NCBI GenBank assembly: GCA_043819515.1 | Contig: JBDRES010000069.1 | Coordinates: forward strand, 35,722 to 99,721 | Reading direction: 5' to 3' | Source of the DNA: a bacterium | Lineage (GTDB): Bacteria; Zixibacteria; MSB-5A5; GN15; FEB-12 | DNA length: 64,000 nucleotides | In this document: positions 1 through 64,000 of the stretch, piece by piece | Position numbering within the stretch: position 1 is the first letter of the stretch | Layout of the letters: each line of letters starts with the position of its first letter | Program-made: the position numbers and the translations under genes | Notes under the pieces: generated by a model | Databases searched by the model: none | The model's input: the letters and a program-made list of their open reading frames with translations, nothing else | What the model was told of the DNA's origin: nothing

Positions 1-4
1 TTTC

Positions 5-2134
5 GTGAATATCCCTCCGGAGGGAGAGCAGTTCTCTCGCAATCCGGTAGTCTATTGGGTCGGCACCGATCGCGATGGACTCATTTCGGCGTTCTTTTAT
101 CATGTCGCCACCGCGGCCGAGATTGGCGTCGGCGTAGATCCCATGAGCTATGCTCAGTCATTGCCAGAGAGCGACTGGATCAGGCTCGATGTCGACCCGA
201 AAGGTCCCGATCCGCAAACTACGAATGTGGTCTCGATGTCGGCTAACCTGACGGATCCGGTGCGCAGCTTCGTGGATCAGTATGTATTCCTGAAAGCGAT
301 CGACGAACAAGACTTGGAGTCGGACATCATCTATAGGCTTTTCTCGCGCAACGATAACCCGCCAAACACCGAAATTTGGCCGGTGGCCCGGCCGTCCATT
401 GATTCGGACACCACCGTTGGCGGTATTGTGACCGGTGTGCGGCTCAAGTTCAGTGCCAGTGATCCCATCGACTACCCGGCTGACCCGCCGCCGTTCGAGT
501 TCCAATGGCGTCTCTACGGCCCTTACTCTGAGGCCGAGCTAGCCACTCTGAACAGCGATTATTTCACCTCGGTCTGCGTTACGGCCGACGGGATCGTGTA
601 TCAGTTGGGCGAAGACATCATTCGGTGCGACACCGCCTTCACCGATTCTGGTATCGTTCAAACCTGCGATACCCTCAGGTGCGCAGAAGGGATGGTAATC
701 CCGGAGCATCTGGCCCACTTCGTCATGGTTGAGGATTACTTCGCGGTTGAAGATCTTCCCGAGGAGCTCCTTCGGTTTGGCGACATCTCTTACGATGGTG
801 ACCAGACACAGTGGATGCCGGATTGCGGTCGCGGAGCCAGCGCCTATAAGTGTCTGGCCAAGGATAATCTGGATACATGGTTTACCGATACCATGGAAGC
901 CACCTGGGTTATTCAGACCTCGGAAGTAATGGAAGACACCGTCTTCAATGTCTATTGGGACTATGAATCGGATACGACGCTGGCCATGAACTATGTTTTC
1001 TGGGTTCGTAGTCGCGACGACGCCAAGGTCCCCGATCTGGTACCCGAATACCGAACTTTCTCCGTCATTAGCCCTCAGTACGAGCGAGATGTGCTGGTTC
1101 TCGACTTTCAGGTGTCTTGGCTGCCTTGGAACCAGCCGGACACATCGGATGGCTTCAGGGTCAAGGGTTATTGGAAAGATGCGCTTGAAGCCTGGGCCGC
1201 TCAGGAACCACGTCTGGATGGGATCGTATTTGACACGACTACTTTGAACATAGGTCATTGGCAGGGCCGGAATAGTGCGGCCGACTACATCAGGGCCGCA
1301 ATGTATGACGCCGGACCCCCTATCGCGGAACTGCTCAAGCACAAGGTAGTGATTCTCTACAATGACTGCTTAACGCCGGTACAGGCGCCGCTTATGCAGA
1401 CGGTTTGGACGGCTATCGACGCCGGGGTCAACGCTTGGGCAACTTGGCGGGCGCCCGCCGTTGGTGGTGCCTCTAATCCCCCCTTGCTGGCTGTAGTTCC
1501 GCCGAGGGAGTACAATTTCTATTTTGGCGTGGAACGCACCGCTTGGTCTGGCTGGTTCTGCTTTGCCGGTCCGCCCGGACTTGGTAACTGCACGCCGGCC
1601 GGGTTTTACCAGGATTTTGTGGGCACTCTGTCCAAGTATCCAGAGACTTGGCCGAACCTGACTATCGACCCCGATCTTCTACGTGAACGGTACAACTGGA
1701 TGGCCGCCTCCTTTGACTTGTGGGAGAACGAGCTCGGCGTCGGCGTTGTTCAGAACCCCGGCCTCCCGGAAGTGAACTGGAGCCAATTGCGGGCCGGTAC
1801 AAAAGCAATCTACAAGTACAAGTCCTCTTATGGCGAGAGCCATCCGCTGGGGGCTGCCTTCAAGTTCCAGGGCAGGCCGGTGGGACACATTTATTACACC
1901 AGCCTCTTCAAGACCGCTTACTTCAATTTCACGCCGTTAGCGATGGAACCAGAAGCAATGCAGAAGGTCACCAACAATGTTCTGACTTGGCTCTATTTTG
2001 ATGGTGAGCCGCTGCCGCTTGATCCGGGGGAAGCTTCCCTCGAGCCGGTTGAAATCACTATTGAACAGGCCAGGGAAAACGTCCGCGCTCGCGAGGCTGA
2101 ATACGGCGATGACTGGGATCGGTTGTTGCACTAA
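5..2134 (+). CDS. Hypothetical W/Y/D-rich protein (possibly 5'-truncated; frame open to window edge)
   Basis: 709-aa ORF with GTG start at 5, and the same frame is open upstream to position 2. No motif I recognise. Rich in Trp/Tyr/Asp/Pro, which is typical of secreted carbohydrate-binding or beta-propeller proteins. Confidence 0.45.
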   Translation: MNIPPEGEQFSRNPVVYWVGTDRDGLISAFFYHVATAAEIGVGVDPMSYAQSLPESDWIRLDVDPKGPDPQTTNVVSMSANLTDPVRSFVDQYVFLKAIDEQDLESDIIYRLFSRNDNPPNTEIWPVARPSIDSDTTVGGIVTGVRLKFSASDPIDYPADPPPFEFQWRLYGPYSEAELATLNSDYFTSVCVTADGIVYQLGEDIIRCDTAFTDSGIVQTCDTLRCAEGMVIPEHLAHFVMVEDYFAVEDLPEELLRFGDISYDGDQTQWMPDCGRGASAYKCLAKDNLDTWFTDTMEATWVIQTSEVMEDTVFNVYWDYESDTTLAMNYVFWVRSRDDAKVPDLVPEYRTFSVISPQYERDVLVLDFQVSWLPWNQPDTSDGFRVKGYWKDALEAWAAQEPRLDGIVFDTTTLNIGHWQGRNSAADYIRAAMYDAGPPIAELLKHKVVILYNDCLTPVQAPLMQTVWTAIDAGVNAWATWRAPAVGGASNPPLLAVVPPREYNFYFGVERTAWSGWFCFAGPPGLGNCTPAGFYQDFVGTLSKYPETWPNLTIDPDLLRERYNWMAASFDLWENELGVGVVQNPGLPEVNWSQLRAGTKAIYKYKSSYGESHPLGAAFKFQGRPVGHIYYTSLFKTAYFNFTPLAMEPEAMQKVTNNVLTWLYFDGEPLPLDPGEASLEPVEITIEQARENVRAREAEYGDDWDRLLH

Positions 2135-2158
2135 TCTGACCTGAAACGATGTAAATCA

Positions 2159-2192
2159 GAAGCGAGTCGGCTGTGGTCGGCTCGCTTTTCTT
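2159..2192. terminator. Putative rho-independent terminator between convergent genes
   Basis: GAAGCGAG...CTCGCTTT stem with a 14-nt loop, followed by a TTTCTT run. Confidence 0.35.
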
Positions 2193-2273
2193 ATGCCATT
2201 CGCATGAGGGGAAACGAAGGCCGGTCTGGACATTCAGCACGACGGGCACTCGAAGCCCTTGAGCCGGACTTGC

Positions 2274-4448
2274 CTACTTCGGCCCTGAGCCGAGCCGACG
2301 CACCAAAGGATCGTTGGGGAAGCGGAGTTTGATCACCTGCACCAAAGAATCGGCTTGATAGAGACTGCCCTGCTGTGCCAGAGCCGAAACGAGGTTGATC
2401 CAGGCTCCGACCAGAGTGCTGTCGTAGGCAATTGCGGTCTCGCTTAGAAGCGCCGCCCGCGCGAATTCCCCATCAAGGCCGAGCAAGTAGCCCAACTGAT
2501 GATGGGCCTTGGCCAGCTCTGTACGCCATGCAGCCGTGCTATGTCGGAACTCAGTTTCAAAAGCGGCATCGTCGGTCTCAATCGGAGGTCTCTGAGCGAC
2601 GATAGCTTTTCGCAGCAGTTGCCTGGCCCTCGGGCGATCACCGCGCTCGCTCAAGATCACGGCCGCTTCGTTAAGCAAGTATAGGTCGTTGTCGGTGTTA
2701 GCTAGTGCGCTGTCGATTAGCCCGGCCATCGCCGCGTTGCTGAGATCGGCTGAGGCCGCTGCTCTCAAAAGGACCTGATTGGCCAGTCTATCATACGGAA
2801 CTCTCTGCACCGCCTGACGGGCCAGAGTCAGCGCCTCATTCGGGTTACCCGATAACAAGGCCATGGAAGCCAGATTGATGTAGGTCCGATGTCGGTCCGG
2901 GTGAAGCCTGAGTTCCTCCTCGAGATAAAACGACGCCGAGTCTGTCTGCCCGGACCGGAGGTAGCAGGCAGCCAGATTCAGGTTGGTCTCGGCAAAATCA
3001 GGCCGCACCTCGCGAGCTCCCCTAAAGAAACGAATGGCTTGCTCGTAGTCTCCGGTATTGTAATAAAACAGACCTTTCGAGATGAGCCCCATCGAGCTAC
3101 TACCGGCCGGAAGCGGAACCAGGGGAGCCGCCGAAAACAGCCAGCCCAGAATGACCACTGCGGCAATCATCCAGGTCGATCTGTGTCTTGAGACAATGCG
3201 GCCCGCAAGCACATTTGCCCCGCCGGCGGCCAGCACGATCCAGAAGGGAAGAACCGGCAGGCGAAAGCGGCTGCTAAAGAAAAAGGCTGCAATCAAGGCT
3301 GTATTCACCGCTATCAGCAAGGTCAGCCAGCGAGTGCCGGGGGATTGTCGCCATGTCCAGATCATTCCAACCATGGCAAAGGCAAACACAACTGCAAAAG
3401 AAATCGGTATCATACCGAGTATCCACACCTGCGAAAAGAACTGTCCCAGATGCCTATTGTTCGATACTTCGTCGTTGGATACCGTATGGTATAGCTTTTT
3501 TAAGTACAGTACGGCGGCGCTAGTCGGTTCAGTCACTATCCAATCGGCCGCCCGGTCAAGCCAGAAATCCGACACTTCTCCCGGTTTTAACTGCCGCCCT
3601 GATTCCTTCTCGGCGACATGCGTGACATCGGCGATGCGCCAATTGTGTCCCAGGGGTTCCGGCAGGCAGGCTGCGATACCGTCGGCACCCTGATGATTGC
3701 CGATGAAGAAATTCACTCCTCCCTGAGAGGCGATCAGCACCGCGTCCCCGACCACGACCAGGTTCCTGATGGAAATTGGAGCCACCAGAATGACCAGCCC
3801 CAGGACTACAGGAGCAAGCGTCGTTCTCAGGTAGTCGACCTGGCGATATCTAAGCAGGATCAGCACGACCGCAAGAACAGCAATCACCGGCAGGGCCGTC
3901 GGCCTGGTGATTGATGCCAGACCAAAGAGGAGTCCGCACCCGAGCGCTGCTCGGCCTCCGGGCTTGGCAATCAGGCGCAACCAAGCCAGGACACTCAGTT
4001 GCATGAGCAGTGTAAAGAGCGAATCGAGCAGAATCTCACCCTCAAAGTACAGCACCGCCGGATAGAACGATTGGATAATGGCGGCTGTCAGGCCGGTACG
4101 GTGATTGAAGATGCGGCGAGCAATGAAATAGGTCGTTGCTACTGACGCCAAGCCCAACAGCATTCCGATTACTCTCAGTGCCCACAAATCAACGCCAAAA
4201 ACAGATATCAAGCCGGCCAGATACCAAATGTAAAACGGGGCTCGGAAATAGGTTGTATCTCCCAGTAGGTCACCCTCGGCGATCCGTTCGGCCCAGTGCA
4301 AATGGAAATAGTTGTCGACAGTCAATTGGTGCCAATCGGGCATTCCGGAGTAGATCAGCAGATACACGACACGGATTGCCAGAGCTAACAGCAGAACCAG
4401 CCCCAAGGCCGCGGCCCGGCGCCGCAAACTGTCATACGGTGAAGTCAT
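2274..4448 (-). CDS. Glycosyltransferase family 39 (ArnT/PMT-like) polytopic membrane protein with C-terminal TPR repeats
   Basis: N-terminal about 450 aa with about 11 hydrophobic helices in the pattern of dolichyl-phosphate-mannose / 4-amino-arabinose transferases. C-terminal about 250 aa of TPR-like repeats (EALTLARQAV..., YYNTGDYEQAIRFF...). Confidence 0.55.
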   Translation of the reverse strand: MTSPYDSLRRRAAALGLVLLLALAIRVVYLLIYSGMPDWHQLTVDNYFHLHWAERIAEGDLLGDTTYFRAPFYIWYLAGLISVFGVDLWALRVIGMLLGLASVATTYFIARRIFNHRTGLTAAIIQSFYPAVLYFEGEILLDSLFTLLMQLSVLAWLRLIAKPGGRAALGCGLLFGLASITRPTALPVIAVLAVVLILLRYRQVDYLRTTLAPVVLGLVILVAPISIRNLVVVGDAVLIASQGGVNFFIGNHQGADGIAACLPEPLGHNWRIADVTHVAEKESGRQLKPGEVSDFWLDRAADWIVTEPTSAAVLYLKKLYHTVSNDEVSNNRHLGQFFSQVWILGMIPISFAVVFAFAMVGMIWTWRQSPGTRWLTLLIAVNTALIAAFFFSSRFRLPVLPFWIVLAAGGANVLAGRIVSRHRSTWMIAAVVILGWLFSAAPLVPLPAGSSSMGLISKGLFYYNTGDYEQAIRFFRGAREVRPDFAETNLNLAACYLRSGQTDSASFYLEEELRLHPDRHRTYINLASMALLSGNPNEALTLARQAVQRVPYDRLANQVLLRAAASADLSNAAMAGLIDSALANTDNDLYLLNEAAVILSERGDRPRARQLLRKAIVAQRPPIETDDAAFETEFRHSTAAWRTELAKAHHQLGYLLGLDGEFARAALLSETAIAYDSTLVGAWINLVSALAQQGSLYQADSLVQVIKLRFPNDPLVRRLGSGPK

Positions 4449-4739
4449 CAGTACAATATATGTGTCTGAGATGCAGTGTGTTCTGAAAAAGATTGCGATC
4501 TTTAGGCAATACAGAGGTCAACCCTCCCAGGATTTGCTCATTGCGCAAACCCAGCGCTTTCCTCGGCTACACTCGCCCTCTCCGGGCCACCCAGTTAAGT
4601 GATTCGTAATAAACGTGTTAAGCTGCGCGCTGCACCATTCGGCGCAAAACGTTTCACAGGCGCCGCCGGTCGTCACGCTTGGCGACAGCGGCACGACCTT
4701 TGCTCAAGGTCAAGTGAAGATAGTCCAAGGAGAGTTGGC

Positions 4740-7652
4740 TTGAAGGCATATCATAACATCATATCAACTGCAGCCTTGTTTGTCATCGCACTGACAATTG
4801 CTCCCGCCGTTGCCATGGCCGGGATGCTCTCTCCCGGACTTGATTACCGGCTGGATCAGACTACCGACCTTTCCGGTGACGATTTGGTAGCGGTGGTGGT
4901 GTTTTTGGAGCATGACCTGCCGGTGGCCGTTTCTGCCATCAAGGGAGATCCGCGGGTACGTCGAGACCAGCGCCTTAAGCTGGTCAGTTCCAGTTTGCGC
5001 CGACGTGCATTGCCCGCCGCCCCGGCTGTTTACCGATTTCTTTCGGACTGCGCCGACGGAGCCGTGAATCGGCACTGGTTGGTACCGGCTTTTTCGGCGA
5101 CCATTCCCTTGAGTAAGGTGAGCGAGCTGGCGTACATGAGCGGTGTCCGACTGGTGGTCGAGGATGCCCAGTTGACTTTTGACCAGCCCATTCAGATCAG
5201 CAAGGCTCCGGCGATGGTGTCGGCCTCGGATCCATCACCCCTGGACATTCTGAACGTCCGCCCGCTCTGGAATCAGGGCATTACCGGCCTGGGTCGGCTG
5301 GTGTGCTCTTTCGATACCGGTGTCGAGGGCGACCATCCTGCGCTGGCCCGGAAGTGGCGGGGAAATCAATCCGATTTGCAGGCTGCCTGGTTTTCCAAAG
5401 TGAGCCCCGAAGCCGGGCCCATCGACCGCTCCGGACACGGCACCCACACCATGGGTATCATGGTCGGATCGGACGGCGCTGATACTGTCGGCGTGGCTCC
5501 CGGTGCCCAGTGGATATCGGCCGGCGTTATTGATCAGGGCCGACCGCTGCAAACCACTCTCAGCGACATAATCGATGCCTTCCAATGGACTCTGAACCCT
5601 GATGGCGATACGGCCACTACCAGCGATGTCCCCGACGTTATCTCAAACAGCTGGGGGGTTCCCAAAGGTTTGTTCAGCCCCTGCGACAATACTTTTGCGA
5701 CGATAATTGAAGCCGTCGAAGCGGCCGGCATCGTGGTGATTTTTGCTGCCGGCAATGAGGGGCCGGATCCCATGACCATGCGGAGCCCGGCCGACCTGGC
5801 TACGACGACGCTCAGCGCCTTCGCCGTCGGCGCCGTCGGCTACGATCGCCAAATAGCGAATTTCTCCAGCCGCGGTCCCAGTTCTTGTGATCCGACCGAA
5901 ATCAAGCCCGAGGTCGTTGCCCCGGGTGTGCAGATACGGTCCTGCTACAAAGACGGCAGCTATGCTTACCTACAGGGGACTTCGCAAGCGGCACCGTTTA
6001 TTGCCGGCTTGGTGGCCCTGATGCGGCAGTACAACCCCGATGCCACTGTCGAGCAGATTAAAGCGGCCCTGATCAGCGCCGCCGTCGATCTTGGTGAGCC
6101 CGGCGAGGACAATGCCTACGGCTACGGTCTGGTCGACGCCGCTCGTCTGGTGGACTACTTGCCGACCCCGGGTGTCCCCGATTTTGAGCTGATCCGCACG
6201 GAAATGTCGGGTGACGGCCTGGCCCAGCCGGGAGAGACCATCAGTCTCCATTTCGTTTTGGCCAATGCCTCCGGTAATGCGCCTACGGTGATCGGGCACC
6301 TCAAGCTCCAGGACGGCACGGCCGCCACGATTCTTAATCCGGAGACCGGCTTCTTTTTCGGCAACGGCGGTACGCTGGCGATGAATTTCGAGCCCTTTCA
6401 GATAGCTCTGAGCTCGGACTTGTACAATGGAGAAGAAGTCTCCATGGTCCTTTCACTGAGTTCCACCACGGGCGAAGTGTGGGAGCAGCTGGCTTACACG
6501 CTGACAATCGGTATCTCTCCGGAGGGTTCTCTCACAACCCATCAGACGGCGCGGGTTGAATTCTCGGTTTCGGACTTCGGCCAGTATGGCTTGGGCCCCA
6601 ATTCGATTTACAATGCCGGTGGCGCCGGCCTTTCGTACGATGGCGGCTCCAACCTGCTTTATGAGGCGGGTATCGTGGTGGCCAGAAATCCCCTGCAGTT
6701 GTCCTCATCTTTGCGCGACAGCCTGGGCCGCTTCCGGCCGTCCGATTTTAGAGCCGTCGAATCCTCCCAGGAGTTCTTTCAGGACGGCTATGGGTCTGCT
6801 CATTCCTCGGCCGATCTTACCGATGCTTACTCCCAGATCCCGATACCCGTCACTGTGAGCCAGGATGTTAGCACTTTCGACGGTGTTGATGGCGTCGTCC
6901 TCATGCAGTTTCACCTGAACAATTCCTCCGTTGAGCCTGTCCGCGATCTGCGTTTTGGATTTATGGCCGATTTTGATTTGAGCGCTGGCGCTGATCGGTT
7001 CGTCTATGACAGTGAGACAGGGATGCTGGCCCAGAGCAGTCCTGCCGGACCATGGATCGGCCTGGTGCCACTGGACGGCCTGAGTTCTATTCACACTATG
7101 CTCAATGGGCCGTCCAAGACGGGTTTCAGCGGCGAGGAATTGTACAGCCTGCTTAGCGGCGAGACTTCCGCGCCGGTCGATACTATGACCGGTGATATCA
7201 TGTTCCTTTTCGGCAGCATTGAGTTTGATTTGGAGCCCGGGCAGTCACAAGCGCTGGCCCTGGCTTTGGTTGTCGCCCAGGATAGCGCCGGTTTGATTGA
7301 TGAAGCCGGTCGGGCTAAGGAGTTGTTTGATATGGCCACCGACGTAGACGTTGAGGCTGCTGAGGCGGTGCCGCAGGTTTTCACATTGGAACAAAACTAT
7401 CCCAATCCATTCAATCCGACGACCGCTATTTCGTTCGCTCTATCGGCGAGTACTGAGGTGGAGCTCGAAGTCTATAATACTCTGGGACAACGGGTCATCA
7501 GCCTATACCAAGGTTCCCTTGGAGCCGGCCATCATGAGATTGTCTGGAACGGCGATGATGCCTCCGGGCAAGCCGTGGCCTCAGGCATATATTTCTACCG
7601 GCTGGCGACCTCTACCAGTGCACAGACCAGAAAAATGTTGCTGTTGAAATGA
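4740..7652 (+). CDS. Subtilisin-like serine peptidase (S8) with T9SS C-terminal sorting domain
   Basis: Catalytic triad motifs in D-H-S order: SFDTGVEGDHPA, GHGTHTMG, GTSQAAPFIAGL. C-terminus FTLEQNYPNPFNPTTAISF...GIYFYRLATSTSAQTRKMLLLK is a typical Por/T9SS CTD. Start moved to TTG 4740 (RBS AAGGAGAG at 4726-4733), which gives the signal peptide MKAYHNIISTAALFVIALTIAPAVAMA. The track ORF starts at 4599. Confidence 0.85.
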   Translation: MKAYHNIISTAALFVIALTIAPAVAMAGMLSPGLDYRLDQTTDLSGDDLVAVVVFLEHDLPVAVSAIKGDPRVRRDQRLKLVSSSLRRRALPAAPAVYRFLSDCADGAVNRHWLVPAFSATIPLSKVSELAYMSGVRLVVEDAQLTFDQPIQISKAPAMVSASDPSPLDILNVRPLWNQGITGLGRLVCSFDTGVEGDHPALARKWRGNQSDLQAAWFSKVSPEAGPIDRSGHGTHTMGIMVGSDGADTVGVAPGAQWISAGVIDQGRPLQTTLSDIIDAFQWTLNPDGDTATTSDVPDVISNSWGVPKGLFSPCDNTFATIIEAVEAAGIVVIFAAGNEGPDPMTMRSPADLATTTLSAFAVGAVGYDRQIANFSSRGPSSCDPTEIKPEVVAPGVQIRSCYKDGSYAYLQGTSQAAPFIAGLVALMRQYNPDATVEQIKAALISAAVDLGEPGEDNAYGYGLVDAARLVDYLPTPGVPDFELIRTEMSGDGLAQPGETISLHFVLANASGNAPTVIGHLKLQDGTAATILNPETGFFFGNGGTLAMNFEPFQIALSSDLYNGEEVSMVLSLSSTTGEVWEQLAYTLTIGISPEGSLTTHQTARVEFSVSDFGQYGLGPNSIYNAGGAGLSYDGGSNLLYEAGIVVARNPLQLSSSLRDSLGRFRPSDFRAVESSQEFFQDGYGSAHSSADLTDAYSQIPIPVTVSQDVSTFDGVDGVVLMQFHLNNSSVEPVRDLRFGFMADFDLSAGADRFVYDSETGMLAQSSPAGPWIGLVPLDGLSSIHTMLNGPSKTGFSGEELYSLLSGETSAPVDTMTGDIMFLFGSIEFDLEPGQSQALALALVVAQDSAGLIDEAGRAKELFDMATDVDVEAAEAVPQVFTLEQNYPNPFNPTTAISFALSASTEVELEVYNTLGQRVISLYQGSLGAGHHEIVWNGDDASGQAVASGIYFYRLATSTSAQTRKMLLLK

Positions 7653-7729
7653 CGGCTGCAGTGATATATTGGTGCGAAACCAATCTGTGCCTTTTGTGTT
7701 AGATATAGAAAATAGAGGCGATTGAGGAT

Positions 7730-10492
7730 ATGATCATAGTGAAGAAAAGAACGATTTGGTTAGTGTTGCTTTTGGGGACAGTATTGGTGTCCTCTTCGAT
7801 ACTGGCGGTATCGCCCACCAAAGAGGCGATCGAAAAATGGAAGGCCGAGGGTGTCTGGGAACAGAAGGTGGCCAACTGGAAGGCTTTCAAAGCTGCCGGC
7901 GGCTGCTCACCAGAAGAGCACACGCCTCTGGATCGGGCCAAGCGGAAAGAACGTCTGGCCTTGGGTGAGGAAGTTGTCGATACCGTCAATGTAATCGTAC
8001 TCCTGGCTGAATTCAGCGATAATCCGGCCGGCAGCCAGCCAAATCAATTCGACTCGATCCTGTTTTCCCAGGACAAGCTGAATCCGACCGGTTCCATGAC
8101 CGAATTCTACATGGAAAACTCTTACGGCACTTTCTTCATTAAGGGCGACATCTACGGTTGGTACATGATGCCTGAGCCTTACGATTACTACGTAGGCGTA
8201 GACGACGGCATGACCAACGGCAGATATGTCGTAAGTCATGCCGCTGTCCAGGCCGAGCTGGCCGGGGTTGATTTCTCCAAGTACGATAACAACCATGACG
8301 GTTGGTGCGATGGCTTGATTGTCGTTCACGCCGGGCCTGGTGCTGAGTCCGGAGCCTATGGGATATGGTCACACAAGGGCAACCTGAGTGGATCAATCGT
8401 GTATGACGGTGTAACGCTCAGCGGCTACACCATGAATCCGGAGAAACAGGGTGGCTCGTTGAGCAATATGGGCGTCTTTGCGCACGAATACGGCCATTTT
8501 ATTGGGCTGCCCGATCTCTACGATGTCGACTATTCACCGGCCTCGTCAGAGGGCGTAGGCGACTGGAGCATAATGGCCACCGGTAGTTGGAATGGCGGCG
8601 GCGCCAGACCGGCGCACTTTGATGCCTGGTGCAAACGCGATGTTGGTTTCGCCGTGCCGGTCGACATTCCGTTCAACATGGATAGCGTCGAGATTCCCTG
8701 CGTCGAATATAATCCCGTCGTTTACCAGCTCAAGAACACGGCGGCAGCCCCCAGCGAATACTGGCTGGTGGAGAATCGTCAGCAGGTTGGTTTTGATGCC
8801 GGTTTGCCTGGAAACGGCCTGCTCATCTATCATATCGATGTGGGAGCCTGGGGCAACACTGATCCCAATCGCTATATGGTGGCCGTGGAGCAGGCGGATG
8901 GCCGCAACGATCTGGCCTGGACCAATAACAACCAGGGTGATGGCGGTGATCCCTTTCCGGGTGCCAGCAATAATCGAGCTTTCAATGATCGCAGCAATCC
9001 CAGTTCCAAGGCTAATGTGTATGGCCCCAGTAATGGCGTTACCACCGCTATCGGCGTTTGGGACATCACTGATTCCGATTCCATCATGTGGGCCGATCTC
9101 GATGTGTCGTACTCACGGCCGTGGGTGGAGCTGTCCGATGATATGCCGGTTACATTTGATGATTCCGAGTATGGCGATGGTGATGGCCGCCTCGAAGCGG
9201 GGGAGACGGTCGATTTTTACTGTTGGGTGAAGAATTACATGAAGGCGGGGTACCACGCCCACCTCAGTGTTTCGTGCAATAATCCGGCGGTCAGTTTTGG
9301 ACAGAACGATGTCATGTTTGCAGAAATGATGGTCTCTCACAATGTCGGCAACGCTTCGCCCGACAGCCTGCCCATCGAGATCATCTTGGCCAACGAGTTT
9401 GATCCCACCATTGATACGCTGTGGCTGACGATTACCTCGGATGCCCTTCAAGGAGTACCCGGGACTCAGGATTTTCAGTCGTTGATCCCACTGGAGGTTG
9501 CCCTCGGTGGTCCTCAGGTTTTGTTGGTGGACGATGAAGCCAGCGCCGCCGATGACTACGATCTCGTCTATACCCGAGCTTTTTACGACTTGCGCGTGCC
9601 CTTTGAAGTGTGGTCGACCGCTGATTCCGGATCGCCAACTGCCGCAGATTTGTCTCAATACCAGATGGTGTTCTGGCACACCGGCGATGTCGAGGCGGGC
9701 GCTATCGAAGCCGGCGATGTGGCGGCCATGCGAGAATACATGGACGGTCACGGCAACCTTCTTCTTTCTACATTGGGTGGCATTCAAGACATAGTGAGTA
9801 TAGATCACGACTTCATGCGCAACTACTTCGGCGCCGAGGCTGTTGGTACGGACAGTCTCGTTCCGGGGATTTTTGGAGTGACCGGCAGTGATATCGGCCA
9901 CGGGTTGTCAGTGAGGTATGACTCTTGGGTGGCACCAATACCGTCGGATCATTTGCAGACGATTAACGGTGGTCAGGCTGCTTTCTATCAGATGGTTTCG
10001 CCTCAATTCATCGTTGGCGTTTCCTTTGCGGATTCTCTGGCGCATTCCGCGGTGCTGTTGTCGTTCCCGCTCGGGTACTTGGGAGACTACGGTGACCCAT
10101 GGAAGCCCCCAGTTTTCCTGATTGAAAGAGTGGTCGACTTTTTCGGAATGAGCAGTGGCTCGCCCACCGATGTCGGCGAAACTCAGGCCTCTGTCTTGCC
10201 GCGTGGTTTCGAACTGGGGCAAAACTATCCCAACCCGTTCAATCCGGTTACTACAATATCGTATACCATCAGACCAACATCCGGGCGGCCGCCGCAGACG
10301 ACTTTGTCCATATTCAACATGCTGGGCCAGCGGGTACGCGTTCTGGTCGACGAACCGCAGTTACCCGGCGTCTATACTGTGACCTGGAACGGCACCGCCG
10401 ATGATGGCCAAGCGGTGGCAACGGGGGTGTATTTCTATCGCCTGAGCCGCGGCGGGGATGCCACCACGCGAAAGATGGTTCTTCTGAAGTAA
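7730..10492 (+). CDS. M6 (immune inhibitor A-like) zinc metallopeptidase with T9SS C-terminal sorting domain
   Basis: Signal peptide, then HEYGHFIGLPDLYD (the HExxHxxGxxD motif of the M6 family). C-terminus LGQNYPNPFNPVTTISYT...GVYFYRLSRGGDATTRKMVLLK is paralogous to the CTD of the upstream S8 protease. Confidence 0.8.
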   Translation: MIIVKKRTIWLVLLLGTVLVSSSILAVSPTKEAIEKWKAEGVWEQKVANWKAFKAAGGCSPEEHTPLDRAKRKERLALGEEVVDTVNVIVLLAEFSDNPAGSQPNQFDSILFSQDKLNPTGSMTEFYMENSYGTFFIKGDIYGWYMMPEPYDYYVGVDDGMTNGRYVVSHAAVQAELAGVDFSKYDNNHDGWCDGLIVVHAGPGAESGAYGIWSHKGNLSGSIVYDGVTLSGYTMNPEKQGGSLSNMGVFAHEYGHFIGLPDLYDVDYSPASSEGVGDWSIMATGSWNGGGARPAHFDAWCKRDVGFAVPVDIPFNMDSVEIPCVEYNPVVYQLKNTAAAPSEYWLVENRQQVGFDAGLPGNGLLIYHIDVGAWGNTDPNRYMVAVEQADGRNDLAWTNNNQGDGGDPFPGASNNRAFNDRSNPSSKANVYGPSNGVTTAIGVWDITDSDSIMWADLDVSYSRPWVELSDDMPVTFDDSEYGDGDGRLEAGETVDFYCWVKNYMKAGYHAHLSVSCNNPAVSFGQNDVMFAEMMVSHNVGNASPDSLPIEIILANEFDPTIDTLWLTITSDALQGVPGTQDFQSLIPLEVALGGPQVLLVDDEASAADDYDLVYTRAFYDLRVPFEVWSTADSGSPTAADLSQYQMVFWHTGDVEAGAIEAGDVAAMREYMDGHGNLLLSTLGGIQDIVSIDHDFMRNYFGAEAVGTDSLVPGIFGVTGSDIGHGLSVRYDSWVAPIPSDHLQTINGGQAAFYQMVSPQFIVGVSFADSLAHSAVLLSFPLGYLGDYGDPWKPPVFLIERVVDFFGMSSGSPTDVGETQASVLPRGFELGQNYPNPFNPVTTISYTIRPTSGRPPQTTLSIFNMLGQRVRVLVDEPQLPGVYTVTWNGTADDGQAVATGVYFYRLSRGGDATTRKMVLLK

Positions 10493-10630
10493 TTGCAGAA
10501 GTCATATCGATCTCATATATGGCCGCTCACTCGATTGGGCGGCTATAATCTTTTGTATCAACAACTTACGAGAGCCAATCATCTTTGTGGTTGTTGTCGA
10601 TATCACTTGACCTTCACTGCCGACAATTGT

Positions 10631-10660
10631 ATTTTGAGTGAAAATGAATGTCGATTTCAT
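10631..10660 (+). promoter_or_regulatory. AT-rich palindromic element overlapping fur start (candidate Fur-box-like operator)
   Basis: ATTTTgagtgAAAAT and ATGAAtgtcgatTTCAT inverted repeats in the only AT-rich patch upstream of or over the fur start. Resemblance to the GATAATGATAATCATTATC consensus is only partial. Confidence 0.25.
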
Positions 10661-11154
10661 CTAAAATGGTAGAAATGCCGACGAACACAGTCGAAAGCAC
10701 TGACCGCATTAAGGAGTTCCTTCGGGGGCGCGGACTAAAAATGACCCCTCAGCGAGAGTTGATTATTAACTCGTTTCTGGAACTTGGCGAGCATGTATCG
10801 GTTGATGAGTTGTATCAAAGGGTTCGCGGCAAGGACAGCTCGGTCGGCTACAGCACCGTCTGGCGCAACCTCAAGCTGATCTGCAGAGTGGGATTGGCCA
10901 CCGAGGTGAACATAGGTGACGGCATCACTCGTTATGATCGCATCACCGAGATCCCGCACGGACACTTCTATTGCCGCCGATGCCGGCGATTTTTGGAGTT
11001 CGACGTGGAGCAGATCGTGGGGCGGCTGAACCGGGAAGCGTCTTCGAAGGGATTCGTCGCCGAGGGCCACAAGATCGAAGTGCAGGGTCTGTGTGCCGAA
11101 TGTCTGGCGGTCGAGTCCGGCGATCAAAAGAACCGTCAACAGGGACTGAGCTAG
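10648..11154 (+). CDS. fur: Fur-family metalloregulator
   Basis: LKMTPQRELIINSFLELGEHVSVDELYQRV (winged-helix DNA-binding region), then HGHFYCRRCRRF...CAECL metal-binding Cys/His motifs. Confidence 0.8.
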   Translation: MSISSKMVEMPTNTVESTDRIKEFLRGRGLKMTPQRELIINSFLELGEHVSVDELYQRVRGKDSSVGYSTVWRNLKLICRVGLATEVNIGDGITRYDRITEIPHGHFYCRRCRRFLEFDVEQIVGRLNREASSKGFVAEGHKIEVQGLCAECLAVESGDQKNRQQGLS

Positions 11155-11195
11155 CACATGTACTATCTTCTTACCAGACCATTAAGGATCACGAC

Positions 11196-11426
11196 ATGAC
11201 ATCATTGGATCGCATGGTTCCCGGTCAAACCGGCGTGGTCGTCGGTTATGCAGATGATTCACCGGTTGCCCGGCGGCTGATGGAGATGGGCTTGGTGCCC
11301 GGTCGTTCGGTGATTTACATGCGCCAGGCGCCCCTTCATGATCCCCTCGAGGTGAAGATAGGCAGCAGCTTTCTTTCGTTGCGGCGTTCCGAGGCTTCGC
11401 TGGTAGCGGTCGAGGTTGACGAGTGA
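11196..11426 (+). CDS. feoA: Ferrous iron transport protein A (FeoA, SH3-like)
   Basis: 76 aa, MTSLDRMVPGQTGVVVGY...GLVPGRSVIYMRQAPLHDPLEVKIGSSFLSLRRSEASLV. RBS AAGGA sits 6 nt upstream of ATG 11196. The track ORF from 10971 is a spurious N-terminal extension that overlaps fur. Confidence 0.8.
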   Translation: MTSLDRMVPGQTGVVVGYADDSPVARRLMEMGLVPGRSVIYMRQAPLHDPLEVKIGSSFLSLRRSEASLVAVEVDE

Positions 11427-11441
11427 GATTGCTGGATTTTG

Positions 11442-13865
11442 ATGAGACCAACCTCCCCCAAATCATCTGGTGTCACCTACCGCTCTATTGCTATTTGCGG
11501 CAATCCTAACAGCGGCAAAACAACCATTTTCAATGCCATCACCGGTCTCAGCCAGAAGGTAGGCAACTATCCGGGGGTGACAGTCGAAAAAGTGGTCGGG
11601 CAGTTCAGCTTGGACGACGACCGTCGCTACGAACTTGTCGACATTCCGGGGACCTATTCTCTTTCGGCCTTTTCGCCTGATGAATACATAGCTGCTTCGG
11701 CTCTTTACGGCGGGATTGATTGCGAACGATTGCCCGACGCCCTCATCTGTGTCGTTGATGCCACCAACCTGGAGCGCGGATTGTACCTGGTGCAACAGAT
11801 TCTCCAGGTCGGGCGGCCTATGGTCGTGGCTCTGAATATGAGCGATGTGGCCCAGCGGCGGGGAATCAGAATCGACACCAACAAGCTCACTCAGGCGCTC
11901 GGCGGCATTCCAGTGGTAGCCGTGGTCGGCAATCGCCGCCGCGGCATCGACCTCTTAAAGGCGACGGCCGCAGCCCAGGCTGACGGCCGTCAGATGCATA
12001 CGTGCCACGCTTATGACCCTGATACTGAGCAACTAATTGACGAACTACAATTGCTCAACGGCGCCCGCACCAGAACCCGCGCCGAATACTTGCGCATCAC
12101 CCTTGATGTCGACGGACCGGCCGAACGAAAGTTTATTGCTGAAGTGGCGTCGCGTGAAGTCGGACCGGATCAGGTCACGGACGTTTTGGCCGAAGGACGA
12201 GCACGGATACGGAAGCGGTTTGGAACGCTCTCTGCTGCCGAGACGATGATCCTCACGCGCCGGGCATCCGAGATCAGCCGGGAAATACAGACCGACGTCA
12301 AGAGTGCCAAGCCGACCCGTTCGGAAGTCATCGATCGTTTCTTGCTGCACCCGGTGTTGGGGCCGATTCTGCTGGTCTTGATGATGACGATTGTCTTCCA
12401 GTCGATCTTCAGTTGGGCCGAGCCCTTCATGAATTTGATCGACGCCGGCTTCGGATCGCTGGCCGAGGCTGTCGGACGGGTTATGGCGCCGGGGCCGCTG
12501 AAGTCGCTGGTGACCGATGGCATTGTTGGCGGCGTCGGCTCAGTGCTGATCTTCCTGCCGCAGATTGCCATCCTGTTCATGTTTATCGCGTTGCTTGAGG
12601 ATTCCGGCTATATGGCCAGGGCCGCCTTCCTGGTGGACCGCATGTTCCGTTGGTGCGGACTGTCGGGTAAGTCATTCATTCCCATGCTGTCATCGTTTGC
12701 CTGCGCGATTCCGGGAATCATGGCTACTCGGACAATTGAGGATCGCAAGCTCCGCTTCATCACCATTATGGTCGCGCCGCTGATGACCTGTTCGGCGCGA
12801 CTGCCGGTTTATGCTATCATGATCGCGGCGTTCGTCCCACACCAGACCTACCTGGGTTTGTTCAACTTACAGGGCATGACACTCACGCTGCTATATCTAC
12901 TCGGCATCCTGGTGGCGGTGGCGGTTTCGTTTGTCTTGCAAAAGACCATCTTCAAAACCGAGCGCGGGACCTTCATCATGGAGATGCCCTCGTACAAGAT
13001 CCCGACGCTCTCTTCGGTGCTGGTGCGGGTAGCCAACCGTGTCAAGTCGTTCTTGATGCGGGCCGGGACGGTTATCTTTGCCATCACGATCATCATCTGG
13101 GCCCTGAGCTACTATCCACATTCCGATAACATCGCGCGGGATTTTGCCCGGCAGCGGCAAGCGGCCGAAGAGAATTACACGGCTTCCCTGGCCGAACTTG
13201 GTCTGGCCCGGGAGCAGCTGCTGGCCGAGAATGCGGATGCGACCCGGCGTGCCGAGGTTTTGGCCGCTGCTCTGGGTGCGCTTGGAACGCAAGAGGAGAT
13301 TCTTCGGGTGGCTGCTGACGCGGCCGACCTTCCGGCCGATATCGCCGGAGTCGTTGCCGCCGTGCCCCTGTTGCGGCTACAATATGAGGCCGAACTTAGC
13401 GAGTTATCCAATAATGCCGCCGGGACCTTCATTCGCGACTCCTATTTTGCCCGTGTCGGGCAGGCTATCGAGCCGGTCTTCCATCCCTTGGGCTGGGATT
13501 GGCGCGTCACTATGGCGGTCATGGCTTCATTCCCGGCGCGCGAGGTCATCATCGCCACCCTGGGGACTATTTTCAACCTGGGGACTGATTCCGGGGCGGA
13601 GTCGACCACGTTGGTCGAGAAAATGCGGCAGGCTACCTGGGAATCAGGGCCGCGTCAGGGAGAGCCTCTTTTCTCCCCGGCCGTGGCTTTGTCGATTGTT
13701 GTCTTCTTTGCTTTGTGTTGCCAGTGCGGGGCGACCCTGGTTACAATCAAACATGAAACCAACAGCTGGTATATTCCCATCTGGGTGTTTTTGTACATGA
13801 CCTCGTTGGCATACGTACTTGGAGTGGCTGTCTACCAGGTTTTCAAACACGGGGGTCTGGGATGA
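11442..13865 (+). CDS. feoB: Ferrous iron transporter B (FeoB), GTPase + permease
   Basis: G1 motif IAICGNPNSGKTTIFN, G-domain DIPGTYSL, then a gate/permease region of about 10 TM helices. ATG at 11442 (TTG 11439 is the alternative start). Confidence 0.9.
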   Translation: MRPTSPKSSGVTYRSIAICGNPNSGKTTIFNAITGLSQKVGNYPGVTVEKVVGQFSLDDDRRYELVDIPGTYSLSAFSPDEYIAASALYGGIDCERLPDALICVVDATNLERGLYLVQQILQVGRPMVVALNMSDVAQRRGIRIDTNKLTQALGGIPVVAVVGNRRRGIDLLKATAAAQADGRQMHTCHAYDPDTEQLIDELQLLNGARTRTRAEYLRITLDVDGPAERKFIAEVASREVGPDQVTDVLAEGRARIRKRFGTLSAAETMILTRRASEISREIQTDVKSAKPTRSEVIDRFLLHPVLGPILLVLMMTIVFQSIFSWAEPFMNLIDAGFGSLAEAVGRVMAPGPLKSLVTDGIVGGVGSVLIFLPQIAILFMFIALLEDSGYMARAAFLVDRMFRWCGLSGKSFIPMLSSFACAIPGIMATRTIEDRKLRFITIMVAPLMTCSARLPVYAIMIAAFVPHQTYLGLFNLQGMTLTLLYLLGILVAVAVSFVLQKTIFKTERGTFIMEMPSYKIPTLSSVLVRVANRVKSFLMRAGTVIFAITIIIWALSYYPHSDNIARDFARQRQAAEENYTASLAELGLAREQLLAENADATRRAEVLAAALGALGTQEEILRVAADAADLPADIAGVVAAVPLLRLQYEAELSELSNNAAGTFIRDSYFARVGQAIEPVFHPLGWDWRVTMAVMASFPAREVIIATLGTIFNLGTDSGAESTTLVEKMRQATWESGPRQGEPLFSPAVALSIVVFFALCCQCGATLVTIKHETNSWYIPIWVFLYMTSLAYVLGVAVYQVFKHGGLG

Positions 13866-14047
13866 GCATCGCCGCGCAGGACATAGTCATCGCGGCCATT
13901 GTGATTGCCGCCGCCGGCTATTTGTTGGTTATGTGGATGCGACGGAGGCGCCGGCGATCCTCGTGTGAGGACTGCGCCTGCGGACTCAAACGTATTCACG
14001 ACCATACGGGGCGATCATCAACGGATCCTAAGTCGTCAGCGTCGTGA
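13862..14047 (+). CDS. FeoB-associated Cys-rich small membrane protein
   Basis: 61 aa with one TM helix (IVIAAIVIAAAGYLLV), an Arg-rich stretch and a CEDCAC motif. Its start overlaps the feoB stop (ATGA). Confidence 0.55.
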   Translation: MSIAAQDIVIAAIVIAAAGYLLVMWMRRRRRRSSCEDCACGLKRIHDHTGRSSTDPKSSAS

Positions 14048-14056
14048 GGGACGAGC

Positions 14057-14860
14057 ATGACACGGAATGCAGCCATAATTCTCGGTCAGTATCGGCCGCT
14101 GGATTCTTATCTTCATCGGCTGGACGCCCGCAGCAAGATAATACCTGTCTTGTGCGTACTGGTTTTGGCGCTGCTGACACACTCACTCTATTTTTACATT
14201 AGCTTGCTGGTGTTGTTGGGCGGGGCGTTGCTGAACGCCGGTGTAGGTGTCCGCAACTTGCTGACCAATCTGCGTCCCATCGGCATTCTGGTTACTATCA
14301 CCATGCTCTACCACCTGGTATTCTCGGGCGCCGGTGGTGACATCCTCTGGCAGTTGGGCTCTCTCACAGTTACTTCCGGAGGTTTGTCCAACGCGGCCTT
14401 CTTCTCGTTACGTCTGCTTCTGTTTGTGGCTGTAGCTTTCCTGATTACGCTGACCAACTCACCATCGGAACTGGCCGAAGCTTTCGGCCGCACTATGGCT
14501 CCGCTGGCCAGGTTGGGATTGCCGGTCGGGGAATTGGCGATGATTTTGTTTATTGCGATCAGGTTCATTCCGATTTTGCATCAGGAGTTTGTTGTTATCC
14601 GTAATGCCCAGCGAATTCGAGGCGTGGATTTCTCCGGCTCCTGGCTGTCGCGTTTGCGTCGCACCTCGGCTATCATCGTACCGGTTTTTATGGCGGCCAG
14701 TCAGCGAGCCGATGAGCTGGCTTTGGCTATCGAGGCACGCGGTTATGACGGCCGTCGACCGCGAACGGCATACTCCCGTTCCCGCTTTGGTGCTCAGGAG
14801 TGGCTCTTCACCGCCTCGGTCAGTGCCGGGGTGCTGGTGCTGTTTTTTGTCAGCAAATGA
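14057..14860 (+). CDS. ecfT: Energy-coupling-factor transporter transmembrane component EcfT (CbiQ family)
   Basis: 5-6 TM helices and a conserved C-terminal AxxxEARGY motif (LALAIEARGYDG). No ecfA or ecfS genes are adjacent. Confidence 0.7.
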   Translation: MTRNAAIILGQYRPLDSYLHRLDARSKIIPVLCVLVLALLTHSLYFYISLLVLLGGALLNAGVGVRNLLTNLRPIGILVTITMLYHLVFSGAGGDILWQLGSLTVTSGGLSNAAFFSLRLLLFVAVAFLITLTNSPSELAEAFGRTMAPLARLGLPVGELAMILFIAIRFIPILHQEFVVIRNAQRIRGVDFSGSWLSRLRRTSAIIVPVFMAASQRADELALAIEARGYDGRRPRTAYSRSRFGAQEWLFTASVSAGVLVLFFVSK

Positions 14861-15630
14861 AAGAACGAAATATCAAATTGGTCGTCGAGTACGATGGTAC
14901 CGCCTATGCCGGCTGGCAGATTCAGCCGGGTCAGTCGACGATCCAGGGGCAGTTGACACAGGCGATCAAGAATGTCACCGGCCAGGATGTCAAGGTGATC
15001 GGGGCCGGACGAACCGATGCCGGTGTACACGCCATTGGGCAAGTCGCCAATTTCCGAATCCAACACAGTCTGCCCGGCGAGCGCTTTGCACCGGCGGTCA
15101 ATTATTATCTGGCGCCTGATATCCGGGTGCAGACTTCGGTGGATGTCCCTTGGGAATTCCACGCTCGCTTTGATGCTCTGTCCAAGCGGTATCGCTACTT
15201 GATCGGACCGGCCGGATCAGCCTTGTATCGTCACCGCCGATGGTGTCAGACGGGCGCTCTCGACTTCGAGAAACTAACGGCGGCGGCCGGTATGCTGCTC
15301 GGCGAGCATGATTTCGCGCCGTTTTGTGTGGTTTCGAGTCTCAAAGAGGACAATCGCTGCCGTATCGAGCATTCCCGTTGGTTCCGCCTGGGGCCGCTTC
15401 TGATATTCGAAATACGCGGCAACCGATTCCTGCACAACATGGTACGAAGCCTGGTCGGCGGCATGGTCAATTTGGCCACCAACCGACCAACAGATAACAT
15501 CCAGAACTTGACTCTTGAGAGCTTTCAGGATATTATTAAATCCCCTGAGGGACAAAGAGTTGTGTTTACCGCGCCGGCAGCCGGGCTATACCTGGTTTCG
15601 GTCAAATATAGAGAAGGAAAAAGCCAATGA
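14857..15630 (+). CDS. truA: tRNA pseudouridine(38-40) synthase TruA
   Basis: [19 protein letters not shown]...[18 protein letters not shown], with the catalytic Asp in the RTDAGVHA motif. ATG 14857 overlaps the ecfT stop (ATGA). The track start at 14800 is an in-frame upstream extension. Confidence 0.85.
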
Positions 15631-16274
15631 AGATTTTCATCGATACGGCCAACCTGGATGAAATCAAATCCGCAGCCGAAATGGGTGTGCTTGACGGTGT
15701 CACCACCAATCCGTCGCTGGCGGCCAAAGAAAAACGTCCCTACAAAGAACTGCTGGCCGATATCTGCAGGGTGGTCGAGGGTCCGGTTTCGGCCGAGGTT
15801 TTTGCGACCGATCATGACGGTATGATAAAGGAAGCCGAGGTGCTGGCGGCGATTGCCGATAATATCGTCATCAAGATCCCGGCTATTGTTGAAGGATTGA
15901 AAGCGATTCGCACTCTGACCGATCGCAATATCAAGACCAATGCCACCCTGGTGTTTTCACCCAGCCAGGCGTTATTGGTGGCCAAGGCCGGAGCCTCTTA
16001 CGTGTCGCCATTTGTTGGTCGACTGGATGATATTTCGTCCGATGGCATGGACTTGATCAGTCGCATTTGCACGATCTACAGCAACTATGTGTACGAGACC
16101 GAAGTATTGGTGGCCTCGGCGCGCCATCCCATGCACCTGGTCGAGAGCGCGCTGATGGGTGCTGACGTGGTCACCGTGCCTTACGATGTAATTACTAAAC
16201 TGATGAAGCACCCCCTGACCGATATCGGTCTGGAGAAGTTTTTGGCCGATGCCAAGAAAGTGCCGCAGAGCTGA
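15627..16274 (+). CDS. tal: Transaldolase / fructose-6-phosphate aldolase family (type 3B)
   Basis: [14 protein letters not shown]...GVTTNPSL, about 215 aa, which matches the short Tal/FSA subfamily. Overlaps the truA stop. Confidence 0.8.
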
Positions 16275-17569
16275 TGATTAGTCGTTATACGCTGCCCGAA
16301 ATGGGCGCGCTCTGGACCGATGAGGCCAAGTACCGGTCCTGGCTGGAAGTAGAAATCGAGGCTGCGCGCGCTATGGCTCGTGGCGGAATCATTCCTTCGA
16401 AGGCGTTCAAAGTGATCGAAAAAAAGGCGGCTTTTGATGTCGCTCGTATCGACGCCATCGAAGCCGAGGTCAATCATGATGTTATCGCCTTTCTGACCTC
16501 GGTAGCCGAGTTTGTCGGGGAGGAGGCCAAGTATCTTCACTTTGGAATGACTTCATCCGATGTGCTCGATACGGCACTATCGCTCAATATCAAACGTGCC
16601 TCGGCTATCATCGATAAGAAGGTCACCAAGGCCCTGGCCGCTATAAAAAAACTGGCCCTTAAGTACCAGCTGACTCCGTGTATGGGACGGACCCATGGCG
16701 TTCTGGCCGAGCCGATGACGGTCGGCCTCAAGTTTGCTGTTTGGTACAGCGAGCTGCAGCGGCGCCAGAAGACCTTCAGAACTGCAGCCGAATCAGTGGC
16801 GGTCGGCAAGATTTCGGGTGCCGTCGGGAATTTTGCCAATCTGGATCCCGTCATTGAGGCGGCCGTGTGTCGCAAGCTGGGACTGACGCCGGCTCCGGTG
16901 TCCACTCAGGTAGTGCAGCGTGATCGACATGCCGAGTTTCTGACGTCGCTGGCTCTGATGGGGTCGTCCATCGAGAAATTCGCCACCGAGGTCCGCTCGC
17001 TGCAGCGTACCGAGATCGGGGAGATGGCCGAGGGATTCAGTAAGAATCAAAAGGGTTCTTCGGCTATGCCGCACAAGAAGAATCCGATCACGGCCGAGCG
17101 GCTGACCGGGATTGCGCGCCTGTTGCGCGGCTATTCCATCTCGGCTATGGAAAATATCCCGCTCTGGGGTGAGCGAGATATCGCCCATTCGTCGGTCGAG
17201 CGGGTGATCATCCCCGATGCGACTATCATCATCGACTACGGTCTGCAGAAATTCATCGATTTGCTGCGTGGTTTGGTTATCAACGAAAAGCGCATGATGG
17301 AGAATATTTTCTACCGCGGTGGGGTGGTCTTTTCGCAACGATTGCTGCTTCGACTAACCGGGCCGGTAGGCTCCCGCGAAGTTGCTTATCGAATTGTGCA
17401 GCGTAATGCTATGGCCGCTTCGGAGGGGAAAGGGTTGTTCAGGGAGTTGGTCAAGCACGATCCTGAAGTACGCCGGCATCTTGGTGAGGCTGAGATCGAT
17501 CGTTGTTTTGATTTGGAGTATTATACTAAGAACGTGGGTAAGATATTCAAGCGGGTCTTTGGGCAATGA
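16274..17569 (+). CDS. purB: Adenylosuccinate lyase
   Basis: [11 protein letters not shown]-terminus and the fumarate-lyase signature GSSAMPHKKNP. Confidence 0.9.
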   Translation: MISRYTLPEMGALWTDEAKYRSWLEVEIEAARAMARGGIIPSKAFKVIEKKAAFDVARIDAIEAEVNHDVIAFLTSVAEFVGEEAKYLHFGMTSSDVLDTALSLNIKRASAIIDKKVTKALAAIKKLALKYQLTPCMGRTHGVLAEPMTVGLKFAVWYSELQRRQKTFRTAAESVAVGKISGAVGNFANLDPVIEAAVCRKLGLTPAPVSTQVVQRDRHAEFLTSLALMGSSIEKFATEVRSLQRTEIGEMAEGFSKNQKGSSAMPHKKNPITAERLTGIARLLRGYSISAMENIPLWGERDIAHSSVERVIIPDATIIIDYGLQKFIDLLRGLVINEKRMMENIFYRGGVVFSQRLLLRLTGPVGSREVAYRIVQRNAMAASEGKGLFRELVKHDPEVRRHLGEAEIDRCFDLEYYTKNVGKIFKRVFGQ

Positions 17570-18267
17570 TAGCACGCGAAGGGCTGACTCTCATCCTGAC
17601 CGGCGCCGCCATCACGGCGGTGCTTCTGCTGGCCGCGGTGCGCTGGGATAGCCTCATCCTGGCGTCGTTGGCCGGAGTCTTTGCCCTCTTGAGCGTCTTT
17701 ACGACATTTTTCTTTCGCGACCCGCCCCGTGACATTTCATCGCAGCCGGATGTTTTGGTAGCACCGGCCGATGGCCGCATCCTGGCCATTGATTCTTTGG
17801 CCCATCATGATTACATCGGGGGCGAGACGATAAAGATCTCGATCTTCTTATCCGTTTTTGATGTTCACATCAATCGCATCCCGACGGCCGGAGTGATTGA
17901 TTTTGCCGAATTTCACCCTGGAGCGTTCTTTAGTGCTTTCAAGGATGAAGCCTCGCGAGACAACCAGCATTCGGAGATTGGGATGGTTGCCACGGGCGGC
18001 CATCGGATAGTTGTCAAACAGATCACCGGATCGATCGCGCGGCGGATCATCTACCATCTCAAACCGGGGCAGAAGGTAGCCACCGGCGAACGGTTTGGTC
18101 TTATTCGATTCGGCTCTCGGACGGAGTTGTTTGTACCGGTCGGGAGCGATATAGAAATCAAAGTTGGTGACAAAGTAAAGGGTGGCCTGACCATAATCGG
18201 CCGCTTGCCGGAGGCACAAGTCGATGAGACGCAGACAACCGCACTCGGACAGGATCGCCAGTTATAG
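17566..18267 (+). CDS. psd: Phosphatidylserine decarboxylase proenzyme (archaeal/short type)
   Basis: N-terminal TM helices and the F-G-S-R-T self-cleavage region (IRFGSRTELFVP). Sits in the same operon as pssA. Confidence 0.75.
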   Translation: MIAREGLTLILTGAAITAVLLLAAVRWDSLILASLAGVFALLSVFTTFFFRDPPRDISSQPDVLVAPADGRILAIDSLAHHDYIGGETIKISIFLSVFDVHINRIPTAGVIDFAEFHPGAFFSAFKDEASRDNQHSEIGMVATGGHRIVVKQITGSIARRIIYHLKPGQKVATGERFGLIRFGSRTELFVPVGSDIEIKVGDKVKGGLTIIGRLPEAQVDETQTTALGQDRQL

Positions 18268-19018
18268 AGGGATCTTCCCCGGCACTTTCACCATGGGCAA
18301 TGTTGTCTGTGGCTTTTTGTCGATCCTGTCGGCGTTTGAAGGCAATGTCACCACCGCCTGTTGGCTCATAGTCCTGGCCGCTTTTTTGGACGCTTTGGAC
18401 GGCAAAATCGCGCGACTGTCCGGGGGAACCTCGCAGTTTGGGGTAGAGCTTGATTCGCTGGCCGACGTTATGTCTTTTGGAGTCGCGCCGGCCGTGCTGG
18501 TTTATACCGTCAAGCTTAGTAGCATGGGCAAGTGGGGCTGGTTGATCGCCGTCGTCTACCTGATGGCCGCCTCTTACCGCCTGGCCCGTTTTAACCTGCT
18601 GGCCAGCACCGAGGAGAAGAAGGACTTTGTGGGACTGCCGGTTCCGGTGGCAGCCATAACATTGGTCGGCTATGTCATATTTTGCTATCACCTCTGGGGC
18701 GAAGTGCAGTACAGTCAGTGGCTGGTGTCGATGATTGTGCTGTTCGCCTTCCTCATGGTGTCGCAGGTGGAATACGAGACCCTCCCCGAACGGTTCTCCT
18801 CTCGCAAGAGCCGCATTAATCTGCTGATTCTCCTGGTCGCCGGGGCCGCCCTCCTGGCCAGTCCAAGACTGTTGTTGTTTCCCATATGTGCGGCCTATAT
18901 ATTGAATGGCATGATTCGGGAATTGTACCGCTTATTCAGTCGGGGTGTCGATCGTGTAGCTATGCGGTCGAATCACTCTCACGGAATTGATGATAGGAAA
19001 ACAGAGGATGAGCAATAA
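18224..19018 (+). CDS. pssA: CDP-diacylglycerol--serine O-phosphatidyltransferase (CDP-alcohol phosphatidyltransferase family)
   Basis: FTMGNVVCGFLSI...DALDGKIARL...GVELDSLADV (the D-G-x2-A-R...G-x3-D-x3-D motif). Multi-TM protein. Confidence 0.75.
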   Translation: MRRRQPHSDRIASYRGIFPGTFTMGNVVCGFLSILSAFEGNVTTACWLIVLAAFLDALDGKIARLSGGTSQFGVELDSLADVMSFGVAPAVLVYTVKLSSMGKWGWLIAVVYLMAASYRLARFNLLASTEEKKDFVGLPVPVAAITLVGYVIFCYHLWGEVQYSQWLVSMIVLFAFLMVSQVEYETLPERFSSRKSRINLLILLVAGAALLASPRLLLFPICAAYILNGMIRELYRLFSRGVDRVAMRSNHSHGIDDRKTEDEQ

Positions 19019-19259
19019 CCAAAAGGCGACTGTCTACGTAAAGCTAAAGGAAGGAGTCCTCGACCCCCAGGGAGTGACCATTCAGAAAGCCCTGGTTCAG
19101 ATGGGGTATGATGAATTCCTTAGCGTGCGTACGGGTAAGTTTTTCGAACTCGAAATCAGGGCTGATGCTGCCGATTTTGAGGAGAAGGTCAGGGAAGTGA
19201 GTAGTAAGTTGCTTTCCAACCCGGTCGTAGAATCGTTTGAAGTGGAGCAGGCGCAGTGA
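19008..19259 (+). CDS. purS: Phosphoribosylformylglycinamidine synthase subunit PurS
   Basis: About 84 aa, [47 protein letters not shown] 19008 with an AGGAAAACAGAGG RBS. Confidence 0.8.
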
Positions 19260-19969
19260 AAGTCGGCGTTGTTACTTTTCCCGGTTCCAACTGTGACTAT
19301 GACGCTTACGCGGCGGTCAGGCATGTGTTGGGCGAAGAGGTCGATTTTCTTTGGCACAAATCATCGGAGTTGGGCAATCCCGATCTGGTGGTTTTGCCGG
19401 GCGGTTTCTCCTATGGCGATTATCTTCGGGCCGGAGCCATCGCGCGTTTTTCTCCGATAATGGAAAAAGTCATCGAGTATGCCAATAGCGGCGGCCGTGT
19501 CATAGGTATTTGCAACGGTTTCCAGGTGCTTACCGAATGCGGCCTTTTGCCGGGGGCTTTGATGCGCAACCGCAGCTTGCGATTCTCCTGCAAATTCGTC
19601 CATCTGAAGGTTGAGAATTGCCGCACCGATTTTACCAATGCCTGCCGACCCGGCGAACTGCTCAGGATTCCGATCGCGCACGGTGAGGGCAACTATTACC
19701 ACTATGACGGCGACATCCGGCGTCTGGAAGATGATGGTCAGGTGGTGTTTCGCTATGTAGATGGTCGTGGTCGTGCCAGTGAGGAGGCCAATCCCAACGG
19801 CTCGATCAACAATATCGCCGGGATCTGCAATCGGGCCGGTAATGTTTTGGGCATGATGCCTCATCCGGAGCGAGCGGTCGAAGAGATTCTGGGTTCGGCC
19901 GATGGCCTCAAAGTATTTCAATCAGTGCAGGCGGTTTGTAGCACGCCGGCCGGAGCAGAGCAGCTGTGA
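19256..19969 (+). CDS. purQ: Phosphoribosylformylglycinamidine synthase I (glutaminase subunit PurQ)
   Basis: [25 protein letters not shown] (catalytic Cys), HPER. Confidence 0.9.
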
Positions 19970-20232
19970 AATCCCGGGAAGTAACTTTTATCGTCACCGC
20001 CCTGATCCTGGGCGCGGTTATGGGTGGTCTGATTGGGGATATCTTGGCAACCTTCCTACCGGAAGGGGCGGCCAAGACAGTTTTCACCAAGAACATTCCG
20101 ATCGGCTTTGATACGGTCAAAGTCGATTTCTACGCCATATCGTTTGTAGTGGGACTGATGGTGAAGATCAACTTCATGTCGGTCCTGGTGGTACTGCTGG
20201 TAATAGTCTATTTCCGATGGTGGTACCTATAA
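19966..20232 (+). CDS. Small two-helix membrane protein (DUF4321-like?)
   Basis: 88 aa with two hydrophobic helices. Overlaps the purQ stop and lies just upstream of tatA. Confidence 0.45.
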
Positions 20233-20259
20233 CGCCCTAGCAAGTTCGTGAGGTGTGTC

Positions 20260-20472
20260 ATGTTTGGCATGGGTCCCTGGGAACTACTGGTTATATTTGT
20301 AGTGATTCTCTTGCTCTTTGGCGCCAAGAGACTGCCCGAGATTGCAAAGGGTCTGGGCAAAGGTATACGGGAGTTTAAGTCCGCCGTCAAGGACACGACC
20401 GACGAGATTAAGGGGGCGGTCGACACCGAACCTGAGTCGATGAAGCCAAAATCTCCCGACAAGGACAAGTAG
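20260..20472 (+). CDS. tatA: Sec-independent protein translocase TatA/E
   Basis: [40 protein letters not shown], which is the canonical TatA helix plus amphipathic helix. ATG 20260, preceded by GTGAGGTG. Confidence 0.8.
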
Positions 20473-20505
20473 GCGGCCGGTTACGAGATGATAGGATGAG
20501 TTGTT

Positions 20506-20964
20506 ATGGGAGCTAACTTCACGCGAGAGGATGCCGAGCGAATCGGGGATGTGCTCTGTGCCGATACCATCACGTCCGAAGCCGATCATTTCCGGTTGGA
20601 AGTACTCAACACCGAAGAGAAGAGACGATTGGTGCTCCAGCTGTATCCCGAAGCCAACCTGGGCCGTACGCGAGGTATGCTGGTGGTGGTCTATACCGGT
20701 AACACGCATCTACAACTGCATAATTGTACCGGTTTTGTTCTCTCGGATGATCTGGGCGAAGTGACCTTCGTGGCCGAAACCTCCGAGCGTCTGTCGGGCC
20801 TGGTGGTTGAGCGGGGTGCTTCCTGTTCGCTTTATGCGGCTCTAAACCGGGACCTGATTTCATCGGACTTCACGCAGTTGGGAGTCGAGGTGATGCTGTC
20901 CGGGGTGGCCTTGTCTCTGGCTGAAGATATCCTGTCGCCCGGCGGCCCCAAGAAGCCGGAGTGA
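20506..20964 (+). CDS. Hypothetical protein
   Basis: 152-aa ORF in codirectional operon position after tatA. No recognisable motif. Confidence 0.35.
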   Translation: MGANFTREDAERIGDVLCADTITSEADHFRLEVLNTEEKRRLVLQLYPEANLGRTRGMLVVVYTGNTHLQLHNCTGFVLSDDLGEVTFVAETSERLSGLVVERGASCSLYAALNRDLISSDFTQLGVEVMLSGVALSLAEDILSPGGPKKPE

Positions 20965-21054
20965 CTTCGCCGGTCGCCTAGCGGCCCTCGTTGAGAGTGC
21001 CGACAAACGGCCAGATTCCGGATATCGCTCGGCGCGGAAGTCCCCCAAAAGAAG

Positions 21055-21092
21055 ACGCCGTCACCAGTTGGTGACGGCGCTGTCTTGTCTGG
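21055..21092. terminator. Bidirectional hairpin terminator between hypothetical gene (+) and kinase gene (-)
   Basis: Perfect 11-bp stem ACGCCGTCACC / GGTGACGGCGC with AGTT loop. T-rich on the + side (CTGTCTTGTCT) and A-rich on the other side (CCCCCAAAAGAAG). Confidence 0.55.
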
Positions 21093-21104
21093 TCGCATAA
21101 TCGA

Positions 21105-23600
21105 TCAGTTGGCAAAAGCCTCCACGAAACTAGCCAGGTCGACCATCAGCTCCGACGCTTTTTGATAGCGATTCTTTGGTTCCTTTTGCAGAGCCTTCTC
21201 GACGATGTGGTCAAACAGCAGCGGTACCTGTGGGTTGACGTTCGAGGGCTTATCCGGTTGGTGGTTCAGTACCGAGTATATCAGCGAAGTGATGTTCTCA
21301 CCACGGAAGGGCCGCTTGCCCAACAGCAGTTCGTAGATGACCACGCCCAGCGAGAAGATGTCGGCGCGGTTGTCAATCGTCTGGCCGCGAAGTTGCTCAG
21401 GTGAGATATAGTTGGGAGTGCCCATGGCGATACCGGTCTTGGTCATGGAGTGCGATTCTACGCGGGCGATACCAAAATCCATAACCTTGGTCTGGTAATC
21501 CTTGAGGATCATGATATTGGCCGGCTTGATGTCGCGGTGGACTATCTGACGATCATGGGCGTATTGCAGCGCCGAACAGATCTGCATGATGATCTGCGCC
21601 AGGATGCGATAGTTGAACTGCACCTTGCGCTTGATCATATCCTCCAGAGTTTCGCCTTCGAGGTACTCCATGGCGATATACTGAAGTTGTCCTTCCGAGC
21701 CGACGTCGTAAATGGTGACGATATTGGTGTGCGACAGCTTGCCTGCCGCTTGAGCCTCACGATGCAGGCGCTCTTTGAGTTCGGCTTCTTCCTCCGGATC
21801 GTTGACGAAATCCAGACGTATAGTTTTGAGAGCGACCGGTCGATTGATGGCCGGATCGAGGCCGCGGTAGACTTTCCCCATAGCCCCTTTGCCCAGAACT
21901 CCGGTAACTTGATAGCGGCCGAGCGATTTGAGCTGAGTGCCGCCGGACTGAGAGGCGGCTGGTCGAGGCTGATTCGACGTTTTGTCACGAGGCGCGTCGG
22001 TGGTTTCTCGTGAAGGGGTGACGATGGCAGCCTCGGCAGAACGACCGAGTTCCTGGTCATTGCCGATGATATTCAGGTTGCCGCTGTCGTCGGGCGCCGC
22101 GGCCTCCGGGGCAGTAGCCAGGGGTGTTTCTACCTCGCTGCTGTCGTCGAGGGTGATAGCCTGGTAGTCCTGCATCTGTGTCGAGCCATCGGTCACTGCG
22201 ACGGTGTCCTCGGCTGCCAGGGGCCGGCTGTCGATGTGTCGCGTCGGGACATTTTCCGGGTCGGAGACAGAGGCCGGGATTTTGCGTACGGGGACGCTCT
22301 TGGATTTGTCTTTGTCGCCTTGTTTGGCAGCTACTGTTACCGCAGCCATAGCCTCCTCCCGGGCGCCCTTGGCCGCCAGAAGGATGGAATCCAGGAACAG
22401 GGAGGCCGCCATAAACAGCAACAACTCCAGGGCGAAAAACACCGGTTGGATCAGGGTGTTGTTGAAGGCGGCAAAGTAATAGGTGACTCCGACCAGAACC
22501 ACCGTCATCGCCAGGAGCGACAACAGCCGCCGGGCCAGGCGCAGTTGCGGCAGAAAGAAGGCGCCAAGAGCACCGATGGCAAACATGATGATCATGTCCA
22601 CTGCCGCCCGGTCGGTGCGGACAGTGAGCATGTCGTCACTAATGATATTGTCCAGGACACTGGCCGTGACCTGCAGTTTGCTGACCTGCTTACCACCGGG
22701 AATGTCAAACATCACGAGGTCGTCCGGCTGGGCCGCGCCGATCAGTACCATGCGACCTTTGAGGAGCGATCGGTCAAATCCGTCGCTGAGCAGTTCGGCC
22801 GCGGAATAGGTCGTGAAAGCGTCGGCCGGTAAATGTCGGATGTAGTATTCGGAGCCTTTCCCGATTGGGATCGAACGTTGCACTCCGACGAGAATCTTGT
22901 CGTCTTCGACAACCGTAACCTGTTCGGTTGGAATTCTAAAATAGGCTGCCGCCGCGGCCAGGGCCAACGATGGATAATTGTAGCCCTCGTACGTCATCAC
23001 CATCGCTTGCCGCCGCAAAACGCGATCGTCGTCGGGCATCGTGTAATCGAAACCCAGAAGCGGCTTGGCACTAAGAATCTTTCCCGCCGGGAGGAAAACC
23101 TTGCGGACCAGCAGGCTTGAGCGCTCGTCCATGACTCCCAAAGGATTGTCCACCGAAAGAGAGTGGTCAAAGAGGTACTGGGCGGTCTTGGTTTGACTTG
23201 TCCGGTAGGTGGACAAGGCGATATCGTACGGCAAGACGACGTTTTTTATCCAACCAAGTTGTCCGGCCAGCACAGCATTGTGACCGGCCGAATCCTGGAA
23301 GGCGTCTTCACTCAGATCCATGTCGAGGGCGATTGCTCGCGGTTCGCCGGCGGCACTGGCCGCCAATAGATCCGCGACCAAATCACGATCCCACGGCCAG
23401 GCGCCGTACTCCTTCCGGGCCTGCTCGTCAATCATGACCAAACAGACGTTTGGCCCCTCGTTGGTGCTCGTGGTTACGCGGGTCAGCCAGTCATGGATAG
23501 TCTGCTGAAGGCCGCTCATGGGACTGAAGTCATTGATGTATAGAACGACCACCAGAACTGCGATCAAAAGGTACAGTATATATGAGGAGTACTTGCTCAT
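21105..23600 (-). CDS. CHASE2 sensor domain Ser/Thr protein kinase
   Basis: N-terminal TM helix plus an extracytoplasmic CHASE2-like domain, about 3 further TM helices and a low-complexity linker. C-terminal Hanks kinase motifs: GKGAMGKVYRG, VALK, HRDIKPANIM, DFGIA, GTPNYISPE. Start chosen at M19 (MSKYSS..) to avoid overlap with the upstream phosphatase. The alternative start is 23654. Confidence 0.8.
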   Translation of the reverse strand: MSKYSSYILYLLIAVLVVVLYINDFSPMSGLQQTIHDWLTRVTTSTNEGPNVCLVMIDEQARKEYGAWPWDRDLVADLLAASAAGEPRAIALDMDLSEDAFQDSAGHNAVLAGQLGWIKNVVLPYDIALSTYRTSQTKTAQYLFDHSLSVDNPLGVMDERSSLLVRKVFLPAGKILSAKPLLGFDYTMPDDDRVLRRQAMVMTYEGYNYPSLALAAAAAYFRIPTEQVTVVEDDKILVGVQRSIPIGKGSEYYIRHLPADAFTTYSAAELLSDGFDRSLLKGRMVLIGAAQPDDLVMFDIPGGKQVSKLQVTASVLDNIISDDMLTVRTDRAAVDMIIMFAIGALGAFFLPQLRLARRLLSLLAMTVVLVGVTYYFAAFNNTLIQPVFFALELLLFMAASLFLDSILLAAKGAREEAMAAVTVAAKQGDKDKSKSVPVRKIPASVSDPENVPTRHIDSRPLAAEDTVAVTDGSTQMQDYQAITLDDSSEVETPLATAPEAAAPDDSGNLNIIGNDQELGRSAEAAIVTPSRETTDAPRDKTSNQPRPAASQSGGTQLKSLGRYQVTGVLGKGAMGKVYRGLDPAINRPVALKTIRLDFVNDPEEEAELKERLHREAQAAGKLSHTNIVTIYDVGSEGQLQYIAMEYLEGETLEDMIKRKVQFNYRILAQIIMQICSALQYAHDRQIVHRDIKPANIMILKDYQTKVMDFGIARVESHSMTKTGIAMGTPNYISPEQLRGQTIDNRADIFSLGVVIYELLLGKRPFRGENITSLIYSVLNHQPDKPSNVNPQVPLLFDHIVEKALQKEPKNRYQKASELMVDLASFVEAFAN

Positions 23601-23619
23601 AATCCATCCGCTCCAATGC

Positions 23620-24348
23620 TTAGACGCCTGCCGCCAATCGCTTCGCGAGAACATCGGGCAATTGCGCCAGTTTCATCTTCTGTTGGGCCTGCTCAATATC
23701 ATAGTCCACTCGATGATACTCGATGCAGTATTCAGTGTGGTCAAATATTACGTAACATGCGCGCGGGTCGTTGTCCCGGGGCTGCCCGACCGAGCCCACA
23801 TTAATGAGGTAGCGCGCGTCGGGGTCCGGCTCAAAATCATGGGCAGTCCGGGAGCGGGGGCCTCCCGAAGCCATCTCCACAATAATAGTTGGGATGTGGG
23901 AATGGCCGCAGAAGCAAAGTTTCCCCTTTTGATTCTCGAAGGCTCGCATGGCTTCACCGGTATGCAATACGTATCGCCATTGCTCCGGTTCAAAGGGCGA
24001 TCCGTGAACCAGATGCACATCATTCTGAACGTGCTCGAGTTTGAACTGCGCAATAAACTCAAGGTCTTGGCTGCTCAGCATTTGTCTGGTCCACTCGGTG
24101 GCCGCTTTGGCCGCGGGATTGTAGTACTCCAGGGACTGCACACCCAAAACGGCACTCTCGTGGTTACCCATAATCTTTATTTCGCAATGGCTTGCGACCA
24201 GACCGAGGCACTCCCGGGGATTGGCACCGTATCCGATGACGTCGCCCAAGCTGTGGACAACGTCGACTCGGCAGGTGCTGATCTCGGCCAGGACAGCCGT
24301 GAGAGCTTCAAGGTTGCCGTGAACATCTGAGATGAAGGCGGTACGCAT
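23620..24348 (-). CDS. PPP-family metallophosphoesterase (putative Ser/Thr phosphoprotein phosphatase)
   Basis: SDVHGNLEAL, GDVIGYGANP, GNHE and LVHGSP motifs follow the GDxHG / GDxxDRG / GNHE pattern of calcineurin-like phosphatases. Confidence 0.7.
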   Translation of the reverse strand: MRTAFISDVHGNLEALTAVLAEISTCRVDVVHSLGDVIGYGANPRECLGLVASHCEIKIMGNHESAVLGVQSLEYYNPAAKAATEWTRQMLSSQDLEFIAQFKLEHVQNDVHLVHGSPFEPEQWRYVLHTGEAMRAFENQKGKLCFCGHSHIPTIIVEMASGGPRSRTAHDFEPDPDARYLINVGSVGQPRDNDPRACYVIFDHTEYCIEYHRVDYDIEQAQQKMKLAQLPDVLAKRLAAGV

Positions 24349-24351
24349 GGA

Positions 24352-25044
24352 TCACTTGGCCTCTACAAACCTCAATGAAGATTTCCCGATTGAGATAATG
24401 TCGCCGTTTTTCAATTCGTGCCTGGAGATGGCCTCACCATTGACCACGGTTTTGCCCTCACGACCGAGATTGATGAGTTGGTAGGTTTCCCCATCTTTGA
24501 CAATCTTGGCCTGGATCCCCGACAGCCAAAATCCCTTGGTTCGGACATGGACGAACTTGGCCTTGCCAAACGTGGTGACATCGCGATCGAGCTTGTGTTC
24601 GGCGAAGTCGGTATTCTCCAGGCCAACCAGGACCGAGCCGCCATAGTGGCTGACAATTTCGCGCTCGTGTCGATCGTTGGCCAGTAGTTCTTTCTGTTTT
24701 TTGGTGTTCAGCACCATGGTGCCGTCAAAGTCGGCCACGTCTGTGTTCTGATGCTGAACGTCGGCGTGGAAGACCAGGCTATATTTGCCGATAGTGATCA
24801 CGTCGTCATCGTGCAGAATCTCCTCGCTGATCTTGCGACTGTTGACAAAGGTGCCGTTCAGCGATTCGTTGTCGATAAGAACGGCCTCACCCTCATTGAA
24901 CTCGATCAGGGCGTGCTTTCGGGAGACACCGCGGTTTTCGAGCATGATGTCATTGTCATTGGTCCGGCCGATCGAGATCCGCCGTTTTTCAGTGACAATC
25001 CGCTCGATGATTTTGTTTTCAAACTTCACCACTATCTCTGGCAT
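24352..25044 (-). CDS. Tandem FHA-domain protein
   Basis: Two FHA cores: ISIGRTNDNDIMLENRGVSRKHALIE...NGTFVN and TTFGKAKFVHVR...SGIQAKIV...VNGEAI. First gene of the FHA-phosphatase-kinase operon. Confidence 0.8.
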   Translation of the reverse strand: MPEIVVKFENKIIERIVTEKRRISIGRTNDNDIMLENRGVSRKHALIEFNEGEAVLIDNESLNGTFVNSRKISEEILHDDDVITIGKYSLVFHADVQHQNTDVADFDGTMVLNTKKQKELLANDRHEREIVSHYGGSVLVGLENTDFAEHKLDRDVTTFGKAKFVHVRTKGFWLSGIQAKIVKDGETYQLINLGREGKTVVNGEAISRHELKNGDIISIGKSSLRFVEAK

Positions 25045-25167
25045 GGGCTAACCCTTTCAACCACAGTGATTATATTCCATCATCCTTGAAGCGTCGCTAT
25101 ATACAGTAAACAAGCACTTGCGGCACAAGCTCTTGTTAGGGCACAACGACTTGCTTATATTGTCGGC

Positions 25168-26154
25168 ATGAGACTTGGAAATCTGAATATATCGGGTAAG
25201 GTATTGAGCGCACCTCTGGCCGGTGTGTCCAACCGTCCATTTCGGGTCCTGGTGCTGCAACTTAATGCTGCCCTTGTATATACGGAAATGGTGTCGTCGG
25301 AGGGTATCGTCCGCCGCCAGAAGCGGACGCTATCTATGATGAAGATTGAGCCGGACGAGCATCCGATTGGAATACAGTTGTTTGGCGCCCGGCCGGAGGC
25401 GATGCGGCAGGCTGCCGAAATCTGTGCCCGAGAGTTCCGTCCCGACCTTATCGATATCAACTTCGGCTGCCCGGTGAAGAAAGTGGTCGGCAGAAACGGT
25501 GGGGCGGCAGCCCTCAAGGACCTTTCCCTGACTCATGAGATAATCCAGGCTACCGTCGAAGGTGCCGGGCAGACTCCGGTGACAGTGAAGATCCGAACCG
25601 GGTGGGACGAGGCTAGTCCGGTTTATCTTGAGGTCGGGGAGATAGCCGAGCGGGCCGGGGTGGCGGCGATCACGCTGCACGCCCGCAGCCGCGCCGGAGG
25701 GTTTTCAGGCGCCGCCGATTGGGGAGCTATCGCCAATCTGAAGGCAGCCGTGGGCATTCCCGTGGTTGGTAATGGGGATGTCAGGTCCCCCGAGGATGCT
25801 CGACGTATGCTCGATCAGACCGGCTGCGATGCTATCATGGTCGGGCGGGCGTCGATGGGTAATCCGCGCATTTTCAAAGAGATCGACCACTACCTGCAAA
25901 CCGGCGAACTGCTGGACCAGCCTACCTCGATAGAAAGGATGCAGTTGGCGCGGACGCACGCGCGTCTGATGGTGGAGGAATTCGGTCCCGTGCGCGGGGC
26001 AATAATGATGCGCAAGTATTTGGCTTGGTATGTCAAGGGAATGCGCGATGCGGCCCAGCTAAGAACCAAAATGGTTCAGGTCAGCTCGCTTGAGGAGATC
26101 GACACCAACCTGACCGAATATTTTGCAGTTGGGCTTGATACTGAAGACTCCTGA
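25168..26154 (+). CDS. dusB: tRNA-dihydrouridine synthase B
   Basis: LAPLAGVSNRPFRVL, INFGCPVKKVV (catalytic Cys) and the TIM-barrel Dus family pattern. Confidence 0.85.
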   Translation: MRLGNLNISGKVLSAPLAGVSNRPFRVLVLQLNAALVYTEMVSSEGIVRRQKRTLSMMKIEPDEHPIGIQLFGARPEAMRQAAEICAREFRPDLIDINFGCPVKKVVGRNGGAAALKDLSLTHEIIQATVEGAGQTPVTVKIRTGWDEASPVYLEVGEIAERAGVAAITLHARSRAGGFSGAADWGAIANLKAAVGIPVVGNGDVRSPEDARRMLDQTGCDAIMVGRASMGNPRIFKEIDHYLQTGELLDQPTSIERMQLARTHARLMVEEFGPVRGAIMMRKYLAWYVKGMRDAAQLRTKMVQVSSLEEIDTNLTEYFAVGLDTEDS

Positions 26155-26276
26155 GCGACTCTCGTCAACCGTTGCGCCCGGAGGGGCTTCTTTGTCCTTG
26201 CCTGGCAACGCCGGGCCGCCTATATTAGGAGCCAACTTGCTGATAACATTGACCTTACAGGATGTCAGGTGGCTTG

Positions 26277-27239
26277 ATGAAAACTCTGATTATCGCCCTG
26301 CAAAAAGAGGGTAAACTTCTTCCCGGGTCGTTTGAAATGGTAACTGCCGCCCAAGAACTGGGAGGCGAAATTATAAGTGCCGTGCTGGCCGACAGCGCCG
26401 AGCCTCTGGCCAATGAACTGGCCGGACGGGGTGGCGGGAAGGTGTTGGCAGTGTCGCACGGCTCGCTGGCCAACTTCAATGACCAGGTCTACGCGGCCGT
26501 TTGCTCGGAACTGATTGCCAAACACACCCCCGACGTGATTTTGGCCCCGGCTGTGAATTATGGCAGAGCCTTGCTGGCGAGACTGGCCGCCAAGCATGGT
26601 GGCTCGCAGGTCTCTGATGCTATCGGCCTGGCGGTCGATGGCGGCAAGGTGGTTGTGACCAGACCTGGTTTTGGCGGCTCGGTGATAGCCAAGGTAGAGA
26701 AATCCGGTGGCTCGCCGTTCTTTATCACGGTGCGAGGGAAGATCTTCGCCGAATCAACCGGCGGCAGCGGCGAAGTGGTGGCCGAGACGGTTGCGGATTC
26801 ATGTTTTGAATCGAAAATGAATGTCAGCGAAGTCAGGGTCGAGGCCGGCGATGCCGTTAGCCTGAATGATGCCGATGTTATCGTATCAGCCGGGCGCGGT
26901 CTCAAGGCCGCTGAAAATATCCCTATGGTCGAGGAGTTTGCGAAGGTCCTTGGCGCCGCCGTGGGAGCCTCGCGCGCTATTGTTGATGCCGGTTGGGTGC
27001 CATACTCCTGGCAAGTGGGGCAGACCGGCAAGACCGTCAACCCCAAGCTTTACTTCGCCGTGGGTATCTCCGGCGCTATCCAGCACCTGGTCGGTATGCG
27101 TTCATCGCAGACGATTGTGGCCATCAACAAAGACAAAGATGCACCGGTCTTTAATGTGGCCAACTATGGCATCGTGGGTGATGCTCTGGAAATCCTGCCG
27201 GCGCTGACGGCCAAATTCAAGGCTGCGCTGGGCAAGTAG
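26277..27239 (+). CDS. etfA: Electron transfer flavoprotein alpha subunit
   Basis: C-terminal FAD-binding signature [22 protein letters not shown] 26277, preceded by AGGTGG. No etfB is adjacent. Confidence 0.8.
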
Positions 27240-27265
27240 ACCCGACTAACATATTGTGTAATTAA

Positions 27266-27300
27266 AAACACCCGCTGCCTGGGCAGCGGGTGTTTTTGTT
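27266..27300. terminator. Bidirectional rho-independent terminator between etfA (+) and cytochrome-PKD gene (-)
   Basis: AAAAACACCCGCTGCC-TGG-GCAGCGGGTGTTTTTGTT: a 10-11 bp GC-rich stem flanked by an A5 run on one side and a T5 run on the other. Confidence 0.75.
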
Positions 27301-27343
27301 ATCTAACGAAAGACGACGGCGGCTCGATTCAACCGCGCATCGG

Positions 27344-30300
27344 TTACAAGGCCGTCACTGTGAATTCAGCGTAATCCTCCCTGCCGCAGATGTTTACTAC
27401 GCGCAAGGTGATGGTGTATACGCCCGCATTCTGGATGGTAAGAGGCCAAGGCGCCGACTTGGCAGTCGTGGCTTCGTACGATTCGATACTGGCGCCTGTG
27501 CTGTCCTTCAAGGTCCACTGCCACAGCGTAATGAATCCGGTGGTGTCGGCTGAAAAATACGTCAACTGGCCGAACTGAACGGTATTGTCTCCACTTATCG
27601 CGGCGTTGGGAGCTGCGTCCGGAATGACCCGAATGTGTTCGCTCTTGAACTCGAGGTCTGAGTAAATGCCGCTGCTGTCCGTTGCGGTCAGCTGTACATT
27701 GTACAAACCGGCTTCTTGATAAACGAAGGTTGGGTTCTGCTCGTTGGATGTATCCGAAGCGTTGCTGGTGAATTTCCACAGCCATTGGGCCGGATCGCAG
27801 TCGGACAGGTCTGTAAACTGAACCTCCGTCCCGGCACAAACGATAGTGTCTGAGACACTGAATTCGGCCACTACTTGTTGGACACTGATGTAGTTGACGG
27901 AATCGGTGGTAGCCGTGAAGTCCCCCTGCGTGACGGTGAGCCCCACCGTCCTCTTGCCGGTTTGAGTATAAGTGTGCGTTACAACTGAATCGGTGGTCGT
28001 CAAGGTGCTGACGTCGCCAAAGTCCCAGACAAACGAGTCGACCGCACAACCCGGAGTCGCCGTAAATGTTGCTATCATTCCGATACAGCCGGCCGTGTCC
28101 GGGGTAGAGAACGCAGCCGACGGTCCCAGGATCGTAACCTGCCCGTAGGCGGTGTCGCTGCCGTACACGGTAGTGACAACATGCTTGACTATCTGGTTGC
28201 CGACAACATTCATCTCCTTGATCGGTTCAGCATCGGCAACGGCGATGGAATCGTTACCAAAATACCATTCATGCGTGGCGGTGACGCCGACGAGGCAGGT
28301 AGTGTCTTTTAGGGTGAAGGCGATCTCAGTCCCGGAGCAGGTAGTATCCAGACTGGCCGTGAATCCGGCGTCGGGTCCTTCGACATCAATCAGCTTGCTG
28401 CGAAGGCGGCTATGGGTGCTGTCGTCGTCGACCACGATATCGTCGTTGAAAACGGCCGTCAGGATGACAGTAGTCCAGCCGGCGGTTGTGAGAGTGTCTG
28501 TAAAGGGCGGGAAGATGCCACCCTCTTTTTGCTGCAGGCGCGTCTTGAGCGTGTCGCCCGCGTTGTTGAGGTAATACCAGAGGCAGTGTTTGATGTTGGC
28601 CATATCGCGAGAAGTGTTGTGGAAGGTCACCTCCAGCGGCGCGCAACCGTCAACAGCACTGACCCAGAAATTGGCGGCCGGCTTCCAGACCTCGATGAAG
28701 CTGTGCTTGATGGCCGCCACCGAATCCAGTGGTGTCACGATCAACAACCGGACATCATAGAACCCCGGTTTGGTATATGTGTAGCTCGGGTTCTGCTCGA
28801 CGGAAGTATCCGCCAGCGAATTGGGATCACCAAAGTCCCAGAGCCAATTGGTGATCTGGTCTGATGGTTGCGAATTGTCGGTGAAGTGCACCGTGAAGGG
28901 GGCATGGTCAAACTTCCAGTCGGATGCAAATGCTACCTGCGGTCCCAAAGCGCGGATGCTCTTGGTGGCGGTGCTCAGGACCGTGACCGAATCGCGGGCA
29001 TCGATGATTTTCAGGCTAACCTGGAAATCACTAATAGTATCAAAGGTGTGCACTCCGGGATCTTCCAGGATGAGAGTGCTGTCGTCGCCGAAGTCCCATT
29101 CGTAATAGATCGAATCGACATCAGCGCACGTCGACGAATCCATGAAAGTGACGTCTAGTGGCGCAAAACCGCTGTCGATATCGGACCATATTTGCGCCTC
29201 GGGCCCCCAGACCGTCACGACACCGGCCTTGCTTACGGTGTCGACGTGGCCGCGGTGATCCTCGACAATGAGAGTCACGGTGTACACGCCGGGGTTGGCA
29301 TAGGTGTAGTCAAATCCGCCCTGGTTGTCGAGGGTGTCCTCGATTATCCATCTCCAGCTTTCGATGCCGCTCATACTGGTCGAACGATCGGTAAACTCAA
29401 CCGCTAATGGTGCGCAGCCGTCGCTGACGCTGACTTCGAAGTCGGCGTGTGGCGGCGAGTCCTCGGACCACACCGTCAGAGATTTGCTCAGCAGAGCGCC
29501 AAAGAACCTGGGATTGTGCACGCCCCGGGAGCCGTCCGACTGGTACAGCAGATAGTTGTGAAGCACGTCGATCTGCTCGTCGTTGAGATCAGCACCCGGA
29601 TCGAAGCTCCGGCGGGTTGGGTCGTCGGGATCCAGAATTCCCCAGGTAGCCAGCAACTGCCGGAGGCTGTCGGCCAAAATCGGTAGAGAATCATAGTTGG
29701 AGAAGTGAGCCAGCGAATCCAGCCGCCTCAGGGTTGCCGAGTGACAGCCGCTGATCCGACAATTGGTCAAGTACCCTTCGCCGGTCTGTGGGTTGGACAA
29801 CCGGAATGTGTGCTCGCCAAACAGGTAGCCTTGCCCCTTGCCATAGTGGCAGCCGAGACAGCCGTCGGTAACCTTATCGTGGGAATTGGTGTCTGGAGGT
29901 TCCTGACCGAACCAGGCGCCGTTTTTGCCGATCAGGACATCGGCCTGTGGGCTGAAGTGTGGTCCCCAGTCGGCGCTCAGAATGCGTTCGGCCGAGTTTG
30001 AGGGGGCACCGTTCACGGCCTGGTGACACATAGCGCAGGCGTTGGATTTGCCGTGGGCATAGACCGCATTGCCGGCCAGGAGGGTGTAGTCGGATCCGGC
30101 GTCGGCACTGATCCCACGCAAAGAGTCCGACCAGGAGCGGGGATCATCGCCGGTGTGTGGGGCGTGGCAGGTAAAGCACTTGATGACGTTAGGTGATGAC
30201 TGCCCACCGGCAGTGCCTTTGGCAATGTAGTCCAGGAAACCTTCGTGAGTATGGCAGCGTGCTCCGCACTGTGAGGCCAGACCCAACTCACCGTTGATCT

Positions 30301-30535
30301 CCACCGGATGCTGAAGGAGTTCATCGGAAGCGTGGCGTGAGTTCTCGTACTGGCTTTTGGGCCGCAGGTAGCGATTGTAGTCGTCGGTGTGACACGTGAC
30401 ACACTCCTGCCCCAGGGTGCTGTCATACTGGATGACGGTTGTGGACTGGGTGACGAGTTCATCGCAGCCCGGAATGACCAGAACCAGCCCCACGATTGCC
30501 AGGGCCGCAAGCGGCAAAAACGATCTGAGATTCAT
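27344..30535 (-). CDS. Lipoprotein with multiheme cytochrome c domain fused to multiple PKD repeats
   Basis: Lipobox LVIPGC. Four canonical CxxCH motifs (CVTCH, CFTCH, CAMCH, CLGCH) plus CGARCH and CRISGCH variants in the first about 280 aa. At least five repeats carry the PKD signature WxFGDxS (YEWDFGDDS, WLWDFGDPNS, WYFGNDS, FVWDFGDVS, WLWKFTSNAS). Confidence 0.75.
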   Translation of the reverse strand: MNLRSFLPLAALAIVGLVLVIPGCDELVTQSTTVIQYDSTLGQECVTCHTDDYNRYLRPKSQYENSRHASDELLQHPVEINGELGLASQCGARCHTHEGFLDYIAKGTAGGQSSPNVIKCFTCHAPHTGDDPRSWSDSLRGISADAGSDYTLLAGNAVYAHGKSNACAMCHQAVNGAPSNSAERILSADWGPHFSPQADVLIGKNGAWFGQEPPDTNSHDKVTDGCLGCHYGKGQGYLFGEHTFRLSNPQTGEGYLTNCRISGCHSATLRRLDSLAHFSNYDSLPILADSLRQLLATWGILDPDDPTRRSFDPGADLNDEQIDVLHNYLLYQSDGSRGVHNPRFFGALLSKSLTVWSEDSPPHADFEVSVSDGCAPLAVEFTDRSTSMSGIESWRWIIEDTLDNQGGFDYTYANPGVYTVTLIVEDHRGHVDTVSKAGVVTVWGPEAQIWSDIDSGFAPLDVTFMDSSTCADVDSIYYEWDFGDDSTLILEDPGVHTFDTISDFQVSLKIIDARDSVTVLSTATKSIRALGPQVAFASDWKFDHAPFTVHFTDNSQPSDQITNWLWDFGDPNSLADTSVEQNPSYTYTKPGFYDVRLLIVTPLDSVAAIKHSFIEVWKPAANFWVSAVDGCAPLEVTFHNTSRDMANIKHCLWYYLNNAGDTLKTRLQQKEGGIFPPFTDTLTTAGWTTVILTAVFNDDIVVDDDSTHSRLRSKLIDVEGPDAGFTASLDTTCSGTEIAFTLKDTTCLVGVTATHEWYFGNDSIAVADAEPIKEMNVVGNQIVKHVVTTVYGSDTAYGQVTILGPSAAFSTPDTAGCIGMIATFTATPGCAVDSFVWDFGDVSTLTTTDSVVTHTYTQTGKRTVGLTVTQGDFTATTDSVNYISVQQVVAEFSVSDTIVCAGTEVQFTDLSDCDPAQWLWKFTSNASDTSNEQNPTFVYQEAGLYNVQLTATDSSGIYSDLEFKSEHIRVIPDAAPNAAISGDNTVQFGQLTYFSADTTGFITLWQWTLKDSTGASIESYEATTAKSAPWPLTIQNAGVYTITLRVVNICGREDYAEFTVTAL

Positions 30536-30734
30536 CTATGAATTTTCCTTTGTAAGCGGTCTCATGCCCACGTTATATAAGCGGCCCCGGCGGGAGTGTC
30601 AATTGTTTACTACGTTGTACCCCGCGCAGTTGCGCCCGTTCCCCGGAGAACGGCCTGAGCTGCGGTTTCAGGTGGTCAAGATCAGTGGCTATTCGGTCGA
30701 ATAGTACCAAAAGAGCTTTTTTTTTGGAGTAATT

Positions 30735-33266
30735 ATGTCAGTCATGATCGAGATCCTTGAATGGGTCGACCCGACCGGCGATGAGATGATCTACCGCATT
30801 CCGCAGGAGGGCTCGGCCGACATTAAGATGGGCGCGCAGTTGATTGTCCGGGACAGTCAGATGGCCATGTTTTTCCACAACGGCCACGTGGCCGATTCAT
30901 TTACAACCGGTCGTCACTCGTTGTCGACCCACAACCTGCCGATTATCACGCGGCTGCTGGCTTTGCCGTTTGGATTTAAGTCACCGTTCCGGGCGGAAGT
31001 CTATTTTGTCAATCAAAAAGTGTTCACAGATCTCAAGTGGGGCACCAAGCATCCGGTCACATTCAAAGACAGCAAGTTGGGCCTCATTCGCTTGCGCGGC
31101 CACGGCGCCTTTACAATGCAGATAGAGAATCCAATGCTGTTTCTCAATTCCATCGTCGGTCGCCAGGCCCGGTACACGACGGCCGACATACAATCTTATC
31201 TGCGCGATGTCATCATTGCTCGTCTGAACGACCTGCTGGGTGAGGAGTTGGAATCGGTTCTGGATTTGCCGGCGGTATATACTGAACTGGCCGAGAAGTT
31301 CAAGAATGTGGTGCACCGGGAATTCGACAAGTATGGTCTCGAATTGGTCGATTTCTACATTGCCTCCATCACCCCTCCGGACGAAGTCGCCAAACTCATC
31401 GACCAGCGGTCCGGCATGGAGGCGGTTGGTGATGTCGACAAGTTCCTCAAATTCGAAATGGCCCGGGGCCTCGGCGCTCCTGGCGGTCCCGGCGGGGCCG
31501 GAGCCGGTATTGGTATGGCTGCTGGAGTTGGCGTCATGATGCCGAGTCTGATGAACCGTGTTTTTGCTCCCGAGCAGACCGATTTGAAGCGGGAGCCGGT
31601 TTCTACCGTGGCCTGTCCCAAGTGCCATACCGAGACACCCGAACAATCACGCTTTTGTTATCGCTGTGGCCATCAGATGATCGCCCTAAACACCTGTCCG
31701 TCATGCAACAACGAGCTGCCACCGGAGGCCAGCTTCTGCCTGCATTGCGGTCAGAAGCTCAACGCCCGGCATATGTGTCCGCACTGTAAGGCCGAGATAA
31801 TAATGGGATCCCGGTTCTGCGGTTCGTGCGGCAAGCAAATCGAGGCCGATGACACACCCTCAACGACAGCCAGTAATCAGAGCGGCTTTTATATCGGCCT
31901 GGGTTGCCCCGGCTGCGGGGGCGAGGTAAGGCAGCAAGAGGATTTTTACGTTTTGACCTGCGGTCATTGCGGGTCGGTCCTGCGGGTGCGAATGCCGGAT
32001 CAGCCCCCGGCCTTTATGGTCTCGGCCCGAATCGATGCCGGCCAGGCCAGATTCCATATTGATCGCTTTCAGAAGAAGCAGGCGGCGCCACTTACCAACC
32101 CCGGTCTTCAGTACAAGTTCCTGTACTATCCGTACTGGAAGGTCGACGCCATCATGCTCAAGCTTCGTAATCGGGTCGAAGAACGCGTTTACGTTACCGA
32201 ATCCGGTGAAGGCGGGTCAATCGAGCACCGCACCGAGACCCCCACCACCAACATCAACCTGGTGCCCTACATGACCACTGTTCCGGCCGGCCCGGAAATG
32301 AGTGGTAGACCGCCATCGATCGGCTCACGGGCTGATTATATCAAGTTGGTGCCGTACAGCCGGGAGAACACGCAGGATGGATTTGATTCGCTGCCCATCT
32401 CCCGGACCTGGGCCGAGGTATGGGAGGAACTGAACAAGAAAGTTCGGGCTGTGGGGACCATCGAGACGGCCGGCTTCGGCCGCAATCGTACGGAGATGTT
32501 CAGGCCGCTGCCACGACTCGTCTATTATCCCCTGGTGGTGGCCGAGCAGTATGGCCACAGTTCATTTGATCGGTGGGTACTTGACGGGCTCAGCGGCCGC
32601 GTGGTTGATCATCGTCACACCATCCCTGAGGATAGTATTACCTCCGAGGAAATGCCGGTGGTCAAATTTGGTGAGTTGGAGATTGATTTCCATCGTTGTC
32701 CGAACTGCGGCGATGATCTGCCGGCGGACGACGCTTGCCTGTGTATCTGTACGAACTGCGATCAAGTGATCAATCTCGATCTGCAATCGCGTGCTCCGGA
32801 CAGCATAGATATCGTCGATGGCCCGGTCGACAGCACCGCCGAGCTGTTTCCATTTTGGGTATTGGATTTGCCGCCTTCAGACGAAGCCACGCTGCGGGCG
32901 GTAGTCGGCGGACTGTTTGAGTCGACCAGCCTGGTGGTGCCGGCCTTTCGCATGTCTGGTTTTGACGGCTGCTATCGCCTGGCTCGGCGCATGTCGACGG
33001 CTCATCCGCGATTGCCGCTCCGGCCGCTGGATACTCATCAGGAGCGGCCCCACGCCGTCAATGTGAGTTTCTCCGAAGCGCTACTGATGGGCCAACTGAC
33101 CCTTTACCGCGCTCGCCTGTCTCAGAATCCCGACCAGGCGCTTGTCTGCCGGAGTCTCGAACCCGGCCGGGTCAGGCTGCTTTACGTCCCTTTCCAGAGG
33201 CAAGCTTACTTCTTTGTTGATACCGTCACAGATTCGGTGACCTTCGAAAAGAAACTCATCTCTTAG
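30735..33266 (+). CDS. SPFH/Band-7 (YdjI-like, PF13421-type) domain protein fused to three zinc-ribbons and a large C-terminal domain
   Basis: N-terminus IEILEWVDPTGDEMIYRIP...KMGAQLIVRDSQMAMFF...FKSPFRAEVYFVNQKVFTDLKWGT matches my recollection of the Bacillus YdjI SPFH family. Then CPKCH..CYRCG, CPSCN..CLHCG and CPHCK..CGSCG double zinc ribbons, and further CxxC pairs (CPGCGG..CGHCG; CPNCG..CTNCD) in a C-terminal region of about 450 aa. Confidence 0.7.
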   Translation: MSVMIEILEWVDPTGDEMIYRIPQEGSADIKMGAQLIVRDSQMAMFFHNGHVADSFTTGRHSLSTHNLPIITRLLALPFGFKSPFRAEVYFVNQKVFTDLKWGTKHPVTFKDSKLGLIRLRGHGAFTMQIENPMLFLNSIVGRQARYTTADIQSYLRDVIIARLNDLLGEELESVLDLPAVYTELAEKFKNVVHREFDKYGLELVDFYIASITPPDEVAKLIDQRSGMEAVGDVDKFLKFEMARGLGAPGGPGGAGAGIGMAAGVGVMMPSLMNRVFAPEQTDLKREPVSTVACPKCHTETPEQSRFCYRCGHQMIALNTCPSCNNELPPEASFCLHCGQKLNARHMCPHCKAEIIMGSRFCGSCGKQIEADDTPSTTASNQSGFYIGLGCPGCGGEVRQQEDFYVLTCGHCGSVLRVRMPDQPPAFMVSARIDAGQARFHIDRFQKKQAAPLTNPGLQYKFLYYPYWKVDAIMLKLRNRVEERVYVTESGEGGSIEHRTETPTTNINLVPYMTTVPAGPEMSGRPPSIGSRADYIKLVPYSRENTQDGFDSLPISRTWAEVWEELNKKVRAVGTIETAGFGRNRTEMFRPLPRLVYYPLVVAEQYGHSSFDRWVLDGLSGRVVDHRHTIPEDSITSEEMPVVKFGELEIDFHRCPNCGDDLPADDACLCICTNCDQVINLDLQSRAPDSIDIVDGPVDSTAELFPFWVLDLPPSDEATLRAVVGGLFESTSLVVPAFRMSGFDGCYRLARRMSTAHPRLPLRPLDTHQERPHAVNVSFSEALLMGQLTLYRARLSQNPDQALVCRSLEPGRVRLLYVPFQRQAYFFVDTVTDSVTFEKKLIS

Positions 33267-33306
33267 AATCCTGGAACAAGCCTATCTTCGCGTGGTAGAA
33301 AGCCTT

Positions 33307-33340
33307 GGGAGGCGCTGCCGCCTCTGGATTTGTCTTGCGG
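33307..33340 (+). terminator. Putative terminator after SPFH-zinc-ribbon gene
   Basis: GAGGCG-CTGC-CGCCTC hairpin followed by TGGATTTGTCTTG. Confidence 0.35.
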
Positions 33341-33486
33341 ACGGCTTCGATATTGGGTATTTTCGCCCGGACAAAATGTTGGAAGAACACATACAGCGCC
33401 CGAAAACACCACGTCTGCTTAGCTGCCCCAGGCAGCTTCTCCCAGGCTCGAAAGGCCCGGCCGGAGTAGTGTAGTGGGGCTGTTTT

Positions 33487-36150
33487 TTGGTGGGGACAAC
33501 AGTGAATAGAAAATCGGCGTCACTATTAGCCCTGACAATCTTGCTGGCCCTCAGTACCGTCCAGGCTCAGTCGGTCCTGCCCAAGCCCGCGGCGGCACCC
33601 GATTCCGGGTATACCAGTAACGCCGCCACCGACGTCGCCTTGCACGGCGGCGGTATATGGATGGCCACCGATGAAGGCGCCCAGGTGACCTACGATCAGG
33701 GGCAGACCTGGCTGCGGATCGGCCAGGGCACCGGGTTGATCAGCGAAATCGTCTCGGCCATATACTCGAGCGGGACGCGGCTGTGGATGGGAACCAGTCA
33801 CTCGCAGATGTATGATGGCGGCCGATACGCCTACTCCGATGGTGTTTCCTTCAGTGATGACAACGGGACTACCTGGCATCATATCGATTTTTCCGAGAGT
33901 GGACAGAACATCGATTGGGTAAGTGGTGTCTCCCGAACCGTTTTTGACATCACCGGCCACATCGATGAGGATCAAGATGCGGAGTGGGTTGTCTTTGCGG
34001 CTTTTGCCGGCGGCTTTCTGGCATCTCGCGATGGCGGCCTCAACTGGCGACGGATTTTCCCGACCACCATCGACTCGGTTCAATTCGTTTTTGGAGGTAC
34101 GCCCTCGGAGAGGAACCGCGCCTTCTCCTGCGTGGCTGATACCTCGCGCGGCGACACGTTGTACTTGTGGACCGGGACTGCCGAGGGGATTTTCCAGTAT
34201 ATCTTTGCTACGCCGAAACAGAAACCGCATTCAAAGCACATCAATCGGATTGCCTTTTGTGACGAATGCCCCGATTCGAGTTGGGTGTTTTATGGCGGCC
34301 ACGACGGTTTCACGCGCGGGCTGACCACCGGCCGTCCGTATATCAGTCGCCTGGAAGAAGACGGCTTGCCGGGGCCGGCGATCTCGGCTCTGATTGATTT
34401 CCGCGGCCGCTTGCTGGTGGCCACCTATGATGATGCCACCGATCTGTTCACCGGCCTGGCCTGGTCGGATGATCGCGGCGAGTCGTTTCAAAGCGACGAT
34501 CATCCGGTGACGTCTTACAACGGTCGATTTGCCGGTGGTGAAGCGCTGGTCACAGATTTTGCTGCTGTTAGAGAACGGCTGTACCTGGCCGGTGGTGCTA
34601 ACGGGCTTTTTGTTTCGTCCGACTCCGGGCTGACGTGGGATGACATTCTCGTAGATTCCTCGGCCGCATCCAGTCTGCTCAACTCCGCCAACGCACTTTT
34701 TGCTGACGGCGACACGCTCCTGGTTGGTACGGACTCAGGCTTGGCCAGCCTCTTTCTTGATCCGTTGGGAGTCATCGATTCCTCCCGGTTCCATGTCTTT
34801 GGCGAATTTGATTCCAGCGCTTTCCATGTCGGCTCGACTCGCGTGATGCGGGTACGCGTGCAAAAATTCTCTGACGATGACACCGGCGAACTGGATTCTA
34901 TGGCCTACTGGACTGTCAATCAGCCGTTGACCTCGGAGGGACGCAGGATGGTGGGCAGGAACAATCCTGACTCCAGCCTCTGGAACCACTATCAATGGCG
35001 GGCTAAGAGCATTGACGTAAACTTTATTGGAGACACCGCCATTGTCATGGGTGAGGATGGCATCTGGTTCACATCCGACGGGGGCAACCCCGGAGCCAAG
35101 TTCGCCATTGAGGAGCATTCCGGGGGCAATACTGTCGATTCTTTTGGCAACGATGTCGTGACGACGATGGAAGTCATGGGTGATACCGTCGCCTTTGGAT
35201 CCAACAACGGCTTCGCAATCTCAACCAACCGGGGCGCTGATTTCGATGTGGTTCGAGTCAACACCGATCCCCTCAAGGCGGATCTGGTCATACACCATTT
35301 GGCCAGTCAGACGGCGTTCGAAGGACTCACCGGCGATTTTGTCCCGGCTCTTGATGTTCAGTATGTCGATGGTCAGCCGGCCCGCGTTTGGGCTTCCAAT
35401 CGCAGTACCGCCTACTGGCCGGACAGCAACGCCATCTCAGTGGGACAAGTGATGGAAGTGGACGCAGACGGGGAGTATGTGCCGCTGGGCTCGGCCGATT
35501 CGGTAAATGGTTATGTCTGGGTCTGGGATCGCGTCTATAACAAGACTTTCGCCTGGAATCACGCCTTCTATGGTGATTCGGTTTTTGCCGCCACCGACAG
35601 CGGCCTGGTGCTGTTGGAGCCCAACGAAACGGCGACGGTCTGGACAGCAACAGAAATACCTCTTGAAAACGAAAACGGTGAACCCTGGCTCGCGGCCGGC
35701 ACTTCTGTCTACGGCGTTGAAGTGCAACCACCGTACTTGTGGGTGGGTACGGATGATCGCACGCTGCGTCTGCGGCTGGATGACCTCGGTGATCAGACGG
35801 TCTACCAGGTCATCGATTCGACCACTCCGCCGGACGAAGTCTACGCTTTCCCAGTGCCTTATAGCCACGCTATGGATGGCGCCAGTGGTGGACTGCTCGA
35901 CTTTCACTTTGTCCTGGACCGGCCGGCCGACGTAACCATTACTGTTTACGATTTTGCTATGAACAAAGTGGCCACGGTGATCGAGAATCAACCGTTCCCG
36001 GCCGGGATTTACCCGTCGAGCGGATCGCTGCGTCCCCGTTGGAACGGTATCAATGACAAGGGCGATCAGGGGGCCGTGGGAGTTTACTATTTTAAGGTAG
36101 AGTACTCGACCGGCGAAACTTACTGGGGTAAACTGGCCCTGATCCCATAA
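33487..36150 (+). CDS. Secreted BNR/Asp-box repeat protein with T9SS/FlgD-Ig-like C-terminal domain
   Basis: Signal peptide. Repeated S-x-D-x-G-x-T-W Asp-boxes (SDDNGTTWHH, SRDGGLNWRR, SSDSGLTWDD, TSDGGNPG). C-terminal about 100 aa beta-sandwich (VTITVYDFAMNKVATV...GVYYFKVEY) resembles T9SS sorting / FlgD-Ig domains. Confidence 0.6.
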   Translation: MVGTTVNRKSASLLALTILLALSTVQAQSVLPKPAAAPDSGYTSNAATDVALHGGGIWMATDEGAQVTYDQGQTWLRIGQGTGLISEIVSAIYSSGTRLWMGTSHSQMYDGGRYAYSDGVSFSDDNGTTWHHIDFSESGQNIDWVSGVSRTVFDITGHIDEDQDAEWVVFAAFAGGFLASRDGGLNWRRIFPTTIDSVQFVFGGTPSERNRAFSCVADTSRGDTLYLWTGTAEGIFQYIFATPKQKPHSKHINRIAFCDECPDSSWVFYGGHDGFTRGLTTGRPYISRLEEDGLPGPAISALIDFRGRLLVATYDDATDLFTGLAWSDDRGESFQSDDHPVTSYNGRFAGGEALVTDFAAVRERLYLAGGANGLFVSSDSGLTWDDILVDSSAASSLLNSANALFADGDTLLVGTDSGLASLFLDPLGVIDSSRFHVFGEFDSSAFHVGSTRVMRVRVQKFSDDDTGELDSMAYWTVNQPLTSEGRRMVGRNNPDSSLWNHYQWRAKSIDVNFIGDTAIVMGEDGIWFTSDGGNPGAKFAIEEHSGGNTVDSFGNDVVTTMEVMGDTVAFGSNNGFAISTNRGADFDVVRVNTDPLKADLVIHHLASQTAFEGLTGDFVPALDVQYVDGQPARVWASNRSTAYWPDSNAISVGQVMEVDADGEYVPLGSADSVNGYVWVWDRVYNKTFAWNHAFYGDSVFAATDSGLVLLEPNETATVWTATEIPLENENGEPWLAAGTSVYGVEVQPPYLWVGTDDRTLRLRLDDLGDQTVYQVIDSTTPPDEVYAFPVPYSHAMDGASGGLLDFHFVLDRPADVTITVYDFAMNKVATVIENQPFPAGIYPSSGSLRPRWNGINDKGDQGAVGVYYFKVEYSTGETYWGKLALIP

Positions 36151-36156
36151 GAGGAG

Positions 36157-37161
36157 ATGATACGGATGCAATCTAGACAGCTTATTGCGACGGCCCTGAT
36201 CCTATTGCTGACGGCCGCTGTCTCCTCCGCGGTGGCAGGTGATGGCGACGGTGGTTATGCCGGGTCTTTTCTTCAGATGCCGATTGGAGCCCGGCCGGCC
36301 GCTATGGGCGGCGCTTACCTGGCCGTTTCCAATGACGGCGCCGGGGTGCTGTACAATCCGGCTGGCTTGACTTCCTTGCAACGCCCGATGCTGGCCACTT
36401 CTTATCGTCTGATGAAACTCGATCGCAAACTGGGTTATGCTACCGCCATGCTGCCGGCGCGTGGCAATTCCGTGATCGGTTTGCATTGGCTTTATGGCGG
36501 ATCCGGATCGGTTGAGCGACGCAATTACGACGGCGATGCTCTGGGTGACCAGATCAGCATGAACTCTCATGCTTTTTCGATCATATTTGCCAAACGCTTT
36601 GAGAGTGCCTTTTCGGCCGGAGTGAAGATGAACTATCTGCACTCGCAATTTGCCGAAATGTCGGCCTATTCGGTCGGCATCGATTTTGGCGTTATGTTCT
36701 ATCTCGACCACCTCTTTGGACGCGAGAAAGTCGGGTTACTGCCGATTGATGATGCGCAAGTGGGAATTACCCTCAATAACCTGGACGCCACCTACAACTG
36801 GAATAACGAAGCGTACGTTCACAAACACATCAGCGGCAGCGGCGTAGGCACCGAGCAAGCGGATGAAATCCCGATGGAATTTGGGCTGGGCTTGTCGGGG
36901 CGTTTGATGCAACGCAAGCTGTTGCTGGCGACCGACCTGATCAAGAACGCCAAGCAGGGAGCGGAACTTCACGCCGGGGCCGAGTATTTTGTGAAACCGG
37001 AGTTTGCCTTCCGGGGTGGTTTTTCCGACGGCCGCCTGACCGCGGGGACCGGCTACGTGTTTAGAATCGGCAGCCAGACTCTTGCGATCGATTACGCCTT
37101 CTCGACCGACAAAGCCGATGAAGGCTCCGAGCACATATTCTCTTTTGACCTCCTCTTCTGA
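36157..37161 (+). CDS. PorV/FadL-like outer-membrane beta-barrel protein (T9SS-associated family)
   Basis: Signal peptide, then the conserved N-terminal motif GARPAAMGGAYLAVSNDGAGVLYNPAGL shared by PorV/PorQ/FadL-type barrels. Alternating amphipathic strands and a C-terminal aromatic residue. Confidence 0.5.
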   Translation: MIRMQSRQLIATALILLLTAAVSSAVAGDGDGGYAGSFLQMPIGARPAAMGGAYLAVSNDGAGVLYNPAGLTSLQRPMLATSYRLMKLDRKLGYATAMLPARGNSVIGLHWLYGGSGSVERRNYDGDALGDQISMNSHAFSIIFAKRFESAFSAGVKMNYLHSQFAEMSAYSVGIDFGVMFYLDHLFGREKVGLLPIDDAQVGITLNNLDATYNWNNEAYVHKHISGSGVGTEQADEIPMEFGLGLSGRLMQRKLLLATDLIKNAKQGAELHAGAEYFVKPEFAFRGGFSDGRLTAGTGYVFRIGSQTLAIDYAFSTDKADEGSEHIFSFDLLF

Positions 37162-37170
37162 GGTGAGACG

Positions 37171-38079
37171 ATGAAGGTACTAAAATTCAGTCTCTTGGTA
37201 GCCGGCTTGGTTGTCACCATGAATGCGTCCGGAGTCGCTTCCGATGCCGGTCTGGCTCTGCTTACCAACGAGTATTCCGCCCGACCGGCGGGGATGGGTG
37301 GCGCGGCAGTTTCGATTCTGTCCGATCCCAACGCCATTTGGTACAACCCGGCTGCGGCGGTCGGACTGGACACGTTTACGGCTTCATTCGGCCATACGGT
37401 TTTCTGGGAGAATATCCGCTTCGAGTCCGGTTGCTTTGGAATCGGCTTGTCGCCCAGATTCTACCTGCATGGTGGCATTCGCATGGCCACCATCGACGAT
37501 ATCGAGCAACGGGGTGAAGTACCGACAACCCAACCGGAAGCGTTGTTTGGATCGCACGATATCTCCGGCAAACTAGGTTTGGCTTATCGGATGAGCGACG
37601 ACGTCGCTGTAGGGGCGGCCATTGGATGGATGTTTGAGGAAATCGAATCCTGGCGCGGGTCGGAGTTCAACGTCGATGTGGGTGTGAATGTCACGCCACG
37701 TATCGAGGGCCTCACCCTGGGTGCCGCCGTCACCGGCCTGGGCGGCGACATGGCTATCACCAAAGAAGGGACTATCGGTTCGCGCGAAATCCCCTTGCCG
37801 ACAACCTATCGATTCGGCGGTTCATATACTTATCGCTGGCTGCGCGGCGCGGCCGATTTGGTTTATCTCGATGACCAGGCCCACGCCCACCTGGGAGTCG
37901 AGGGCACTGTGTCAAAAGAACTCAATCTTCGCGCCGGCTACATGTCCGGCTATGATACTCGCAACATCACGGCCGGAGCGTCATTCGCATATCGCAACGT
38001 GCGCGTCGACTATGCCTTCCTGCCGTATTCTGATAATCTCGGAACAAGTCACCTGTTTAACGTAACGTTTAGTCTTTAG
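37171..38079 (+). CDS. PorQ/PorV-like outer-membrane beta-barrel protein (paralog of upstream gene)
   Basis: Signal peptide plus SARPAGMGGAAVSILSDPNAIWYNPAA motif. Ends ..NVTFSL. Tandem paralog of the upstream barrel. Confidence 0.5.
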   Translation: MKVLKFSLLVAGLVVTMNASGVASDAGLALLTNEYSARPAGMGGAAVSILSDPNAIWYNPAAAVGLDTFTASFGHTVFWENIRFESGCFGIGLSPRFYLHGGIRMATIDDIEQRGEVPTTQPEALFGSHDISGKLGLAYRMSDDVAVGAAIGWMFEEIESWRGSEFNVDVGVNVTPRIEGLTLGAAVTGLGGDMAITKEGTIGSREIPLPTTYRFGGSYTYRWLRGAADLVYLDDQAHAHLGVEGTVSKELNLRAGYMSGYDTRNITAGASFAYRNVRVDYAFLPYSDNLGTSHLFNVTFSL

Positions 38080-38098
38080 AGAGGAAGAGACACACACG

Positions 38099-39217
38099 AT
38101 GGCCAAGTATCGCATTGCCTGGATGCCTGGTGATGGCGTTGGTAACGACGTCATGGAGGCAGCAAAAATCGTCCTGGACAAACTTGCCCTCGACGCTGAC
38201 TATCCCCATGCCGATATCGGTTGGGAATTCTGGAAAACCGAAGCCAACCCGCTGCCGGACCGGACCGTCAAGCTGCTTAACGAAGTTGACTGCTCGCTTT
38301 TTGGAGCCATCACTTCAATGCCCAAAGAAGAGTGCGAAAAGGCGCTCATTCCCGCATTGCAGGGCAAGGGGCATGTTTATGCCTCGCCGATCGTGCGGTT
38401 GCGCCAGGAGTTTAATCTCCGAACCAACCTGCGGCCGTGCAAAGCCTACCCCGGCAACCCGCTCAATTACAAAGAGGGCATCGACCTGATGGTCTTCCGC
38501 GAGAACACCGAGGACCTTTATGTCGGCGTCGAGTTCCACCCTCTGCCCGATGAAGTCCGCGACGTGCTGAAGAAGCATCACAAAAAGATGGCGCGCTTTG
38601 ACGGTACCGCCGGCAAAGACATCGCCGTCTCGCTGCGCATTAACACCCGTCTGGGCTGCCGCAACATCATCACCGACGCCTTCGAGTACGCTAAAAAGAC
38701 CGGCCGCAAGAGTGTGACCGTGGTCGAGAAACCGAATGTCGTGCGCGAGACCTCCGGGCTGATGGTGCGCACGGCTCGCGAAGTTGCCAAGAACTATCCG
38801 GGCATCGAACTCTGGGAGACCAACATCGACGCCATGTGCATGTGGCTGATCAAGAACCCGCTCGACTATTCGGTTCTGGTGACAACCAACATGTTCGGTG
38901 ATATCGTCAGTGACCTTTGCGCGCAGCTAGTCGGTGGTCTCGGTTTTGCCGCTTCGGGCAACATCAGCGACAAGCTGGCGGTGTTCGAGCCGACCCACGG
39001 GTCCGCGCCGAAATACGCCGGTCAGTACAAAGTCAACCCGATGGCTATGCTGTTGACGACGCGGATGATGCTTGAATGGCTGGGCGAGAACGATATGGCC
39101 GAGCGACTCGAAAACGCTATCGCGGCCGTCATCAAAGAAGGCAAGGTCCGCACCTACGACATGGGCGGTACTTCGACCACTCTCGAAGTCGGCCAGGCGG
39201 TCGCAGACAAGCTGTAA
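38099..39217 (+). CDS. Isocitrate/isopropylmalate dehydrogenase family protein (NAD(P)-dependent beta-decarboxylating dehydrogenase)
   Basis: Family signature NMFGDIVSDLCAQLVGGLGFAASGNI and a Rossmann-like N-terminus IAWMPGDGVGNDV. 372 aa. Confidence 0.75.
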   Translation: MAKYRIAWMPGDGVGNDVMEAAKIVLDKLALDADYPHADIGWEFWKTEANPLPDRTVKLLNEVDCSLFGAITSMPKEECEKALIPALQGKGHVYASPIVRLRQEFNLRTNLRPCKAYPGNPLNYKEGIDLMVFRENTEDLYVGVEFHPLPDEVRDVLKKHHKKMARFDGTAGKDIAVSLRINTRLGCRNIITDAFEYAKKTGRKSVTVVEKPNVVRETSGLMVRTAREVAKNYPGIELWETNIDAMCMWLIKNPLDYSVLVTTNMFGDIVSDLCAQLVGGLGFAASGNISDKLAVFEPTHGSAPKYAGQYKVNPMAMLLTTRMMLEWLGENDMAERLENAIAAVIKEGKVRTYDMGGTSTTLEVGQAVADKL

Positions 39218-39225
39218 TCTGAATC

Positions 39226-39260
39226 GTCATTCCTGCGAAAGCAGGAATCCAATCTTGAAG
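39226..39260 (-). repeat. REP-like palindromic hairpin repeat, copy A1 (reverse orientation)
   Basis: TCATTCCTGCGAAAGCAGGAATCC AATCTTGAAGG. This is the reverse complement of the GGATTCCYGCTTTCGCRGGAATGA unit seen at 41638, 41790 and 42023. Confidence 0.7.
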
Positions 39261-39289
39261 GCAGGCCTCGAAAGGGGCCTGCTTTTTTT
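39260..39289 (+). terminator. Rho-independent terminator after dehydrogenase gene
   Basis: GCAGGCC-TCGAAAGG-GGCCTGC stem-loop followed by T7. Confidence 0.8.
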
Positions 39290-39367
39290 GTGATTGACTA
39301 AGGTGACGGTGTCTGCTATGAATAGCATCGGAGGTATAACAGAACTTAAGCAGGACAGGGTTGCGTC

Positions 39368-40045
39368 ATGGTGGACAAGATACCATTCAATGCCTATGAC
39401 TTTTTCGGTTACTTGGCGCCCGGTGCTATTGCGTGTGTCAGCCTCGACTATGTGCTGGGTCTGGGTATAGTGCTCGTGAAGGATCCGGGTGCGTATTTCA
39501 CGGTGCTTATCGTTATGGCGTTCTATTTCGTGGGGCATGTGGTGGCTGCTGGATCTGCTCTGGTGTATGGCAGGGTAGTCGCACGCATTGTGTACGGTGA
39601 CTACTATGAATACCTGTTTTCTGATGATCGCATGACAATGTGGCGACGACTGACCGCCTGCGCTCCGTTGCCTGCGGAGATCCAAACCGCAGTTTTGAAA
39701 CAGGCGCGTGGTGTTGCAATAGAGAAGGCTGGTCAAGCCCTATATCAATTTGCCTGCAGCGTGGCGCGGCGATCCCCTGAATACGGCCCGAGACTGAGAG
39801 TGTTTCTGAACCTGCTTGGCTTTTCCAGGAATGTGTCAGCGGCATTTGCGGTAGCAGGGATTGCTTTCGCATTGTCGTCGTATGGGGGTGGTGGCAGCAC
39901 ATCGATCGGATGGATGACAGCTGCAGCGCTGTTTGCATCAGCCGTGATGTTGGTGCGTTTCATGCGATTTTATCGTCTCTATGGAGTCGAAGTGTTCTCA
40001 GCGTTGGCCTACCACGATGATCGGAAGGATGACGCAGCTTGCTAA
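39368..40045 (+). CDS. Hypothetical 4-TM membrane protein (low-GC insert, gene 1)
   Basis: 225 aa with four hydrophobic helices and a GGGGS stretch. Local GC is clearly lower than the flanks. Stop overlaps the next gene start. Confidence 0.5.
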   Translation: MVDKIPFNAYDFFGYLAPGAIACVSLDYVLGLGIVLVKDPGAYFTVLIVMAFYFVGHVVAAGSALVYGRVVARIVYGDYYEYLFSDDRMTMWRRLTACAPLPAEIQTAVLKQARGVAIEKAGQALYQFACSVARRSPEYGPRLRVFLNLLGFSRNVSAAFAVAGIAFALSSYGGGGSTSIGWMTAAALFASAVMLVRFMRFYRLYGVEVFSALAYHDDRKDDAAC

Positions 40046-40833
40046 TACAGATCTTCAACGTGGGGCATGGATTTTGTGCGTTGGTTCGTGCGGACAACGG
40101 CAACAGCTTGTTAGTCGACTGCGGCTCGGGTGGACCAAACGACTTCAAGCCATCCAGGTACCTACCATCGATAGGCGTTACAAGGCTTCAAAAACTGGTG
40201 ATCTCCAATTACGATGAAGACCATATGTCAGATTTGGCGGAGTTGCGGCGCAGCGTGCACATAGAAATACTAGCCAAAAACTGCAGCATTAATCCGGACC
40301 AGTTGGAAAAGCTGAAAGCCGAATCAGGTCCTATCGGCAGTGGCATGAGCTCGCTCTTGGATATGCTCCACATGTATACGAGCCCTGTGCTGGCGGAGCC
40401 TGACTTCGCTGGATGTGGCTTTCGATTCTACCACAATCAGTATCCAGGATTCCAGGACACCAATAATCTGTCGCTCGTCACTTTTGTGAAGTACGGCACT
40501 CACCAAATCGTCTTTCCTGGAGACCTTGAGACCGCTGGGTGGGATAAGCTGTTAGAAAGATCTGACTTCAGGGCCGACTTGGCGTGCACGACGGTGTTCG
40601 TTGCATCCCACCATGGTAGGAGATCCGGGTATTGCCCTGAAGTCTTCGGCTACTGCAGCCCCGGGATTATAATCGTTTCAGATTCCGGAATCCAATATGA
40701 CACCCAAGTGGTCCCATATGATGCGCATGCGCGCGGGATATCCCTTGGTTCGCAAAGGAGGTACGTCTATACAACGCGCAAAGACGGAGATATTACTCTA
40801 CGATACTTTCCTGACGGTCGATGGGAGATATAG
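40039..40833 (+). CDS. Metallo-beta-lactamase-fold hydrolase with degenerate metal-binding motif (low-GC insert, gene 2)
   Basis: Beta-strand-rich N-terminus LIQIFNVGHGFCALVRADNGNSLLVDCGSG. The canonical HxHxDH motif is replaced by SNYDEDHMSDL, and a later VASHHGRRSGY resembles the ComEC-type MBL SHHG motif. TTG start overlaps the upstream stop by 7 nt. Confidence 0.6.
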   Translation: MLIQIFNVGHGFCALVRADNGNSLLVDCGSGGPNDFKPSRYLPSIGVTRLQKLVISNYDEDHMSDLAELRRSVHIEILAKNCSINPDQLEKLKAESGPIGSGMSSLLDMLHMYTSPVLAEPDFAGCGFRFYHNQYPGFQDTNNLSLVTFVKYGTHQIVFPGDLETAGWDKLLERSDFRADLACTTVFVASHHGRRSGYCPEVFGYCSPGIIIVSDSGIQYDTQVVPYDAHARGISLGSQRRYVYTTRKDGDITLRYFPDGRWEI

Positions 40834-40876
40834 TCCAATGTTCGGTGATTGCCCCTGTCTGCTTGAGCCTCACCCC

Positions 40877-41482
40877 CTACCCCCTCGGCCTCTTTAGCCT
40901 TTCCTCAATGATGAAGCGCGCGCCGCGGACGGCCAGGCCGCGGTGGGAGACACGGTTCTTTTCTTCGAGGGTCATCTCCGAAAACCGTTTGTCGGCGTTG
41001 GGATAATAAAACACCGGATCGTAACCGAACCCCTGTCGGCCGACCAGGTCCTCGGCGATGTAGCCCTCAGCCTTGCCCTCGACCGTGTCGGTCGTGCCGT
41101 CGCCCCAGTCGATACAGATCACACAGCGGAAGCGTGCCGTGCGCTTCTCGGGCGGGATACCTTTGAGATCACTCAGCAGTTTGCGGTTGTTGTCTTCGTA
41201 AGTGCAGCCGGGTCCGGCGTAGCGCGATGAGAATACGCCCGGCGCGCCGTCGAGAGCGTCGACCTCCAGCCCGCTGTCGTCGGCCAGCGCCGCGCAGCCG
41301 CAAAAGGCCGCTATCTCATGCGCCTTGATGAAGGCGTTCTGTTCGAGAGTGGTGCCGGTTTCGTCCGGGTCGGGAAAAGAATCAAAGTCGGCGCTAGTCA
41401 GTATCTCGACCGGCAGGTCGGCCAGGACCTCTTTGATTTCCCGGATCTTGTCTTTGTTATTCGTCGCGAGTACGATTCTCAT
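40877..41482 (-). CDS. rdgB: Non-canonical purine NTP pyrophosphatase (RdgB/Ham1 family)
   Basis: MRIVLATNNKDKIREIK...FGYDPVFYY family motifs. Start chosen at M12 (MRIVLATNN). The alternative start is 41515. Confidence 0.85.
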   Translation of the reverse strand: MRIVLATNNKDKIREIKEVLADLPVEILTSADFDSFPDPDETGTTLEQNAFIKAHEIAAFCGCAALADDSGLEVDALDGAPGVFSSRYAGPGCTYEDNNRKLLSDLKGIPPEKRTARFRCVICIDWGDGTTDTVEGKAEGYIAEDLVGRQGFGYDPVFYYPNADKRFSEMTLEEKNRVSHRGLAVRGARFIIEERLKRPRG

Positions 41483-41637
41483 AGATGGCCCTTGTCTCTG
41501 TTTGTTGAACCGCAAGATATGCGTGGCCGGATCGGGAGCAAGTGAGATATTATGGTGTCACCCCGGCGTAGGCCGGGGTCCAGACATTGGTGGATGCGCA
41601 TTGCTCACGGATATATCTCGGCGCGGCCAAGTTGCCT

Positions 41638-41668
41638 GGATTCCCGCCTCCGCGGGAATGACGAATGT
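41638..41668 (+). repeat. REP-like palindromic hairpin repeat, copy B1
   Basis: GGATTCCCGCCTCCGCGGGAATGACGAATGT. Confidence 0.75.
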
Positions 41669-41742
41669 TGAAGGGCCTGAAAGTTGCGGATACGCTGAAC
41701 CGAGTTTGTGGGTGACAGACTCAGACGGTAGTATGGCGGTTG

Positions 41743-41778
41743 TCATCCCTGCGGAAGCAGGGATCCAATCTTGAGGCC
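41743..41778 (-). repeat. REP-like palindromic hairpin repeat, copy A2 (reverse orientation)
   Basis: TCATCCCTGCGGAAGCAGGGATCC AATCTTGAGGCC. The flank AATCTTGARG is shared with A1. Confidence 0.7.
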
Positions 41779-41789
41779 GAACGAAGAAT

Positions 41790-41820
41790 AGATTCCCGCT
41801 TTCGCGGGAATGACGAATGT
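41790..41820 (+). repeat. REP-like palindromic hairpin repeat, copy B2
   Basis: AGATTCCCGCTTTCGCGGGAATGACGAATGT, with its last 29 nt (GATTCCCGCTTTCGCGGGAATGACGAATGT onward) identical to those of copy B3. Confidence 0.8.
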
Positions 41821-41835
41821 AAGGGAACCTTCAGT

Positions 41836-41912
41836 CTCTGTAGGGCGAAGCCGTCTTCGGACCCGCCGGACTCGCAATGGCAGGTCTGAAGACAGATCTG
41901 CCCTACACAAAC
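41836..41912. repeat. Long imperfect inverted repeat (about 22-nt arms, 17/22 complementary) within the REP-rich intergenic region
   Basis: TGTAGGGCGAAGCCGTCTTCGG ... CTGAAGACAGATCTGCCCTACA. Confidence 0.5.
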
Positions 41913-42022
41913 CGCCTCGTGATAGTGGGGAGAAACGGCGGATCTCACTTCGTCGAGATCCGAGAAAGACTAAGTCTGTCAGGTCCCTAAGGGGATCTGA
42001 CCTACAAATCCACAAGAAGAAC

Positions 42023-42053
42023 GGATTCCCGCTTTCGCGGGAATGACGAATGT
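42023..42053 (+). repeat. REP-like palindromic hairpin repeat, copy B3
   Basis: GGATTCCCGCTTTCGCGGGAATGACGAATGT. Confidence 0.8.
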
Positions 42054-42064
42054 AGAGAAGGCTC

Positions 42065-42916
42065 TCAATACCTACTAATGTCCACCCGGGTGATGCCGTC
42101 GACGATTTGGCCGAGAAAGCGTGTGGCGACGGTTGAAAATCTCTCCGGCACATCGCTGACGAAGAACTTATGTTCGCCCATCGGCGCACGACCGCCGCCG
42201 TTGGCTTGGGTCGTGGCGGGGGAGAGGAGGCCGGCTTCGACGAGCTTCTTGCGCGCGAAGCGGGCGGTTTCCTCGCCACTGTCGATAAGCGTGACCTTGT
42301 CGCCCATAACCTCGGCGATGATGTGCTTTAGCAGCGGGTAGTGCGTGCAGCCCAGCACCAGCGTGTCGACCTCGACATCGAGCATGGTTTGCAGATACTC
42401 CCTGGCGATCAGCCGCGTAGCATCTCTATCGATGTAGCCTTCTTCCGCCAGCGGCACGAACAGGGGACAGGCCAACGAGAAGATTTTTGATTTGGCATCC
42501 AACGAGTGAATTATGCGGGCGTAGGCATTGGATCCGATGGTGGCGTTGGTGCCGATGACGCCGATGCGTCCATTATCTGTCTTTGCGACGGCTGCCACGG
42601 CGCCGGGTTCGATGACGCCCACCAGTTCGATAGGATAGTCACCCTTGATTTCATCCAGTGCTGCTGCCGAGGCCGAGTTGCAGGCGCAGATGATATACTT
42701 GACCTTATGTTCAATCAAGAACGCCACGTCCTGACGCGTGAACTGGGTGATGATTTCCTTCGAACGCCCGCCATAGGGCGTGCGGCCCTGATCGCCGAAG
42801 TATATGACGTCTTCGTGAGGCAGGATTTTGAAAATCTCCCGGGCCACCGTCAAACCGCCGACACCGGAATCAAAAATCCCGATGGGAGCGCTACTCTTGA
42901 CATCATCTTTGGTCAT
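42065..42916 (-). CDS. murI: Glutamate racemase
   Basis: IGIFDSGVGGLTV, YFGDQGRTPYG, ACNSASA and GCTHYP motifs, including both catalytic Cys regions. Confidence 0.9.
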   Translation of the reverse strand: MTKDDVKSSAPIGIFDSGVGGLTVAREIFKILPHEDVIYFGDQGRTPYGGRSKEIITQFTRQDVAFLIEHKVKYIICACNSASAAALDEIKGDYPIELVGVIEPGAVAAVAKTDNGRIGVIGTNATIGSNAYARIIHSLDAKSKIFSLACPLFVPLAEEGYIDRDATRLIAREYLQTMLDVEVDTLVLGCTHYPLLKHIIAEVMGDKVTLIDSGEETARFARKKLVEAGLLSPATTQANGGGRAPMGEHKFFVSDVPERFSTVATRFLGQIVDGITRVDISRY

Positions 42917-42933
42917 ATTGTATCTGCCGGTGA

Positions 42934-44448
42934 TCAGTTGTTCTCATACTTTTCCTTAAAGCGCTTGATGGCCTTGTAGAGCGATTCGGCCACCTGCTTT
43001 TGGAAACTGTCGGACTTAAGGAGTTTTTCTTCGTTCTTGTTCGAGATAAATCCGGTCTCGATCAGCACCGACGGCGTGAAAACTTGGTTGAGCACAAAGA
43101 ACCCGGCCTGATCAACACCCCGTGCCGGTATCTTGAGCTTGCGATTCAGTTCCTTGGCGACCATCATGGCAAAATCGTGCGATTCCTCCTGGAATTCGGT
43201 CATGATCATATCATTGAGAATGGTCAGGATCGGATCGAGTTCCAGATCGTCGGCAGTGTTGGCATCATCATCGGTTTCTTCAGATGTCCCTTCCTCACGC
43301 AGGAAGAATGAATTCTCAAACTGGGCGACGGCTCGGGCGGAGTCGTTTTTCGCCGGCGCCAGGAAGAAGACATTCCACCCGCTAACCCGCTTCTTGGGAG
43401 AGGCGTTGGCATGGATGGATATGAACAGATCGGCTCCGGCGTTGTTGGCGATTTCGGCCCGCTTCTCAAGCGAGATATAGGTGTCCCGATCGCGGGTGGT
43501 AACAATCCTGAATTGCTTGTCGGTACGCATCAGCTTGGCCAGCTCGCGCGAGATGGCCAGGACAACATCCTTCTCGCGCGTACCCCCCTGACCGATAGCA
43601 CCGTAGTCGCTGCCGCCGTGGCCCGGGTCGATCACGATAACGTCGATCTTGTCATCCGGTCCGACAATCTTGGGAGCCGTATCCTCCGGATTGAGATTGA
43701 AGTCGGCGTCGGCTATAGAGATTTGGATACGCGGCGGGTCGTAGACAAGTTTGTGTTGCCAGGTGCCGACGTTCTTTCGCAAGCGCATCGATATCTGTCC
43801 ATTGCCGGCTGACTGATGGGCCGTAAGCTTGTACATGTAGCGCCGGTCTTTGCGAGCCAGAATCTGGCTGGTGTTGATGCGAGCGTCGGTGATGGAAATA
43901 TTGAGCCAGTTGCCCTCGGTCAGAAAGACATCGTACCCCAGGGCGCCGGTCAGGAGTACTTCAATCAGCAAACCGTTGGCCTTGCCGTTGACGGCCAGGT
44001 CCAGGACATTGAAGTACTCGGAGTCGATGCGCAACACGTCGAGCATTTTGTCATACATAATGGTCTGACGTTGGACGCCATTCAGAAACGGAATGAACGT
44101 CTGGGCCGGGACAAAAAGTTGGCCGTCACGCAACTGGGCCGGGAAAGTCTGATTATAGACCTTGTCGTTGACTTTGAAGAAGGGGGATCCAAGAACAAAG
44201 TCAAAACGACAGGCGTCGCCAACGTAGCTGATCTTGTGGCCCATCAGTTCCCAGTCCAGGCGGCCACCCAGTACCTCGGCTATCTCCGAGAGTGACACGT
44301 AGGTGATTTCATGGTGCTGAAATGAGGACAGCTTCGATGTCCCGCCCGCCGTCACGATCTCGGTGGCCTCGGAGATCGATATGCCGGCGCCCAGCAGCAA
44401 AGCCAGGATAAGCGCGGCCAGGCGATATTGTCCGTCGAATCTCATCAC
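42934..44448 (-). CDS. N-acetylmuramoyl-L-alanine amidase (Amidase_3, AmiC-like with N-terminal AMIN-like domain)
   Basis: Signal peptide, an N-terminal beta-rich domain, then the VIDPGHGGSDYGAIG catalytic Zn motif and SIHANA. Confidence 0.8.
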   Translation of the reverse strand: MMRFDGQYRLAALILALLLGAGISISEATEIVTAGGTSKLSSFQHHEITYVSLSEIAEVLGGRLDWELMGHKISYVGDACRFDFVLGSPFFKVNDKVYNQTFPAQLRDGQLFVPAQTFIPFLNGVQRQTIMYDKMLDVLRIDSEYFNVLDLAVNGKANGLLIEVLLTGALGYDVFLTEGNWLNISITDARINTSQILARKDRRYMYKLTAHQSAGNGQISMRLRKNVGTWQHKLVYDPPRIQISIADADFNLNPEDTAPKIVGPDDKIDVIVIDPGHGGSDYGAIGQGGTREKDVVLAISRELAKLMRTDKQFRIVTTRDRDTYISLEKRAEIANNAGADLFISIHANASPKKRVSGWNVFFLAPAKNDSARAVAQFENSFFLREEGTSEETDDDANTADDLELDPILTILNDMIMTEFQEESHDFAMMVAKELNRKLKIPARGVDQAGFFVLNQVFTPSVLIETGFISNKNEEKLLKSDSFQKQVAESLYKAIKRFKEKYENN

Positions 44449-44909
44449 CGGTCTTTCTTGAGAGCCTGTTTCATGCGGCGCTCGGCGTCAGCTTTAGCAA
44501 TAGCCTGGCGCTTGTCATATTTCTTACGTCCGATGGCCAGGGCCAGTTCGATCTTGGCCAGCTTACCTTTGAAATAGATGGTCAGAGGAATCAGTGTCAT
44601 GCCGCGTTGTTCGGTCTGGACATACAGTTTGCCGATTTCTCGTTTGTGCAGCAGCAGGCGACGTGGCCGGAGGGGATCGAGCGCTTCGGTCGTGGCCATG
44701 CCGTAGGGAGAAATATGCAGATTTTTGAGAATCACCTGGCCGTCAAAAACCACGGCATGGGCGTCGGAGAGGTTCACCTTGCCGTCCCGCAAAGACTTGA
44801 CCTCGGCCCCCTTGAGTTCGATCCCGGCCTCAAAGGTCTTTTCAATATGAAAGTCGCGCCGAGCCTTGCGGTTGCGAACCACCACCTTGATGTCATCGGA
44901 TTCAGCCAT
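44445..44909 (-). CDS. smpB: SsrA-binding protein SmpB
   Basis: VVRNRKARRDFHIEKTFEAGIELKGAEVKSLR...YDKR C-terminal tail. Start chosen at MAESDD. The alternative start is 44945. Confidence 0.85.
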   Translation of the reverse strand: MAESDDIKVVVRNRKARRDFHIEKTFEAGIELKGAEVKSLRDGKVNLSDAHAVVFDGQVILKNLHISPYGMATTEALDPLRPRRLLLHKREIGKLYVQTEQRGMTLIPLTIYFKGKLAKIELALAIGRKKYDKRQAIAKADAERRMKQALKKDR

Positions 44910-45335
44910 AGCGGCAACGATAGGTCCCAAAGCCCCGGCAATCAAACAAAAATCGGAGTCAAGGGTCCGATCTGACGAAGTTCTATGCAGACTCCAGGCC
45001 GGACCACGGGCGAGATATTGCCCTATGTGTGCTATGTCCGAGATCCGTTAAGTAATTTATTGCCAGCCGGTTGCCAGGACAAGATTGGTCCTTCGGACAA
45101 GAAAGACCTTCGGGAAATAGTTGATCGTACTCGATGAACTGCCCCTCAGGGCTTGGTTTCGGCTGACAGGTCCGATAGCCGCGGCCTATCGGGGGGGAGC
45201 ATAAGATCAACGGACCATAGGAGATAACAGCCGCCTAACGGACATAAGCTCGGCTTGGCTGCAACCGCGGCTGTTACCTAAAGAAAGTCACCCCAAGTGC
45301 CGAAGTATAATGTAGCTATAGGGATTTAGTAGCCT

Positions 45336-45764
45336 GTGAGCAAAAAGCTTAAGGAAATGCCTGTGTCCCAGAAAATACAGACAACTACCGCTCGTGTTCT
45401 GGTTGTTGATGACGAACCGGAAATCACTGAGATAGTGGAGACCTTTCTCACCGAATCGGGCTACCAGGTTTCGGTCGAGAACACTCCCAACAATGCTGCC
45501 GCCCGGGCTCGTGAGTTTCACCCGGATGTTATCCTGTTGGACATCATGATGCCCGGCATAGATGGTTACAGCATTTGCGAGGATCTCAAATCCGACCCCG
45601 AGTTCGCTTCAACGCCCATTATCTTTTTGACCGGCAAAGATCGTAATGACGATATGGGTCGGTCATTCCGCAGTGGCGGCGACATGTTCATCAAAAAGCC
45701 GTTTTCCTGCGAACGGCTCTTGGAAATCGTCAACATAGTCCTGATGTCCACTGGAAAACGCTAA
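45336..45764 (+). CDS. Stand-alone response-regulator receiver domain protein (CheY-like)
   Basis: VLVVDDEPEI...ILLDIMMPGIDGY...IIFLTGK, with the phospho-acceptor Asp in LLDIMMP. No output domain. Confidence 0.75.
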   Translation: MSKKLKEMPVSQKIQTTTARVLVVDDEPEITEIVETFLTESGYQVSVENTPNNAAARAREFHPDVILLDIMMPGIDGYSICEDLKSDPEFASTPIIFLTGKDRNDDMGRSFRSGGDMFIKKPFSCERLLEIVNIVLMSTGKR

Positions 45765-45858
45765 GCGGCGGTCCCCCCAAACGACCGCCGTCTTTTGTTG
45801 ACATTTTTGGTGCACCGCACTATAATACCCGTATAAAGATAGAGGGACTCAAGCCGGC

Positions 45859-46449
45859 ATGAGAGAGATACGTCGATATAGCAATCGTCGGTTTTACGAC
45901 GCCCGAACCTCCAGCACGCTGACGCTACCGGAACTGGGTTGTCTGGTTCGTCGCGGGGCGAACCTCAGAATTGTTGATGTGCCGACCGGCGGCGACATTA
46001 CCCTTGAGGTTTACGGCAGAATCCTTATCGCGGAGTTGGCCGGGCAGGCCGACGGCACTAAGTCGACAAAATTACTGAAAGATACCATAATGCAAACAGG
46101 AGAAGCGTCCATGTCCATTCTAAAAAATACCATTCTGGCATCAATCGGTGTCATTCAGGTCACTAAAGCTAAGGCCGAGAAGGTCATTGATGATCTGATC
46201 AAGAAGGGTGAACTGGATAAGTCAGACCGCAAGAAGGCGGTCATGGAACTTCTGGAGAAGGCTGAAAAGTCGACGGCCAAATTCACCGACAAGGTGAGTA
46301 GTCAGGCCGGAAAGCTTCAGAAGGAAGTTGTTTCGGCTGTGCAGAAACTCAATCTGGCCAAGCAGACCGATCTAAAAAAACTCGAGGGCAAGGTTGATCG
46401 TCTGAACAAGGCAATCAAGAGTCTGACCGAGAAACTTGACCAGCAGTAA
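45859..46449 (+). CDS. PhaR-like (polyhydroxyalkanoate synthesis repressor family) DNA-binding protein with C-terminal coiled-coil/phasin-like region
   Basis: N-terminus IRRYSNRRFYDARTSSTLTLPELGCLVRRGANLRIVDVPTGGDITLEVYGRILIAE matches my recollection of the PhaR DNA-binding domain (KYPNRRLYDT.TS.Y.TL...G.D.T). The C-terminal part is Lys/Glu-rich coiled coil. Confidence 0.55.
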   Translation: MREIRRYSNRRFYDARTSSTLTLPELGCLVRRGANLRIVDVPTGGDITLEVYGRILIAELAGQADGTKSTKLLKDTIMQTGEASMSILKNTILASIGVIQVTKAKAEKVIDDLIKKGELDKSDRKKAVMELLEKAEKSTAKFTDKVSSQAGKLQKEVVSAVQKLNLAKQTDLKKLEGKVDRLNKAIKSLTEKLDQQ

Positions 46450-46488
46450 GCGGGTGGGCCGGCGCCTGTCAGGTGCGGTCGGATCAGC

Positions 46489-48504
<2,016 letters not shown>

Positions 48505-48561
48505 TTAAGTAAGTAACCTCGGCCGGGCGAGTCAATCATAGATCGTTGTCGGGCGCCGATG

Positions 48562-49104
48562 TCAATCGCCTTGATCGGCCGGGTTGGCCAGATGCTCACG
48601 GCAATACCTGCGGAAGGCAGCGATCTCCTGCCCGGCCAGGTCGTCAACAATTCCATCAATCCAGAGGGAGATAAGTCGGTGGTCCTGGTCGGTCTGGACC
48701 GCCACCCGTTCGGCGATCTGGAAACTCCGCGATGGCGTCGTTTCGGCAAACCGGATTTGAAGCAGGGCAGCGGCGTTGTCCGTGATCAGAGCCACCGGTT
48801 CCAGGCGCTGGCGAAAATCCAGCCATCTGACATCGGCCATTTCTGTTGGCGCGGGAAAAGCGAGCGCACCTGATTTGGTCCAGCGACGGCGAGGCAAGGC
48901 GACCTCAAGAAAAACCAGGCGACCCCGGCGTTCAAACTCCATCCGCAATTCGTCGGATTCCAACCAGGAAAAAAACGCGCGCTCGTGAGTGCAAGGTCCG
49001 ATCTGGACGTAGAGGGCGTCCTCTTCAAGCTGATAAAAACCCCGACCGGGTGGAATGGGCTCGGTCGGGGTCGAAATCTCCAGCTGTGGCAGACATAAAG
49101 GCAT
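48562..49104 (-). CDS. Hypothetical protein
   Basis: 180 aa with no recognisable motif. Operon position between ybgF and ligA. Confidence 0.35.
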   Translation of the reverse strand: MPLCLPQLEISTPTEPIPPGRGFYQLEEDALYVQIGPCTHERAFFSWLESDELRMEFERRGRLVFLEVALPRRRWTKSGALAFPAPTEMADVRWLDFRQRLEPVALITDNAAALLQIRFAETTPSRSFQIAERVAVQTDQDHRLISLWIDGIVDDLAGQEIAAFRRYCREHLANPADQGD

Positions 49105-49108
49105 GAGA

Positions 49109-49897
49109 TCAGCATTTCAACATCTTCAACTGTTCCTTGGCCTGTTCTGATTCCAGGGTGCCGTCGTGATCATCCACCAGGCGCTTAAACAACTCGCAGG
49201 CCTTGTCCTTGCGGTCAAGTTCCTGGTAGGAGCGAGCCAACTTGAATATGGCGCGACCGATATTGGGGGAGGCTTGGTAGGTCTTAATCAGAAACTCCAG
49301 CTCAGTGACAGCGTCCTGGTATTTCTCCATCGAGTAGTAGCACTCGCCGATCCAATAATAGGCGTTCTCGGCGAAGTCATGTTTCGGACAACTGGCTAAG
49401 AATTTTCTGAATCCTTCTATCGCGGCCTCGTACTCGCCCTGACGAACGTCCAAGAACGACTCATCATAAATCTCGGTACAGTCTACTCCCGGTGAATCAG
49501 TCACGTCGGTCCGCGGTTGCTCCTCTATTTCGGTGCTCGCCCCTGGTGAGGGTTTGAGGATCACCTTGGTCGGCTGCGACTCGATCTGCTGGATCTTGGC
49601 CATGAGCTGCTCGTTGCTCTCCACCAACTGCGCGATTTCATCGCGCAACTCACTCAATGTGGAGTTTACGTCGGCCCGCATTCGACTGTTTTCCTGAGCC
49701 CCGGCGGCAATAACAGAATCAGTCCGCGCCACCATCTCCTGAGTATGGGTGCTTTGGGATTCAAGGCGGCTGATATCGGCGCGAATGTCGCGGACATGCC
49801 GGCTGGTAGCGCAGCCACCGACCAGTAGTCCGACAAACAGAACCGCCATCGTTAAGATGGCGGTGTACATGTAGTTCCTAGACGTTAGCATGGGCAA
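49109..49897 (-). CDS. cpoB: Tol-Pal system lipoprotein YbgF/CpoB-like (coiled-coil + TPR)
   Basis: Lipobox LVGGCA, an N-terminal coiled-coil region (RADVNSTLSELRDEIAQL...) and C-terminal TPR repeats (AENAYYWIGECYYSMEKYQDAVTELEFLIKTY...). Lies immediately downstream of pal. Confidence 0.6.
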   Translation of the reverse strand: MPMLTSRNYMYTAILTMAVLFVGLLVGGCATSRHVRDIRADISRLESQSTHTQEMVARTDSVIAAGAQENSRMRADVNSTLSELRDEIAQLVESNEQLMAKIQQIESQPTKVILKPSPGASTEIEEQPRTDVTDSPGVDCTEIYDESFLDVRQGEYEAAIEGFRKFLASCPKHDFAENAYYWIGECYYSMEKYQDAVTELEFLIKTYQASPNIGRAIFKLARSYQELDRKDKACELFKRLVDDHDGTLESEQAKEQLKMLKC

Positions 49898-49910
49898 TTC
49901 CTGACGACCG

Positions 49911-50426
49911 TCACTGTGAGACGATCCTGAACTCGCCGCGGCGATTCTTGCCCCAGGCCGCTTCGTTATGGCCGGGATCCTTTGGCTTCTCCTTACCGTA
50001 GCTTATCACCGACAAACGACTTCCGGCAATACCGCGGCCGACCAGATACTCCATGACGGCCTTAGCCCGCTTCTCACCGAGCGACATGTTGTACTCAACC
50101 GTGCCGCGTTCGTCGCAGTGCCCTTCGATCTTGACGATGACATCGCCAAACTCAGCCAACAGCTCATAGTTGGCATCCAAAGCCGCCTTGGCGTCGGCCC
50201 GGAGGTTGTACTTGTCAAAATCGAAGTAGACAGTCTTGAGCTGCTCTACCTTGAGCTCCGGCTTTGGCGGCGGCGGGGGTGGCTCTTCAACAACAACAGG
50301 GGTTGTGTCAACCGGTGTTATCTCCACCGGCTCTTCCACCGGTACTTCCTTCGGTCCGCCACAAGACATCACCAACAGGGCCAGCAGAGCCAGACCCACT
50401 ACTCCGAGTAATCCCAAATTTCTCAT
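49911..50426 (-). CDS. pal: Peptidoglycan-associated lipoprotein Pal (OmpA-like)
   Basis: Lipobox LVMSCGG, a Pro-rich linker, then the OmpA-like domain VYFDFDKYNLRADAKAALDAN...IEGHCDERGTVEYNMSLGEKRAKAV. Confidence 0.85.
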   Translation of the reverse strand: MRNLGLLGVVGLALLALLVMSCGGPKEVPVEEPVEITPVDTTPVVVEEPPPPPPKPELKVEQLKTVYFDFDKYNLRADAKAALDANYELLAEFGDVIVKIEGHCDERGTVEYNMSLGEKRAKAVMEYLVGRGIAGSRLSVISYGKEKPKDPGHNEAAWGKNRRGEFRIVSQ

Positions 50427-50633
50427 TCTTCACCTTCCCTAAAAGGCTATATAAACACCAATTGTTACTTTCATACCTATAGTCTAGCTAATCTATCAAT
50501 ACTGTTTAACAAGGTCAACATTTAATAGATCATTAGGCCGCATTTTTGACTATCCCGCACCTAACTTTGCCGGTTGCGGACTGGGTATCGTCGGCCGGGG
50601 GCAAGGCCCCACCTTCTGTAGCTCATATTCGTT

Positions 50634-51521
50634 CTATACTAACCTCCCTTGGGCCACCGGCACCACGCTACCCCCCACTTTCACAACGATCTTCCCGCAC
50701 GTCTCATCGGCCTGGATACACAGCCGGGACGGCCGACCCATCTGGACACCCTGCTCAACAACCAGGGAGATCTTGTTTTTGTCCAGAACTCGGTGTTTTA
50801 CCAGGTAAGCGGCCAAACATCCGTTGGCTGATCCGGTAGCCGGATCCTCCGGGACGCCATAATAATCGGCAAACATGCGGACATTCAGATCGCAATCGGG
50901 ATCATGTGTCTGGCGGCAGTAAGTGAGGATATCTTTGCCGTCCAGAGGCTCAATTAGGGCTTCGCAGCGGGCCCGATCGATTCTAATCCTATCCTGAGCC
51001 TCAAGCGATACCAGTGGAGCAATAATCGTCCAGAAGCCGGTCGAGACCTCCTGAACAGGAGATCTGGGTTCCAGGTCGTCCGGTTTGAGCCCCAACACTC
51101 GGGCCACCTCGGCCCGGTCCAGCTCCCGGCCGAACGACGGGGGCAGTTGCGTCATGGTCAGCCGAGTTGGCTCTCCATCCGCAAATTCAAACGCTACCGG
51201 AATGCGACCGGCCGGGACCGCGAGCGTCACTTCGGTCAATTGTCCGTTTGATAGGTGCTGCCGGATAATATAGGCGGTGCCAAGCGTTGGGTGGCCGGCA
51301 AACGGCAATTCATGCTGCGGCGTAAAAATCCTGACCGGCCAGGCATCGTCTTGCGGGCTGTCGGCGGTTATGAAAGTGGTCTCCGAGAAATCGAATTCGC
51401 GCGCGATTTGCTGCATCTCGGCGTCGGTTAAGCCCGACGCATTCAATACCACGGCCAGTTGATTGCCGGCATACTTCTGCTGCGCAAAGACGTCGACGAT
51501 ATAGAACTTGTGATCGGCCAT
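50634..51521 (-). CDS. PhzF-family (phenazine biosynthesis-like) isomerase
   Basis: FYIVDVFAQQKYAGNQLAVVL...DAEMQQIAREFDFSETTFI N-terminal signature of the PhzF/YddE DAP-epimerase-fold family. Confidence 0.75.
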   Translation of the reverse strand: MADHKFYIVDVFAQQKYAGNQLAVVLNASGLTDAEMQQIAREFDFSETTFITADSPQDDAWPVRIFTPQHELPFAGHPTLGTAYIIRQHLSNGQLTEVTLAVPAGRIPVAFEFADGEPTRLTMTQLPPSFGRELDRAEVARVLGLKPDDLEPRSPVQEVSTGFWTIIAPLVSLEAQDRIRIDRARCEALIEPLDGKDILTYCRQTHDPDCDLNVRMFADYYGVPEDPATGSANGCLAAYLVKHRVLDKNKISLVVEQGVQMGRPSRLCIQADETCGKIVVKVGGSVVPVAQGRLV

Positions 51522-51573
51522 TGCTTCCTCCGGCGGATTCTCTTGACTAATCGCATCATGTCGACCGGCGTCG

Positions 51574-52908
51574 TTATCTCAACGGTCCCCAATCCGGGCT
51601 GGATGTTCCCTGTGAGCGTGTCAAGCGGCGCTGGTTGCGTCCGGTGATGTCCATTGTGAAGAGTTCGGGGTGAGGAGTGATACGATCGGTCGAAGTGAAT
51701 ATGATATGCTTACCGTCGGGAGAGAAGTGAGGATTCTCGTTATGTCCTACTTCGGTCAGCACTCGAAAGTCGGTTCCGGAAGTATCAATCGAAGCCAGGT
51801 CAAAACGACCCAGCTTAGTGCGCGTTACGAAGGTAATGCGGTCGCCGCGGTCGGACCAGATGGGGGAGTCATTGTAGCTGCCTTTGTAGGTAAGACGCAC
51901 CGTGTTCAGGCCGTCGGCATCCATGATGTACACTTGCGGTGCTCCGCTGCGGTCGGAAGCGAACGCAATCCGACGGCTGTCGGGCGACCAGGTCGGTGAA
52001 GTGTCGATCGACCGATGGTAGGTCAGGCGCTTGATAATCTTACCGTCGGTGCGGAGGGCGTAGATTTCGGAATTGCCGTCTTTGGAAAGGACACAGGCAA
52101 TCTGCCGGCCGTCGGGACTGACGGCCGGGGCGGCGACGATGCTGCCCTCAAATGAGGCGACCTTGGTGAGGTGGTTGTTTTCCAGGTTGATTACAAACAG
52201 TGACGGATCGCCGTCCTTGTAGCTGACGAAAAACACTTCATTACCCAGAGGGGAGAAGGATGGGGAGAGATTTATGCTGCCGTTGTTGGTTAGCTGCCGC
52301 TCGTTGGCGCCGTCATAATCGGATAAAAACAGTTCCTTGCCTTTTGCGTTTTGCTTGGCATAGACGATTTGCGTCAGGAAAATCCCAGGATCACCGGTCA
52401 GATTGTAAACGACATCGTTAGCGATGTCATGACCTAACTCGCGCCATTGTTCCTTGGGGCGGGCAAGCGTACCCCGGGCGAATTGTTGACGGCCGGCAAC
52501 GTCCCACAACCGCCAGCGAACGCGCATATTCTCAGCCGGGAATTCCGCCTCGAGCCGAAGCAGATAAGTCGCTCCCAATCGTTGCCATCCGAGGACATCC
52601 AGTTCCGAGATTTCGTAGGTTTTAAGATAGAAACTGTCAACAAAGACCAATTCAAAGTCGGCATAAAAATCGATATCATTGCGCACCACGGCGGTCGCGT
52701 AGGCCATCAGAGTCGAGTCGCTCTGGGTGATATAATCGGTGCCGATGTAGCTCATATCGCCTACGCCGATGGGGGTGGCGGCGACATCGCCGGTAACCAG
52801 CGTGTCGAAGTACACATTTCTGATATTGTCGAATTGGGCCTCGGCCGTTGTTGTCACGATCAACAACAGCGCCAGTGAAAGTACCAACAGAAGACACTTT
52901 GATTTCAT
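51574..52908 (-). CDS. tolB: Tol-Pal system beta-propeller protein TolB
   Basis: Signal peptide, a TolB N-terminal domain, then repeated SPxxSPDG propeller blades (SPSFSPLGNEVFF, SPDGRQIAC, SPTWSPDSRRIAFASDRSG, HFSPDGKHIIF). Confidence 0.8.
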   Translation of the reverse strand: MKSKCLLLVLSLALLLIVTTTAEAQFDNIRNVYFDTLVTGDVAATPIGVGDMSYIGTDYITQSDSTLMAYATAVVRNDIDFYADFELVFVDSFYLKTYEISELDVLGWQRLGATYLLRLEAEFPAENMRVRWRLWDVAGRQQFARGTLARPKEQWRELGHDIANDVVYNLTGDPGIFLTQIVYAKQNAKGKELFLSDYDGANERQLTNNGSINLSPSFSPLGNEVFFVSYKDGDPSLFVINLENNHLTKVASFEGSIVAAPAVSPDGRQIACVLSKDGNSEIYALRTDGKIIKRLTYHRSIDTSPTWSPDSRRIAFASDRSGAPQVYIMDADGLNTVRLTYKGSYNDSPIWSDRGDRITFVTRTKLGRFDLASIDTSGTDFRVLTEVGHNENPHFSPDGKHIIFTSTDRITPHPELFTMDITGRNQRRLTRSQGTSSPDWGPLR

Positions 52909-52912
52909 GTTC

Positions 52913-53641
52913 TCACCTGGGTTCGTACTTGAAGGGCAGAGTGATGCCGATGATTTCGTCCGTGAACTGACGGGGCAGCGGCGGGAAGGGGCTGGAACCG
53001 TTCACCGCTCGCAAGCAGGCGTCGTCGAACTGACCGATTCCGGAAGATTGTTCAATGCGAGCCTCAATTATGCGTCCGGACTTCATTACCTGGAAGTAGA
53101 CGACGCATATGATCGAGCCGTCGGTGGCGACCGGGTTGCGCCAGTTGCGCAGGATCTTGTTAAAGGCTTGAGTGAACCAATAGGGGTAGTTGAACGAGCG
53201 GCTGTCGACCGTGGCGCCGGCCAGCGCTGAACCCTGGCCGGTGACCGGCGAGTGGATTTGCTGCTGGCCGGTATCCCCCTCGGCAGGTCGGCGATTGTCG
53301 CCGGTGGGTTTGTCAGGCGGCGCCTGGTCGGGTTCCTTGACAGACTCCACGACCGGTTCAGGTTTGATCTCCGCCTCTTGCTTCGTAGTCGGGTCGCTTA
53401 TGGGGATTTCTTCGGGGGGCTCTTCGGCCGGTGGCGGGATGCTGGGTTGCACCATTTCCTCAGGCTCGGTCTCTTCGACCGCGGGCATTTCCTGTCCGGC
53501 TACCTGCGACCAATCGAGAACATCAACCCTGATGACCTCGCCCAGCAACGGCATTTCCCGGCCGCCCAGCGATGGCGCCACGACCATCAGGACGACGGCC
53601 AGGACATGCAGGCCGACCGACAATGCTATATCCCGTCTCAT
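52913..53641 (-). CDS. tolA: TonB/TolA-family energy transducer (TolA by context)
   Basis: N-terminal TM anchor, a Pro/Glu-rich spacer (PPPAEEPPEEIP...) and a C-terminal TonB_C-like domain (ICVVYFQVMKSGRIIEARIEQSSG...ACLRAV). Confidence 0.6.
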   Translation of the reverse strand: MRRDIALSVGLHVLAVVLMVVAPSLGGREMPLLGEVIRVDVLDWSQVAGQEMPAVEETEPEEMVQPSIPPPAEEPPEEIPISDPTTKQEAEIKPEPVVESVKEPDQAPPDKPTGDNRRPAEGDTGQQQIHSPVTGQGSALAGATVDSRSFNYPYWFTQAFNKILRNWRNPVATDGSIICVVYFQVMKSGRIIEARIEQSSGIGQFDDACLRAVNGSSPFPPLPRQFTDEIIGITLPFKYEPR

Positions 53642-53647
53642 AATAAG

Positions 53648-54082
53648 TTATCGCTTGCGGCGCCCGAGAATGCCTTTTTCCTCGTGACCGGTGACCAGGC
53701 CGATGGCATCGACCCCCGATTCCTTGAGCTTGCCGACGACCTTGATGGCATAGCCGTAGGAGAGGGCTGAGTCGCCGCGAACGTAGACGTTTCGCGTGTT
53801 TTCGCGATCCATCGCCTCCTGGACTTCATCGCCGACATTCTCCAGTCGACACCAGACATCGTTGATGTAGATCCCGCCGGTTGAGTCGATGGTAATTATG
53901 ACCCCCTCGACTTCGCTCTCAAGAGCCGCAACTTTTGTTTTGGGCAGGTTGATCTCGATCCCGGATTGCAGCAGGGGGGCGGAGATCATGAATATTATCA
54001 ACAGCACCAGTACCACATCGACCAGGTTGGCAATGTTGATATCCGATATGGCGTTGTAGCTGCGTTGACGTCGTCGGCGCAC
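53648..54082 (-). CDS. tolR: Biopolymer transport protein TolR/ExbD
   Basis: GTG start with AGGAAGGAG RBS. One TM helix (LVDVVLVLLIIFMI) and a periplasmic ExbD fold (VIITIDSTGGIYINDV...NVYVRGDSALSYGYAIKV). The track ORF to 54292 is a spurious extension overlapping tolQ. Confidence 0.75.
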   Translation of the reverse strand: MRRRRQRSYNAISDINIANLVDVVLVLLIIFMISAPLLQSGIEINLPKTKVAALESEVEGVIITIDSTGGIYINDVWCRLENVGDEVQEAMDRENTRNVYVRGDSALSYGYAIKVVGKLKESGVDAIGLVTGHEEKGILGRRKR

Positions 54083-54798
54083 TAGCGGGACTCCTTCCTG
54101 GCCCGGGCGAGAAAGCCCAGGATGAAGCCGCCGGCGGCGTCGTTGGCAATTTTGATCTGGCTGTTGGCCCAGTTGTAGGCGATTACGGCCGGAATGGCCG
54201 CCGCCAGACCAATAATAGTGGCCAGCAATGCCTCGGCAATACCGGGTGCCACCACCGCCAACGAAGCCGAGCCCATCTCGCCGATTTCCCAAAACGAACC
54301 CATGATGCCGACCACCGTGCCCAGCAGGCCCAAAAACGGCGCGGAATTGCCGGTCGTCGCCAAAACGACTACCAGATGTTCCAAACGACCTATTTCCTCG
54401 GTGACCGTTCTCTCCATGGTCATTTCAATTATCTCAAAATCCTCCGCTTCCAGCGGGTGGCGGCTTGACTGCAAGGCACCACCTTCGTTGCGCAGTTGGT
54501 CCAGGCTGGTCAACTCTTCATACCCGGCCAAAAATGTTTTAGCCAGAGGCGAAGCGCTTTGCGACTTGGCCTGACCGATCGCATCGGCCAGCCGACCGGA
54601 TCTTTTGAACGAACTTAGGAAGGCGTGGCCGGCTCTGCTGGAATGGCGGAACTGGCGCCACTTGTGGAAGATTACGACCCAGGAGATCAGCGACATGCCG
54701 ATCAGGACAATCAGGATGAACTTGCCGAAAACTGACGTATTCTGGATTATTTGCCAGACCGCGCCTGAAAAAATGGAAGGGAGAATCAGTGTGCTCAT
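54082..54798 (-). CDS. tolQ: MotA/TolQ/ExbB proton-channel protein TolQ
   Basis: 3 TM helices and the conserved C-terminal LGLLGTVVGIMGSFWEI...APGIAEALLATIIGL motifs. Start at MSTLILPS (the alternative start is 54849). Confidence 0.8.
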   Translation of the reverse strand: MSTLILPSIFSGAVWQIIQNTSVFGKFILIVLIGMSLISWVVIFHKWRQFRHSSRAGHAFLSSFKRSGRLADAIGQAKSQSASPLAKTFLAGYEELTSLDQLRNEGGALQSSRHPLEAEDFEIIEMTMERTVTEEIGRLEHLVVVLATTGNSAPFLGLLGTVVGIMGSFWEIGEMGSASLAVVAPGIAEALLATIIGLAAAIPAVIAYNWANSQIKIANDAAGGFILGFLARARKESR

Positions 54799-55008
54799 AT
54801 CAATCTTACGCCTTACTCCTGCAAAAGTTTGCCGGCAATCAGAGAGCAACCGCGCTCTTTGGTCGCCGGGCAGATAACATCACACTTACTTATATGCGCG
54901 CCGGGTTCCAGGACAACAAAAAACGCATTTCAAACTTGACCGGAGGCCTGTTTCGCGTGCTACTTCGAAATGAATGCAGGTCTGTTGTCTTTGGAAGGAG
55001 GAGAAATC

Positions 55009-55212
55009 ATGAAGGTGTTGTTGATGTTTGGGTTGATTTTGGTCTTTGGGCTTAGTTTGGCCGTGATCGGCTGTGGCCAGAAGGAGGCCACTCCTGACAA
55101 GCCGCCACTCGAGGTCCAGGAGGCTGAGAGCATGGATTCGACCGCTATGGACTCGGCCGCCATGGAGGATGTGCCGGTCGATTCGATGGTGCAGCCGCAC
55201 GACAGTATGTAA
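55009..55212 (+). CDS. Small acidic Met-rich lipoprotein
   Basis: GGAAGGAGGAG RBS, then MKVLLMFGLILVFGLSLAVIGCGQ (lipobox IGC), followed by Met/Asp/Ser-rich repeats MDSTAMDSAAMEDVPVDSMVQPHDSM. Confidence 0.45.
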   Translation: MKVLLMFGLILVFGLSLAVIGCGQKEATPDKPPLEVQEAESMDSTAMDSAAMEDVPVDSMVQPHDSM

Positions 55213-55284
55213 CGGCCGCATCCGACAAACGAATACGGCCCTCGCCTAATAGCAAGGGCCGTAGCTACTTATACTATTCTCGCA

Positions 55285-56412
55285 CTAATCTTCGATCATC
55301 TCAACATTGGCTCGGGGAACAATCACGCGTTCGCCGCTCTCCAGTTTTACTTCCAGTACTCGTGCTTTGGATTCCGATTCCAGCACCTGCAGCGGAGCCG
55401 GCAGGTCGACAACATCACCGAGCTGGCCGAAATAGGGGTGGCGGATGACGCGGATCGGTGATCCGGCCGTCAGACCCTTGATCTCAGCCGCCTTGGCATC
55501 GTCGACAGCCGTGGTTGTATCCTTGGCGGGGATAACCACTTCCGGCCTGATGACGCCGGCGCGGATTTGGGTGGCCCCGTTGATGCAGGCCTTTTCGCCT
55601 TCATGGGCTTTGAGCAGGTTGAAGGTTTTGCCGGCCATGTTGATCTGACCAAAACCTTCTGTCACCACCAGGGTGATGCCTTTGTCCTCAGCGCCGGTAA
55701 TGGCCACACCGATATCATACCCCAAAAAGTCGCGCAGGTCCTTGTCATCAAAGCCACCAACGACGATACCTTTGGCACCAACTTGTATCGCCTTTTTCAG
55801 GGCCTCGGCCGTTACCAACGAACCGCCGACAATCACCTGACCTTTCATTTGGTCGGTGATCAGCTTCTCGTCGAGTACGGTCGCATTGTCGGGCGTGGCC
55901 ATCATGATGTTGCCCGAGGTCTCACCGCCGATACCAAAAATCCCTTGCATAAACGAACCATAGCAGGACACCACCACGCCTTCTTCCGGGATTACTTCCG
56001 TGACCTGGCCGCTGAGGTACGCCTTGACCTCAACCGGAATGGGTTCGCCGCGCTGCAGCACTTGACCGGTCACTTTGGAAATCGACTCGATGGTTCCGCC
56101 GATGGTCGCCTCGCAGGAGGAGGAAAACCACTTGATGAACGACTTTTTGAGGGCGATGACTTCTCCTTGTTCCATGGAATCGCCGACCTTTTTGGTCATC
56201 ACCAAGTCAATATCTTCCGGCGGAATGCTGAGCTTATTGGCGACATTGAGGGGGACAACATTACCGGGCAGGTGCGTCCGCGCGATGACGTCTTCGGGGG
56301 TGACCCGGTCGCCGACCTTCACCACCACTTCGCCCTTGAGGGGCAGGATTCGTCTTTTCTCAACCAGATGTCTTTCCGTGACCTTCAGTCCCGGAGTATA
56401 GGCATGAGCCAT
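55285..56412 (-). CDS. Hypothetical protein, putative partner of MutL/GlmL-family ASKHA protein
   Basis: 375 aa with a Gly-rich core (GIFGIGGETSGNIMMA, GAKGIVVGGFDD, AITGAEDKGITLVVTEGFG). Family not recognised. Confidence 0.45.
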   Translation of the reverse strand: MAHAYTPGLKVTERHLVEKRRILPLKGEVVVKVGDRVTPEDVIARTHLPGNVVPLNVANKLSIPPEDIDLVMTKKVGDSMEQGEVIALKKSFIKWFSSSCEATIGGTIESISKVTGQVLQRGEPIPVEVKAYLSGQVTEVIPEEGVVVSCYGSFMQGIFGIGGETSGNIMMATPDNATVLDEKLITDQMKGQVIVGGSLVTAEALKKAIQVGAKGIVVGGFDDKDLRDFLGYDIGVAITGAEDKGITLVVTEGFGQINMAGKTFNLLKAHEGEKACINGATQIRAGVIRPEVVIPAKDTTTAVDDAKAAEIKGLTAGSPIRVIRHPYFGQLGDVVDLPAPLQVLESESKARVLEVKLESGERVIVPRANVEMIED

Positions 56413-56431
56413 CTGATTTCCTTTCTATATA

Positions 56432-57313
56432 TCAGCTTCGTTTTTTCCGTTTACGTCGGGCTACGGTTATGATGACGACAAGGACTCCGATCAAGACGAC
56501 AACCGGTATACTTCCGCTGGTTTCGGATTTGCCGCTTCCCGGTTCGTATTCTGACCGTTCCGGCAGAGCAGCGTCGGTGACTTTCACTTCCTCCCGCGGA
56601 GCCGCCGCCTCGATATTCTCGGTGGACAATGATGCCACGACTTGTTGCATGGTCTGAAGGCCGTCTTCGAACAGCGAGTCCGGGGCATAGTAAAAGAAGG
56701 TCGCAATCCCCTTTTCGTAAAATCGCAACATGACTAGACTGCGTTTGACGGTCCCGCCGGCGATTCCAATCTCATTCATGACCGAGGCGACCTTCAGCTC
56801 GGGATCGTACGAGGGGGAGTTGGCCCGAAGATTGGCCAGAAGCTTGGCCACCGGAAAGTAATTCAGCTCAGAGTTGAAGGTGCTGAAAAGATCCTCCATA
56901 ACCGAGTCAATCTCAGGCTCGTTGAGTTCGCCGACCGTATCGACCGTCAGGACGAAATACTCCCCATCATAGAAAGCCTCGTGGAGGGTGTCGGCAAAGA
57001 CGGCGTCGTAGTCCAGGATGGCATCGCCGGCTTGATTGATCATTAGATAGGCGTCGGCCTTGGCGTAGTCGATCTGCCTCCAGGCCTCCGGGTAGCTGAT
57101 ATAGAAACCACCCTTCCACGACACGTGATTTCGCGCCGAAGCGGTTGTCGCCAGAGCCGCAATCATAGTTAAGTACAACAATGCGGCTCCGAGTAGCCAT
57201 CCAGAGCGCTTTGTCTTCATAATAATCCTCGCCAATTTCTCATCCACCAACGACAGGTTCCGGGCGACTTCTACAGCCGATCGGTCGGGTAAATATCCAA
57301 TTCCCTCATCCAT
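56432..57313 (-). CDS. Hypothetical membrane-anchored protein (signal peptide + C-terminal TM helix with polybasic tail)
   Basis: Internal Met at 57220 gives MKTKRSGWLLGAALLYLTMIAALA, a signal-like N-terminus. C-terminus ...EPGSGKSETSGSIPVVVLIGVLVVIITVARRKRKKRS. Confidence 0.4.
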   Translation of the reverse strand: MDEGIGYLPDRSAVEVARNLSLVDEKLARIIMKTKRSGWLLGAALLYLTMIAALATTASARNHVSWKGGFYISYPEAWRQIDYAKADAYLMINQAGDAILDYDAVFADTLHEAFYDGEYFVLTVDTVGELNEPEIDSVMEDLFSTFNSELNYFPVAKLLANLRANSPSYDPELKVASVMNEIGIAGGTVKRSLVMLRFYEKGIATFFYYAPDSLFEDGLQTMQQVVASLSTENIEAAAPREEVKVTDAALPERSEYEPGSGKSETSGSIPVVVLIGVLVVIITVARRKRKKRS

Positions 57314-59118
57314 TTGCGCAAATGCGAAACGCGGTCGTCCTCGGAGAGCGTCGAAAGATCAAAGGGTCGTCCGCGACCGTCCAGGATGACGCCCACCACA
57401 CCGCCGTGGAGGGTCGTTTCGAAGCGGTGACCGGGACCACCTCCGACATCAAAATGACGCTCCGGTTCCAGAACCGCTTTGGCGGTTTGAGGCAGACCGT
57501 TTTCGCCCAGACCCAACTCAAACTTCTTCATCTCAAGATGATCGAGGGTCCCGGAGACGGTACCGGTAGGCAACTCAATTGTGTATTTCATAACCGGCCC
57601 CGGCTTCTTGGCCTGGCCCACCGGAGCGACGCAGGTGCCGAGGTGGATCAAGCAGTCCTTGATAAATACTTCGGTGGCGGCCTTTTCGTGGACCTCGGTA
57701 AGAACACCGAGCTGGGGCATCATAAAGATCGAGTCGACCGCCAGCCGGGTGACACCTTCGGGCAGGAAGGCATCAATCATCATCAGGGCCGACTGTTGGC
57801 GGCGCGGCGCATGAGACAGCACGCCTCCCGAGCCGATCAGCATATCGAGGGACATCATGTTGACGATCGTGGCGCCCGAGGAAGATTGATCAAAGGCGTC
57901 GGCAATGGTCCGCTGCTGCTGTACTCCCTTGAGTACCGTAGCGAAGCTCTTATGCTGAATGAAGGCCAGGCGCAACGCCTCCTTGGCGATAGCCTGTTCG
58001 AATATCAGCTCTTCCATAGACTGCGGAATGGTCGTTGGGCGGATCATCTTGTTTTTGACCCGGTTGCGCAGATCACGCTCATCCATTTTGAAGGGTACCC
58101 AGCGCATGACCATCGGCAGGGTGGCCTCGGCAAAGACATTCGAAATAGAGTATGACATGCCCAGGTTGGCCGACACGGTCCGATTGAAGACCGGTTCTTT
58201 CTCGGGCATGAAAACCGAGAAGACGTCAGTTGTGGCGCCGCCGATATCAACTCCGACCGCTTCGATCCCGTACTGCTTGGCGATGGTCTGAATGATAAGC
58301 CCGACGGCCCCGGGCGTGGGCATGATCGGTGCGTCGGCCCAGGACATCAGTTTCTTGTAGCCGGGGGCCTGGGCCATGACGTGCTCCATGAACAACTCAT
58401 GAATCTCCTCACGAGCCGGAGCCAGGTTTTCGCGTTCCAGAACCGGGCGCAGGTTGTCGACGATCTTCAGGTCGCATTTTTCTTGGAGAGTCTCTGCCAC
58501 GGCATCCCGAGCGGCGTAGTTACCGGCATAAATGATCGGCAGCTTGTAGCTTGATCCGAGGCGAGGGCGAGGGTCGGCGGCGGAAATCAGTTCAGCGATT
58601 TCAACCACGTGAGTAGTGGTGCCGCCGTCGATGCCGCCCGAAAGCAGGATCATGTCCGGGCGCAAGTGCCTGATACGCTCGATCTGCTGATGAGGCAGGC
58701 GTTTGTCGTTGGAGGCGATCACGTCCATGACGATCGCCCCGGCGCCGAGAGCGGCCCGTTCAGCCGATTCGGCTGTCATCGACCGCACCACCCCGGCCAC
58801 CATCATTTGCAAACCACCGCCGGCCGACGAAGTGGAAATATAAACGTCGGTGCCGTCTTTTCCATTGGACGGAGAGATGAACTTCCCGTTATCATCCAGG
58901 AGCTTGCGCCCGGAAAGCTCTTCGACTTCGGCCACTGCGTTCAGGACGCCCATGGTTACATCCTCGAAGGGAGCCTCCACGGTTGTGGGAGCTTCACCGC
59001 GAGTCGTCAGGCGGTACTCACCGTTTATATACTCGATCAGGATAGCTTTGGTGGTGGTAGAACCACAGTCAGTAGCGACGATTACCTTGATGTCATCCGG
59101 GTTTTCGAATTTGGCCAT
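57271..59118 (-). CDS. MutL/GlmL-family ASKHA-fold protein (glutamate-mutase-L-like putative reactivase/chaperone)
   Basis: Two actin-fold phosphate motifs, VIVATDCGSTTTKAILI and VGVDIGGATTDVFSV. Intervening LLSGGIDGGTT, LAPAREE and MPTPGAVG blocks match my recollection of the GlmL (PF13941) family. About 150 aa of C-terminal extension beyond GlmL. Confidence 0.55.
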   Translation of the reverse strand: MAKFENPDDIKVIVATDCGSTTTKAILIEYINGEYRLTTRGEAPTTVEAPFEDVTMGVLNAVAEVEELSGRKLLDDNGKFISPSNGKDGTDVYISTSSAGGGLQMMVAGVVRSMTAESAERAALGAGAIVMDVIASNDKRLPHQQIERIRHLRPDMILLSGGIDGGTTTHVVEIAELISAADPRPRLGSSYKLPIIYAGNYAARDAVAETLQEKCDLKIVDNLRPVLERENLAPAREEIHELFMEHVMAQAPGYKKLMSWADAPIMPTPGAVGLIIQTIAKQYGIEAVGVDIGGATTDVFSVFMPEKEPVFNRTVSANLGMSYSISNVFAEATLPMVMRWVPFKMDERDLRNRVKNKMIRPTTIPQSMEELIFEQAIAKEALRLAFIQHKSFATVLKGVQQQRTIADAFDQSSSGATIVNMMSLDMLIGSGGVLSHAPRRQQSALMMIDAFLPEGVTRLAVDSIFMMPQLGVLTEVHEKAATEVFIKDCLIHLGTCVAPVGQAKKPGPVMKYTIELPTGTVSGTLDHLEMKKFELGLGENGLPQTAKAVLEPERHFDVGGGPGHRFETTLHGGVVGVILDGRGRPFDLSTLSEDDRVSHLRKWMRELDIYPTDRL

Positions 59119-59503
59119 TACCTTTTCCTGCTATATTGCACCGTCACGTTTTTTCGTATCAGTATGGGTGGCACCATGATAGACATCGCCAGGCGCGCCC
59201 AAACGGCGCCCCCCAAGCCCAAGATTATAACACATGCCGGTAGGGATGTAAAGAGCCATCGGGACCGCTGCCGCCATTTTTTGGAGCTGCCGGTTGGGTC
59301 CCGTTGGGTGGTTCGGTGGCGGCTCGGTCGCCCGGACCGGAATGACGTGCTCCAGACTTCGGACGACCGGTGCGGGGCGGCAGTACAGCTTTTGAGATTC
59401 TCGGGGCGACATCAGCTTTCTCGTTCGTCTCGCCTGGTGTTGTTTGCGTCGAATGCTAACGACAAGCGGCACAAACAAATACGGAGAGCGTTGCCTTTTT
59501 TCA

Positions 59504-59533
59504 CTTGACTTGAACAGGAGCACGTCTATAGAT
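59504..59533 (+). promoter_or_regulatory. Putative sigma70-like promoter in long leader of membrane cassette
   Basis: TTGACT, a 17-nt spacer, then TATAGA. Sits about 210 nt upstream of the proposed A1 start. Confidence 0.3.
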
Positions 59534-59745
59534 TGGCAAAGTTGGCTTGCACGCAGTAGAGGGTATCCTCGTCTGCTGTATGCCTATATGCCGGTCTGAT
59601 TTGTTCCAATCGGTTGTTGGTTGGGCCTATAGTGGTGTGCCGGCAGCGATGCCGTTCGAACGTAAGATACTTACACATTGTAATATACAGGATCGACGAT
59701 TTGAGTCTTCACTGTCAAACTTACGGTAGTCCAGGAAGGCTGCTG

Positions 59746-60999
59746 TTGGTCGCTGTCCTGACACTCGTTTCACTACTCTGGGGAGGTCCAACCGGCGTCC
59801 GGGCGCAGGATGAGACGGTAGTGGATGAGACTGTCTTGGCGGATTCGGCCATCGACACTCTGGCTACCCAGCAGACCCCGGCCCCGGCCACGGGACTTGC
59901 CGTCAAGGATAAGCCGGGCGATGTCGGCGGAGCTGTCAGACTTACCTGGAACGCTTCGGTCGATGATGGCGTCGGCGGCAAAGTACGCCTCTATCGCATA
60001 TTGCGAGCCGACGATGTCGGTGGACAGGCGGGCGAGTTTCGGGAGGTAGGAAATGTCCCGGCTGGAGCAGCCGTTTATACAAACGATGACGGCAATACGG
60101 ACGACGACAAGTCATACTTCTATCGCGTGCAGTCCGTAAACGTCTTTTATGATGAGAACGCCGATGTGCATGAGTACACGGCCGACTCGGAGATTGTCGG
60201 CCCGGTGTCGTCGTCGGCTCAATGGTTCAATTCGGAGCGCTTGAAAACGCTGATCGGGACTATTGTCCTGTCGTTTTTCATAATCTTCTTCATCAATCAG
60301 GCCAAAGCCGGTAAGAAGCTGTTCATTCGCAAAATGGCCGGCATGGAAGCGGTTGACGAAGCGGTCGGTCGCGCCACCGAGATGGGCAAGAAGATTTTCT
60401 ATATCACCGGGCTTGGTGACATGGACAATATGCAGACGATTGCCTCAATAACGATCCTGGGGCGCGTCGCTCAGCTGGCCGCCGAATACGAGACCTATTT
60501 GGATGTGCCCTGTTGCCGCTCGATGGTTATGGTAACGGCCCGTGAGGTCGTCAAGGAAGCGCACTCCAAGGCCGGTCGCCCTGATGCATATAACGATGAC
60601 ATGATTCACTATCTTACCGATGACCAGTTTGGATATGCCGCCGCCGTCGATGGCGCTTTCGTGAGAGAGAAGCCGGCCACGATCTTCTTTATGGGTCAGT
60701 TTTTTGCAGAATCGCTGATTCTGGCGGAAACCGGCAACTCCATTGGCGCCATTCAGATCGCGGGCACGGCCATGCCGTCGCAGTTGCCGTTTTTTGTGGC
60801 GGCATGCGATTACACTCTGATCGGTGAGGAGTTGTTTGCAGCCTCCGCCTACCTGTCCCGGGAGCCGAAACTGCTCGGATCTCTCAAGGGTCAGGATTAC
60901 GGCAAAGCGATCCTCTTAGTTGCCATTGTAGTCGGCCTGGTTCTGGAGACTCTCGGAGTATGGCAGTTGTCCAACCTGTTTCAAGTGATAGGGGAGTAG
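59746..60999 (+). CDS. FN3-like single-pass membrane protein with conserved juxtamembrane AGxEAVDxAxGRATEMG motif (cassette gene A1)
   Basis: TTG 59746 after AGGAAGG gives the signal peptide MVAVLTLVSLLWGGPTGVRAQ (the track start 59614 lacks a signal). Then a beta-sandwich region (VRLTWNAS...YFYRVQSVN), a TM helix, KLFIRKMAGMEAVDEAVGRATEMGKK and a C-terminal domain of about 230 aa ending in a second hydrophobic helix. Confidence 0.5.
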   Translation: MVAVLTLVSLLWGGPTGVRAQDETVVDETVLADSAIDTLATQQTPAPATGLAVKDKPGDVGGAVRLTWNASVDDGVGGKVRLYRILRADDVGGQAGEFREVGNVPAGAAVYTNDDGNTDDDKSYFYRVQSVNVFYDENADVHEYTADSEIVGPVSSSAQWFNSERLKTLIGTIVLSFFIIFFINQAKAGKKLFIRKMAGMEAVDEAVGRATEMGKKIFYITGLGDMDNMQTIASITILGRVAQLAAEYETYLDVPCCRSMVMVTAREVVKEAHSKAGRPDAYNDDMIHYLTDDQFGYAAAVDGAFVREKPATIFFMGQFFAESLILAETGNSIGAIQIAGTAMPSQLPFFVAACDYTLIGEELFAASAYLSREPKLLGSLKGQDYGKAILLVAIVVGLVLETLGVWQLSNLFQVIGE

Positions 61000-61006
61000 C
61001 TCGATT

Positions 61007-61654
61007 ATGAGAAGAGAAATTCCACTATTTATCACAGCGGTTGTCGGCATCGGTTTTGTCCTTCAGTACTTCATACCCCATTTCCCGTTCGGCAATCTGA
61101 GCAACTGGTTCTCCGACTGGTTTTCGATTGTCGGCGCCTGCGCGATCATTCTCGGCGCTCTCAACCTGCTCAAGGTGTCGGCGGAGAAGGCGTACAAGAA
61201 GCAAAGCGATTGGGGCTACGCGGTCGTAATCATCCTGTCATTCCTGATTATCGTATACATCGGTTTGAGTTCCGGTAAGGGATTCCGCGATACCGCCGGA
61301 TGGTCCTGGATGTACAACTTCGTTTACATACCGCTTTCCGCGACGATGTTTTCAATTCTGGCCTTTTTTGTGGCCTCCGCTTCCTATCGCGCTTTCCGCG
61401 CCAGAAACTTCGAGGCCACACTCCTTTTGGTCGCTGCCTTTTTTGTGATGTTGGGACGGGTACCGTTCGGCGATGTGCTTTCCGGATTCATGCCGGAAGG
61501 GGCGCGTTTGTCGGACCTGGCTTCCTGGGTTATGAACTATCCTCAGGCGGCCGGTCAGAGGGCCATCATGATTGGTATCGGCCTCGGCATTGTCTCGACT
61601 TCGCTGAGGATTATCCTCGGGATTGAGCGATCTCACATAGGTGGGGGGAAATAG
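61007..61654 (+). CDS. Polytopic membrane protein (cassette gene B)
   Basis: 215 aa with about 6 predicted TM helices. No motif recognised. Confidence 0.5.
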   Translation: MRREIPLFITAVVGIGFVLQYFIPHFPFGNLSNWFSDWFSIVGACAIILGALNLLKVSAEKAYKKQSDWGYAVVIILSFLIIVYIGLSSGKGFRDTAGWSWMYNFVYIPLSATMFSILAFFVASASYRAFRARNFEATLLLVAAFFVMLGRVPFGDVLSGFMPEGARLSDLASWVMNYPQAAGQRAIMIGIGLGIVSTSLRIILGIERSHIGGGK

Positions 61655-61657
61655 ATT

Positions 61658-62665
61658 ATGAATACACGAGTCAAAGAGATTATCGCCCTCATCGCCATCG
61701 CTGTTTTTTGCATAGTCTTCTATTTCGGCAAGGTCAGTGGCTGGGAACCGATTGAGTTCTCTCCGCTGGTGTCGACTGTTGTGATAGGTCTCCTGGGTTT
61801 GTCCATGATCTGGATCCTTATCCTGACTCTCCAGGGGAAACTCATCGAACGGCGGGTCGTATTCCTGTATGTCGGCGTGGCGGTGTCGCTGCCGCTGTTC
61901 ATGACCATTACTCAGAAGATCGTGGTCTCGCCGGAAGTGACTTCGCTGCACCAGGCGATGGAGGCACTCCAGCCGGGATCGCGAGTGTTGGTATCGTTTG
62001 ACTATGATCCCCCTTCGGCTCCGGAGTTGCAGCCGATGGCCGAGTCGGTGCTGCGGTTTTGCTTTGAGCGCGATCTCAAGGTGATCATCATGGGGTTGTG
62101 GCCACAAGGACCGGATCAAGCCAATCTGGCTTTGGACAAGGTGCTGGCCGAGGAGACTATCGCGGCCAAGGGCCTGGAGTATGGAGTTGATTACGTCAAT
62201 TTGGGCTTCCAGACGGGCAATGAATTCGTGATTCAGCGCATGGGGACGAGTTTCAAATCGATGTTCCCGACCGATTACGCCGGTACCCTGTACGATGAAC
62301 TTCCGCTGGTGCGCAATGTCAAGAATTTCTCCAACATTGATTTCGGTTTCAACCTCTCTTCCGGTTTCCCGGGATCGGTGGAATGGGTGCAGATTGCCGT
62401 CGATCGTTTCGGGATGCTTCTGGGCATTGGCAACACGGCGGTTCAAGCGCCGGTTATGTATGCTTACCTTGATGCGGGACAGCTGACCGGAATCCTGGGA
62501 GGAATGAGCGGTGCCGCCGAGTTTGAGAAAGCCTGTAAGATAGCCGGCAAGGCGACCAAGTTTATGCTCTCACAGTCTTTTGCGCACATGGTCGTCATCG
62601 CGTTTGTAATCATCGGAAACATCGCCTTCTTCATCGGCGGTCGAAAAACAGCCCTGGGCAAGTAG
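61658..62665 (+). CDS. Membrane protein with large extracytoplasmic domain between N- and C-terminal TM helices (cassette gene C)
   Basis: 335 aa: three N-terminal TM helices, a soluble domain of about 200 aa and a C-terminal TM helix (MVVIAFVIIGNIAFFIGG). Topology resembles ABC-transporter auxiliary / GldG-like proteins. Confidence 0.5.
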   Translation: MNTRVKEIIALIAIAVFCIVFYFGKVSGWEPIEFSPLVSTVVIGLLGLSMIWILILTLQGKLIERRVVFLYVGVAVSLPLFMTITQKIVVSPEVTSLHQAMEALQPGSRVLVSFDYDPPSAPELQPMAESVLRFCFERDLKVIIMGLWPQGPDQANLALDKVLAEETIAAKGLEYGVDYVNLGFQTGNEFVIQRMGTSFKSMFPTDYAGTLYDELPLVRNVKNFSNIDFGFNLSSGFPGSVEWVQIAVDRFGMLLGIGNTAVQAPVMYAYLDAGQLTGILGGMSGAAEFEKACKIAGKATKFMLSQSFAHMVVIAFVIIGNIAFFIGGRKTALGK

Positions 62666-62683
62666 GCGGGAGCGAGCATAGAT

Positions 62684-63367
62684 ATGGAACATTTTTCTCT
62701 CTGGTTGGCCGCTTTCTTGACTATCGGGATTATCTCCTTCCTCTATAAGGACAACCCGTGGTACAAACTATGTGAAGCGATTTTCGTGGGGGTATCGGCC
62801 GGTTATTGGGTAGTGGTGCTGTTCTGGGACAATCTGGTCGGCAAGCTGGTTGAGGGCGTTTTCCCTCCCGAAGTGCTGAACGAGGCCGGACAAATGGTGC
62901 CGACTGCCGAGGCCGACTATACGCTGCTGATCGGGGGTGTGCTGGGTCTGCTCATGTTGCTTCGTTTGGTACCCAAGATCGGTTGGTTGTCACGCTGGTC
63001 GCTGGCCTTCATCGTTGGTGCCACGGCCGGGCTCTGGATGATGAACTACATGGCGTCGAATATCATGGCCCAGACGCAGGCCACTATTTTGCCGCTGTTG
63101 TCGGTTGAGTTTGGATCCGGCTTTGATGCCACCATAGGTATCATTATCGGCCGTCTCGTGATTGTGGTCGGCACTGTGACGGGGCTGATCTACTTTTTCT
63201 TCAGCAAGGAGCACACCGGTGCTTTTGGCGGCGCTGCCCGGGTCGGGATATTCTTCCTGATGATTACTTTCGGTGCCTCGTTTGGGTATACCGTCATGAG
63301 TCGTATGTCGCTGCTGATCGGCCGAATTGACTTCCTCCTTCACGATTGGCTGGGGATGATCAATTAG
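62684..63367 (+). CDS. Polytopic membrane protein (cassette gene D)
   Basis: 227 aa with about 6 TM helices. Confidence 0.5.
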   Translation: MEHFSLWLAAFLTIGIISFLYKDNPWYKLCEAIFVGVSAGYWVVVLFWDNLVGKLVEGVFPPEVLNEAGQMVPTAEADYTLLIGGVLGLLMLLRLVPKIGWLSRWSLAFIVGATAGLWMMNYMASNIMAQTQATILPLLSVEFGSGFDATIGIIIGRLVIVVGTVTGLIYFFFSKEHTGAFGGAARVGIFFLMITFGASFGYTVMSRMSLLIGRIDFLLHDWLGMIN

Positions 63368-64000
63368 TGAAGGTACTCTCGAAGGACACGACCCATTTAC
63401 TCCAGCACTCCTGGCTAGTTGCGCTGATCGCATTACTGGGCCTGCTCCCGGCGTGGTCGCCGCCCGCCCTGGCCCAGGAAATCGATGCTGCTGCTGTCTC
63501 TGCGGTCCCGGACAGCACTCTGGCGCAAGTGGCGCCGCCTACCTCGGTGGTGGCCAGGGACTTCAAGTACGACAACGGCGAGGCACTCGATCTGAGCTGG
63601 GTACCCTCGATAGATGACCAGTTGCAGGACAGCCCCGTCATGGGCTACAAAGTGTACCGTATCGCCGACGGCTCCGAACCCCAAGAGATCGCCAGTTTGC
63701 CGCCGAGAGCCAATTCGTTTCATGATGATGGCGTCGAGCTCGGTCATGAATATCGTTACTATGTCGCTACCGTCGGTGGTCAGGCCGAGTATCCCTCGGT
63801 GATAACGGCGCCACTGTCGCCCCAGTGGGAAATGGTGAACCTGAATCTGGGCTACCTGTTCTTGATGGCCTTGATTATCGGGGGAGCCGTGCTCTTTTAC
63901 ATCATCTGGGCCCAGACAGGCAAGACGCTCTTTGTCCGCCGGATAGCCGGACTGGAGGCCGTTGACGATGCTATCGGGCGAGCCACTGAGATGGGTCGGC
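63367..64000 (+). CDS. FN3-like single-pass membrane protein, paralog of 59746..60999 (cassette gene A2, 3'-truncated by window end)
   Basis: GTG start overlapping the upstream stop (TAGTG). Not in the supplied ORF track. Signal peptide VKVLSKD..LVALIALLGLLPAWSPPALAQE, then LDLSWVP..YKVYRI..YRYYVATV (FN3-like), a TM helix and TLFVRRIAGLEAVDDAIGRATEMG, which is near-identical to the motif in A1. Confidence 0.5.
   Translation, partial: MKVLSKDTTHLLQHSWLVALIALLGLLPAWSPPALAQEIDAAAVSAVPDSTLAQVAPPTSVVARDFKYDNGEALDLSWVPSIDDQLQDSPVMGYKVYRIADGSEPQEIASLPPRANSFHDDGVELGHEYRYYVATVGGQAEYPSVITAPLSPQWEMVNLNLGYLFLMALIIGGAVLFYIIWAQTGKTLFVRRIAGLEAVDDAIGRATEMGR

Follow-up and report, generated by a model that had tools for sequence, protein, structure and literature searches.

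The minus strand of the 64-kb window (the whole stretch of DNA analysed here), from a Zixibacteria-type bacterium, encodes a predicted cell-envelope lipoprotein in which a hexaheme cytochrome c module is joined to eight tandem PKD domains. On balance we think that this lipid-anchored, extracytoplasmic member of the NrfA/OcwA superfamily serves electron exchange at the cell surface. Its precursor gene is complete (27344..30535, minus strand; 1063 aa), and the open reading frame is genuine as judged by its ATG start, the in-frame TAG immediately before it and an AAGGA about 12 nt upstream. The product is identical to NCBI MFH1688141.1, a record labelled only "MAG: PKD domain-containing protein [bacterium]", and genomes carrying the gene also include CP070796.1, CAVQCT010000002.1 (2.26 Mb) and CAZGMK010000005.1.

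Six heme sites in an NrfA/OcwA-type module

The heme module spans residues ~41-359 (29459..30415; this and all positions within the gene are on the minus strand). As the original prediction had stated, it holds four CxxCH motifs, one Cx3CH and one Cx4CH; all six lie within residues 45-265. Site 1 (CVTCH, residues 45-49; 30389..30403) precedes five sites that parallel NrfA hemes 1-5, of which site 2, the Cx3CH motif (CGARCH, residues 90-95; 30251..30268), corresponds in motif order and spacing to NrfA heme 1 and OcwA heme 5. Site 3 (CFTCH, residues 120-124; 30164..30178) is followed by an invariant His127, and site 5 (CLGCH, residues 226-230; 29846..29860) has an invariant His219 seven residues upstream; the remaining two are site 4 (CAMCH, residues 167-171; 30023..30037) and site 6, the Cx4CH motif (CRISGCH, residues 259-265; 29741..29761). 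Against the four CxxCH motifs and two variants observed, the composition of the protein itself predicts 0.016 CxxCH per 1063 aa, and every other reading frame of the window has at most one.

Conservation in orthologs, the point at which the heme assignment had been declared open to refutation, upheld it. Across 64 sequences all motif cysteines and histidines are invariant, as are five further histidines (H68, H127, H219, H242 and H340), with one more His conserved in at least 90%; complete homologs keep all six sites. Spacing at site 2 varies among 74 homologs between CxxCH (27), Cx3CH (44) and Cx4CH (3), and at site 6 between CxxCH (21) and Cx4CH (53), with three more having Cx5CH or CxCH. 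Since distant relatives have a canonical CxxCH in place of the odd motifs of sites 2 and 6, these two are best taken as genuine heme sites. With conserved motifs and enough candidate distal ligands, the protein qualifies as a multiheme c-type cytochrome, and heme is probably attached covalently at all six motifs.

A heme-free AF2 model of the N-terminal domain displays the NrfA/OcwA-superfamily fold. Its globular heme domain is followed by a C-terminal three-helix bundle (helices 283-297, 319-333 and 342-359) with a GxHN histidine ligand, the combination that defines the NrfA/HAO/ONR/OcwA superfamily. Single-sequence searches of the PDB returned only a spurious epimerase (E 0.37) for the heme module and nothing useful for its homolog P0073; the relatives in the PDB were recognised through profile searches, in which the module matched, as did its fold, NrfA, octaheme nitrite reductases, HAO and MccA. 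We conclude that its closest structural relatives are OcwA and OmhA. Thus, of the comparison originally suggested with OmcA, MtrC and OcwA, relatedness to the OcwA type stood and the decaheme fold of MtrC/OmcA did not.

OcwA of Thermincola potens (PDB 6I5B) is a nonaheme cell-surface terminal reductase, whereas the window protein has six motifs; the alignment spans only OcwA residues ~256-497, and the N-terminal c554-like tetraheme module that OcwA combines with its pentaheme part has no equivalent here. OcwA is a cell-wall protein of a monoderm, unlike this lipoprotein of a diderm, and it has no counterpart of the Cx3CH and Cx4CH motifs or of the eight C-terminal PKD domains. At site 3 the sequence CHAPH compares with CHASH in OcwA and CHSPH in OmhA. 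Of the OcwA His-His motif (HH 380/381, heme 5) the window protein keeps only the first His (HF): the family consensus WGPHHSPQ reads WGPHFSPQ, so that H193 is kept and the second His is lost. By homology, H193 would cover the site-2 heme on its distal side, and site 2 itself appears to stand where NrfA and OcwA have their catalytic or open-coordination heme (NrfA heme 1, OcwA heme 5; mapping per PMC6703420). OcwA heme 9 is His-Met ligated, whereas the window protein offers the invariant H219. OmhA of Carboxydothermus ferrireducens (PDB 6QVM) differs in being undecaheme, with eleven hemes against six, and S-layer-associated, in a monoderm, without a lipid anchor or PKD array.

Compared with pentaheme NrfA (PDB 6V0A, 1OAH, 1QDB, 2J7A), the protein adds one N-terminal heme, the lipid anchor and the PKD array. 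It lacks the Lys-ligated CxxCK catalytic heme that marks NrfA in the strict sense: the equivalent site reads CGARCH in the window protein, and all 74 homologs scored have Cx2-4CH there. The Tyr that follows the NrfA heme-3 motif (CGQCHVEYY) is missing from the equivalent CAMCHQAV, the alignment being too divergent for the Arg and the Ca2+ ligands, and no nrfH or nrfBCD partner lies near the gene. Two other identities, a decaheme cytochrome of the MtrC/OmcA family or a polymerising nanowire cytochrome like OmcS, were suggested by a Pfam MtrC/MtrF domain II/IV match (E 5e-4, 20 bits), by the count of six hemes as in OmcS and by a local profile match to OmcS (E 0.058). The Pfam match is weak and sub-threshold, however, and MtrC/OmcA of the Shewanella MtrCAB complex (PDB 6R2Q) is a staggered-cross decaheme protein with two beta-barrel domains, to which the NrfA-like fold is unrelated; the four-domain fold of the MtrC/OmcA/UndA decahemes was not found. 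These comparisons together effectively refute either identity.

Lipid anchor and PKD array

The lipobox claimed at the outset is present. The signal peptide (residues 1-23; 30467..30535) was read from the sequence as MNLRSFLPLAALAIVGLVLVIPG, an n-region and h-region ending in the lipobox V-I-P-G before Cys24 (30464..30466), the predicted lipidation site by motif conservation in orthologs, which is followed by a conserved D-E-L-V-T. Almost every Zixibacterial ortholog has the pattern GCD[EKDN]L[VI]T, and homologs keep both the Cys and its -1 Gly. Signal peptide, lipobox and invariant +1 Cys together make the 1063-aa protein a bacterial lipoprotein. A lipobox-like pattern occurs in 119 of 133 family representatives, and 77 of these 119 have D or E at +2. 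Under the E. coli rule, Asp at +2 is a signal for retention at the inner membrane. Other proteins of the window carry a C-terminal sorting domain, indicating that the organism has cargo of the T9SS type, but the cytochrome-PKD protein gave no match to Por_Secre_tail/TIGR04183 in Pfam or NCBIfam and its last ~88 residues match the PKD HMM; we therefore rejected its identity as T9SS cargo. The +2 Asp and the missing T9SS domain weaken the case for surface exposure. By analogy with its relatives, the heme module would nonetheless sit directly at the membrane surface, most probably on the outer face of the outer membrane.

The rest of the protein (27350..29455) is an array of PKD (Ig-like) domains that reaches the C-terminus. 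Both Pfam models score well above their gathering cut-offs, each over six stretches: PKD_4 (PF18911) with E 5.5e-53 and 177.4 bits (cut-off 27), PKD (PF00801) with E 2.4e-36 and 124 bits (cut-off 23.5). A family-specific iterated HMM tiles residues 361-1062 with eight domains at E 1e-11 to 1e-23 (residues 361-443, 444-528, 531-617, 618-712, 720-803, 804-886, 887-971 and 975-1062). The earlier count of at least five domains was thus too low. The array is colinear over its whole length with that of an 8-PKD ortholog in L008 (41% identity).

It had also been proposed that the cytochrome is displayed on PKD stalks. This part of the architecture did not survive: the heme module adjoins the lipid anchor, with the PKD array beyond it, and therefore the cytochrome is not raised on a PKD stalk. 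As the array lacks a redox cofactor and lies distal to the anchor, it may rather be a long tether or adhesin, ~30 nm if extended, reaching toward particles, matrix or envelope polymers. Its PDB profile matches are to collagenase ColH (E 1.5e-26) and the Methanosarcina S-layer protein 1L0Q (E 6.6e-15), whose PKD arrays are joined to a hydrolase and to an S-layer propeller, respectively, whereas the array described here is joined to a redox module. No fusion of PKD domains to a multiheme cytochrome turned up in full-text literature searches.

Gene neighbourhood and family

Upstream, a 199-bp divergent intergenic region (30536..30734) is shared with an SPFH/zinc-ribbon gene and presumably contains the promoter, for which a sigma-70 scan of this region gave no convincing match; the cytochrome gene appears monocistronic. 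Downstream lies a convergent etfA (ETF alpha, 325 aa; 26262..27239, plus strand), and between the two genes a bidirectional intrinsic terminator (27264..27297) consists of a 10-bp GC-rich stem (27269-27278 / 27283-27292) with a 4-nt loop, A5 before it and T5 after. The hairpin 27269-27292 is predicted to be able to terminate both strands. This arrangement agrees with the original description, as does the orphan status of etfA: no etfB was found among ~40 ORFs of the 64-kb window scanned against Pfam.

That the cytochrome and EtfA form one electron-transfer unit is nevertheless very improbable. The convergent adjacency is kept in Zixibacteria from 8-PKD to PKD-less orthologs, including the complete genome CP070796.1, and no etfB lies in the window. 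Against such a unit, the genes are convergent with a strong terminator between them, EtfA, without a signal peptide, stays in the cytoplasm while the cytochrome is exported, and beyond Zixibacteria no etfA neighbours the family members. Because synteny covers the block as a whole (dus, FHA, phosphatase, kinase, SPFH), conserved gene order explains the adjacency, and we set the functional link aside as synteny of convergent genes. The Zixibacterial locus is conserved and housekeeping-like (SPFH, etfA, dus, FHA-phosphatase-kinase) and no respiratory cluster, which counts against the surface-conduit reading favoured below; tRNA and tmRNA genes were absent from the window.

The heme-module family comprises 2939 cluster representatives at E <= 1e-10; members whose public labels were examined are called "PKD domain-containing" or "hypothetical", and named sources include Krumholzibacteria and Eisenbacteria. 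The window contains no mtrA/mtrB-like genes and no other multiheme ORF, and clustering with genes for a periplasmic multiheme cytochrome and an outer-membrane barrel was seen neither there nor around the Zixibacterial orthologs. Such clustering does occur around five distant PKD-less homologs: in relatives of 29-34% identity from other phyla, lipoprotein homologs occupy the MtrC position in MtrA-like/MtrB-like clusters, behind the MtrB-like barrel. Two homolog clusters adjoin Rieske/cytochrome b genes, as in the cluster of Zixibacteria RBG-1. Around four distant homologs (P0078, P0052, P0073 and P0057) no recurrent neighbourhood was found; P0057 is preceded by a c554-like gene. The missing cluster lowers the claim that the window protein belongs to a conduit, not the claim that it works in a conduit-like manner. 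Full-text searches found no prior description of OcwA-like components in porin-cytochrome clusters. Zixibacteria have MtrAB-like genes, yet no extracellular cytochrome partner has been recognised in them (PMC3903129).

Proposed function and its alternatives

In the mechanism that we favour, the precursor would be exported and Cys24 lipidated after cleavage of the signal peptide, as the conserved lipobox implies. Six hemes would then be bound covalently, those of sites 2-6 forming an NrfA-like chain equivalent to NrfA hemes 1-5 and OcwA hemes 5-9, with site 1 as an extra entry or exit heme and the five invariant histidines as probable distal ligands. At the membrane surface, a trans-outer-membrane MtrAB-type porin-cytochrome, whose genes would lie elsewhere in the genome, would trade electrons with the module, which would deliver them to acceptors outside the cell (Fe/Mn oxides or humics, for example) or run in reverse and take them up. 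This surface conduit step is proposed because the closest relatives are OcwA and OmhA and because homologs stand at the MtrC position. Thus, the extracellular electron transfer first read from the gene remains the favoured reading, though without the PKD stalk.

Location and substrate could both be different. A periplasmic enzyme or carrier, bound at the periplasmic face of the inner membrane or at the outer membrane's inner leaflet, might act on a small substrate (nitrite, hydroxylamine or sulfur oxyanions, as in other NrfA-superfamily members) at the site-2 heme, with the PKD domains making protein contacts. The fold and the matches to NrfA, octaheme nitrite reductases, HAO and MccA would suit such an enzyme, as would site 2 at the catalytic-heme position, where H193 aligns with OmhA "VHHPQ" and OcwA has its His-His over the open heme 5. 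The +2 Asp and the lack of outer-membrane conduit genes in the window point the same way, and OcwA itself reduces nitrite and hydroxylamine (PMC6703420). However, the NrfA hallmarks, CxxCK and the Tyr after the heme-3-equivalent motif (CHQAV against CHVEYY), are missing, and the available conserved histidines match the hemes in number, six to six. Extracellular proteins are the typical carriers of PKD arrays, eight such domains would be awkward in the periplasm, and lipoprotein homologs sit behind an MtrB-like barrel; we regard the periplasmic enzyme as somewhat unlikely.

Electron flow might also be inward. Multiheme chains are reversible in principle, and the same architecture at the same location could oxidise Fe(II), reduced minerals or humics through a Mto/Pio-like conduit. 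For the MtrAB-like cluster in Zixibacteria RBG-1, Castelle et al. preferred a role in Fe(II) oxidation, and the Rieske/cytochrome b genes beside two homolog clusters recall that arrangement. Yet the closest characterised relatives, OcwA and OmhA, reduce Fe(III) outside the cell, and Zixibacteria with porin-cytochromes, which count as putative metal reducers, are commoner where the sediment is ferruginous and anoxic. Heme potentials cannot be derived from sequence alone, and we consider a dedicated uptake function unlikely.

A bolder extension of the surface cytochrome that we favour can be put forward tentatively: the family may provide the Mtr-like conduits of Zixibacteria and related lineages with their "missing" extracellular partner, the Zixibacterial protein acting in addition as a catalytic cytochrome at the surface with PKD-based capture. 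If so, an OcwA/NrfA-fold hexaheme lipoprotein in place of MtrC would represent a new type of conduit. The Cx3CH heme would stand at an open-coordination active-site position with its distal His kept, and the tail of eight PKD domains would catch particles or polymers as substrate and deliver them to the site-2 heme. Fusion to so long a PKD array suggests that a single polypeptide couples adhesion with electron transfer.

Anoxic sediments and aquifers harbour abundant Zixibacteria, which have repeatedly been called putative iron cyclers for their MtrAB-like genes; this protein and its family could supply their missing outer component. Terminal reductases of the OcwA/OmhA type, hitherto characterised in Gram-positive thermophiles, would thereby be extended to diderm bacteria. 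The recurrent gene cluster, in which an OcwA-like hexaheme gene joins MtrA-like and MtrB-like genes, may go unscored by gene-marker tools for iron metabolism.

A conserved six-site cytochrome c module

The gene at 27344..30535 (minus strand) encodes 1063 aa from an ATG start; an in-frame TAG lies immediately 5' of the ATG, and some 12 nt upstream is an AAGGA box. Its product is identical to NCBI MFH1688141.1, publicly named only 'PKD domain-containing protein'; no annotation covers the cytochrome module, and all Pfam cytochrome matches are sub-threshold, with MtrC domain II/IV at 20 bits against a cut-off of 30. The six heme motifs of the original prediction are present as CVTCH (residues 45-49), CGARCH (90-95), CFTCH (120-124), CAMCH (167-171), CLGCH (226-230) and CRISGCH (259-265), hereafter sites 1-6. 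All 12 cysteines within residues 25-370 fall in these motifs, the amino-acid composition of the protein leads one to expect only 0.016 CxxCH, and no other reading frame of the 64-kb window contains more than one.

Using residues 1-370 as the query, we found 80 homologous cluster representatives, the best of them 45-47% identical to the query and their named sources all Zixibacteria (GN15). The order of the six sites was kept in all 74 homologs scorable for six motifs; of the other six, one is a fragment and three have Cx5CH or CxCH at site 6. None of the 74 departs from CxxCH at sites 3-5. At site 1 the motif is CxxCH in 69 homologs and Cx3CH in 5; site 2 divides into 27 CxxCH, 44 Cx3CH and 3 Cx4CH, and site 6 into 21 CxxCH and 53 Cx4CH. 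The sites with variant spacing in the window protein thus carry a canonical motif at the same position in distant relatives, as would be expected if these are true heme sites that tolerate a loop insertion. Across 64 aligned sequences, the motifs' 12 cysteines and six histidines are invariant, as are H68, H127, H219, H242 and H340, and H193 is kept in at least 90% of sequences; with H193 added to these five invariant histidines, candidate distal ligands therefore number six, as many as the hemes. Conservation of the motifs, on which the original prediction depended, was thus upheld: the protein has a c-type cytochrome module of six conserved sites, at which covalent heme attachment and ligation are probable.

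Relation of the heme module to NrfA and OcwA

An AlphaFold2 model of the module, built from the homolog alignment (pLDDT 79.7, pTM 0.78), consists mainly of coil and short helices followed by three long C-terminal helices (283-297, 319-333, 342-359). The top Foldseek match in the PDB was OmhA, the undecaheme S-layer cytochrome of Carboxydothermus ferrireducens (6QVM, probability 0.98), and octaheme nitrite reductases and NrfA came next. A profile of PKD-less homologs matched PDB sequences of OcwA, the nonaheme cell-surface reductase of Thermincola potens (E 3.3e-13), NrfA (5.9e-9) and OmhA (6.1e-9), and, more weakly, TvNiR (about 6e-5), HAO (about 1e-4) and MccA (2e-4). Because Foldseek and profile matches agree, the module is assigned by predicted fold and by profile to the NrfA/OcwA superfamily, and the suggested comparison with OcwA-type cytochromes has turned out positive at the level of the superfamily.

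The gaps between sites 2-6 (30, 47, 59 and 33 residues) parallel those between NrfA hemes 1-5. HMMER aligned sites 3, 4, 5 and 6 with CATCH, CGQCH, CADCH and CRQCH of D. vulgaris NrfA, and 'TGHA...CLKCH...CQVCHASH' of OcwA with 'SRHAS...site 2...site 3+H127'. Judged from these spacings and alignments, sites 2-6 would be the equivalents of NrfA hemes 1-5 and OcwA hemes 5-9, site 1 being extra, and this mapping would put site 2 (Cx3CH) at the catalytic-heme position. H340 is the histidine of the GxHN helix common to NrfA, OcwA and OmhA, and H242 the counterpart of the SxH that follows the heme-4-equivalent motif in NrfA and OcwA. H219 sits 7 residues ahead of the heme-4-equivalent cysteine, presumably the position of the NrfA histidine that ligates heme 5. 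In OcwA the heme at the position of site 2 (heme 5) is five-coordinate, and a His-His motif lies above its distal face (PMC6703420). HMMER pairs the family consensus WGPHHSPQ with 'GVHH-PQ' of OmhA, whereas the window protein reads WGPHFSPQ and retains only the first histidine (H193).

When 1.84 billion cluster representatives were searched with a profile, the family numbered 4565 at E <= 1e-3, of which 2939 reached E <= 1e-10 and 1070 reached E <= 1e-30. Some are giants with several copies of the module: the 1946-aa P0201 matches the module in six stretches and has 27 heme motifs, and this protein together with P0202, P0203, P0207, P0208 and P0230 spans four to six module stretches and 16-27 heme motifs per polypeptide. 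At another locus (L041, 4277-6083), a 182-aa cytochrome c554-like gene lies immediately 5' of the hexaheme homolog P0057; the two resemble a split version of OcwA, itself a c554-like module fused to an NrfA-like one.

Anchor, PKD array and genomic setting

The lipobox was confirmed: a charged n-region and a hydrophobic core of 15 residues precede VIPG and Cys24. The post-cysteine motif GCD[EKDN]L[VI]T is almost universal in Zixibacterial orthologs, and in the wider family 77 of the 119 representatives with a lipobox have D or E at +2. Pfam gave PKD_4 (E 5.5e-53) and PKD (E 2.4e-36) in six stretches each. An HMM seeded on three clear repeats and iterated on homologs resolved eight domains tiling residues 361-1062 without gaps (each E 1e-11 to 1e-23), so the "at least five" first counted was an undercount. 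The parts thus follow one another as lipid anchor, linker of about 20 residues, heme module and eight PKD domains up to the stop codon. From this order, the cytochrome is membrane-proximal and the PKD array distal, the reverse of the cytochrome on a PKD stalk originally proposed; the array may serve as a tether or adhesin. Orthologs have 0, 2, 3, 4 or 8 PKD domains, the eight-PKD form occurring in at least 7 clusters at 50% identity. The window protein and its 1062-aa ortholog at locus L008 are colinear domain by domain (41% identity overall), so the array was inherited and not recently expanded locally.

The gene appears to be monocistronic; it diverges from an SPFH/zinc-ribbon gene on one side and converges with etfA (26262..27239, plus strand) on the other. 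As predicted, a hairpin with a 10-bp GC-rich stem and A5 and T5 flanks (27264-27297) separates the two stop codons, and etfA is an orphan, no ETF beta gene being found among about 40 window ORFs scanned. Even G+C content throughout the region gives no compositional sign of recent import. The same locus recurs on a 2.26-Mb Zixibacterial contig, at L008 and L025, and in the complete genome CP070796.1, whose ortholog lacks PKD domains. The order is Iso_dh (an isocitrate/isopropylmalate-type dehydrogenase), a BNR/FlgD_ig protein, SPFH, cytochrome, etfA, dus, FHA, phosphatase and CHASE2 kinase. The etfA-cytochrome adjacency is therefore old synteny and no hint of co-function; elsewhere in Zixibacteria, CP070796.1 (L002) among them, an orphan etfA also stands beside dus (or larC/larB).

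The SPFH/Band-7 and double zinc-ribbon gene (30735..33266, plus) is one 843-aa ORF; at L001, L008 and L025 this stretch forms two genes, of about 375 aa (SPFH and zinc ribbons) and about 470-500 aa, which means either that the genes are fused in the window or that the relatives carry a split or a frameshift. The genes for the FHA protein, metallophosphoesterase and 849-aa CHASE2-sensor Ser/Thr kinase (21105..25044, minus) keep their order beside dus/etfA at L001 and L002. Two conserved genes 3' of the BNR/FlgD_ig gene (36157..37161 and 37171..38079, plus), without confident Pfam matches, also occur at L001; a weak FadL/OMPP1 N-terminal match (E 6e-4) suggests that the second may encode a protein of the outer membrane.

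A Tol-Pal-like cluster (MotA/ExbB, ExbD, TonB_2 protein, TolB and TPR/YfiO-like lipoprotein; 49109..54849, minus) confirms a diderm envelope, and the window also encodes an 808-aa FeoB ferrous-iron transporter (11439..13865, plus). Three large secreted proteins with T9SS-type C-terminal domains, a subtilase (Por_Secre_tail and FlgD_ig, 4599..7652), an M6 peptidase (FlgD_ig, 7730..10492) and an 887-aa protein (FlgD_ig, 33487..36150), all on the plus strand, indicate that the organism uses type IX secretion. In contrast, neither Pfam nor NCBIfam detected a T9SS sorting domain in the cytochrome, whose last about 88 residues match the PKD HMM.

Mtr-like clusters and a proposed role of the lipoprotein

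The most informative result of our analysis is the setting of five distant homologs. These PKD-less lipoproteins of 29-34% identity, P0054 (L039/L040), P0064 (L042), P0066 (L044), P0056 (L043) and the product of a 350-aa gene in L045, are encoded directly 3' of the same gene pair, in three-gene clusters at L039 2378-5990, L042 129-3795, L044 3378-7098, L045 6023-9655 and L043 3-1759. The first gene of the pair specifies a multiheme cytochrome of 315-336 aa, with some ten heme motifs and a match to Paired_CXXCH_1 (E about 1e-25), and the second a 26-strand MtrB-like barrel of 520-541 aa without a Pfam match, from a family whose named sources include Krumholzibacteria and Eisenbacteria. Thus, the clusters comprise an MtrA-like protein, an MtrB-like protein and, at the MtrC position, a hexaheme lipoprotein of OcwA/NrfA fold, an arrangement that seems to be a porin-cytochrome conduit of a form not described before. 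Rieske/cytochrome b genes adjoin two of the five (L043, L044), where NapC/NirT-type cytochrome genes also occur. Four other distant family members examined showed no Mtr-like context, and the 64-kb window holds no other multiheme ORF or barrel gene; literature on Zixibacteria suggests that an MtrAB-like partner may be encoded elsewhere in the genome.

We consider electron transfer at the cell surface somewhat better than an even bet for the window protein, which would then probably lie on the outer surface. Outward electron flow is the presumed direction, with a reversed (oxidative) flow as a subsidiary possibility. The main competing explanation, which we regard as rather unlikely, places the protein in the periplasm as a catalyst or carrier; in its favour are the NrfA ancestry, a site-2 heme that may be open and the +2 aspartate. 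The component parts of the protein are all of known kinds, and the full-text literature searched, a limited collection, describes neither a PKD-multiheme fusion nor OcwA-like hexaheme lipoproteins in porin-cytochrome clusters. The value of the protein lies mainly in offering a candidate, amenable to testing, for the outer cytochrome that is missing from the Mtr-like conduits of Zixibacteria.

Follow-up and report, generated by a model that had tools for sequence, protein, structure and literature searches.

Positions 30735 to 33266 on the forward strand of the window (the whole stretch of DNA analyzed, 64 kb in length) hold an 843-codon open reading frame (ORF) that runs from ATG to stop without interruption, just as the earlier note had read it. 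A protein identical to the ORF product (P0001, which is the window itself) was met once, on one 104-kb contig. A Shine-Dalgarno-like motif precedes the start codon and a terminator-like hairpin follows the stop; a scan for sigma-70 promoters upstream of the ORF gave no match. The features of the locus are as follows:

30726..30729, + strand: Shine-Dalgarno-like GGAG, 5 nt 5' of the ORF's ATG, read from the sequence
30735..33266, + strand: merged 843-codon ORF, SPFH+ribbon gene in frame with a YdjG-like partner gene, read from ATG to stop
30789..31421, + strand: Band_7_1 (YdjI-type) SPFH domain, aa 19-229, by Pfam PF13421
31455..31589, + strand: Gly/Ala/Met-rich low-complexity segment, aa 241-285, by Kyte-Doolittle analysis
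31614..31829, + strand: SPFH-protein zinc ribbons, three Cys4 units, aa 294-365, by CxxC positions and by Pfam DZR, Zn_Ribbon_1 and others
31849..31851, + strand: vestigial ATG of the partner gene, frame +1 relative to the ORF, homologous to the gene 2 ATG in loci L001, L004 and L005
31852..31873, + strand: stretch lacking one base that all relatives have, by alignment
31863..33263, + strand: partner portion, aa 377-843 (467 residues), counterpart of stand-alone proteins of ~470 aa, by homologues
31874..31876, + strand: vestigial TAA of the SPFH gene, frame +2, read through, at the same offset as the L001 stop
31896..32624, + strand: YdjG-like core, a zinc ribbon (aa 391-412) with a helix/long-beta-hairpin domain, putatively YpeB/NTF2-like, aa 388-630
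32697..32759, + strand: fifth zinc ribbon, aa 655-675, with an invariant H-R just before it, by alignment A2
32760..33263, + strand: C-terminal alpha/beta domain with no family match, in place of the transmembrane (TM) helix of YdjG-like proteins
33308..33325, + strand: terminator-like hairpin 3' of the ORF, by consensus scan, its T tail weak

Pfam parsing, which the earlier note had proposed as a check on its YdjI-type SPFH assignment, bore that assignment out: the Band_7_1 model (PF13421) matched aa 19-229 over profile positions 1-210 of 211 (E 2.1e-67; 227.2 bits, gathering cut-off 24). The region is 74-80% identical to the 120 stand-alone orthologues listed, all of them SPFH+ribbon proteins of 370-405 aa and none longer. 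The low-complexity segment behind the domain is the most hydrophobic part of the protein, with its best 19-residue Kyte-Doolittle window reaching 1.43 at aa 255, and it may act as a membrane-contact element. No TM segment was found in the 843 aa, and no 19-residue window exceeds 1.6.

A direct count gave ten CxxC motifs in the 843 aa, amounting to five Cys4 ribbons, three of them right after the SPFH domain (aa 294-311, 321-338 and 348-365) and two farther on (aa 391-412 and 655-675). The two distant CxxC...CxxC pairs had been recognized correctly in the earlier note; its three double ribbons behind the SPFH domain are indeed ribbons, but by the CxxC count they are three single Cys4 units, and the Pfam DZR model (PF12773) matched the ORF in three overlapping stretches (E 4.4e-22). 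Ribbons in this position were found in 120 of the 120 stand-alone orthologues listed, which rules out their being a fused YdjG; they are the C-terminal tail that belongs to the SPFH protein itself. The product of the first gene is a soluble YdjI-type SPFH protein consisting of Band_7_1, a Gly-rich hydrophobic low-complexity segment, and three ribbons.

The second half of the ORF (residues ~377-843) matched no family in Pfam or NCBIfam, in keeping with the earlier note, which had left its C-terminal region unassigned. Within aa 377-843, Pfam gave no NfeD or ClpP match even at E<=1; comparison with the PDB by sequence and by profile returned ribbon-sized matches only, and Pfam found zinc-ribbon models only in 55 distant members of the family. 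PADLOC gave no defence-system match for either half. The partner portion is nevertheless a member of a large family: it is 70% identical over its full length to the stand-alone protein P0002, full-length homologues number 104 (441-527 aa, plus one entry of 385 aa and a partial one of 452 aa), and the family comprises 1108 cluster representatives at E<=1e-3. Automatic annotation names the homologues ribosomal or RNA-polymerase ribbon proteins.

The origin of the partner became apparent in profile comparisons. We gathered a set of YdjG-like proteins (alignment A9) by tblastn, using as bait an approximate B. subtilis YdjG sequence and not the exact database entry; on the basis of architecture, gene context, and published description, we take A9 to be the YdjG family. 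In hhalign, partner alignment A2 matched A9 at 96.8% (E 2.8e-10, 238 columns) and partner alignment A3 at 98.3% (E 1.9e-14). The N-terminal half of the partner alone reached 97.1%, while the C-terminal half matched YdjG-like proteins at the zinc ribbon only, as did the two halves of the partner when compared with each other for internal duplication. By these profile matches, the N-terminal half of the partner is homologous to YdjG-like zinc-ribbon proteins, and the region that the earlier note could not assign is the one identified as YdjG-like.

The partner was modelled with AlphaFold2 (pLDDT 88.9, pTM 0.84), and the nearest structural match of the core was YpeB. A Foldseek search of the PDB with the model found nothing significant (best E 0.016, TM <0.12), the matches to pore toxins being due to the long beta-hairpins alone. 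At the second partner ribbon, the invariant columns of A2 are H277, R278, C279, C282, C296, and C299, and the ribbon was seen in every distant member at about aa 260-340 (most at 250-290). The partner family is a large unannotated branch of YdjG in which the membrane anchor is swapped for a second ribbon and a new domain.

In the relatives, the two halves are encoded by separate genes, usually an SPFH+ribbon gene of ~375 aa followed by a partner gene of ~470 aa. The SPFH gene lies directly upstream of the partner gene in all 86 loci of the Zixibacteria type, and in ~70 of these 86 the two genes share 8-32 nt, the partner being read in the +1 frame. An overlap in different frames suggests that translation of the two is coupled and that the products are made in roughly equal molar amounts. 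In a very distant partner subfamily (~20% identity), scanned with a 12-member subgroup as the query, ~65 loci were informative; of the loci for which over 300 nt on the upstream side could be read, nearly every one again has the SPFH gene next to the partner, and none is fused. In cultured bacteria, YdjG-like genes were found directly 3' of Band_7_1 genes in five of five loci (Enterococcus, Comamonas, Vibrio, Paracoccus, and Tsukamurella), and the Enterococcus locus (L171) has a TPM gene after the YdjG-like gene. Band_7_1 partners in other phyla have HTH_17 or GYF_2 tails.

The earlier note had suggested that the ORF may condense a membrane-stress module, one that is PspA-linked in B. subtilis, and the link to PspA found no support here. 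When the non-overlapping ORFs of the 64-kb window with 100 aa or more were all compared with Pfam, neither a PspA nor a TPM (YdjH-like) gene emerged; PspA was not found beside the pair in relatives L004, L005/6, and L087, nor TPM among the neighbours listed for relatives. Across the loci sampled, Band_7_1/YdjG-like pairs that adjoin each other and lack PspA occur in Bacillota, Pseudomonadota, Actinomycetota, Zixibacteria, and one further metagenomic lineage.

The junction between the halves differs from that of the relatives by a single base. The partner's own ATG is retained at 31849, where it opens a frame of 26 codons only, and the TAA of the SPFH gene is retained at -10 from a conserved GF codon, the same offset as the stop of L001. 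The ATG-to-TAA distance is 25 nt in the window, against 26 in L001 and 23 in L004 and L005, which leaves a remainder of 1 modulo 3 in the window and of 2 in all relatives. By alignment, the missing base is a G after GATGAC, between 31853 and 31854 (GATGAC-G-ACA), where there is no homopolymer. With one base fewer between the ATG at 31849 and the TAA at 31874, the SPFH frame is fused to the partner frame. The assembled sequence of the junction (31830-31890 region) reads GATGACACACC, and the linker joining the halves, of ~15-20 residues and with the approximate sequence KQIEADDTPSTTASNQS, is predicted to be disordered and would probably be flexible. We consider it likely that the ORF combines both cistrons of a conserved two-gene module in a single reading frame.

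Two separate genes in synteny are found at L001, L004, and L005/6, and the nearest relative, with identities of 86% in the SPFH half and 70% in the partner half, is unfused. Apart from the window, none of the ~165 related loci read across the junction contains a frame-merger fusion, and the fused form was absent from the 104 partner homologues and the 120 SPFH orthologues listed; the join is therefore a natural fusion that occurred once or else a sequencing error. An odd in-frame join in L003 (protein P0003) was set apart from this count as a deletion-type case: there, a large deletion joins SPFH aa 1-135 to the partner midway through the latter's first ribbon. By eye, no shared motif such as a slippery sequence was visible in the overlaps of ~80 junctions, which keep the +1-frame arrangement but vary in length (8-32 nt) and in sequence. 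What the analysis established is which domains are present, that the partner is homologous by profile to YdjG-like proteins, that the two genes are almost always adjacent, and that the single-base cause of the fusion is unique.

Whether the base is missing from the genome or from the assembly is close to evenly balanced. The first possibility is that the locus holds the usual two overlapping genes and that a base was lost in sequencing, assembly, or strain-consensus calling of a metagenome contig. The fused protein having been met once, on one contig, with no frame-merger fusion in the other loci read across the junction, is what such a slip would produce, and so is the survival of a canonical ATG and TAA at their homologous positions, both of which a single inserted base restores. 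Indel defects do occur in data of this type, as seen from the metagenome-assembled locus L016 with a frameshift within the highly conserved SPFH gene. Several observations weigh against an error, however. The missing base falls by alignment outside any homopolymer; the remainder of the window, which is densely coded, has ~50 long ORFs without interruption, and four syntenic neighbours are as long as expected, with nothing to indicate frequent indel errors; and the prior is low for a random error to hit a 22-nt stretch of a 2.5-kb locus. Natural indels at the junction also get fixed: both genes share a frame with a stop between them in L048, L051, and L052, and L056 shows another relative frame of the two genes. 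On balance, we give technical loss of the base somewhat less than an even chance; put in terms of the assembled sequence itself, it is marginally more probable to be correct than not, and a consensus error falls a little short of even.

If the sequence is correct, the join could have been selected as such, as an evolved condensation of the PspA-linked ydjFGHI operon into a single polypeptide. The earlier note's idea of a multi-gene module in one chain was right insofar as YdjI-like and YdjG-like parts do share one frame, and a natural fusion would be tolerated, since neither part has a TM segment and a disordered linker lies between them. A single-base merger is nonetheless different from an evolved condensation. 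Neither the related loci nor the 120 SPFH orthologues listed nor the 104 partner homologues offer a second case of the architecture, the closest relative has the two genes apart, and the vestigial start and stop persist; moreover, PspA and TPM/YdjH are absent from the ORF, from the window, and from the pair's neighbours in the relatives. We consider a selected condensation very improbable.

Conversely, the base loss could be real and harmful, the read-through product being non-functional and the locus decaying. The partner's own start now leads into a frame of 26 codons, and the next start in the partner frame that leaves the first partner ribbon intact, ATG 31803, lies inside the third SPFH ribbon, so independent synthesis of the partner would be compromised. 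Yet the partner frame stays open for all of its 467 codons, with 70% identity to P0002 from end to end, and the in-frame link, unlike most frameshifts, leaves both proteins intact on the two sides of a linker predicted to be disordered. Recent inactivation thus appears highly unlikely, and we retain two cistrons read as one as the preferred reading of the ORF.

SPFH proteins organize membrane microdomains and stress responses, and to our knowledge the soluble YdjI type is understood in B. subtilis only. There, YdjG and YdjH recruit YdjI, which in turn recruits PspA (PMC8581546). On the model of B. subtilis YdjG/H/I, the pair described here may assemble into a scaffold, built on the SPFH protein, beneath the cytoplasmic membrane. 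In the relatives, the overlapping genes would be translationally coupled and yield the SPFH protein and its partner in roughly equimolar amounts; the partner has lost the C-terminal membrane helix of the YdjG family and carries the second ribbon and the alpha/beta domain instead. In the window, the base missing inside the overlap lets the SPFH frame pass its stop and continue via the linker into the partner and, provided that the sequence is correct, the outcome would be a covalently tethered SPFH-partner complex. The ribbons and the putative NTF2-like domain may serve as protein-protein adaptors. As neither half has a TM segment, association with the membrane is a matter of inference, and the contact might be provided by the low-complexity segment or by another partner. 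The SPFH protein and its partner may well bind each other; the suggestion comes from gene order only, given that in B. subtilis two-hybrid assays YdjI reportedly bound YdjH and PspA but not YdjG (PMC8581546).

The partner could also have nothing to do with the membrane and be a zinc-ribbon protein that binds nucleic acid or has a regulatory role, and is itself regulated or sequestered by the SPFH protein. The five Cys4 ribbons, the lack of a TM segment in either half, the ribosomal and RNA-polymerase names of the homologues, and the HTH_17 or GYF_2 tails in other phyla fit such a role. The names reflect the ribbon motif alone, though, the YdjG-like proteins to which the core is related by homology are membrane-anchored, and YdjG/H/I act at the membrane in B. 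subtilis (PMC8581546). We hold a role away from the membrane to be improbable and continue with the scaffold as the preferred model.

Should the base loss be real and the fused protein functional, the locus would represent a Rosetta-stone fusion, implying that Band_7_1 SPFH proteins and adaptors of the YdjG family associate in direct one-to-one contact, that the two form an ancient module with no PspA gene nearby, and that the TM-less double-ribbon partner, a family of more than 1000 clusters with no Pfam model, builds a sub-membrane scaffold with no integral membrane subunit. We advance this tentatively, as somewhat more doubtful than probable. A real fusion would be direct genetic evidence of physical contact between SPFH and YdjG proteins, a contact not reported by the B. 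subtilis two-hybrid study; an artefact would illustrate how single-base errors in metagenome-assembled genomes can make "novel architectures" from overlapping genes.

Among known systems, the closest is the B. subtilis pspA-ydjGHI (SamGHI) operon. The SPFH half shares with YdjI (SamI) the Band_7_1 domain, the lack of a TM segment (YdjI has no hydrophobic anchor; PMC8581546), a low-complexity region followed by a C-terminal ribbon, and an adjoining YdjG-family gene. It differs in that three ribbons are seen here, whereas the low-complexity region of YdjI is described with a C-terminal zinc finger or ZnR whose ribbon count is not stated (PMC8581546, PMC11237479). The gene order also differs, the SPFH gene preceding the YdjG-like gene here in place of pspA-ydjG-ydjH-ydjI, and the B. 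subtilis operon includes PspA and the TPM protein YdjH, neither of which is present in the operon or the window studied here. Soluble SPFH proteins with no N-terminal TM segment made up two of the 12 subfamilies in the 2009 classification (PMC2636767).

The partner shares with YdjG-like proteins a ribbon followed by a core of ~240 residues that carries both a Y-x-P-[YF]-W and a [DN]-G-x-[TS]-G-x-V motif, and a position directly 3' of a Band_7_1 gene. YdjG-like proteins consist of two zinc ribbons, a YpeB-related NTF2-like domain, and a C-terminal TM helix (PMC11237479). The partner has one ribbon before the core and a second following it, against two before the core in YdjG-like proteins, and an extra ribbon and an alpha/beta domain of ~170 aa where these have the TM helix. 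The maximum 19-residue Kyte-Doolittle score is at most 1.9 in 158 members of the partner family and 2.2-2.8 in five of five YdjG-like proteins; the highest windows listed are internal in the former and C-terminal in the latter. The partner family has no Pfam model.

The SPFH-NfeD pairs (stomatin/QmcA/YqfA; PMC2636767) are alike in that a scaffold gene of the SPFH type and the gene of its dedicated partner make up a conserved, tightly coupled operon of two genes. Here, by contrast, Pfam identified no NfeD/OB-fold or ClpP-like domain in the partner, and the SPFH protein is soluble, with no N-terminal TM segment. As in Rosetta-stone fusions, the proteins are separate and co-encoded in most genomes and joined in one chain in one genome; the present case differs in that it is a single one, traces to the absence of one base, and retains the former start and stop. 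We conclude that the locus is a TM-less variant of the known YdjI/YdjG pair and that the TM-less form is new.

The merged open reading frame was found exactly where an earlier note on this DNA had located it. The frame, its flanking signals and the retained signals of its two component genes are as follows:

30735-33266, + strand: merged ORF of 843 codons, from the ATG at 30735 to the end of the stop codon at 33266 (read from the sequence)
5 nt 5' of the ORF start, + strand: GGAG (sequence reading)
aa 241-285 of the merged ORF, + strand: Gly/Ala/Met-rich segment between SPFH domain and ribbons, with the peak hydrophobicity of the protein (composition)
31849-31851, + strand: retained ATG of the partner gene, frame +1 of the merged ORF (junction alignment and raw sequences)
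31874-31876, + strand: retained TAA of the SPFH gene, frame +2 of the merged ORF (junction alignment and raw sequences)
33308-33325, + strand: terminator-like hairpin 3' of the ORF (scan)

Pfam domain parsing bore out the proposed YdjI-type SPFH N terminus, with a full-length Band_7_1 domain at aa 19-229 (E 2.1e-67), and double-zinc-ribbon and related ribbon models covered aa ~291-372. The ten CxxC motifs make up five Cys4 ribbons: three follow the SPFH domain, as single ribbons instead of the three double ribbons described earlier, and the two further CxxC...CxxC pairs reported in the C-terminal part are present as ribbons at aa 391-412 and 655-675. None of the 19-residue windows across the 843 aa, including the Gly/Ala/Met-rich segment, exceeded a Kyte-Doolittle score of 1.6 or reached a transmembrane-level score. 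The C-terminal region had been described as ending in a domain that could not be assigned, and aa 377-843 matched no family in Pfam, NCBIfam, PDB sequences or PADLOC.

Its homologues show the merged ORF to consist of two genes run together. In a full-length search, the sole full-length match to the 843-aa protein was the query itself, one sequence on one 104-kb contig. The C-terminal 467 aa, hereafter the partner, belong to a family of stand-alone proteins of ~470 aa (104 clusters, 32-70% identity, almost all full length), while the N-terminal 375 aa correspond to stand-alone SPFH-plus-ribbon proteins, of 370-405 aa and 74-80% identity in 120 of 120 cases among the matches listed. In the nearest relative, locus L001 (86% identity in the SPFH half, 70% in the partner half, downstream genes as in the window), the SPFH protein ends in ...EADDDKSGDSK* and the partner start, MTTSPATANNQSGFY, lies 29 nt ahead of the SPFH stop in the +1 frame. 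Locus L004, from a 3.5-Mb Zixibacteria genome, and loci L005 and L006 are arranged likewise with an overlap of 26 nt.

The distance from the partner's ATG to the SPFH gene's TAA is 25 nt in the window versus 26 or 23 nt in relatives, and the two signals consequently fall in frames +1 and +2 of the merged ORF. Alignment places the gap between 31853 and 31854, the lost base being the G that ends a shared GATGACG; one inserted base would restore both genes. That the former start and stop signals are intact favors an artefact of sequencing or assembly; the missing base lying outside any homopolymer argues against it.

A species-level scan with one genome per species gave 80 loci, Zixibacteria-type MAGs throughout, and 86 together with L001-L006. 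The SPFH-plus-ribbon gene was directly upstream of the partner in all 86 and, where complete, 65-86% identical to that of the window. In ~70 of ~80 parsable junctions, the partner was in the +1 frame with an overlap of 8-32 nt (always 3n+2), and the overlap sequence varied among these genomes though the arrangement was kept. In three loci the genes share a frame and are separated by a stop codon; one or two loci are arranged in yet another way. The conserved +1-frame overlap suggests translational coupling, with coupled and roughly equimolar synthesis of both proteins, and a low-level +1 frameshift fusion product may occur in relatives. A fusion by frame merger was seen in none of the 86 loci; L003 contains an in-frame join through a large deletion. 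There, a 620-aa ORF (477-2339, on a 3.9-kb contig) passes from SPFH aa 1-135 straight into the first zinc ribbon of the partner, midway along it; the rest of the SPFH domain and the three ribbons behind it are missing. This reflects either a large in-frame deletion or a chimeric assembly. In L016 (4742-5996), the SPFH gene is split over two frames (tblastn aa 1-278 in one, 277-372 in the other); in so conserved a gene, the split probably reflects faulty assembly or a pseudogene.

Searched by profile, 1.84 billion cluster representatives yielded 1108 partner relatives (E<=1e-3), among them full-length members with ~20% identity and the same two-ribbon layout. For one distant subgroup (~20% identity), we retrieved 80 metagenome loci. 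Where a locus extended more than 300 nt upstream, an SPFH-plus-ribbon gene (47-53% identical) almost always came immediately before the partner in the same orientation, and no fusion was found. Single-locus look-ups agreed with this adjacency; the exceptions were L110, with the SPFH gene 4.4 kb away, and L090, with none. As the two genes are adjacent and unfused in nearly all surveyed loci, the pair is, on this comparative evidence, old and tightly linked and the fusion a singleton.

Being a singleton, the fusion is open to suspicion as an artefact, the more so as at least one other MAG (L016) carries a frameshift within the SPFH gene. Set against this, the contig has no other broken genes, junction frames have been altered naturally in other lineages, and the in-frame join keeps both proteins intact, its linker being predicted to be disordered on the partner side. 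On balance, we give a real fusion slightly better than even chances and an artefact somewhat less than even ones; a small share goes to a base loss that is real but a harmful mutation.

The pair stands alone, flanked on one side by a divergent PKD/multihaem-like gene and on the other by a conserved cluster encoding proteins of secreted or outer-membrane type. Pfam, run on all non-overlapping ORFs of 100 aa or more in the window, detected neither PspA nor TPM domains, and none were listed beside the pair in relatives. The divergent gene (27344-30535, - strand) encodes 1063 aa with at least six PKD repeats and, N-terminally, a weak MtrC/MtrF-like multihaem cytochrome domain (E 5e-4, below cut-off); L005 has a shorter PKD protein at this position. 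The cluster (33487-38079, + strand) encodes proteins of 887 aa (FlgD_ig-like C-terminal domain), 334 aa and 302 aa (weakly FadL/TodX-like) of no clear family; L001 and L005 show the cluster in synteny, and the next gene downstream of it encodes an isocitrate/isopropylmalate dehydrogenase. Elsewhere, the window contains a signalling cluster (21105-25044, - strand: CHASE2-Ser/Thr kinase, 849 aa; calcineurin-like phosphoesterase, 242 aa; two-FHA-domain protein, 230 aa) and a glutamate-mutase-type "MutL" (PF13941, 615 aa) amid several family-less ORFs (55285-60999), opposite a DUF6754 protein (461 aa, E 4e-125). Two large secreted-type peptidases (4599-10492, + strand), subtilase S8 of 1017 aa and M6 immune-inhibitor-A-like of 920 aa, end in FlgD_ig/Por_Secre_tail-type sorting domains, suggesting that this organism has a type IX-like secretion signal.

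An AlphaFold2 model of the partner based on 103 homologues was confident (pLDDT 88.9, pTM 0.84). From the N terminus, it shows a zinc ribbon, two units that each combine a helix with a very long beta-hairpin, another ribbon and, C-terminally, an alpha/beta domain. Among the conserved features, the motifs YYPYWKVDA, VYFPY, VDGxTGRV and LFPFW are reminiscent of B. subtilis YdjG. Using an approximate YdjG sequence solely as tblastn bait against plasmid records, we obtained twelve real full-length homologues. In all five loci considered (Enterococcus, Comamonas, Vibrio, Paracoccus and Tsukamurella), the YdjG-like gene lies directly downstream of a Band_7_1 gene, and in Enterococcus a TPM-domain gene comes next, like YdjH in B. 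subtilis. The tails of these Band_7_1 proteins differ (DZR in Enterococcus, HTH_17 in Comamonas, GYF_2 in the other three), which makes the tail look like an interchangeable adaptor. The Enterococcus gallinarum record (NZ_CP116511.1, 484 kb, labelled plasmid) has dnaX, recR, tmk and ribosomal protein genes around the cluster and looks like chromosomal sequence. Alignments of the partner matched that of the five YdjG-like proteins:

Profile-profile comparisons with the five YdjG-like proteins (probability, E-value)
Zixibacteria partner set, 238 columns: 96.8%, E 2.8e-10
Distant partner set: 98.3%, E 1.9e-14
Partner N half alone: 97.1%, E 6.1e-11

The Zixibacteria alignment places partner aa 12-254 onto YdjG-like aa 70-338, and the match of the C half is confined to its ribbon.

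In B. subtilis, recruitment proceeds from the membrane proteins YdjG and YdjH to soluble YdjI and from YdjI to PspA (PMC8581546; 2026 preprint); two-hybrid data did not report direct YdjG-YdjI contact (PMC8581546). It is typical of SPFH genes to be coupled to an operon partner of their own (PMC2636767). Because the overlap points to coupled synthesis, we propose that the SPFH protein oligomerises beneath the membrane and that the partner binds it via ribbon and/or NTF2-like surfaces; membrane contact could come from the hydrophobic low-complexity segment or from another protein.

The YdjI/YdjG/YdjH/PspA system is already published. YdjG-like proteins have two ribbons before the core, whereas the partner has one; all five have a C-terminal TM helix (Kyte-Doolittle maximum 2.2-2.8), in place of which the partner (maximum <=1.9) has its second ribbon and an unassigned domain of ~170 aa. 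Three findings are new: this large branch of the YdjG family, TM-less, with two ribbons and not covered by any Pfam model; the near-obligate pairing of the branch with SPFH-plus-three-ribbon genes, without PspA, both in Zixibacteria and in a second metagenomic lineage that is unclassified; and one fused instance.

Follow-up and report, generated by a model that had tools for sequence, protein, structure and literature searches.

We found that the two-gene cassette between the Iso_dh terminator and the convergent rdgB gene of a Zixibacteria-like genome encodes a membrane protein (A) followed by a ComEC-type MBL enzyme (B) and, judged by sequence, is a candidate variant of the candidate anti-phage system PDC-M48. 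The cassette lies in a 64,000-nucleotide stretch of DNA, the whole of which is called the window below. In the reading that we favour, and to which we give about an even chance of being right, it is a horizontally acquired, coupled module of the PDC-M48 type whose role would most probably be defence against phages or invading DNA, B being a nuclease effector held by A.

Gene A (positions 39368 to 40045, plus strand) starts with ATG and encodes 225 amino acids; gene B (40039 to 40833, plus strand) starts with TTG and encodes 264 amino acids. The stop codon of A and the TTG start of B overlap over 7 nt (TTGCTAA, 40039 to 40045, plus strand), which indicates translational coupling, and an AAGGA Shine-Dalgarno sequence stands 9 nt 5' of this TTG. 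Both starts agree with the alignments of homologues. The overlap and the TTG start are as given in a preliminary description of this DNA, and the tight operon that it proposed is supported by an equal abutting layout recurring in dozens of unrelated contigs, with an intergenic gap typically of -20 to +13 nt at the homologous loci.

A low GC content and an odd codon usage had also been proposed for this segment. The GC content is 0.532 for A and 0.509 for B, compared with 0.559 for the window mean and 0.576 and 0.599 for the flanks, and the GC3 is 0.553 and 0.589 versus 0.663 ± 0.043. Moreover, the two genes have the two lowest codon-usage likelihoods among the 46 ORFs of the window (z -2.9 and -2.6), and the 1.5-kb segment starting at 39251 deviates more in its tetranucleotides than any other in the 64 kb (z 4.0). 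The composition of the cassette is therefore atypical as proposed, but only modestly so. The signature of frequent GAT, TAT and AAA codons that had been put forward was not borne out: compared with the remainder of the window, the GAT fraction is reduced (0.42 vs 0.51), that of AAA is unchanged (0.38 vs 0.38) and that of TAT alone is slightly increased (0.55 vs 0.46).

The pair is an accessory insert, because four syntenic Zixibacteria relatives lack it at the orthologous Iso_dh-rdgB site; this empty site and the atypical composition bear out what had been suspected from the sequence. In the window, the pair stands alone amid housekeeping genes, with Iso_dh, rdgB, murI and an amidase gene on its flanks, and a local defence island is absent. 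The genomic context differs at every homologous locus, and one of these loci, L008, is another two-gene insert amid housekeeping genes. A phage origin was considered and rejected: GenBank phages gave four weak matches only (23-28% identity), and one weak partial match was obtained in the 2.9 million viral contigs of IMG/VR.

A resident REP-like palindromic element (GTCATTCCTGCGAAAGCAGGAATCCA..., 39226 to 39258, plus strand) lies directly 3' of the Iso_dh stop codon, at the insert's left edge. It is followed by the intrinsic terminator of Iso_dh (39257 to 39286, plus strand), with a 13-bp stem containing 7 G-C pairs and a T-run, which forms the left boundary; an equivalent terminator is present 3' of Iso_dh at the empty site of one relative (L010). 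A possible promoter for the cassette (39294 to 39322, plus strand; TTGACT, 17 nt, TATGAA) was read by eye and is weak; a scan with the consensus promoter did not call it, position 6 of its -10 hexamer not being T. The REP pattern has four matches in the window at up to 3 mismatches, versus 0 expected, and copies related to the left element are located at 41557 to 42054. The description of the pair as bounded by REP hairpins is thus correct on the left side but not on the right, where the REP array sits beyond rdgB, a syntenic resident gene outside the insert. As for the proposed insertion at a REP-marked hotspot, a role of REP was left unsupported: copies of the window's REP family were found neither in any locus fetched from the relatives nor in the relatives' spacers, and direct repeats or an integrase flanking the pair were not found.

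Protein B matches the PADLOC model PDC-M48B (PDLC04674) with an E-value of 1.6e-71, residues 1-254 of 264 being aligned with model positions 1-257 of 270, and the Pfam model Lactamase_B over residues 8-72 only (1.6e-6). Neither a signal peptide nor a TM segment was detected, and B is predicted to be cytoplasmic. Its predicted model has a pLDDT of 94.4. When this model was submitted to Foldseek, the best solved structure was the nuclease domain of ComEC (9ic4, E 3.9e-15, TM 0.69), the second-best being Pce/CbpE (E 5e-10). Similarly, the profile of the B family matches ComEC in six chains (down to 3.6e-11), and CbpE at only about 1e-3. The ComEC-like nature initially suspected for B is upheld, its closest solved structure being the MBL domain of ComEC.

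The metal motif of B had been considered as degenerate, with HxHxDH mutated to NYDEDH while an SHHG motif was kept. Both strings are indeed present, at residues 57-62 and 190-193, but the first one is not degenerate: it is a ComEC-type motif II (HxDxDH) with its first His changed to Asn (N57-Y-D59-E-D61-H62; 40207 to 40224, plus strand). In ComEC-type MBLs, motif II normally carries an Asp in place of its second His and motif III an Asn, and ComEC from S. pneumoniae also has Asn for His (PMC8579336); motif II of Moorella ComEC reads HPDADH. In B, motif III (D140-T-N-N143; 40456 to 40467, plus strand) has Asn for the usual His, as in ComEC, motif IV (G161-D162; 40519 to 40524, plus strand) contains the bridging Asp, and motif V is S190-H191-H192-G193 (40606 to 40617, plus strand). 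The signature of canonical di-zinc MBLs (beta-lactamase, glyoxalase II), that is HxHxDH together with the His of motif III, is absent from B, which has NYDEDH and DTNN. Motifs II to V are invariant across 34 aligned homologues except at position 57, which is N or H. Because D59, D61, H62, DTNN, GD and HHG are invariant in these homologues, B is probably an active phosphodiesterase or DNase of the Mn type, as far as its sequence can tell. A pseudo-enzyme was also envisaged and rejected, since the catalytic positions are invariant in the family. The first ligand of motif II in B is an Asn instead of a His, and the case for activity rests on conservation.

The predicted model of protein A (pLDDT 91.9) is all-helical with four long helices, and four hydrophobic segments are found at about residues 12-33, 42-66, 150-170 and 180-203, in agreement with the 4-TM protein that had been announced. 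On the basis of this model, we are confident that A is a 225-residue inner-membrane protein with four TM helices; residues ~79-135 probably form a small helical insert located in the cytoplasm. The conserved motifs are PFxxYDFFGY, AYxxGHVVA, FLNLYGFSRN and RYLKFYRLY, and the family comprises at least 414 clusters (50% identity, E ≤ 1e-30). No relative of A was found in Pfam or NCBIfam, nor a structural one in the PDB, and there was no match to a competence domain.

We then looked at the pairing of the two proteins. The three A homologues tested all have an MBL gene 3' of them (3/3). Conversely, 47 of the 58 non-redundant ORFs abutting B homologues encode multi-TM proteins that fall into four classes, namely the window's type (25), class 2 (12), class 4 (6) and canonical PDC-M48A (4). 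B homologues therefore pair with at least four classes of membrane partner, and B remains constant while these unrelated classes are exchanged; when co-evolution of B with its partners was looked for in a neighbour-joining tree, B sequences clustered only partially by partner class, with obvious mixing.

PDC-M48 is a PADLOC candidate (CAS_00157, FAM_01875>>FAM_00178, 63 RefSeq instances; Payne et al. 2024, bioRxiv 10.1101/2024.01.29.577857), which was nominated since its cassettes sit inside BREX, DISARM, type I RM or Hma systems (10.1101/2024.01.29.577857). It is not named in the main text of any paper in the literature that we searched. The preliminary description had matched the pair to no named system; this has to be corrected, since PDC-M48 is catalogued and B matches PDC-M48B. 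The cassette resembles PDC-M48 in that B belongs to PDC-M48B over its entire length and in that the membrane gene is 5' and the MBL gene 3', on the same strand and abutting. It differs by its membrane protein: canonical PDC-M48A proteins have about 160 residues, contain the motif SSYNxFNYLLPGV and score 1e-60 to 1e-68 against the models, whereas A has 225 residues and belongs to another family, with the motifs YDFFGY and YGFSRN. At the sequence level A resembles canonical PDC-M48A weakly: the match to the PADLOC model PDC-M48A (PDLC04670) has an E-value of 1.8e-4 and extends over residues 8-83, that is TM1-TM2, and 73 of the 164 model positions, and a comparison of the A family with canonical PDC-M48A by hhalign gave a probability of 30% (E 5.6e-4). 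Because of this low score and partial coverage, PADLOC itself might not call the window's system. Moreover, the current PDC-M48A models cover just one of the at least four partner classes, and this class, canonical PDC-M48A, is the least common partner among the close relatives sampled (4/58), so that most instances, including that of the window, are likely missed by these models.

The neighbourhoods of the homologues are rich in defence genes. The 139 ORFs near B loci match 377 PADLOC families (RM, MADS, PD-Lambda-5, E1-E2), and in the control the 128 ORFs near Iso_dh loci match 9, a comparison that counts families and not proteins and in which redundant PADLOC RM models inflate the figure. 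Paralogues matching the LmuA and RTasMBL models adjoin B homologues, and the neighbours of the homologues are often TA genes (PemK, ParDE, TacA), transposases and integrases. The defence or effector architecture suggested earlier finds support in the fit of B to the candidate PDC-M48B and in the contrast between the neighbourhoods of B homologues and the control.

The closest solved fold to B, the C-terminal MBL domain of ComEC (9ic4; Silale et al. 2021, PMC8579336), is an extracytoplasmic, Mn2+-dependent nuclease (PMC8579336) of near-equal size (266 aa, compared with 264 for B) and shares with B the Asp of motif II, the DxNN of motif III, GD and HHG. Unlike ComEC, B is stand-alone, without a competence channel or OB domain, is predicted to be cytoplasmic, has Asn for the first His of motif II and shows an accessory, sporadic distribution; its score against the ComEC/Rec2 model TIGR00361 (23.8 bits) is far under the cut-off of 190. 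In Hachiman, AVAST, Lamassu and DRT, proteins of the ComEC-like MBL type have been proven to act as DNase effectors (PMC12799240; 10.1101/2025.09.03.673762). B has the same ComEC-like fold as these HamM-type anti-phage effectors (PADLOC LmuA PDLC03854, RTasMBL PDLC03805) and a weak sequence similarity to LmuA (4e-4 at residues 3-69). However, no gene for a trypsin-like protease or a caspase protease fusion is adjacent to B, whose neighbours are Iso_dh and rdgB and whose partner is the 4-TM protein A. [quoted passage not shown]

By its architecture, the cassette can also be likened to Guanyin, a CRISPR-supervised anti-phage system composed of a 3TM protein, GuyA, and an MBL hydrolase, GuyB (Shu et al., bioRxiv 10.1101/2024.12.27.630466), since both consist of two genes for a small multi-TM protein and a Pce/ComEC-like MBL hydrolase. 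Guanyin protects E. coli, and protection depends on a catalytic His of the MBL (10.1101/2024.12.27.630466). In contrast to the window pair, which lies between housekeeping genes in a region (38000-43000) where an Rfam search returned zero RNA elements, Guanyin sits inside type I-C cas operons (cas3-cas5c) and is repressed by a crlRNA.

From these comparisons we infer a nuclease activity of B, an interaction between A and B, a trigger and a role in defence. B would be a cytoplasmic ComEC-type MBL effector, most probably a DNase or phosphodiesterase dependent on Mn2+, and A its 4-TM inner-membrane partner, which would be made in stoichiometric amounts with it. Because B, with its 264 residues, has no room for inhibitory loops, the coupled partner A is the obvious regulator: its cytoplasmic face probably binds B, which would thereby stay anchored or inactive. 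The signal that releases or activates B would arise close to the membrane, for instance from the entry of phage DNA, an envelope perturbation or a phage protein, and the invading DNA, possibly the host DNA too, would then be degraded. More tentatively, and with a probability that we put well below even, the cassette may represent a new mode of control, in which an ungated ComEC-like DNase is held by an interchangeable inner-membrane partner that perceives infection at the envelope, for example while a phage genome enters, and that replaces the proteolytic removal of loops known from HamM-type MBLs, the A family being new membrane immune sensors or anchors. In such a mode, the nuclease would work at or close to the point of entry of foreign DNA through the membrane, and so mirror ComEC from the cytoplasmic side.

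Other explanations were weighed against this proposed defence role. The tight coupling of the genes, their sporadic occurrence and the TA genes, transposases and integrases frequent beside the homologues would suit a selfish TA-like addiction module, with B as a DNase toxin and A as its neutraliser in the membrane, kept by post-segregational killing without a dedicated anti-phage role; the solitary insertion of the L008 homologue amid housekeeping genes points the same way. We consider this unlikely: antitoxins are usually small labile cytosolic proteins or RNAs and not 4-TM proteins, and a conserved nuclease with a swapped class of partner is rather a pattern of defence modules made up of a sensor and an effector, although TA and abortive-infection roles can coexist. 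It is also improbable, in our opinion, that B is a phosphodiesterase resembling Pce, a phosphocholine esterase, recruited to the membrane by A to cleave a phosphodiester in the head-group of a lipid, in a precursor of the envelope or in some small molecule, either in normal physiology or to kill the cell as a defence effector, as had been suggested for GuyB. Pce/CbpE is the second-best structure and is matched by the profile, a membrane partner suits a membrane-bound substrate, and GuyB was proposed to cleave phosphate esters of essential molecules (10.1101/2024.12.27.630466). However, ComEC is clearly closer in both structure and profile, and the Asp of motif II and the Asn of motif III are traits that distinguish ComEC from Pce (PMC8579336). 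Furthermore, the characterised defence MBLs of this clade are all DNases, the Hachiman MBL did not cleave pNP-phosphocholine, and B has neither a choline-binding module nor an export signal.

The roles of the two proteins could be inverted, A being the killing effector, a membrane pore or depolariser, and B a regulator that degrades a nucleotide signal or processes a nucleic-acid trigger. Small TM effectors are common in defence systems, some family members bear a precomputed PF23023 annotation, and the conserved polar residues D11, R154 and N155 adjoin TM helices. We nevertheless judge this inversion quite improbable, given that A has no recognisable ligand-binding domain, that B stays the same across unrelated classes of partner and that no signal-producing enzyme (such as a cyclase or TIR protein) was found beside the pair. 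As B is ComEC-like and the pair consists of a membrane part and an MBL part, as in ComEC, it might finally be regarded as a housekeeping or competence remnant, a split or fragmentary apparatus for DNA uptake. [quoted passage not shown]

That ComEC-like MBL nucleases serve widely as effectors in bacterial immunity is a recent finding, and proteolytic activation is the sole mechanism known to control them. The cassette and its hundreds of relatives join an ungated nuclease of this type to exchangeable membrane proteins. If their role is indeed in defence, they would reveal a second, membrane-based route to licensing a dangerous DNase and would provide a large, so far uncharacterised family of membrane proteins with a function.

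Between the isocitrate/isopropylmalate-type dehydrogenase gene (Iso_dh, 38099-39217; Pfam Iso_dh 9e-85) and the rdgB/Ham1 gene (40877-41515; Pfam 7e-62), we observed two ORFs on one strand, A (39368-40045, 225 aa, ATG start) and B (40039-40833, 264 aa, TTG start), to which rdgB is convergent. The 7 nt shared by the two, TTGCTAA, include B's TTG start and A's stop codon, AAGGA lies 9 nt upstream of this TTG, and both start codons are consistent with the homologue alignments. Identical A and B proteins are recorded from an NCBI MAG (locus tags ABIE70_).

The preliminary description suggested that this pair is an accessory, defence-like module. The dehydrogenase of the window is 82-87% identical to those of MAGs labelled Zixiibacteriota, so the genome is Zixibacteria-like, and four Zixibacteria relatives (L010, L011, L012 and L015) share the syntenic block: a large surface protein, two outer-membrane proteins, Iso_dh, rdgB, murI and an amidase. 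A and B are absent from this block in all four. The spacers orthologous to 39218-40876 hold a terminator and no gene in 296 nt (L010:7117-7411), no convincing gene in about 950 nt (L011:7117-8098), two GNAT acetyltransferase genes (L012:7221-8184) and one 145-aa ORF (L015:2277-2714). A and B are thus not conserved here, at a site whose content varies, which bears out their accessory status. This spacer, different in each relative, looks like a small integration hotspot.

The insertion had also been described as REP-marked, with REP elements on both sides. On the left, a REP-like palindrome (39226-39258) is indeed present 3' of the dehydrogenase gene, together with a strong terminator with a 13-bp stem and a T-run (39257-39286). 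The five further REP-related copies (41557-42054) are located between rdgB and murI, therefore outside rdgB, and do not border the pair. In the window, this REP family is confined to the rdgB-murI spacer and the site after Iso_dh, and we did not detect any copy in the relatives' loci, so that REP involvement in the insertion is not supported. The rdgB-murI spacer, 550 nt long, is crowded with these five palindromes.

The compositional deviation of the pair is real yet modest. The GC content is 53.2% for A and 50.9% for B, versus 55.9% for the window and 57.6% and 59.9% for the two flanking genes. The GC3 of A (0.553) is the lowest among 46 long ORFs and that of B is 0.589, for a reference of 0.663 ± 0.043. 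Measured against codon usage in the rest of the ORFs, A (z -2.9) and B (z -2.6) are the two least typical genes, and the tetranucleotide deviation in the 64 kb peaks in the 1.5 kb starting at 39251 (z 4.0). The atypical composition noted earlier thus stands, at this modest level; of the GAT/TAT/AAA signature proposed with it, TAT is slightly more frequent, but GAT is rarer (0.42 vs 0.51 elsewhere) and AAA is equal. Elsewhere in the window, low values are also seen for an ORF at 61352-62446 (-) (364 aa, no Pfam match, GC3 0.564) and for a PhaR/phasin-like regulator at 45859-46449 (+) (GC 0.50).

In Pfam, B gives only a partial Lactamase_B match (1.6e-6, residues 8-72), and in NCBIfam its top match, ComEC/Rec2, is far under threshold. 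In PADLOC-DB it matches PDC-M48B over its full length (PDLC04674, 1.6e-71), and the MBL-type LmuA model weakly (4e-4). We found more than 425 homologues in a collection of 5.8 billion proteins, the closest non-self one with 56% identity. A few of them (P0065, P0089, P0099) carry a precomputed PF23023 annotation, beside or in place of Lactamase_B. B also has two PHROGs matches, to phrog_14556 (2.3e-11) and to the MBL-like portion of a tail-protein family, phrog_7043 (8.5e-7).

The AlphaFold model of B is confident (pLDDT 94.4), and its closest solved structure is the ComEC MBL domain 9ic4 (E 3.9e-15, TM 0.69, 22% identity), followed by Pce/CbpE, a phosphocholine esterase, and, at a greater distance, by IntS11, CPSF73 and RNase J. 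With the family profile we retrieved six chains of ComEC, with E-values down to 3.6e-11, while CbpE scored about 1e-3, in agreement with the ComEC-like enzyme proposed initially. In an alignment of 34 sequences, D27, C28, D59, D61, H62, D140-T-N-N143, G161-D162, H191-H192-G193 and S214-D215 are invariant, H10 is nearly so, and position 57 is N or H. [quoted passage not shown] In our profile alignment with the B family, motif II of Moorella ComEC is HPDADH. The NYDEDH and DTNN motifs of B, the former previously considered degenerate, therefore correspond to a ComEC-type site with one more His-to-Asn replacement. Its strict conservation in the family argues for B being an active enzyme and not a pseudo-enzyme. 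Because B lacks hydrophobic segments and opens directly with its first beta-strand, it is probably cytoplasmic.

A has no match in Pfam or NCBIfam, and its sole PADLOC match is a weak one to PDC-M48A (1.8e-4, residues 8-83). A word-indexed search gave 29 relatives with at most 38% identity; by exhaustive profile search, the family comprises 414 clusters (50% identity) at E ≤ 1e-30 and 1376 at E ≤ 1e-10, nearly all of 215-235 aa, with the conserved motifs PFxxYDFFGY, AYxxGHVVA, FLNLYGFSRN and RYLKFYRLY. In its model (pLDDT 91.9), A consists entirely of helices: long ones at 9-30, 42-76, 139-175 and 178-224, with a small helical insert between them. Hydropathy supports transmembrane (TM) segments at about 12-33, 42-66, 180-203 and, less strongly, 150-170; the 10 Lys or Arg of loop 66-140 suggest that this loop is cytoplasmic. 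Residues 125-217 match phrog_12528, of unknown function (3.6e-7).

On eight long contigs with B homologues, an unannotated gene of 150-250 aa abuts the MBL gene in every case. The other neighbours vary (IS66, integrases, PemK, ParDE, TacA, DNA methyltransferases, an SLFN/HATPase_c_3/Metallophos cluster), and on one contig the pair is a two-gene insert, as in the window, between serS and rpmB/ftsZ. We then took, from 80 further metagenome loci, the ORFs whose ends lie no more than 60 nt from the start of B, which gave 58 non-redundant upstream ORFs of at least 60 aa. The A family (215-235 aa) accounts for 25 of the 58, class 2 (150-170 aa, 4-TM, motif YCLRGVYLN...WYYIRP) for 12, class 4 (about 250 aa) for six and class 3 (about 160 aa) for four; three are second MBL paralogues and eight are other ORFs, including small HNH-like proteins. 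Canonical PDC-M48A corresponds to class 3, which scores 1e-60 to 1e-68 against the PADLOC models; partners of the window type, class 2 and class 4 have no match in PADLOC. When the profiles were compared with one another, class 4 proved homologous to the A family (probability 94.5%, E 8e-8, YGFxRN motif in common), class 3 showed marginal similarity to it over TM1-TM2 (probability 30%), and class 2 was unrelated. Conversely, three A homologues on long contigs all have an MBL gene directly downstream, two of these genes clearly of the B family and one more divergent. In a rough, poorly resolved tree, B proteins cluster only partially by partner class, suggesting repeated partner exchange.

A second MBL gene, a divergent paralogue, is often found with B-family genes (at L004:11000-11818 and as upstream ORFs in L100, L121 and L166). 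These paralogues match the LmuA (PDLC03854) and DRT-associated RTasMBL (PDLC03805) models, suggesting tandem MBL variants of the system. At L107:815-1075 and L163:7703-7966, a basic HNH-like ORF of ~87 aa takes the membrane protein's place directly upstream of the B homologue.

Viruses carry hardly any relatives of B (a single partial match in IMG/VR, four weak ones in GenBank phages); 19 plasmids have them. On pPNAP01 of Polaromonas naphthalenivorans (L090), a B-like gene adjoins a ThiF/E1 gene. This B-like MBL (39% identity, PDC-M48B 3e-49), the ThiF/E1 adenylyltransferase and two hypothetical proteins form a four-gene block (4515-9550) that resembles ubiquitin-like '6A-MBL' operons; E1-E2, ThiF and JAB matches also occur near other B loci. 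As an independent guilt-by-association test, neighbour ORFs were compared with PADLOC families at 1e-5: 139 ORFs from 18 B loci gave 377 families and 128 ORFs from 17 Iso_dh control loci gave nine, a large contrast even though the measure is crude, since families and not proteins are counted and RM models are redundant. The 377 families include type I/II methyltransferases, specificity subunits, MADS, PD-Lambda-5, E1-E2 and LmuA/RTasMBL-type MBL paralogues. Together with the absence from the site in relatives and the PDC-M48B match, these neighbourhoods support the proposed defence-like module in its thrust.

PDC-M48 comes from a list of 145 as yet untested "phage defence candidates", selected because such cassettes occur inside BREX, DISARM, type I RM or Hma systems; in Supplementary file 8 it is CAS_00157 (FAM_01875>>FAM_00178), with 63 instances. 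Defence effectors of the ComEC-like MBL type are already established: in Hachiman, AVAST, Lamassu and DRT contexts they are DNase proenzymes in which a partner trypsin-like protease cuts two inserted loops (PMC12799240; 10.1101/2025.09.03.673762). Unlike these, B has no protease neighbour, and its 264 aa are close to the ungated ComEC domain (266 aa) and not to the defence MBL models (322-345 positions). Guanyin combines a 3-TM protein, GuyA, with a Pce-like MBL hydrolase, GuyB, whose catalytic His is needed, and protects E. coli from phage (preprint 10.1101/2024.12.27.630466); its architecture, a multi-TM protein plus an MBL, is that of our pair, a likeness drawn from the published description. 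We consider that there is about an even chance that B serves as a Mn-type DNase effector in the cytoplasm, with A as its membrane regulator. Translational coupling would provide A in a fixed ratio, and A, as anchor, sensor or inhibitor, would hold B in a harmless state until infection gives a cue near the envelope; B would then degrade the invading DNA, and possibly host DNA too.

The roles could be reversed, with A as effector and B as regulator; we favour the membrane partner as sensor or regulator and the MBL as effector because the putative nuclease is constant while its membrane partners are interchangeable, B has no gating loops, the genes are tightly coupled and the neighbourhoods are defence-rich. 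B could also be a non-nuclease, Pce-like phosphodiesterase working at the membrane, Pce/CbpE being its best structural match after ComEC. A TA-like addiction module is another candidate explanation for the coupled pair, and a competence remnant, which the ComEC resemblance might evoke, is largely excluded. We regard the cassette as a novel form of a catalogued, uncharacterised candidate system, and the partner family to which A belongs is large and lies outside the coverage of current models.

Follow-up and report, generated by a model that had tools for sequence, protein, structure and literature searches.

The rdgB region of the 64-kb stretch of DNA analysed here (the window), from the MAG of an uncultured member of the Zixibacteria, is crowded with short palindromic repeats, which raises the question of what these repeats are and how they came to separate two genes of one operon. 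In the window, the operon smpB-amidase-murI-rdgB is interrupted between murI and rdgB by a gap of 582 bp (41483-42064, taking the ATG at 41482 as the start of rdgB), and not 550 bp as initially annotated. The gap was correctly described as gene-free: its short ORFs have no protein-family match and one of them merely translates a hairpin. The features of the region are listed below, with mismatches counted against the Neisseria NTS consensus.

39225..39252, + strand: copy 1, CGTC ATTCCTGC GAAA GCAGGAAT CCA; 3 mismatches to NTS
39257..39293, + strand: Iso_dh terminator, 13-bp stem plus T-run, directly after copy 1; conserved in the relative L001
39368..40833, + strand: two-gene cargo, membrane ORF (39368-40045) and MBL-fold ORF (40039-40833); PADLOC PDC-M48 A/B
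40877..41482, - strand: rdgB (Ham1 family), conserved gene between two variable slots
41556..41583, + strand: copy 2, TGTC ACCCCGGC GTAG GCCGGGGT CCA; divergent stem, fits the published SRM pattern
41636..41663, - strand: copy 3, CGTC ATTCCCGC GGAG GCGGGAAT CCAG; 1 mismatch to NTS
41741-41768, + strand: copy 4, TGTC ATCCCTGC GGAA GCAGGGAT CCA; half of an inverted doublet
41788-41815, - strand: copy 5, CGTC ATTCCCGC GAAA GCGGGAAT CTA; 1 mismatch to NTS, other half of the doublet
41840..41906, no single strand: GTAG REP inverted pair, an imperfect unit at 41840-41867(+) and GTAG GGCAGATCTG TCTT CAGACCTGCC at 41879-41906(-)
41978..42005, - strand: GTAG REP, GTAG GTCAGATCCC CTTA GGGACCTGAC; related units lie at gene ends in Zixibacteria relatives
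42021..42048, - strand: copy 6, CGTC ATTCCCGC GAAA GCGGGAAT CCG; 1 mismatch to NTS, with a weakly T-rich tail after it
42065..42916, - strand: murI (Asp/Glu racemase), upstream gene of the interrupted junction

Sequence and fold of the hairpins

The pattern GGATTCCYGC-N4-GCRGGAATGA, with up to three mismatches, recovers in the window all five copies of the initial annotation, as 24-nt matches at 39227-39250(-), 41638-41661(+), 41743-41766(-), 41790-41813(+) and 42023-42046(+). Only 0.02 matches are expected by chance, and five were reached in 0 of 100 shuffles. The initial set was incomplete, as it missed a sixth, divergent copy at 41556-41583(+), now copy 2 in coordinate order. Beyond these six copies at two sites, no further ones were found in the rest of the window. 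The frame is common to all six: a [C/T]GTC tag (CGTC in four copies, TGTC in two), a stem of 8 bp, a loop of 4 nt and a tail that reads CCA in four copies and deviates slightly from it in the other two (CTA and CCG). The loop is thus as first described, while the stem, put at 8-9 bp, never reaches 9 bp; it is perfectly paired in each of the six copies, beginning with AT in five and with AC in one. Four stem variants occur (ATTCCCGC three times, then ATTCCTGC, ATCCCTGC and ACCCCGGC), every one with its exact complement, which corroborates the compensatory changes reported previously. Each unit also folds as single-stranded DNA, at -7.8 to -12.7 kcal/mol (z = -3.3 to -4.2), and the murI-rdgB gap as a whole folds with z = -6.0.

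The sequences shared outside the hairpins do exist, but they mark two subfamilies and not, as had been supposed, opposite sides of a single unit. Copies 3, 5 and 6 have ACATT before their CGTC tag, and copies 1 and 4 have the tail CCAATCTTGA after them. Copies 4 and 5 form an inverted doublet (41741..41815) with the tags pointing outward and the stems 27 nt apart, and the same layout was found again in unrelated bacteria. Since orientations are mixed and start-to-start spacings irregular (80, 105, 47 and 233 bp), a CRISPR array was rejected, as it had been from the outset. A known riboswitch or sRNA was also discarded: against Rfam, neither the entire window, scanned at the gathering threshold, nor 39100-42200, scanned permissively, gave a relevant match. 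Two further hairpins of the gap (41879-41906 and 41978-42005) are GTAG-tagged and represent a superfamily distinct from the CGTC hairpins.

Family assignment and the level at which the stem is constrained

REPs of CGTC family 1 (CGTC-1) are defined by an unpaired CGTC tag, with TGTC and CCTC accepted as variants, an 8-bp stem with complementary A-T residues at its first and second positions, a 4-nt loop and a CCA tail, and have been equated with the dRS3 repeat of Neisseria (Di Nocera, De Gregorio & Rocco 2013, BMC Genomics 14:522; PMC3733652). The window hairpins display this tag, stem/loop and tail. Judged by their sequence, the six hairpins are CGTC-1 elements, the same as dRS3, whose oriented 28-nt form is called NTS and, more generally, the Ssn-related motif (SRM). 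The REP/BIME-type class proposed initially agrees with this architecture; for the alternative of a MITE remnant, no evidence was found. When at most one mismatch in 28 is allowed to the NTS consensus CGTCATTCCCGCGMAVGCGGGAATCYRG, the criterion used in PMC11893778 itself, copies 3, 5 and 6 pass, and the other three, with altered stems and 3, 7 and 8 mismatches, fail, in which they depart from dRS3/NTS. Copies 3, 5 and 6 also hold the exact dRS3 core (ATTCCC-N8-GGGAAT). The broader SRM pattern, HGTCWYN(0-2)YYVSBRHN(0-5)WNVSBRGN(0-2)RNCYNB (PMC11893778), finds three true copies in the window, and 0.38 +/- 0.63 matches in dinucleotide shuffles. One unrelated match to this pattern lies at 20256.

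The setting of the hairpins resembles that of CGTC-1 REPs as well: they are intergenic, lie just 3' of ORFs and between co-directional or convergent genes, form inverted dimers and occasional clusters, and have no adjoining transposase. On the other hand, PMC3733652 names five phyla with CGTC repeats, and Zixibacteria are not one of them. In addition, one stem starts with AC, and in the window the copies form a cluster interspersed with GTAG REPs, a situation that is rare for CGTC elements, with exceptions in Neisseria and Wolbachia (PMC3733652). With dRS3/NTS they share the oriented, conserved 5' tag, the intergenic location and the clustering beside variable genes. The palindromic units in both orientations, separated by short spacers within one intergenic operon region, recall E. 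coli BIMEs and Neisseria NIMEs. However, NIMEs consist of repeated RS units of 50-150 bp bounded by dRS3, whereas the window's inter-hairpin segments do not recur: they have no match in about 250 loci compared, where only the hairpins and the doublet of copies 4 and 5 are found again. Unlike BIMEs and NIMEs, the window also mixes two tag superfamilies, CGTC and GTAG.

The family is widely dispersed among other genomes, and a local duplication, the alternative named in the initial annotation, was rejected: besides its presence in Zixibacteria relatives, the exact motif occurs in at least 120 viral contigs and, together with the ACATT flank, in at least 120 genome contigs. Pseudomonadota, Chloroflexota, Gemmatimonadota, Nitrospirota, Acidobacteriota, Bacteroidota, Planctomycetota and others are represented among the genome contigs listed. 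A tail-specific metagenome scan with the pattern CCTGC-N4-GCAGGRATCCAATCTTGA gave 0 matches. Covariation was scored at a stem position left free in the motif search, and 345 of the 354 independent matches are paired there (C-G 313, T-A 32, C·A 5, T·G 4), which upholds the earlier view that structure is under selection. Since there is no excess of G·T among the unpaired variants, a constraint acting at the DNA rather than the RNA level would fit these sequences better.

For E. coli REP/BIME elements, RNA-level effects on expression have been proposed, and the window hairpins could likewise work chiefly through RNA, by stabilising 3' ends or by attenuating or terminating transcription, and be under selection for the expression of Iso_dh, murI and rdgB. 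Their position lends itself to such a role: copies 1 and 6 begin 8 nt past the Iso_dh stop codon and 16 nt past that of murI, with the tagged strand in mRNA sense in both cases, the gap lies inside the co-directional murI->rdgB unit, and REPs are mostly found downstream of ORFs (PMC3733652). In addition, a terminator search of the murI strand gave copies 5 and 6 weak scores. Nevertheless, we consider a primarily RNA-level role unlikely. The terminator reported initially beside copy 1 is indeed there (39257-39286 plus the T-run), so that a canonical terminator directly follows this copy, and relatives have the terminator without the hairpin. Orientations being mixed, only some of the gap copies would present the same RNA, and the unpaired variants lack the G·U bias of an RNA stem. 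The near-identity across phyla, which includes the unpaired tag and flank, exceeds what such a stem needs, SsnA, the nuclease that targets NTS, is inactive on RNA (PMC11893778), and in nine relatives a murI-rdgB junction of only 2-32 bp suffices.

The gap also holds GTAG REPs (41879-41906 and 41978-42005), a type linked to RAYTs, and the doublet of copies 4 and 5 is REPIN-like. The hairpins could accordingly be seen as REPs/REPINs copied by an IS200/IS605-like tyrosine transposase, the partner suggested in the initial annotation. Short tagged hairpins, recurrent inverted doublets and intergenic spread are indeed common to both systems, but we find this origin extremely improbable. The six hairpins are tagged CGTC/TGTC and not GTAG, and a tyrosine-transposase gene flanked by CGTC repeats was found in no species (PMC3733652). 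The window ORFs contain no Y1_Tnp domain, and neither a RAYT nor any other transposase, recombinase or integrase is encoded in the 64 kb. The genes adjoining such hairpins in the sampled loci are instead GIY-YIG genes, and the documented partner of the family belongs to this other superfamily, being the GIY-YIG ssDNA nuclease Ssn.

Junctions and variable slots around rdgB in relatives

Nine Zixibacteria relatives have a murI-rdgB spacing of only 2-32 bp, against the 582-bp hairpin mosaic of the window. Among Zixibacteria relatives, CGTC-1 hairpins are present at the murI-rdgB junction (L246, L258), between amidase and murI (L256) or at the 3' end of rdgB (L258). The conserved gene cluster is thus the same, but the junction that bears hairpins changes from one of these Zixibacteria to another, which points to an arrival of the family by independent insertions. 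For the L256 doublet, compared at about 70% divergence, no target-site duplication could be seen.

The contents of the two slots beside rdgB vary from one relative to another and are mostly candidate defence genes; the defence-like cargo turning over there includes PDC-M48, PDC-S50, AbiJ, PD-(D/E)xK and DUF5677. This difference between relatives supports the insertion hotspot proposed initially, as do the breaks in homology with L001, the closest relative, which lie at the stop codon of Iso_dh, at copy 2 and a short way past copy 6. In the window, the slot between Iso_dh and rdgB holds a candidate defence system matching PDC-M48 (B, 1.6e-71; A, 1.8e-4), which is absent from L001, L246 and L248, where other genes fill the slot. 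It is therefore synteny, and not composition, that identifies as variable cargo what had been called a low-GC insert, its GC content being only slightly lower (0.50-0.54 vs 0.55-0.62). The PDC-M48 genes are part of the context of the repeats and lie outside the repeat family. No relics of the cargo of relatives (DUF5677, AbiJ or other genes) were found in the gap.

Such a context could suggest that a site-specific recombinase or an IS110/Piv-type transposase uses the hairpins as landing pads and so drives the cargo turnover around rdgB. Besides the changing genes of both slots, the homology breaks at copy 2 and past copy 6 would suit landing pads, and dRS3 is a documented recombinase target of a Neisseria filamentous prophage (as cited in PMC11893778). 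Yet this possibility appears highly unlikely, as neither the window nor its cargo encodes an enzyme of this kind, and PDC-M48 has a hairpin at one end but none at the other, in the 43 bp that separate it from the rdgB stop. Moreover, relatives that bear cargo often lack CGTC-1 hairpins (L001, L248), and the variable block in the gap holds no gene.

The Ssn nuclease and the proposed origin of the mosaic

In Neisseria, NTS is the ssDNA target of SsnA, a GIY-YIG nuclease of ~94 aa (Nat Commun 2025, 16:2388; PMC11893778). Once single-stranded, the tagged strand folds to a hairpin, which Ssn binds, cutting this strand only, a few nt 5' of the CGTC tag; SsnA is inactive on dsDNA, and its activity is abolished when the stem sequence is changed, even if the hairpin is kept (PMC11893778). 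The enzyme thereby acts against transforming ssDNA that enters the cell, and segments flanked by NTS are integrated less (PMC11893778). This cleavage and the role in transformation are known from Neisseria.

Ssn genes encode single-domain GIY-YIG proteins (cd10448) and are typically flanked by the motif, in an NTS-ssn-NTS layout (PMC11893778). As with dRS3/NTS, small GIY-YIG genes adjoin identical hairpins in other sampled genomes: a GIY-YIG protein of ~95 aa (Pfam, 1.3e-16), a candidate Ssn, is encoded in six motif-bearing loci. A loose regex found a GIY-YIG gene in L154. In four of the six loci, a perfect hairpin lies 24-160 bp from the gene, and in L114 hairpins stand on both sides of it, as in the published layout. 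Y6, Y17 and E64, the residues mutated in PMC11893778, are invariant in the recovered proteins.

In this respect the window differs from dRS3/NTS, as it has no ssn gene: none was detected there by regex, tblastn, a 5-sequence profile or Pfam on ORFs of up to 600 aa, nor in 527 kb of related Zixibacteria loci. A profile search of the gap, the window and the Zixibacteria loci for an ssn remnant returned only matches with E above 1. NCBIfam has no specific model for the nuclease, and PDB, searched by sequence, gave no Ssn entry, only UPF0213 relatives. Since a search of a 5.8-billion-protein set with the Ssn profile placed no Zixibacteria among the best 120 of at least 8000 matches, a cognate nuclease in the organism of the window is hypothetical. 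If a cognate Ssn exists elsewhere in the genome, copies 3, 5 and 6, with ACATT before the CGTC tag, would be its likeliest substrates. By analogy with SsnA, which loses its activity when the stem sequence changes, copies 1, 2 and 4 may be inactive for Ssn or serve another partner.

Taken as a whole, the hairpins are best explained as CGTC-1/dRS3/NTS/SRM elements that spread into and accumulated at these junctions, a reading that we hold to be probable. No dedicated transposase has been found for the CGTC family (PMC3733652). The window copies would derive from CGTC-1 elements that spread, both as single units and as an inverted doublet, into intergenic DNA near the 3' ends of genes, where they would have accumulated with GTAG-type REPs into a BIME/NIME-like mosaic. 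This mosaic would now split a normally compact murI-rdgB junction, beside two slots of mostly defence-like cargo turnover. If transcripts are affected at all, for instance by pausing or by stabilisation of 3' ends after Iso_dh and murI, this would be secondary. It is also conceivable, but unlikely, that such mosaics are more than passive selfish DNA and delimit exchangeable cassettes: an Ssn-type nuclease or another partner would cut the inverted hairpins as ssDNA and thereby decide which strands, incoming or replicating, recombine at the rdgB slots, and hence how defence genes turn over. In a related scenario, the genome lacks Ssn altogether and the hairpins are maintained by a different, undescribed partner.

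Since the repeat cluster falls into a defined family whose biochemical partner is known, there is no reason to regard it as a new element or RNA. The assignment to CGTC-1/dRS3 adds an occurrence of dRS3/NTS/SRM hairpins in Zixibacteria, a phylum absent from the texts of PMC3733652 and PMC11893778, and provides a clean natural example of CGTC and GTAG REPs swelling a 2-32-bp operon junction beside two variable slots. Furthermore, if the lineage has a cognate Ssn, copies 3, 5 and 6 with their ACATT-CGTC leader would be candidate substrates for a new Ssn specificity, which could be of interest for ssDNA tools.

Palindromic repeats of the murI-rdgB gap

Gene calling arranges smpB, the amidase gene, murI and rdgB in this order on the minus strand and leaves a gene-free gap of 582 bp between murI and rdgB, where the initial annotation had described a 550-bp segment. 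The Iso_dh protein of the neighbouring gene is 100% identical to a protein of an NCBI MAG, and those of its close relatives that bear a name are mostly assigned to Zixibacteria or GN15. The remaining junctions of this unit are very tight, with only 17 bp between the amidase gene and murI. The terminator previously noticed beside hairpin copy 1 is likewise present.

Features of the region (coordinates, strand, description; copies 1-6 are oriented by their CGTC/TGTC tag)
38099-39217, +, Iso_dh gene
39225-39252, +, hairpin copy 1
39257-39286, terminator, followed by a T-run
39368-40833, +, two overlapping ORFs in the Iso_dh-rdgB interval
40877-41482, -, rdgB/Ham1 gene
41556-41583, +, hairpin copy 2
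41636-41663, -, hairpin copy 3
41741-41768, +, hairpin copy 4
41788-41815, -, hairpin copy 5 (inverted doublet with copy 4)
41840-41867, +, imperfect inverted partner of the GTAG REPs
41879-41906, -, GTAG-tagged REP, 10-bp stem
41978-42005, -, GTAG-tagged REP, 10-bp stem
42021-42048, -, hairpin copy 6
42065-42916, -, murI gene, then the amidase gene and smpB (-)

Searching the whole 64 kb with the pattern GGATTCCYGC-N4-GCRGGAATGA (up to three mismatches) recovered the five copies reported earlier, at 39227-39250 (-), 41638-41661 (+), 41743-41766 (-), 41790-41813 (+) and 42023-42046 (+), where 0.02 matches are expected by chance; the rest of the 64 kb holds no further match. A relaxed scan with the frame GTCA-[7]-[4]-[7 complement]-TCC added the sixth copy, 41556-41583, which has a different stem. 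Once oriented alike, all six copies consist of [C/T]GTC, an 8-bp stem, a 4-nt loop, the complement and a CCA-like tail. The 4-nt loop of the initial annotation is thus retained, whereas its 8-9 bp stem has to be narrowed to 8 bp in every copy. Folded as ssDNA, single copies reach -7.8 to -12.7 kcal/mol (z-scores -3.3 to -4.2) and the whole gap gives z = -6.0.

Prokaryotic REPs form two superfamilies, GTAG-tagged and CGTC-tagged (PMC3733652). Members of the CGTC-1 family within the latter have A-T residues at the start of an 8-bp stem, a loop of 4 nt and CCA as their tail, with TGTC accepted as a tag variant (PMC3733652), and each defining point (tag, 8-bp stem, 4-nt loop, tail) is found in the copies of the window. 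CGTC-1 has been equated with dRS3 of Neisseria, and no dedicated transposase was found for it (PMC3733652); dRS3 was later extended to an oriented 28-nt form, the NTS, CGTCATTCCCGCGMAVGCGGGAATCYRG, and to a degenerate Ssn-related motif, SRM (PMC11893778). Copies 3, 5 and 6 each differ from the NTS by one mismatch, and copies 2, 5 and 6 match the SRM, for which 0.38 matches are expected by chance. An SRM match devoid of a palindromic stem, at 20256-20287 (+), illustrates this chance rate of 0.38 per 64 kb.

Since it holds both GTAG REPs and CGTC-1 hairpins, the gap is a mosaic of two REP superfamilies; its two clean GTAG REPs carry an A/C mismatch at the same stem position. Identification of the hairpins as CGTC-1/dRS3/NTS-type REPs, which together with GTAG REPs make up a BIME-like mosaic, is well supported, and the REP/BIME-type class first proposed was correct. 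The RAYT partner proposed with it does not suit the CGTC-1 family, but may suit the GTAG units of the same gap. We also observed a 21-nt inverted repeat, 81% complementary, between the conserved rdgB leader (41528-41548) and the gap (41942-41962), 393 nt apart; its gap arm also contributes to an 8-bp hairpin formed locally (41939-41962).

Covariation and distribution of the hairpins

The core motif occurs in at least 120 viral contigs, and a 29-mer with the extra CATT flank, as in copies 3, 5 and 6, has exact matches in at least 120 genome contigs. Among the matches listed, its hosts belong to Pseudomonadota, Chloroflexota, Gemmatimonadota, Nitrospirota, Acidobacteriota, Bacteroidota/Ignavibacteriales/Kapaibacterium, Planctomycetota, Hydrogenedentales, Binatia and Thermodesulfobacteriota. 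The identical 29-nt pattern, including its unpaired CATT-CGTC leader, is seen in about 10 phyla (loci L126-L245) and in many viral-classed contigs (L006-L125), again among the matches listed. That even unpaired flank bases are so conserved implies either that a shared protein partner constrains them strongly or that the element often spreads horizontally.

One stem position, unconstrained on either arm by the search patterns, was counted in 354 hits with unique context: C-G 313, T-A 32, C·A 5 and T·G 4. Unlinked arms would yield about 4 T-A pairs; the compensatory changes initially pointed out are therefore real at the level of the family. Alignment of the copy 4+5 doublet, with 99.3% of cells paired and five cells changed on both sides, agrees with this picture. 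Among the non-paired hits G·T is not in excess (4 T·G against 5 C·A). An RNA stem fits this less well than does a DNA hairpin under Watson-Crick constraint, or the amplification of subfamilies that were already palindromic. RNA-level effects on the Iso_dh and murI transcripts are possible as secondary consequences but are unnecessary for explaining the data.

Variable junctions in Zixibacteria relatives

In nine loci of Zixibacteria relatives, murI and rdgB lie 2-32 bp apart, and in the others the junction holds the elements or genes listed below.

Content of the murI-rdgB junction in fetched loci
L246, L258: CGTC-1 hairpins
L256, L259, L260, L261: GTAG REPs
L001, L253, L268, L272: DUF5677 gene
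L261: DUF3800 gene
L248: 272-aa gene and AbiJ-like gene

The hairpin of L258 is identical to copy 1 in stem, loop and tail. CGTC-1 hairpins also occupy other junctions of the cluster, namely amidase-murI (L256) and the rdgB 3' end (L258); this placement at different junctions in different relatives argues for independent insertions and not for one inherited ancestral copy. The DUF5677 genes (284-346 aa) are co-oriented, at 10322-11209 in L001, 2989-4029 in L253, 3006-4001 in L268 and 3143-3997 in L272; L001, the closest relative, thus has such a gene where the window has the hairpin mosaic. DNA homology between the two comprises 36001-39217, 40895-41563 and 42069-44956, its breakpoints being the Iso_dh stop, copy 2 and a site immediately beyond copy 6. 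No relics of the relatives' cargo genes, DUF5677 included, are detectable in the gap, and its segments between hairpins have no match in about 250 loci compared, in which the sole recurring parts are the hairpins and the doublet of copies 4 and 5.

The Iso_dh-rdgB slot is as variable as the murI-rdgB junction. In the window, its two ORFs (39368-40833) correspond to PDC-M48, a PADLOC candidate anti-phage system, the B subunit, which has an MBL fold, matching over its full length (1.6e-71) and the A subunit weakly (1.8e-4). Since the relatives hold other defence candidates there, namely PDC-S50/SLFN_AlbA_2 (L001), a PD-(D/E)xK/DUF6602 protein (L246) and PDC-S02/Mrr_N (L003), the slot looks like a small defence-gene hotspot.

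Related GTAG REPs (GTAG GTCAGGACC..., GTAG GTCGAAACC CCTGT...) lie at gene ends in L001, L003, L004, L256 and L258-L261. A third palindrome family, CGTCA[TC]CCTGAGC-N3-4-TCGAAGG[AG]TG, is found in L001 (8059-8087 and ~10263-10290), L246 (3984-4010) and L258 (~3790-3815); its gene-end sites, after Iso_dh and upstream of rdgB, are those of the CGTC-1 hairpins in the window. In L246, one such palindrome is nested in the loop of a GTAG REP that spans 3972-4019, and L248 shows a similar nesting, which suggests insertion into hairpin loops.

Ssn nuclease as a putative partner

SsnA, a 94-aa single-domain GIY-YIG protein, binds the NTS and cleaves it only as ssDNA and only on the tagged strand, at a distance of a few nucleotides on the 5' side; SRMs lie near 71% of ssn homologues, and Neisseria transformation is poorer with NTS-flanked DNA (PMC11893778). 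Of ~240 motif-bearing loci, 6 encode a GIY-YIG protein about 95 aa long (Pfam 1.3e-16); in four of these 6 a perfect CGTC-1 hairpin lies 24-160 bp away. In L114, hairpins flank the gene on both sides with tags outward, matching the published NTS-ssn-NTS layout (PMC11893778). Furthermore, the alignment of the recovered proteins shows no variation at Y6, Y17 and E64, which had been mutated in that study (PMC11893778); for these proteins NCBIfam has no specific model and PDB only UPF0213 relatives.

Within the window, comparison of the 42 remaining ORFs (up to 600 aa) with Pfam revealed no GIY-YIG protein, Y1 transposase/RAYT, other transposase or integrase. A five-sequence Ssn profile found nothing in the six-frame window translation, nor in related Zixibacteria loci totalling 527 kb. 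When an Ssn profile was run against a large protein collection, the best 120 of at least 8000 matches included no Zixibacteria. Following the published mechanism (PMC11893778), the ssDNA hairpin would be recognised and then cut by an Ssn nuclease; we infer that this could apply in the present organism, given the sequence identity and the gene-hairpin association in other genomes.

The hairpin family is already described and very widespread. New here are only its occurrence in Zixibacteria and the local picture of a REP invasion beside two variable slots whose genes are mostly defence-like.
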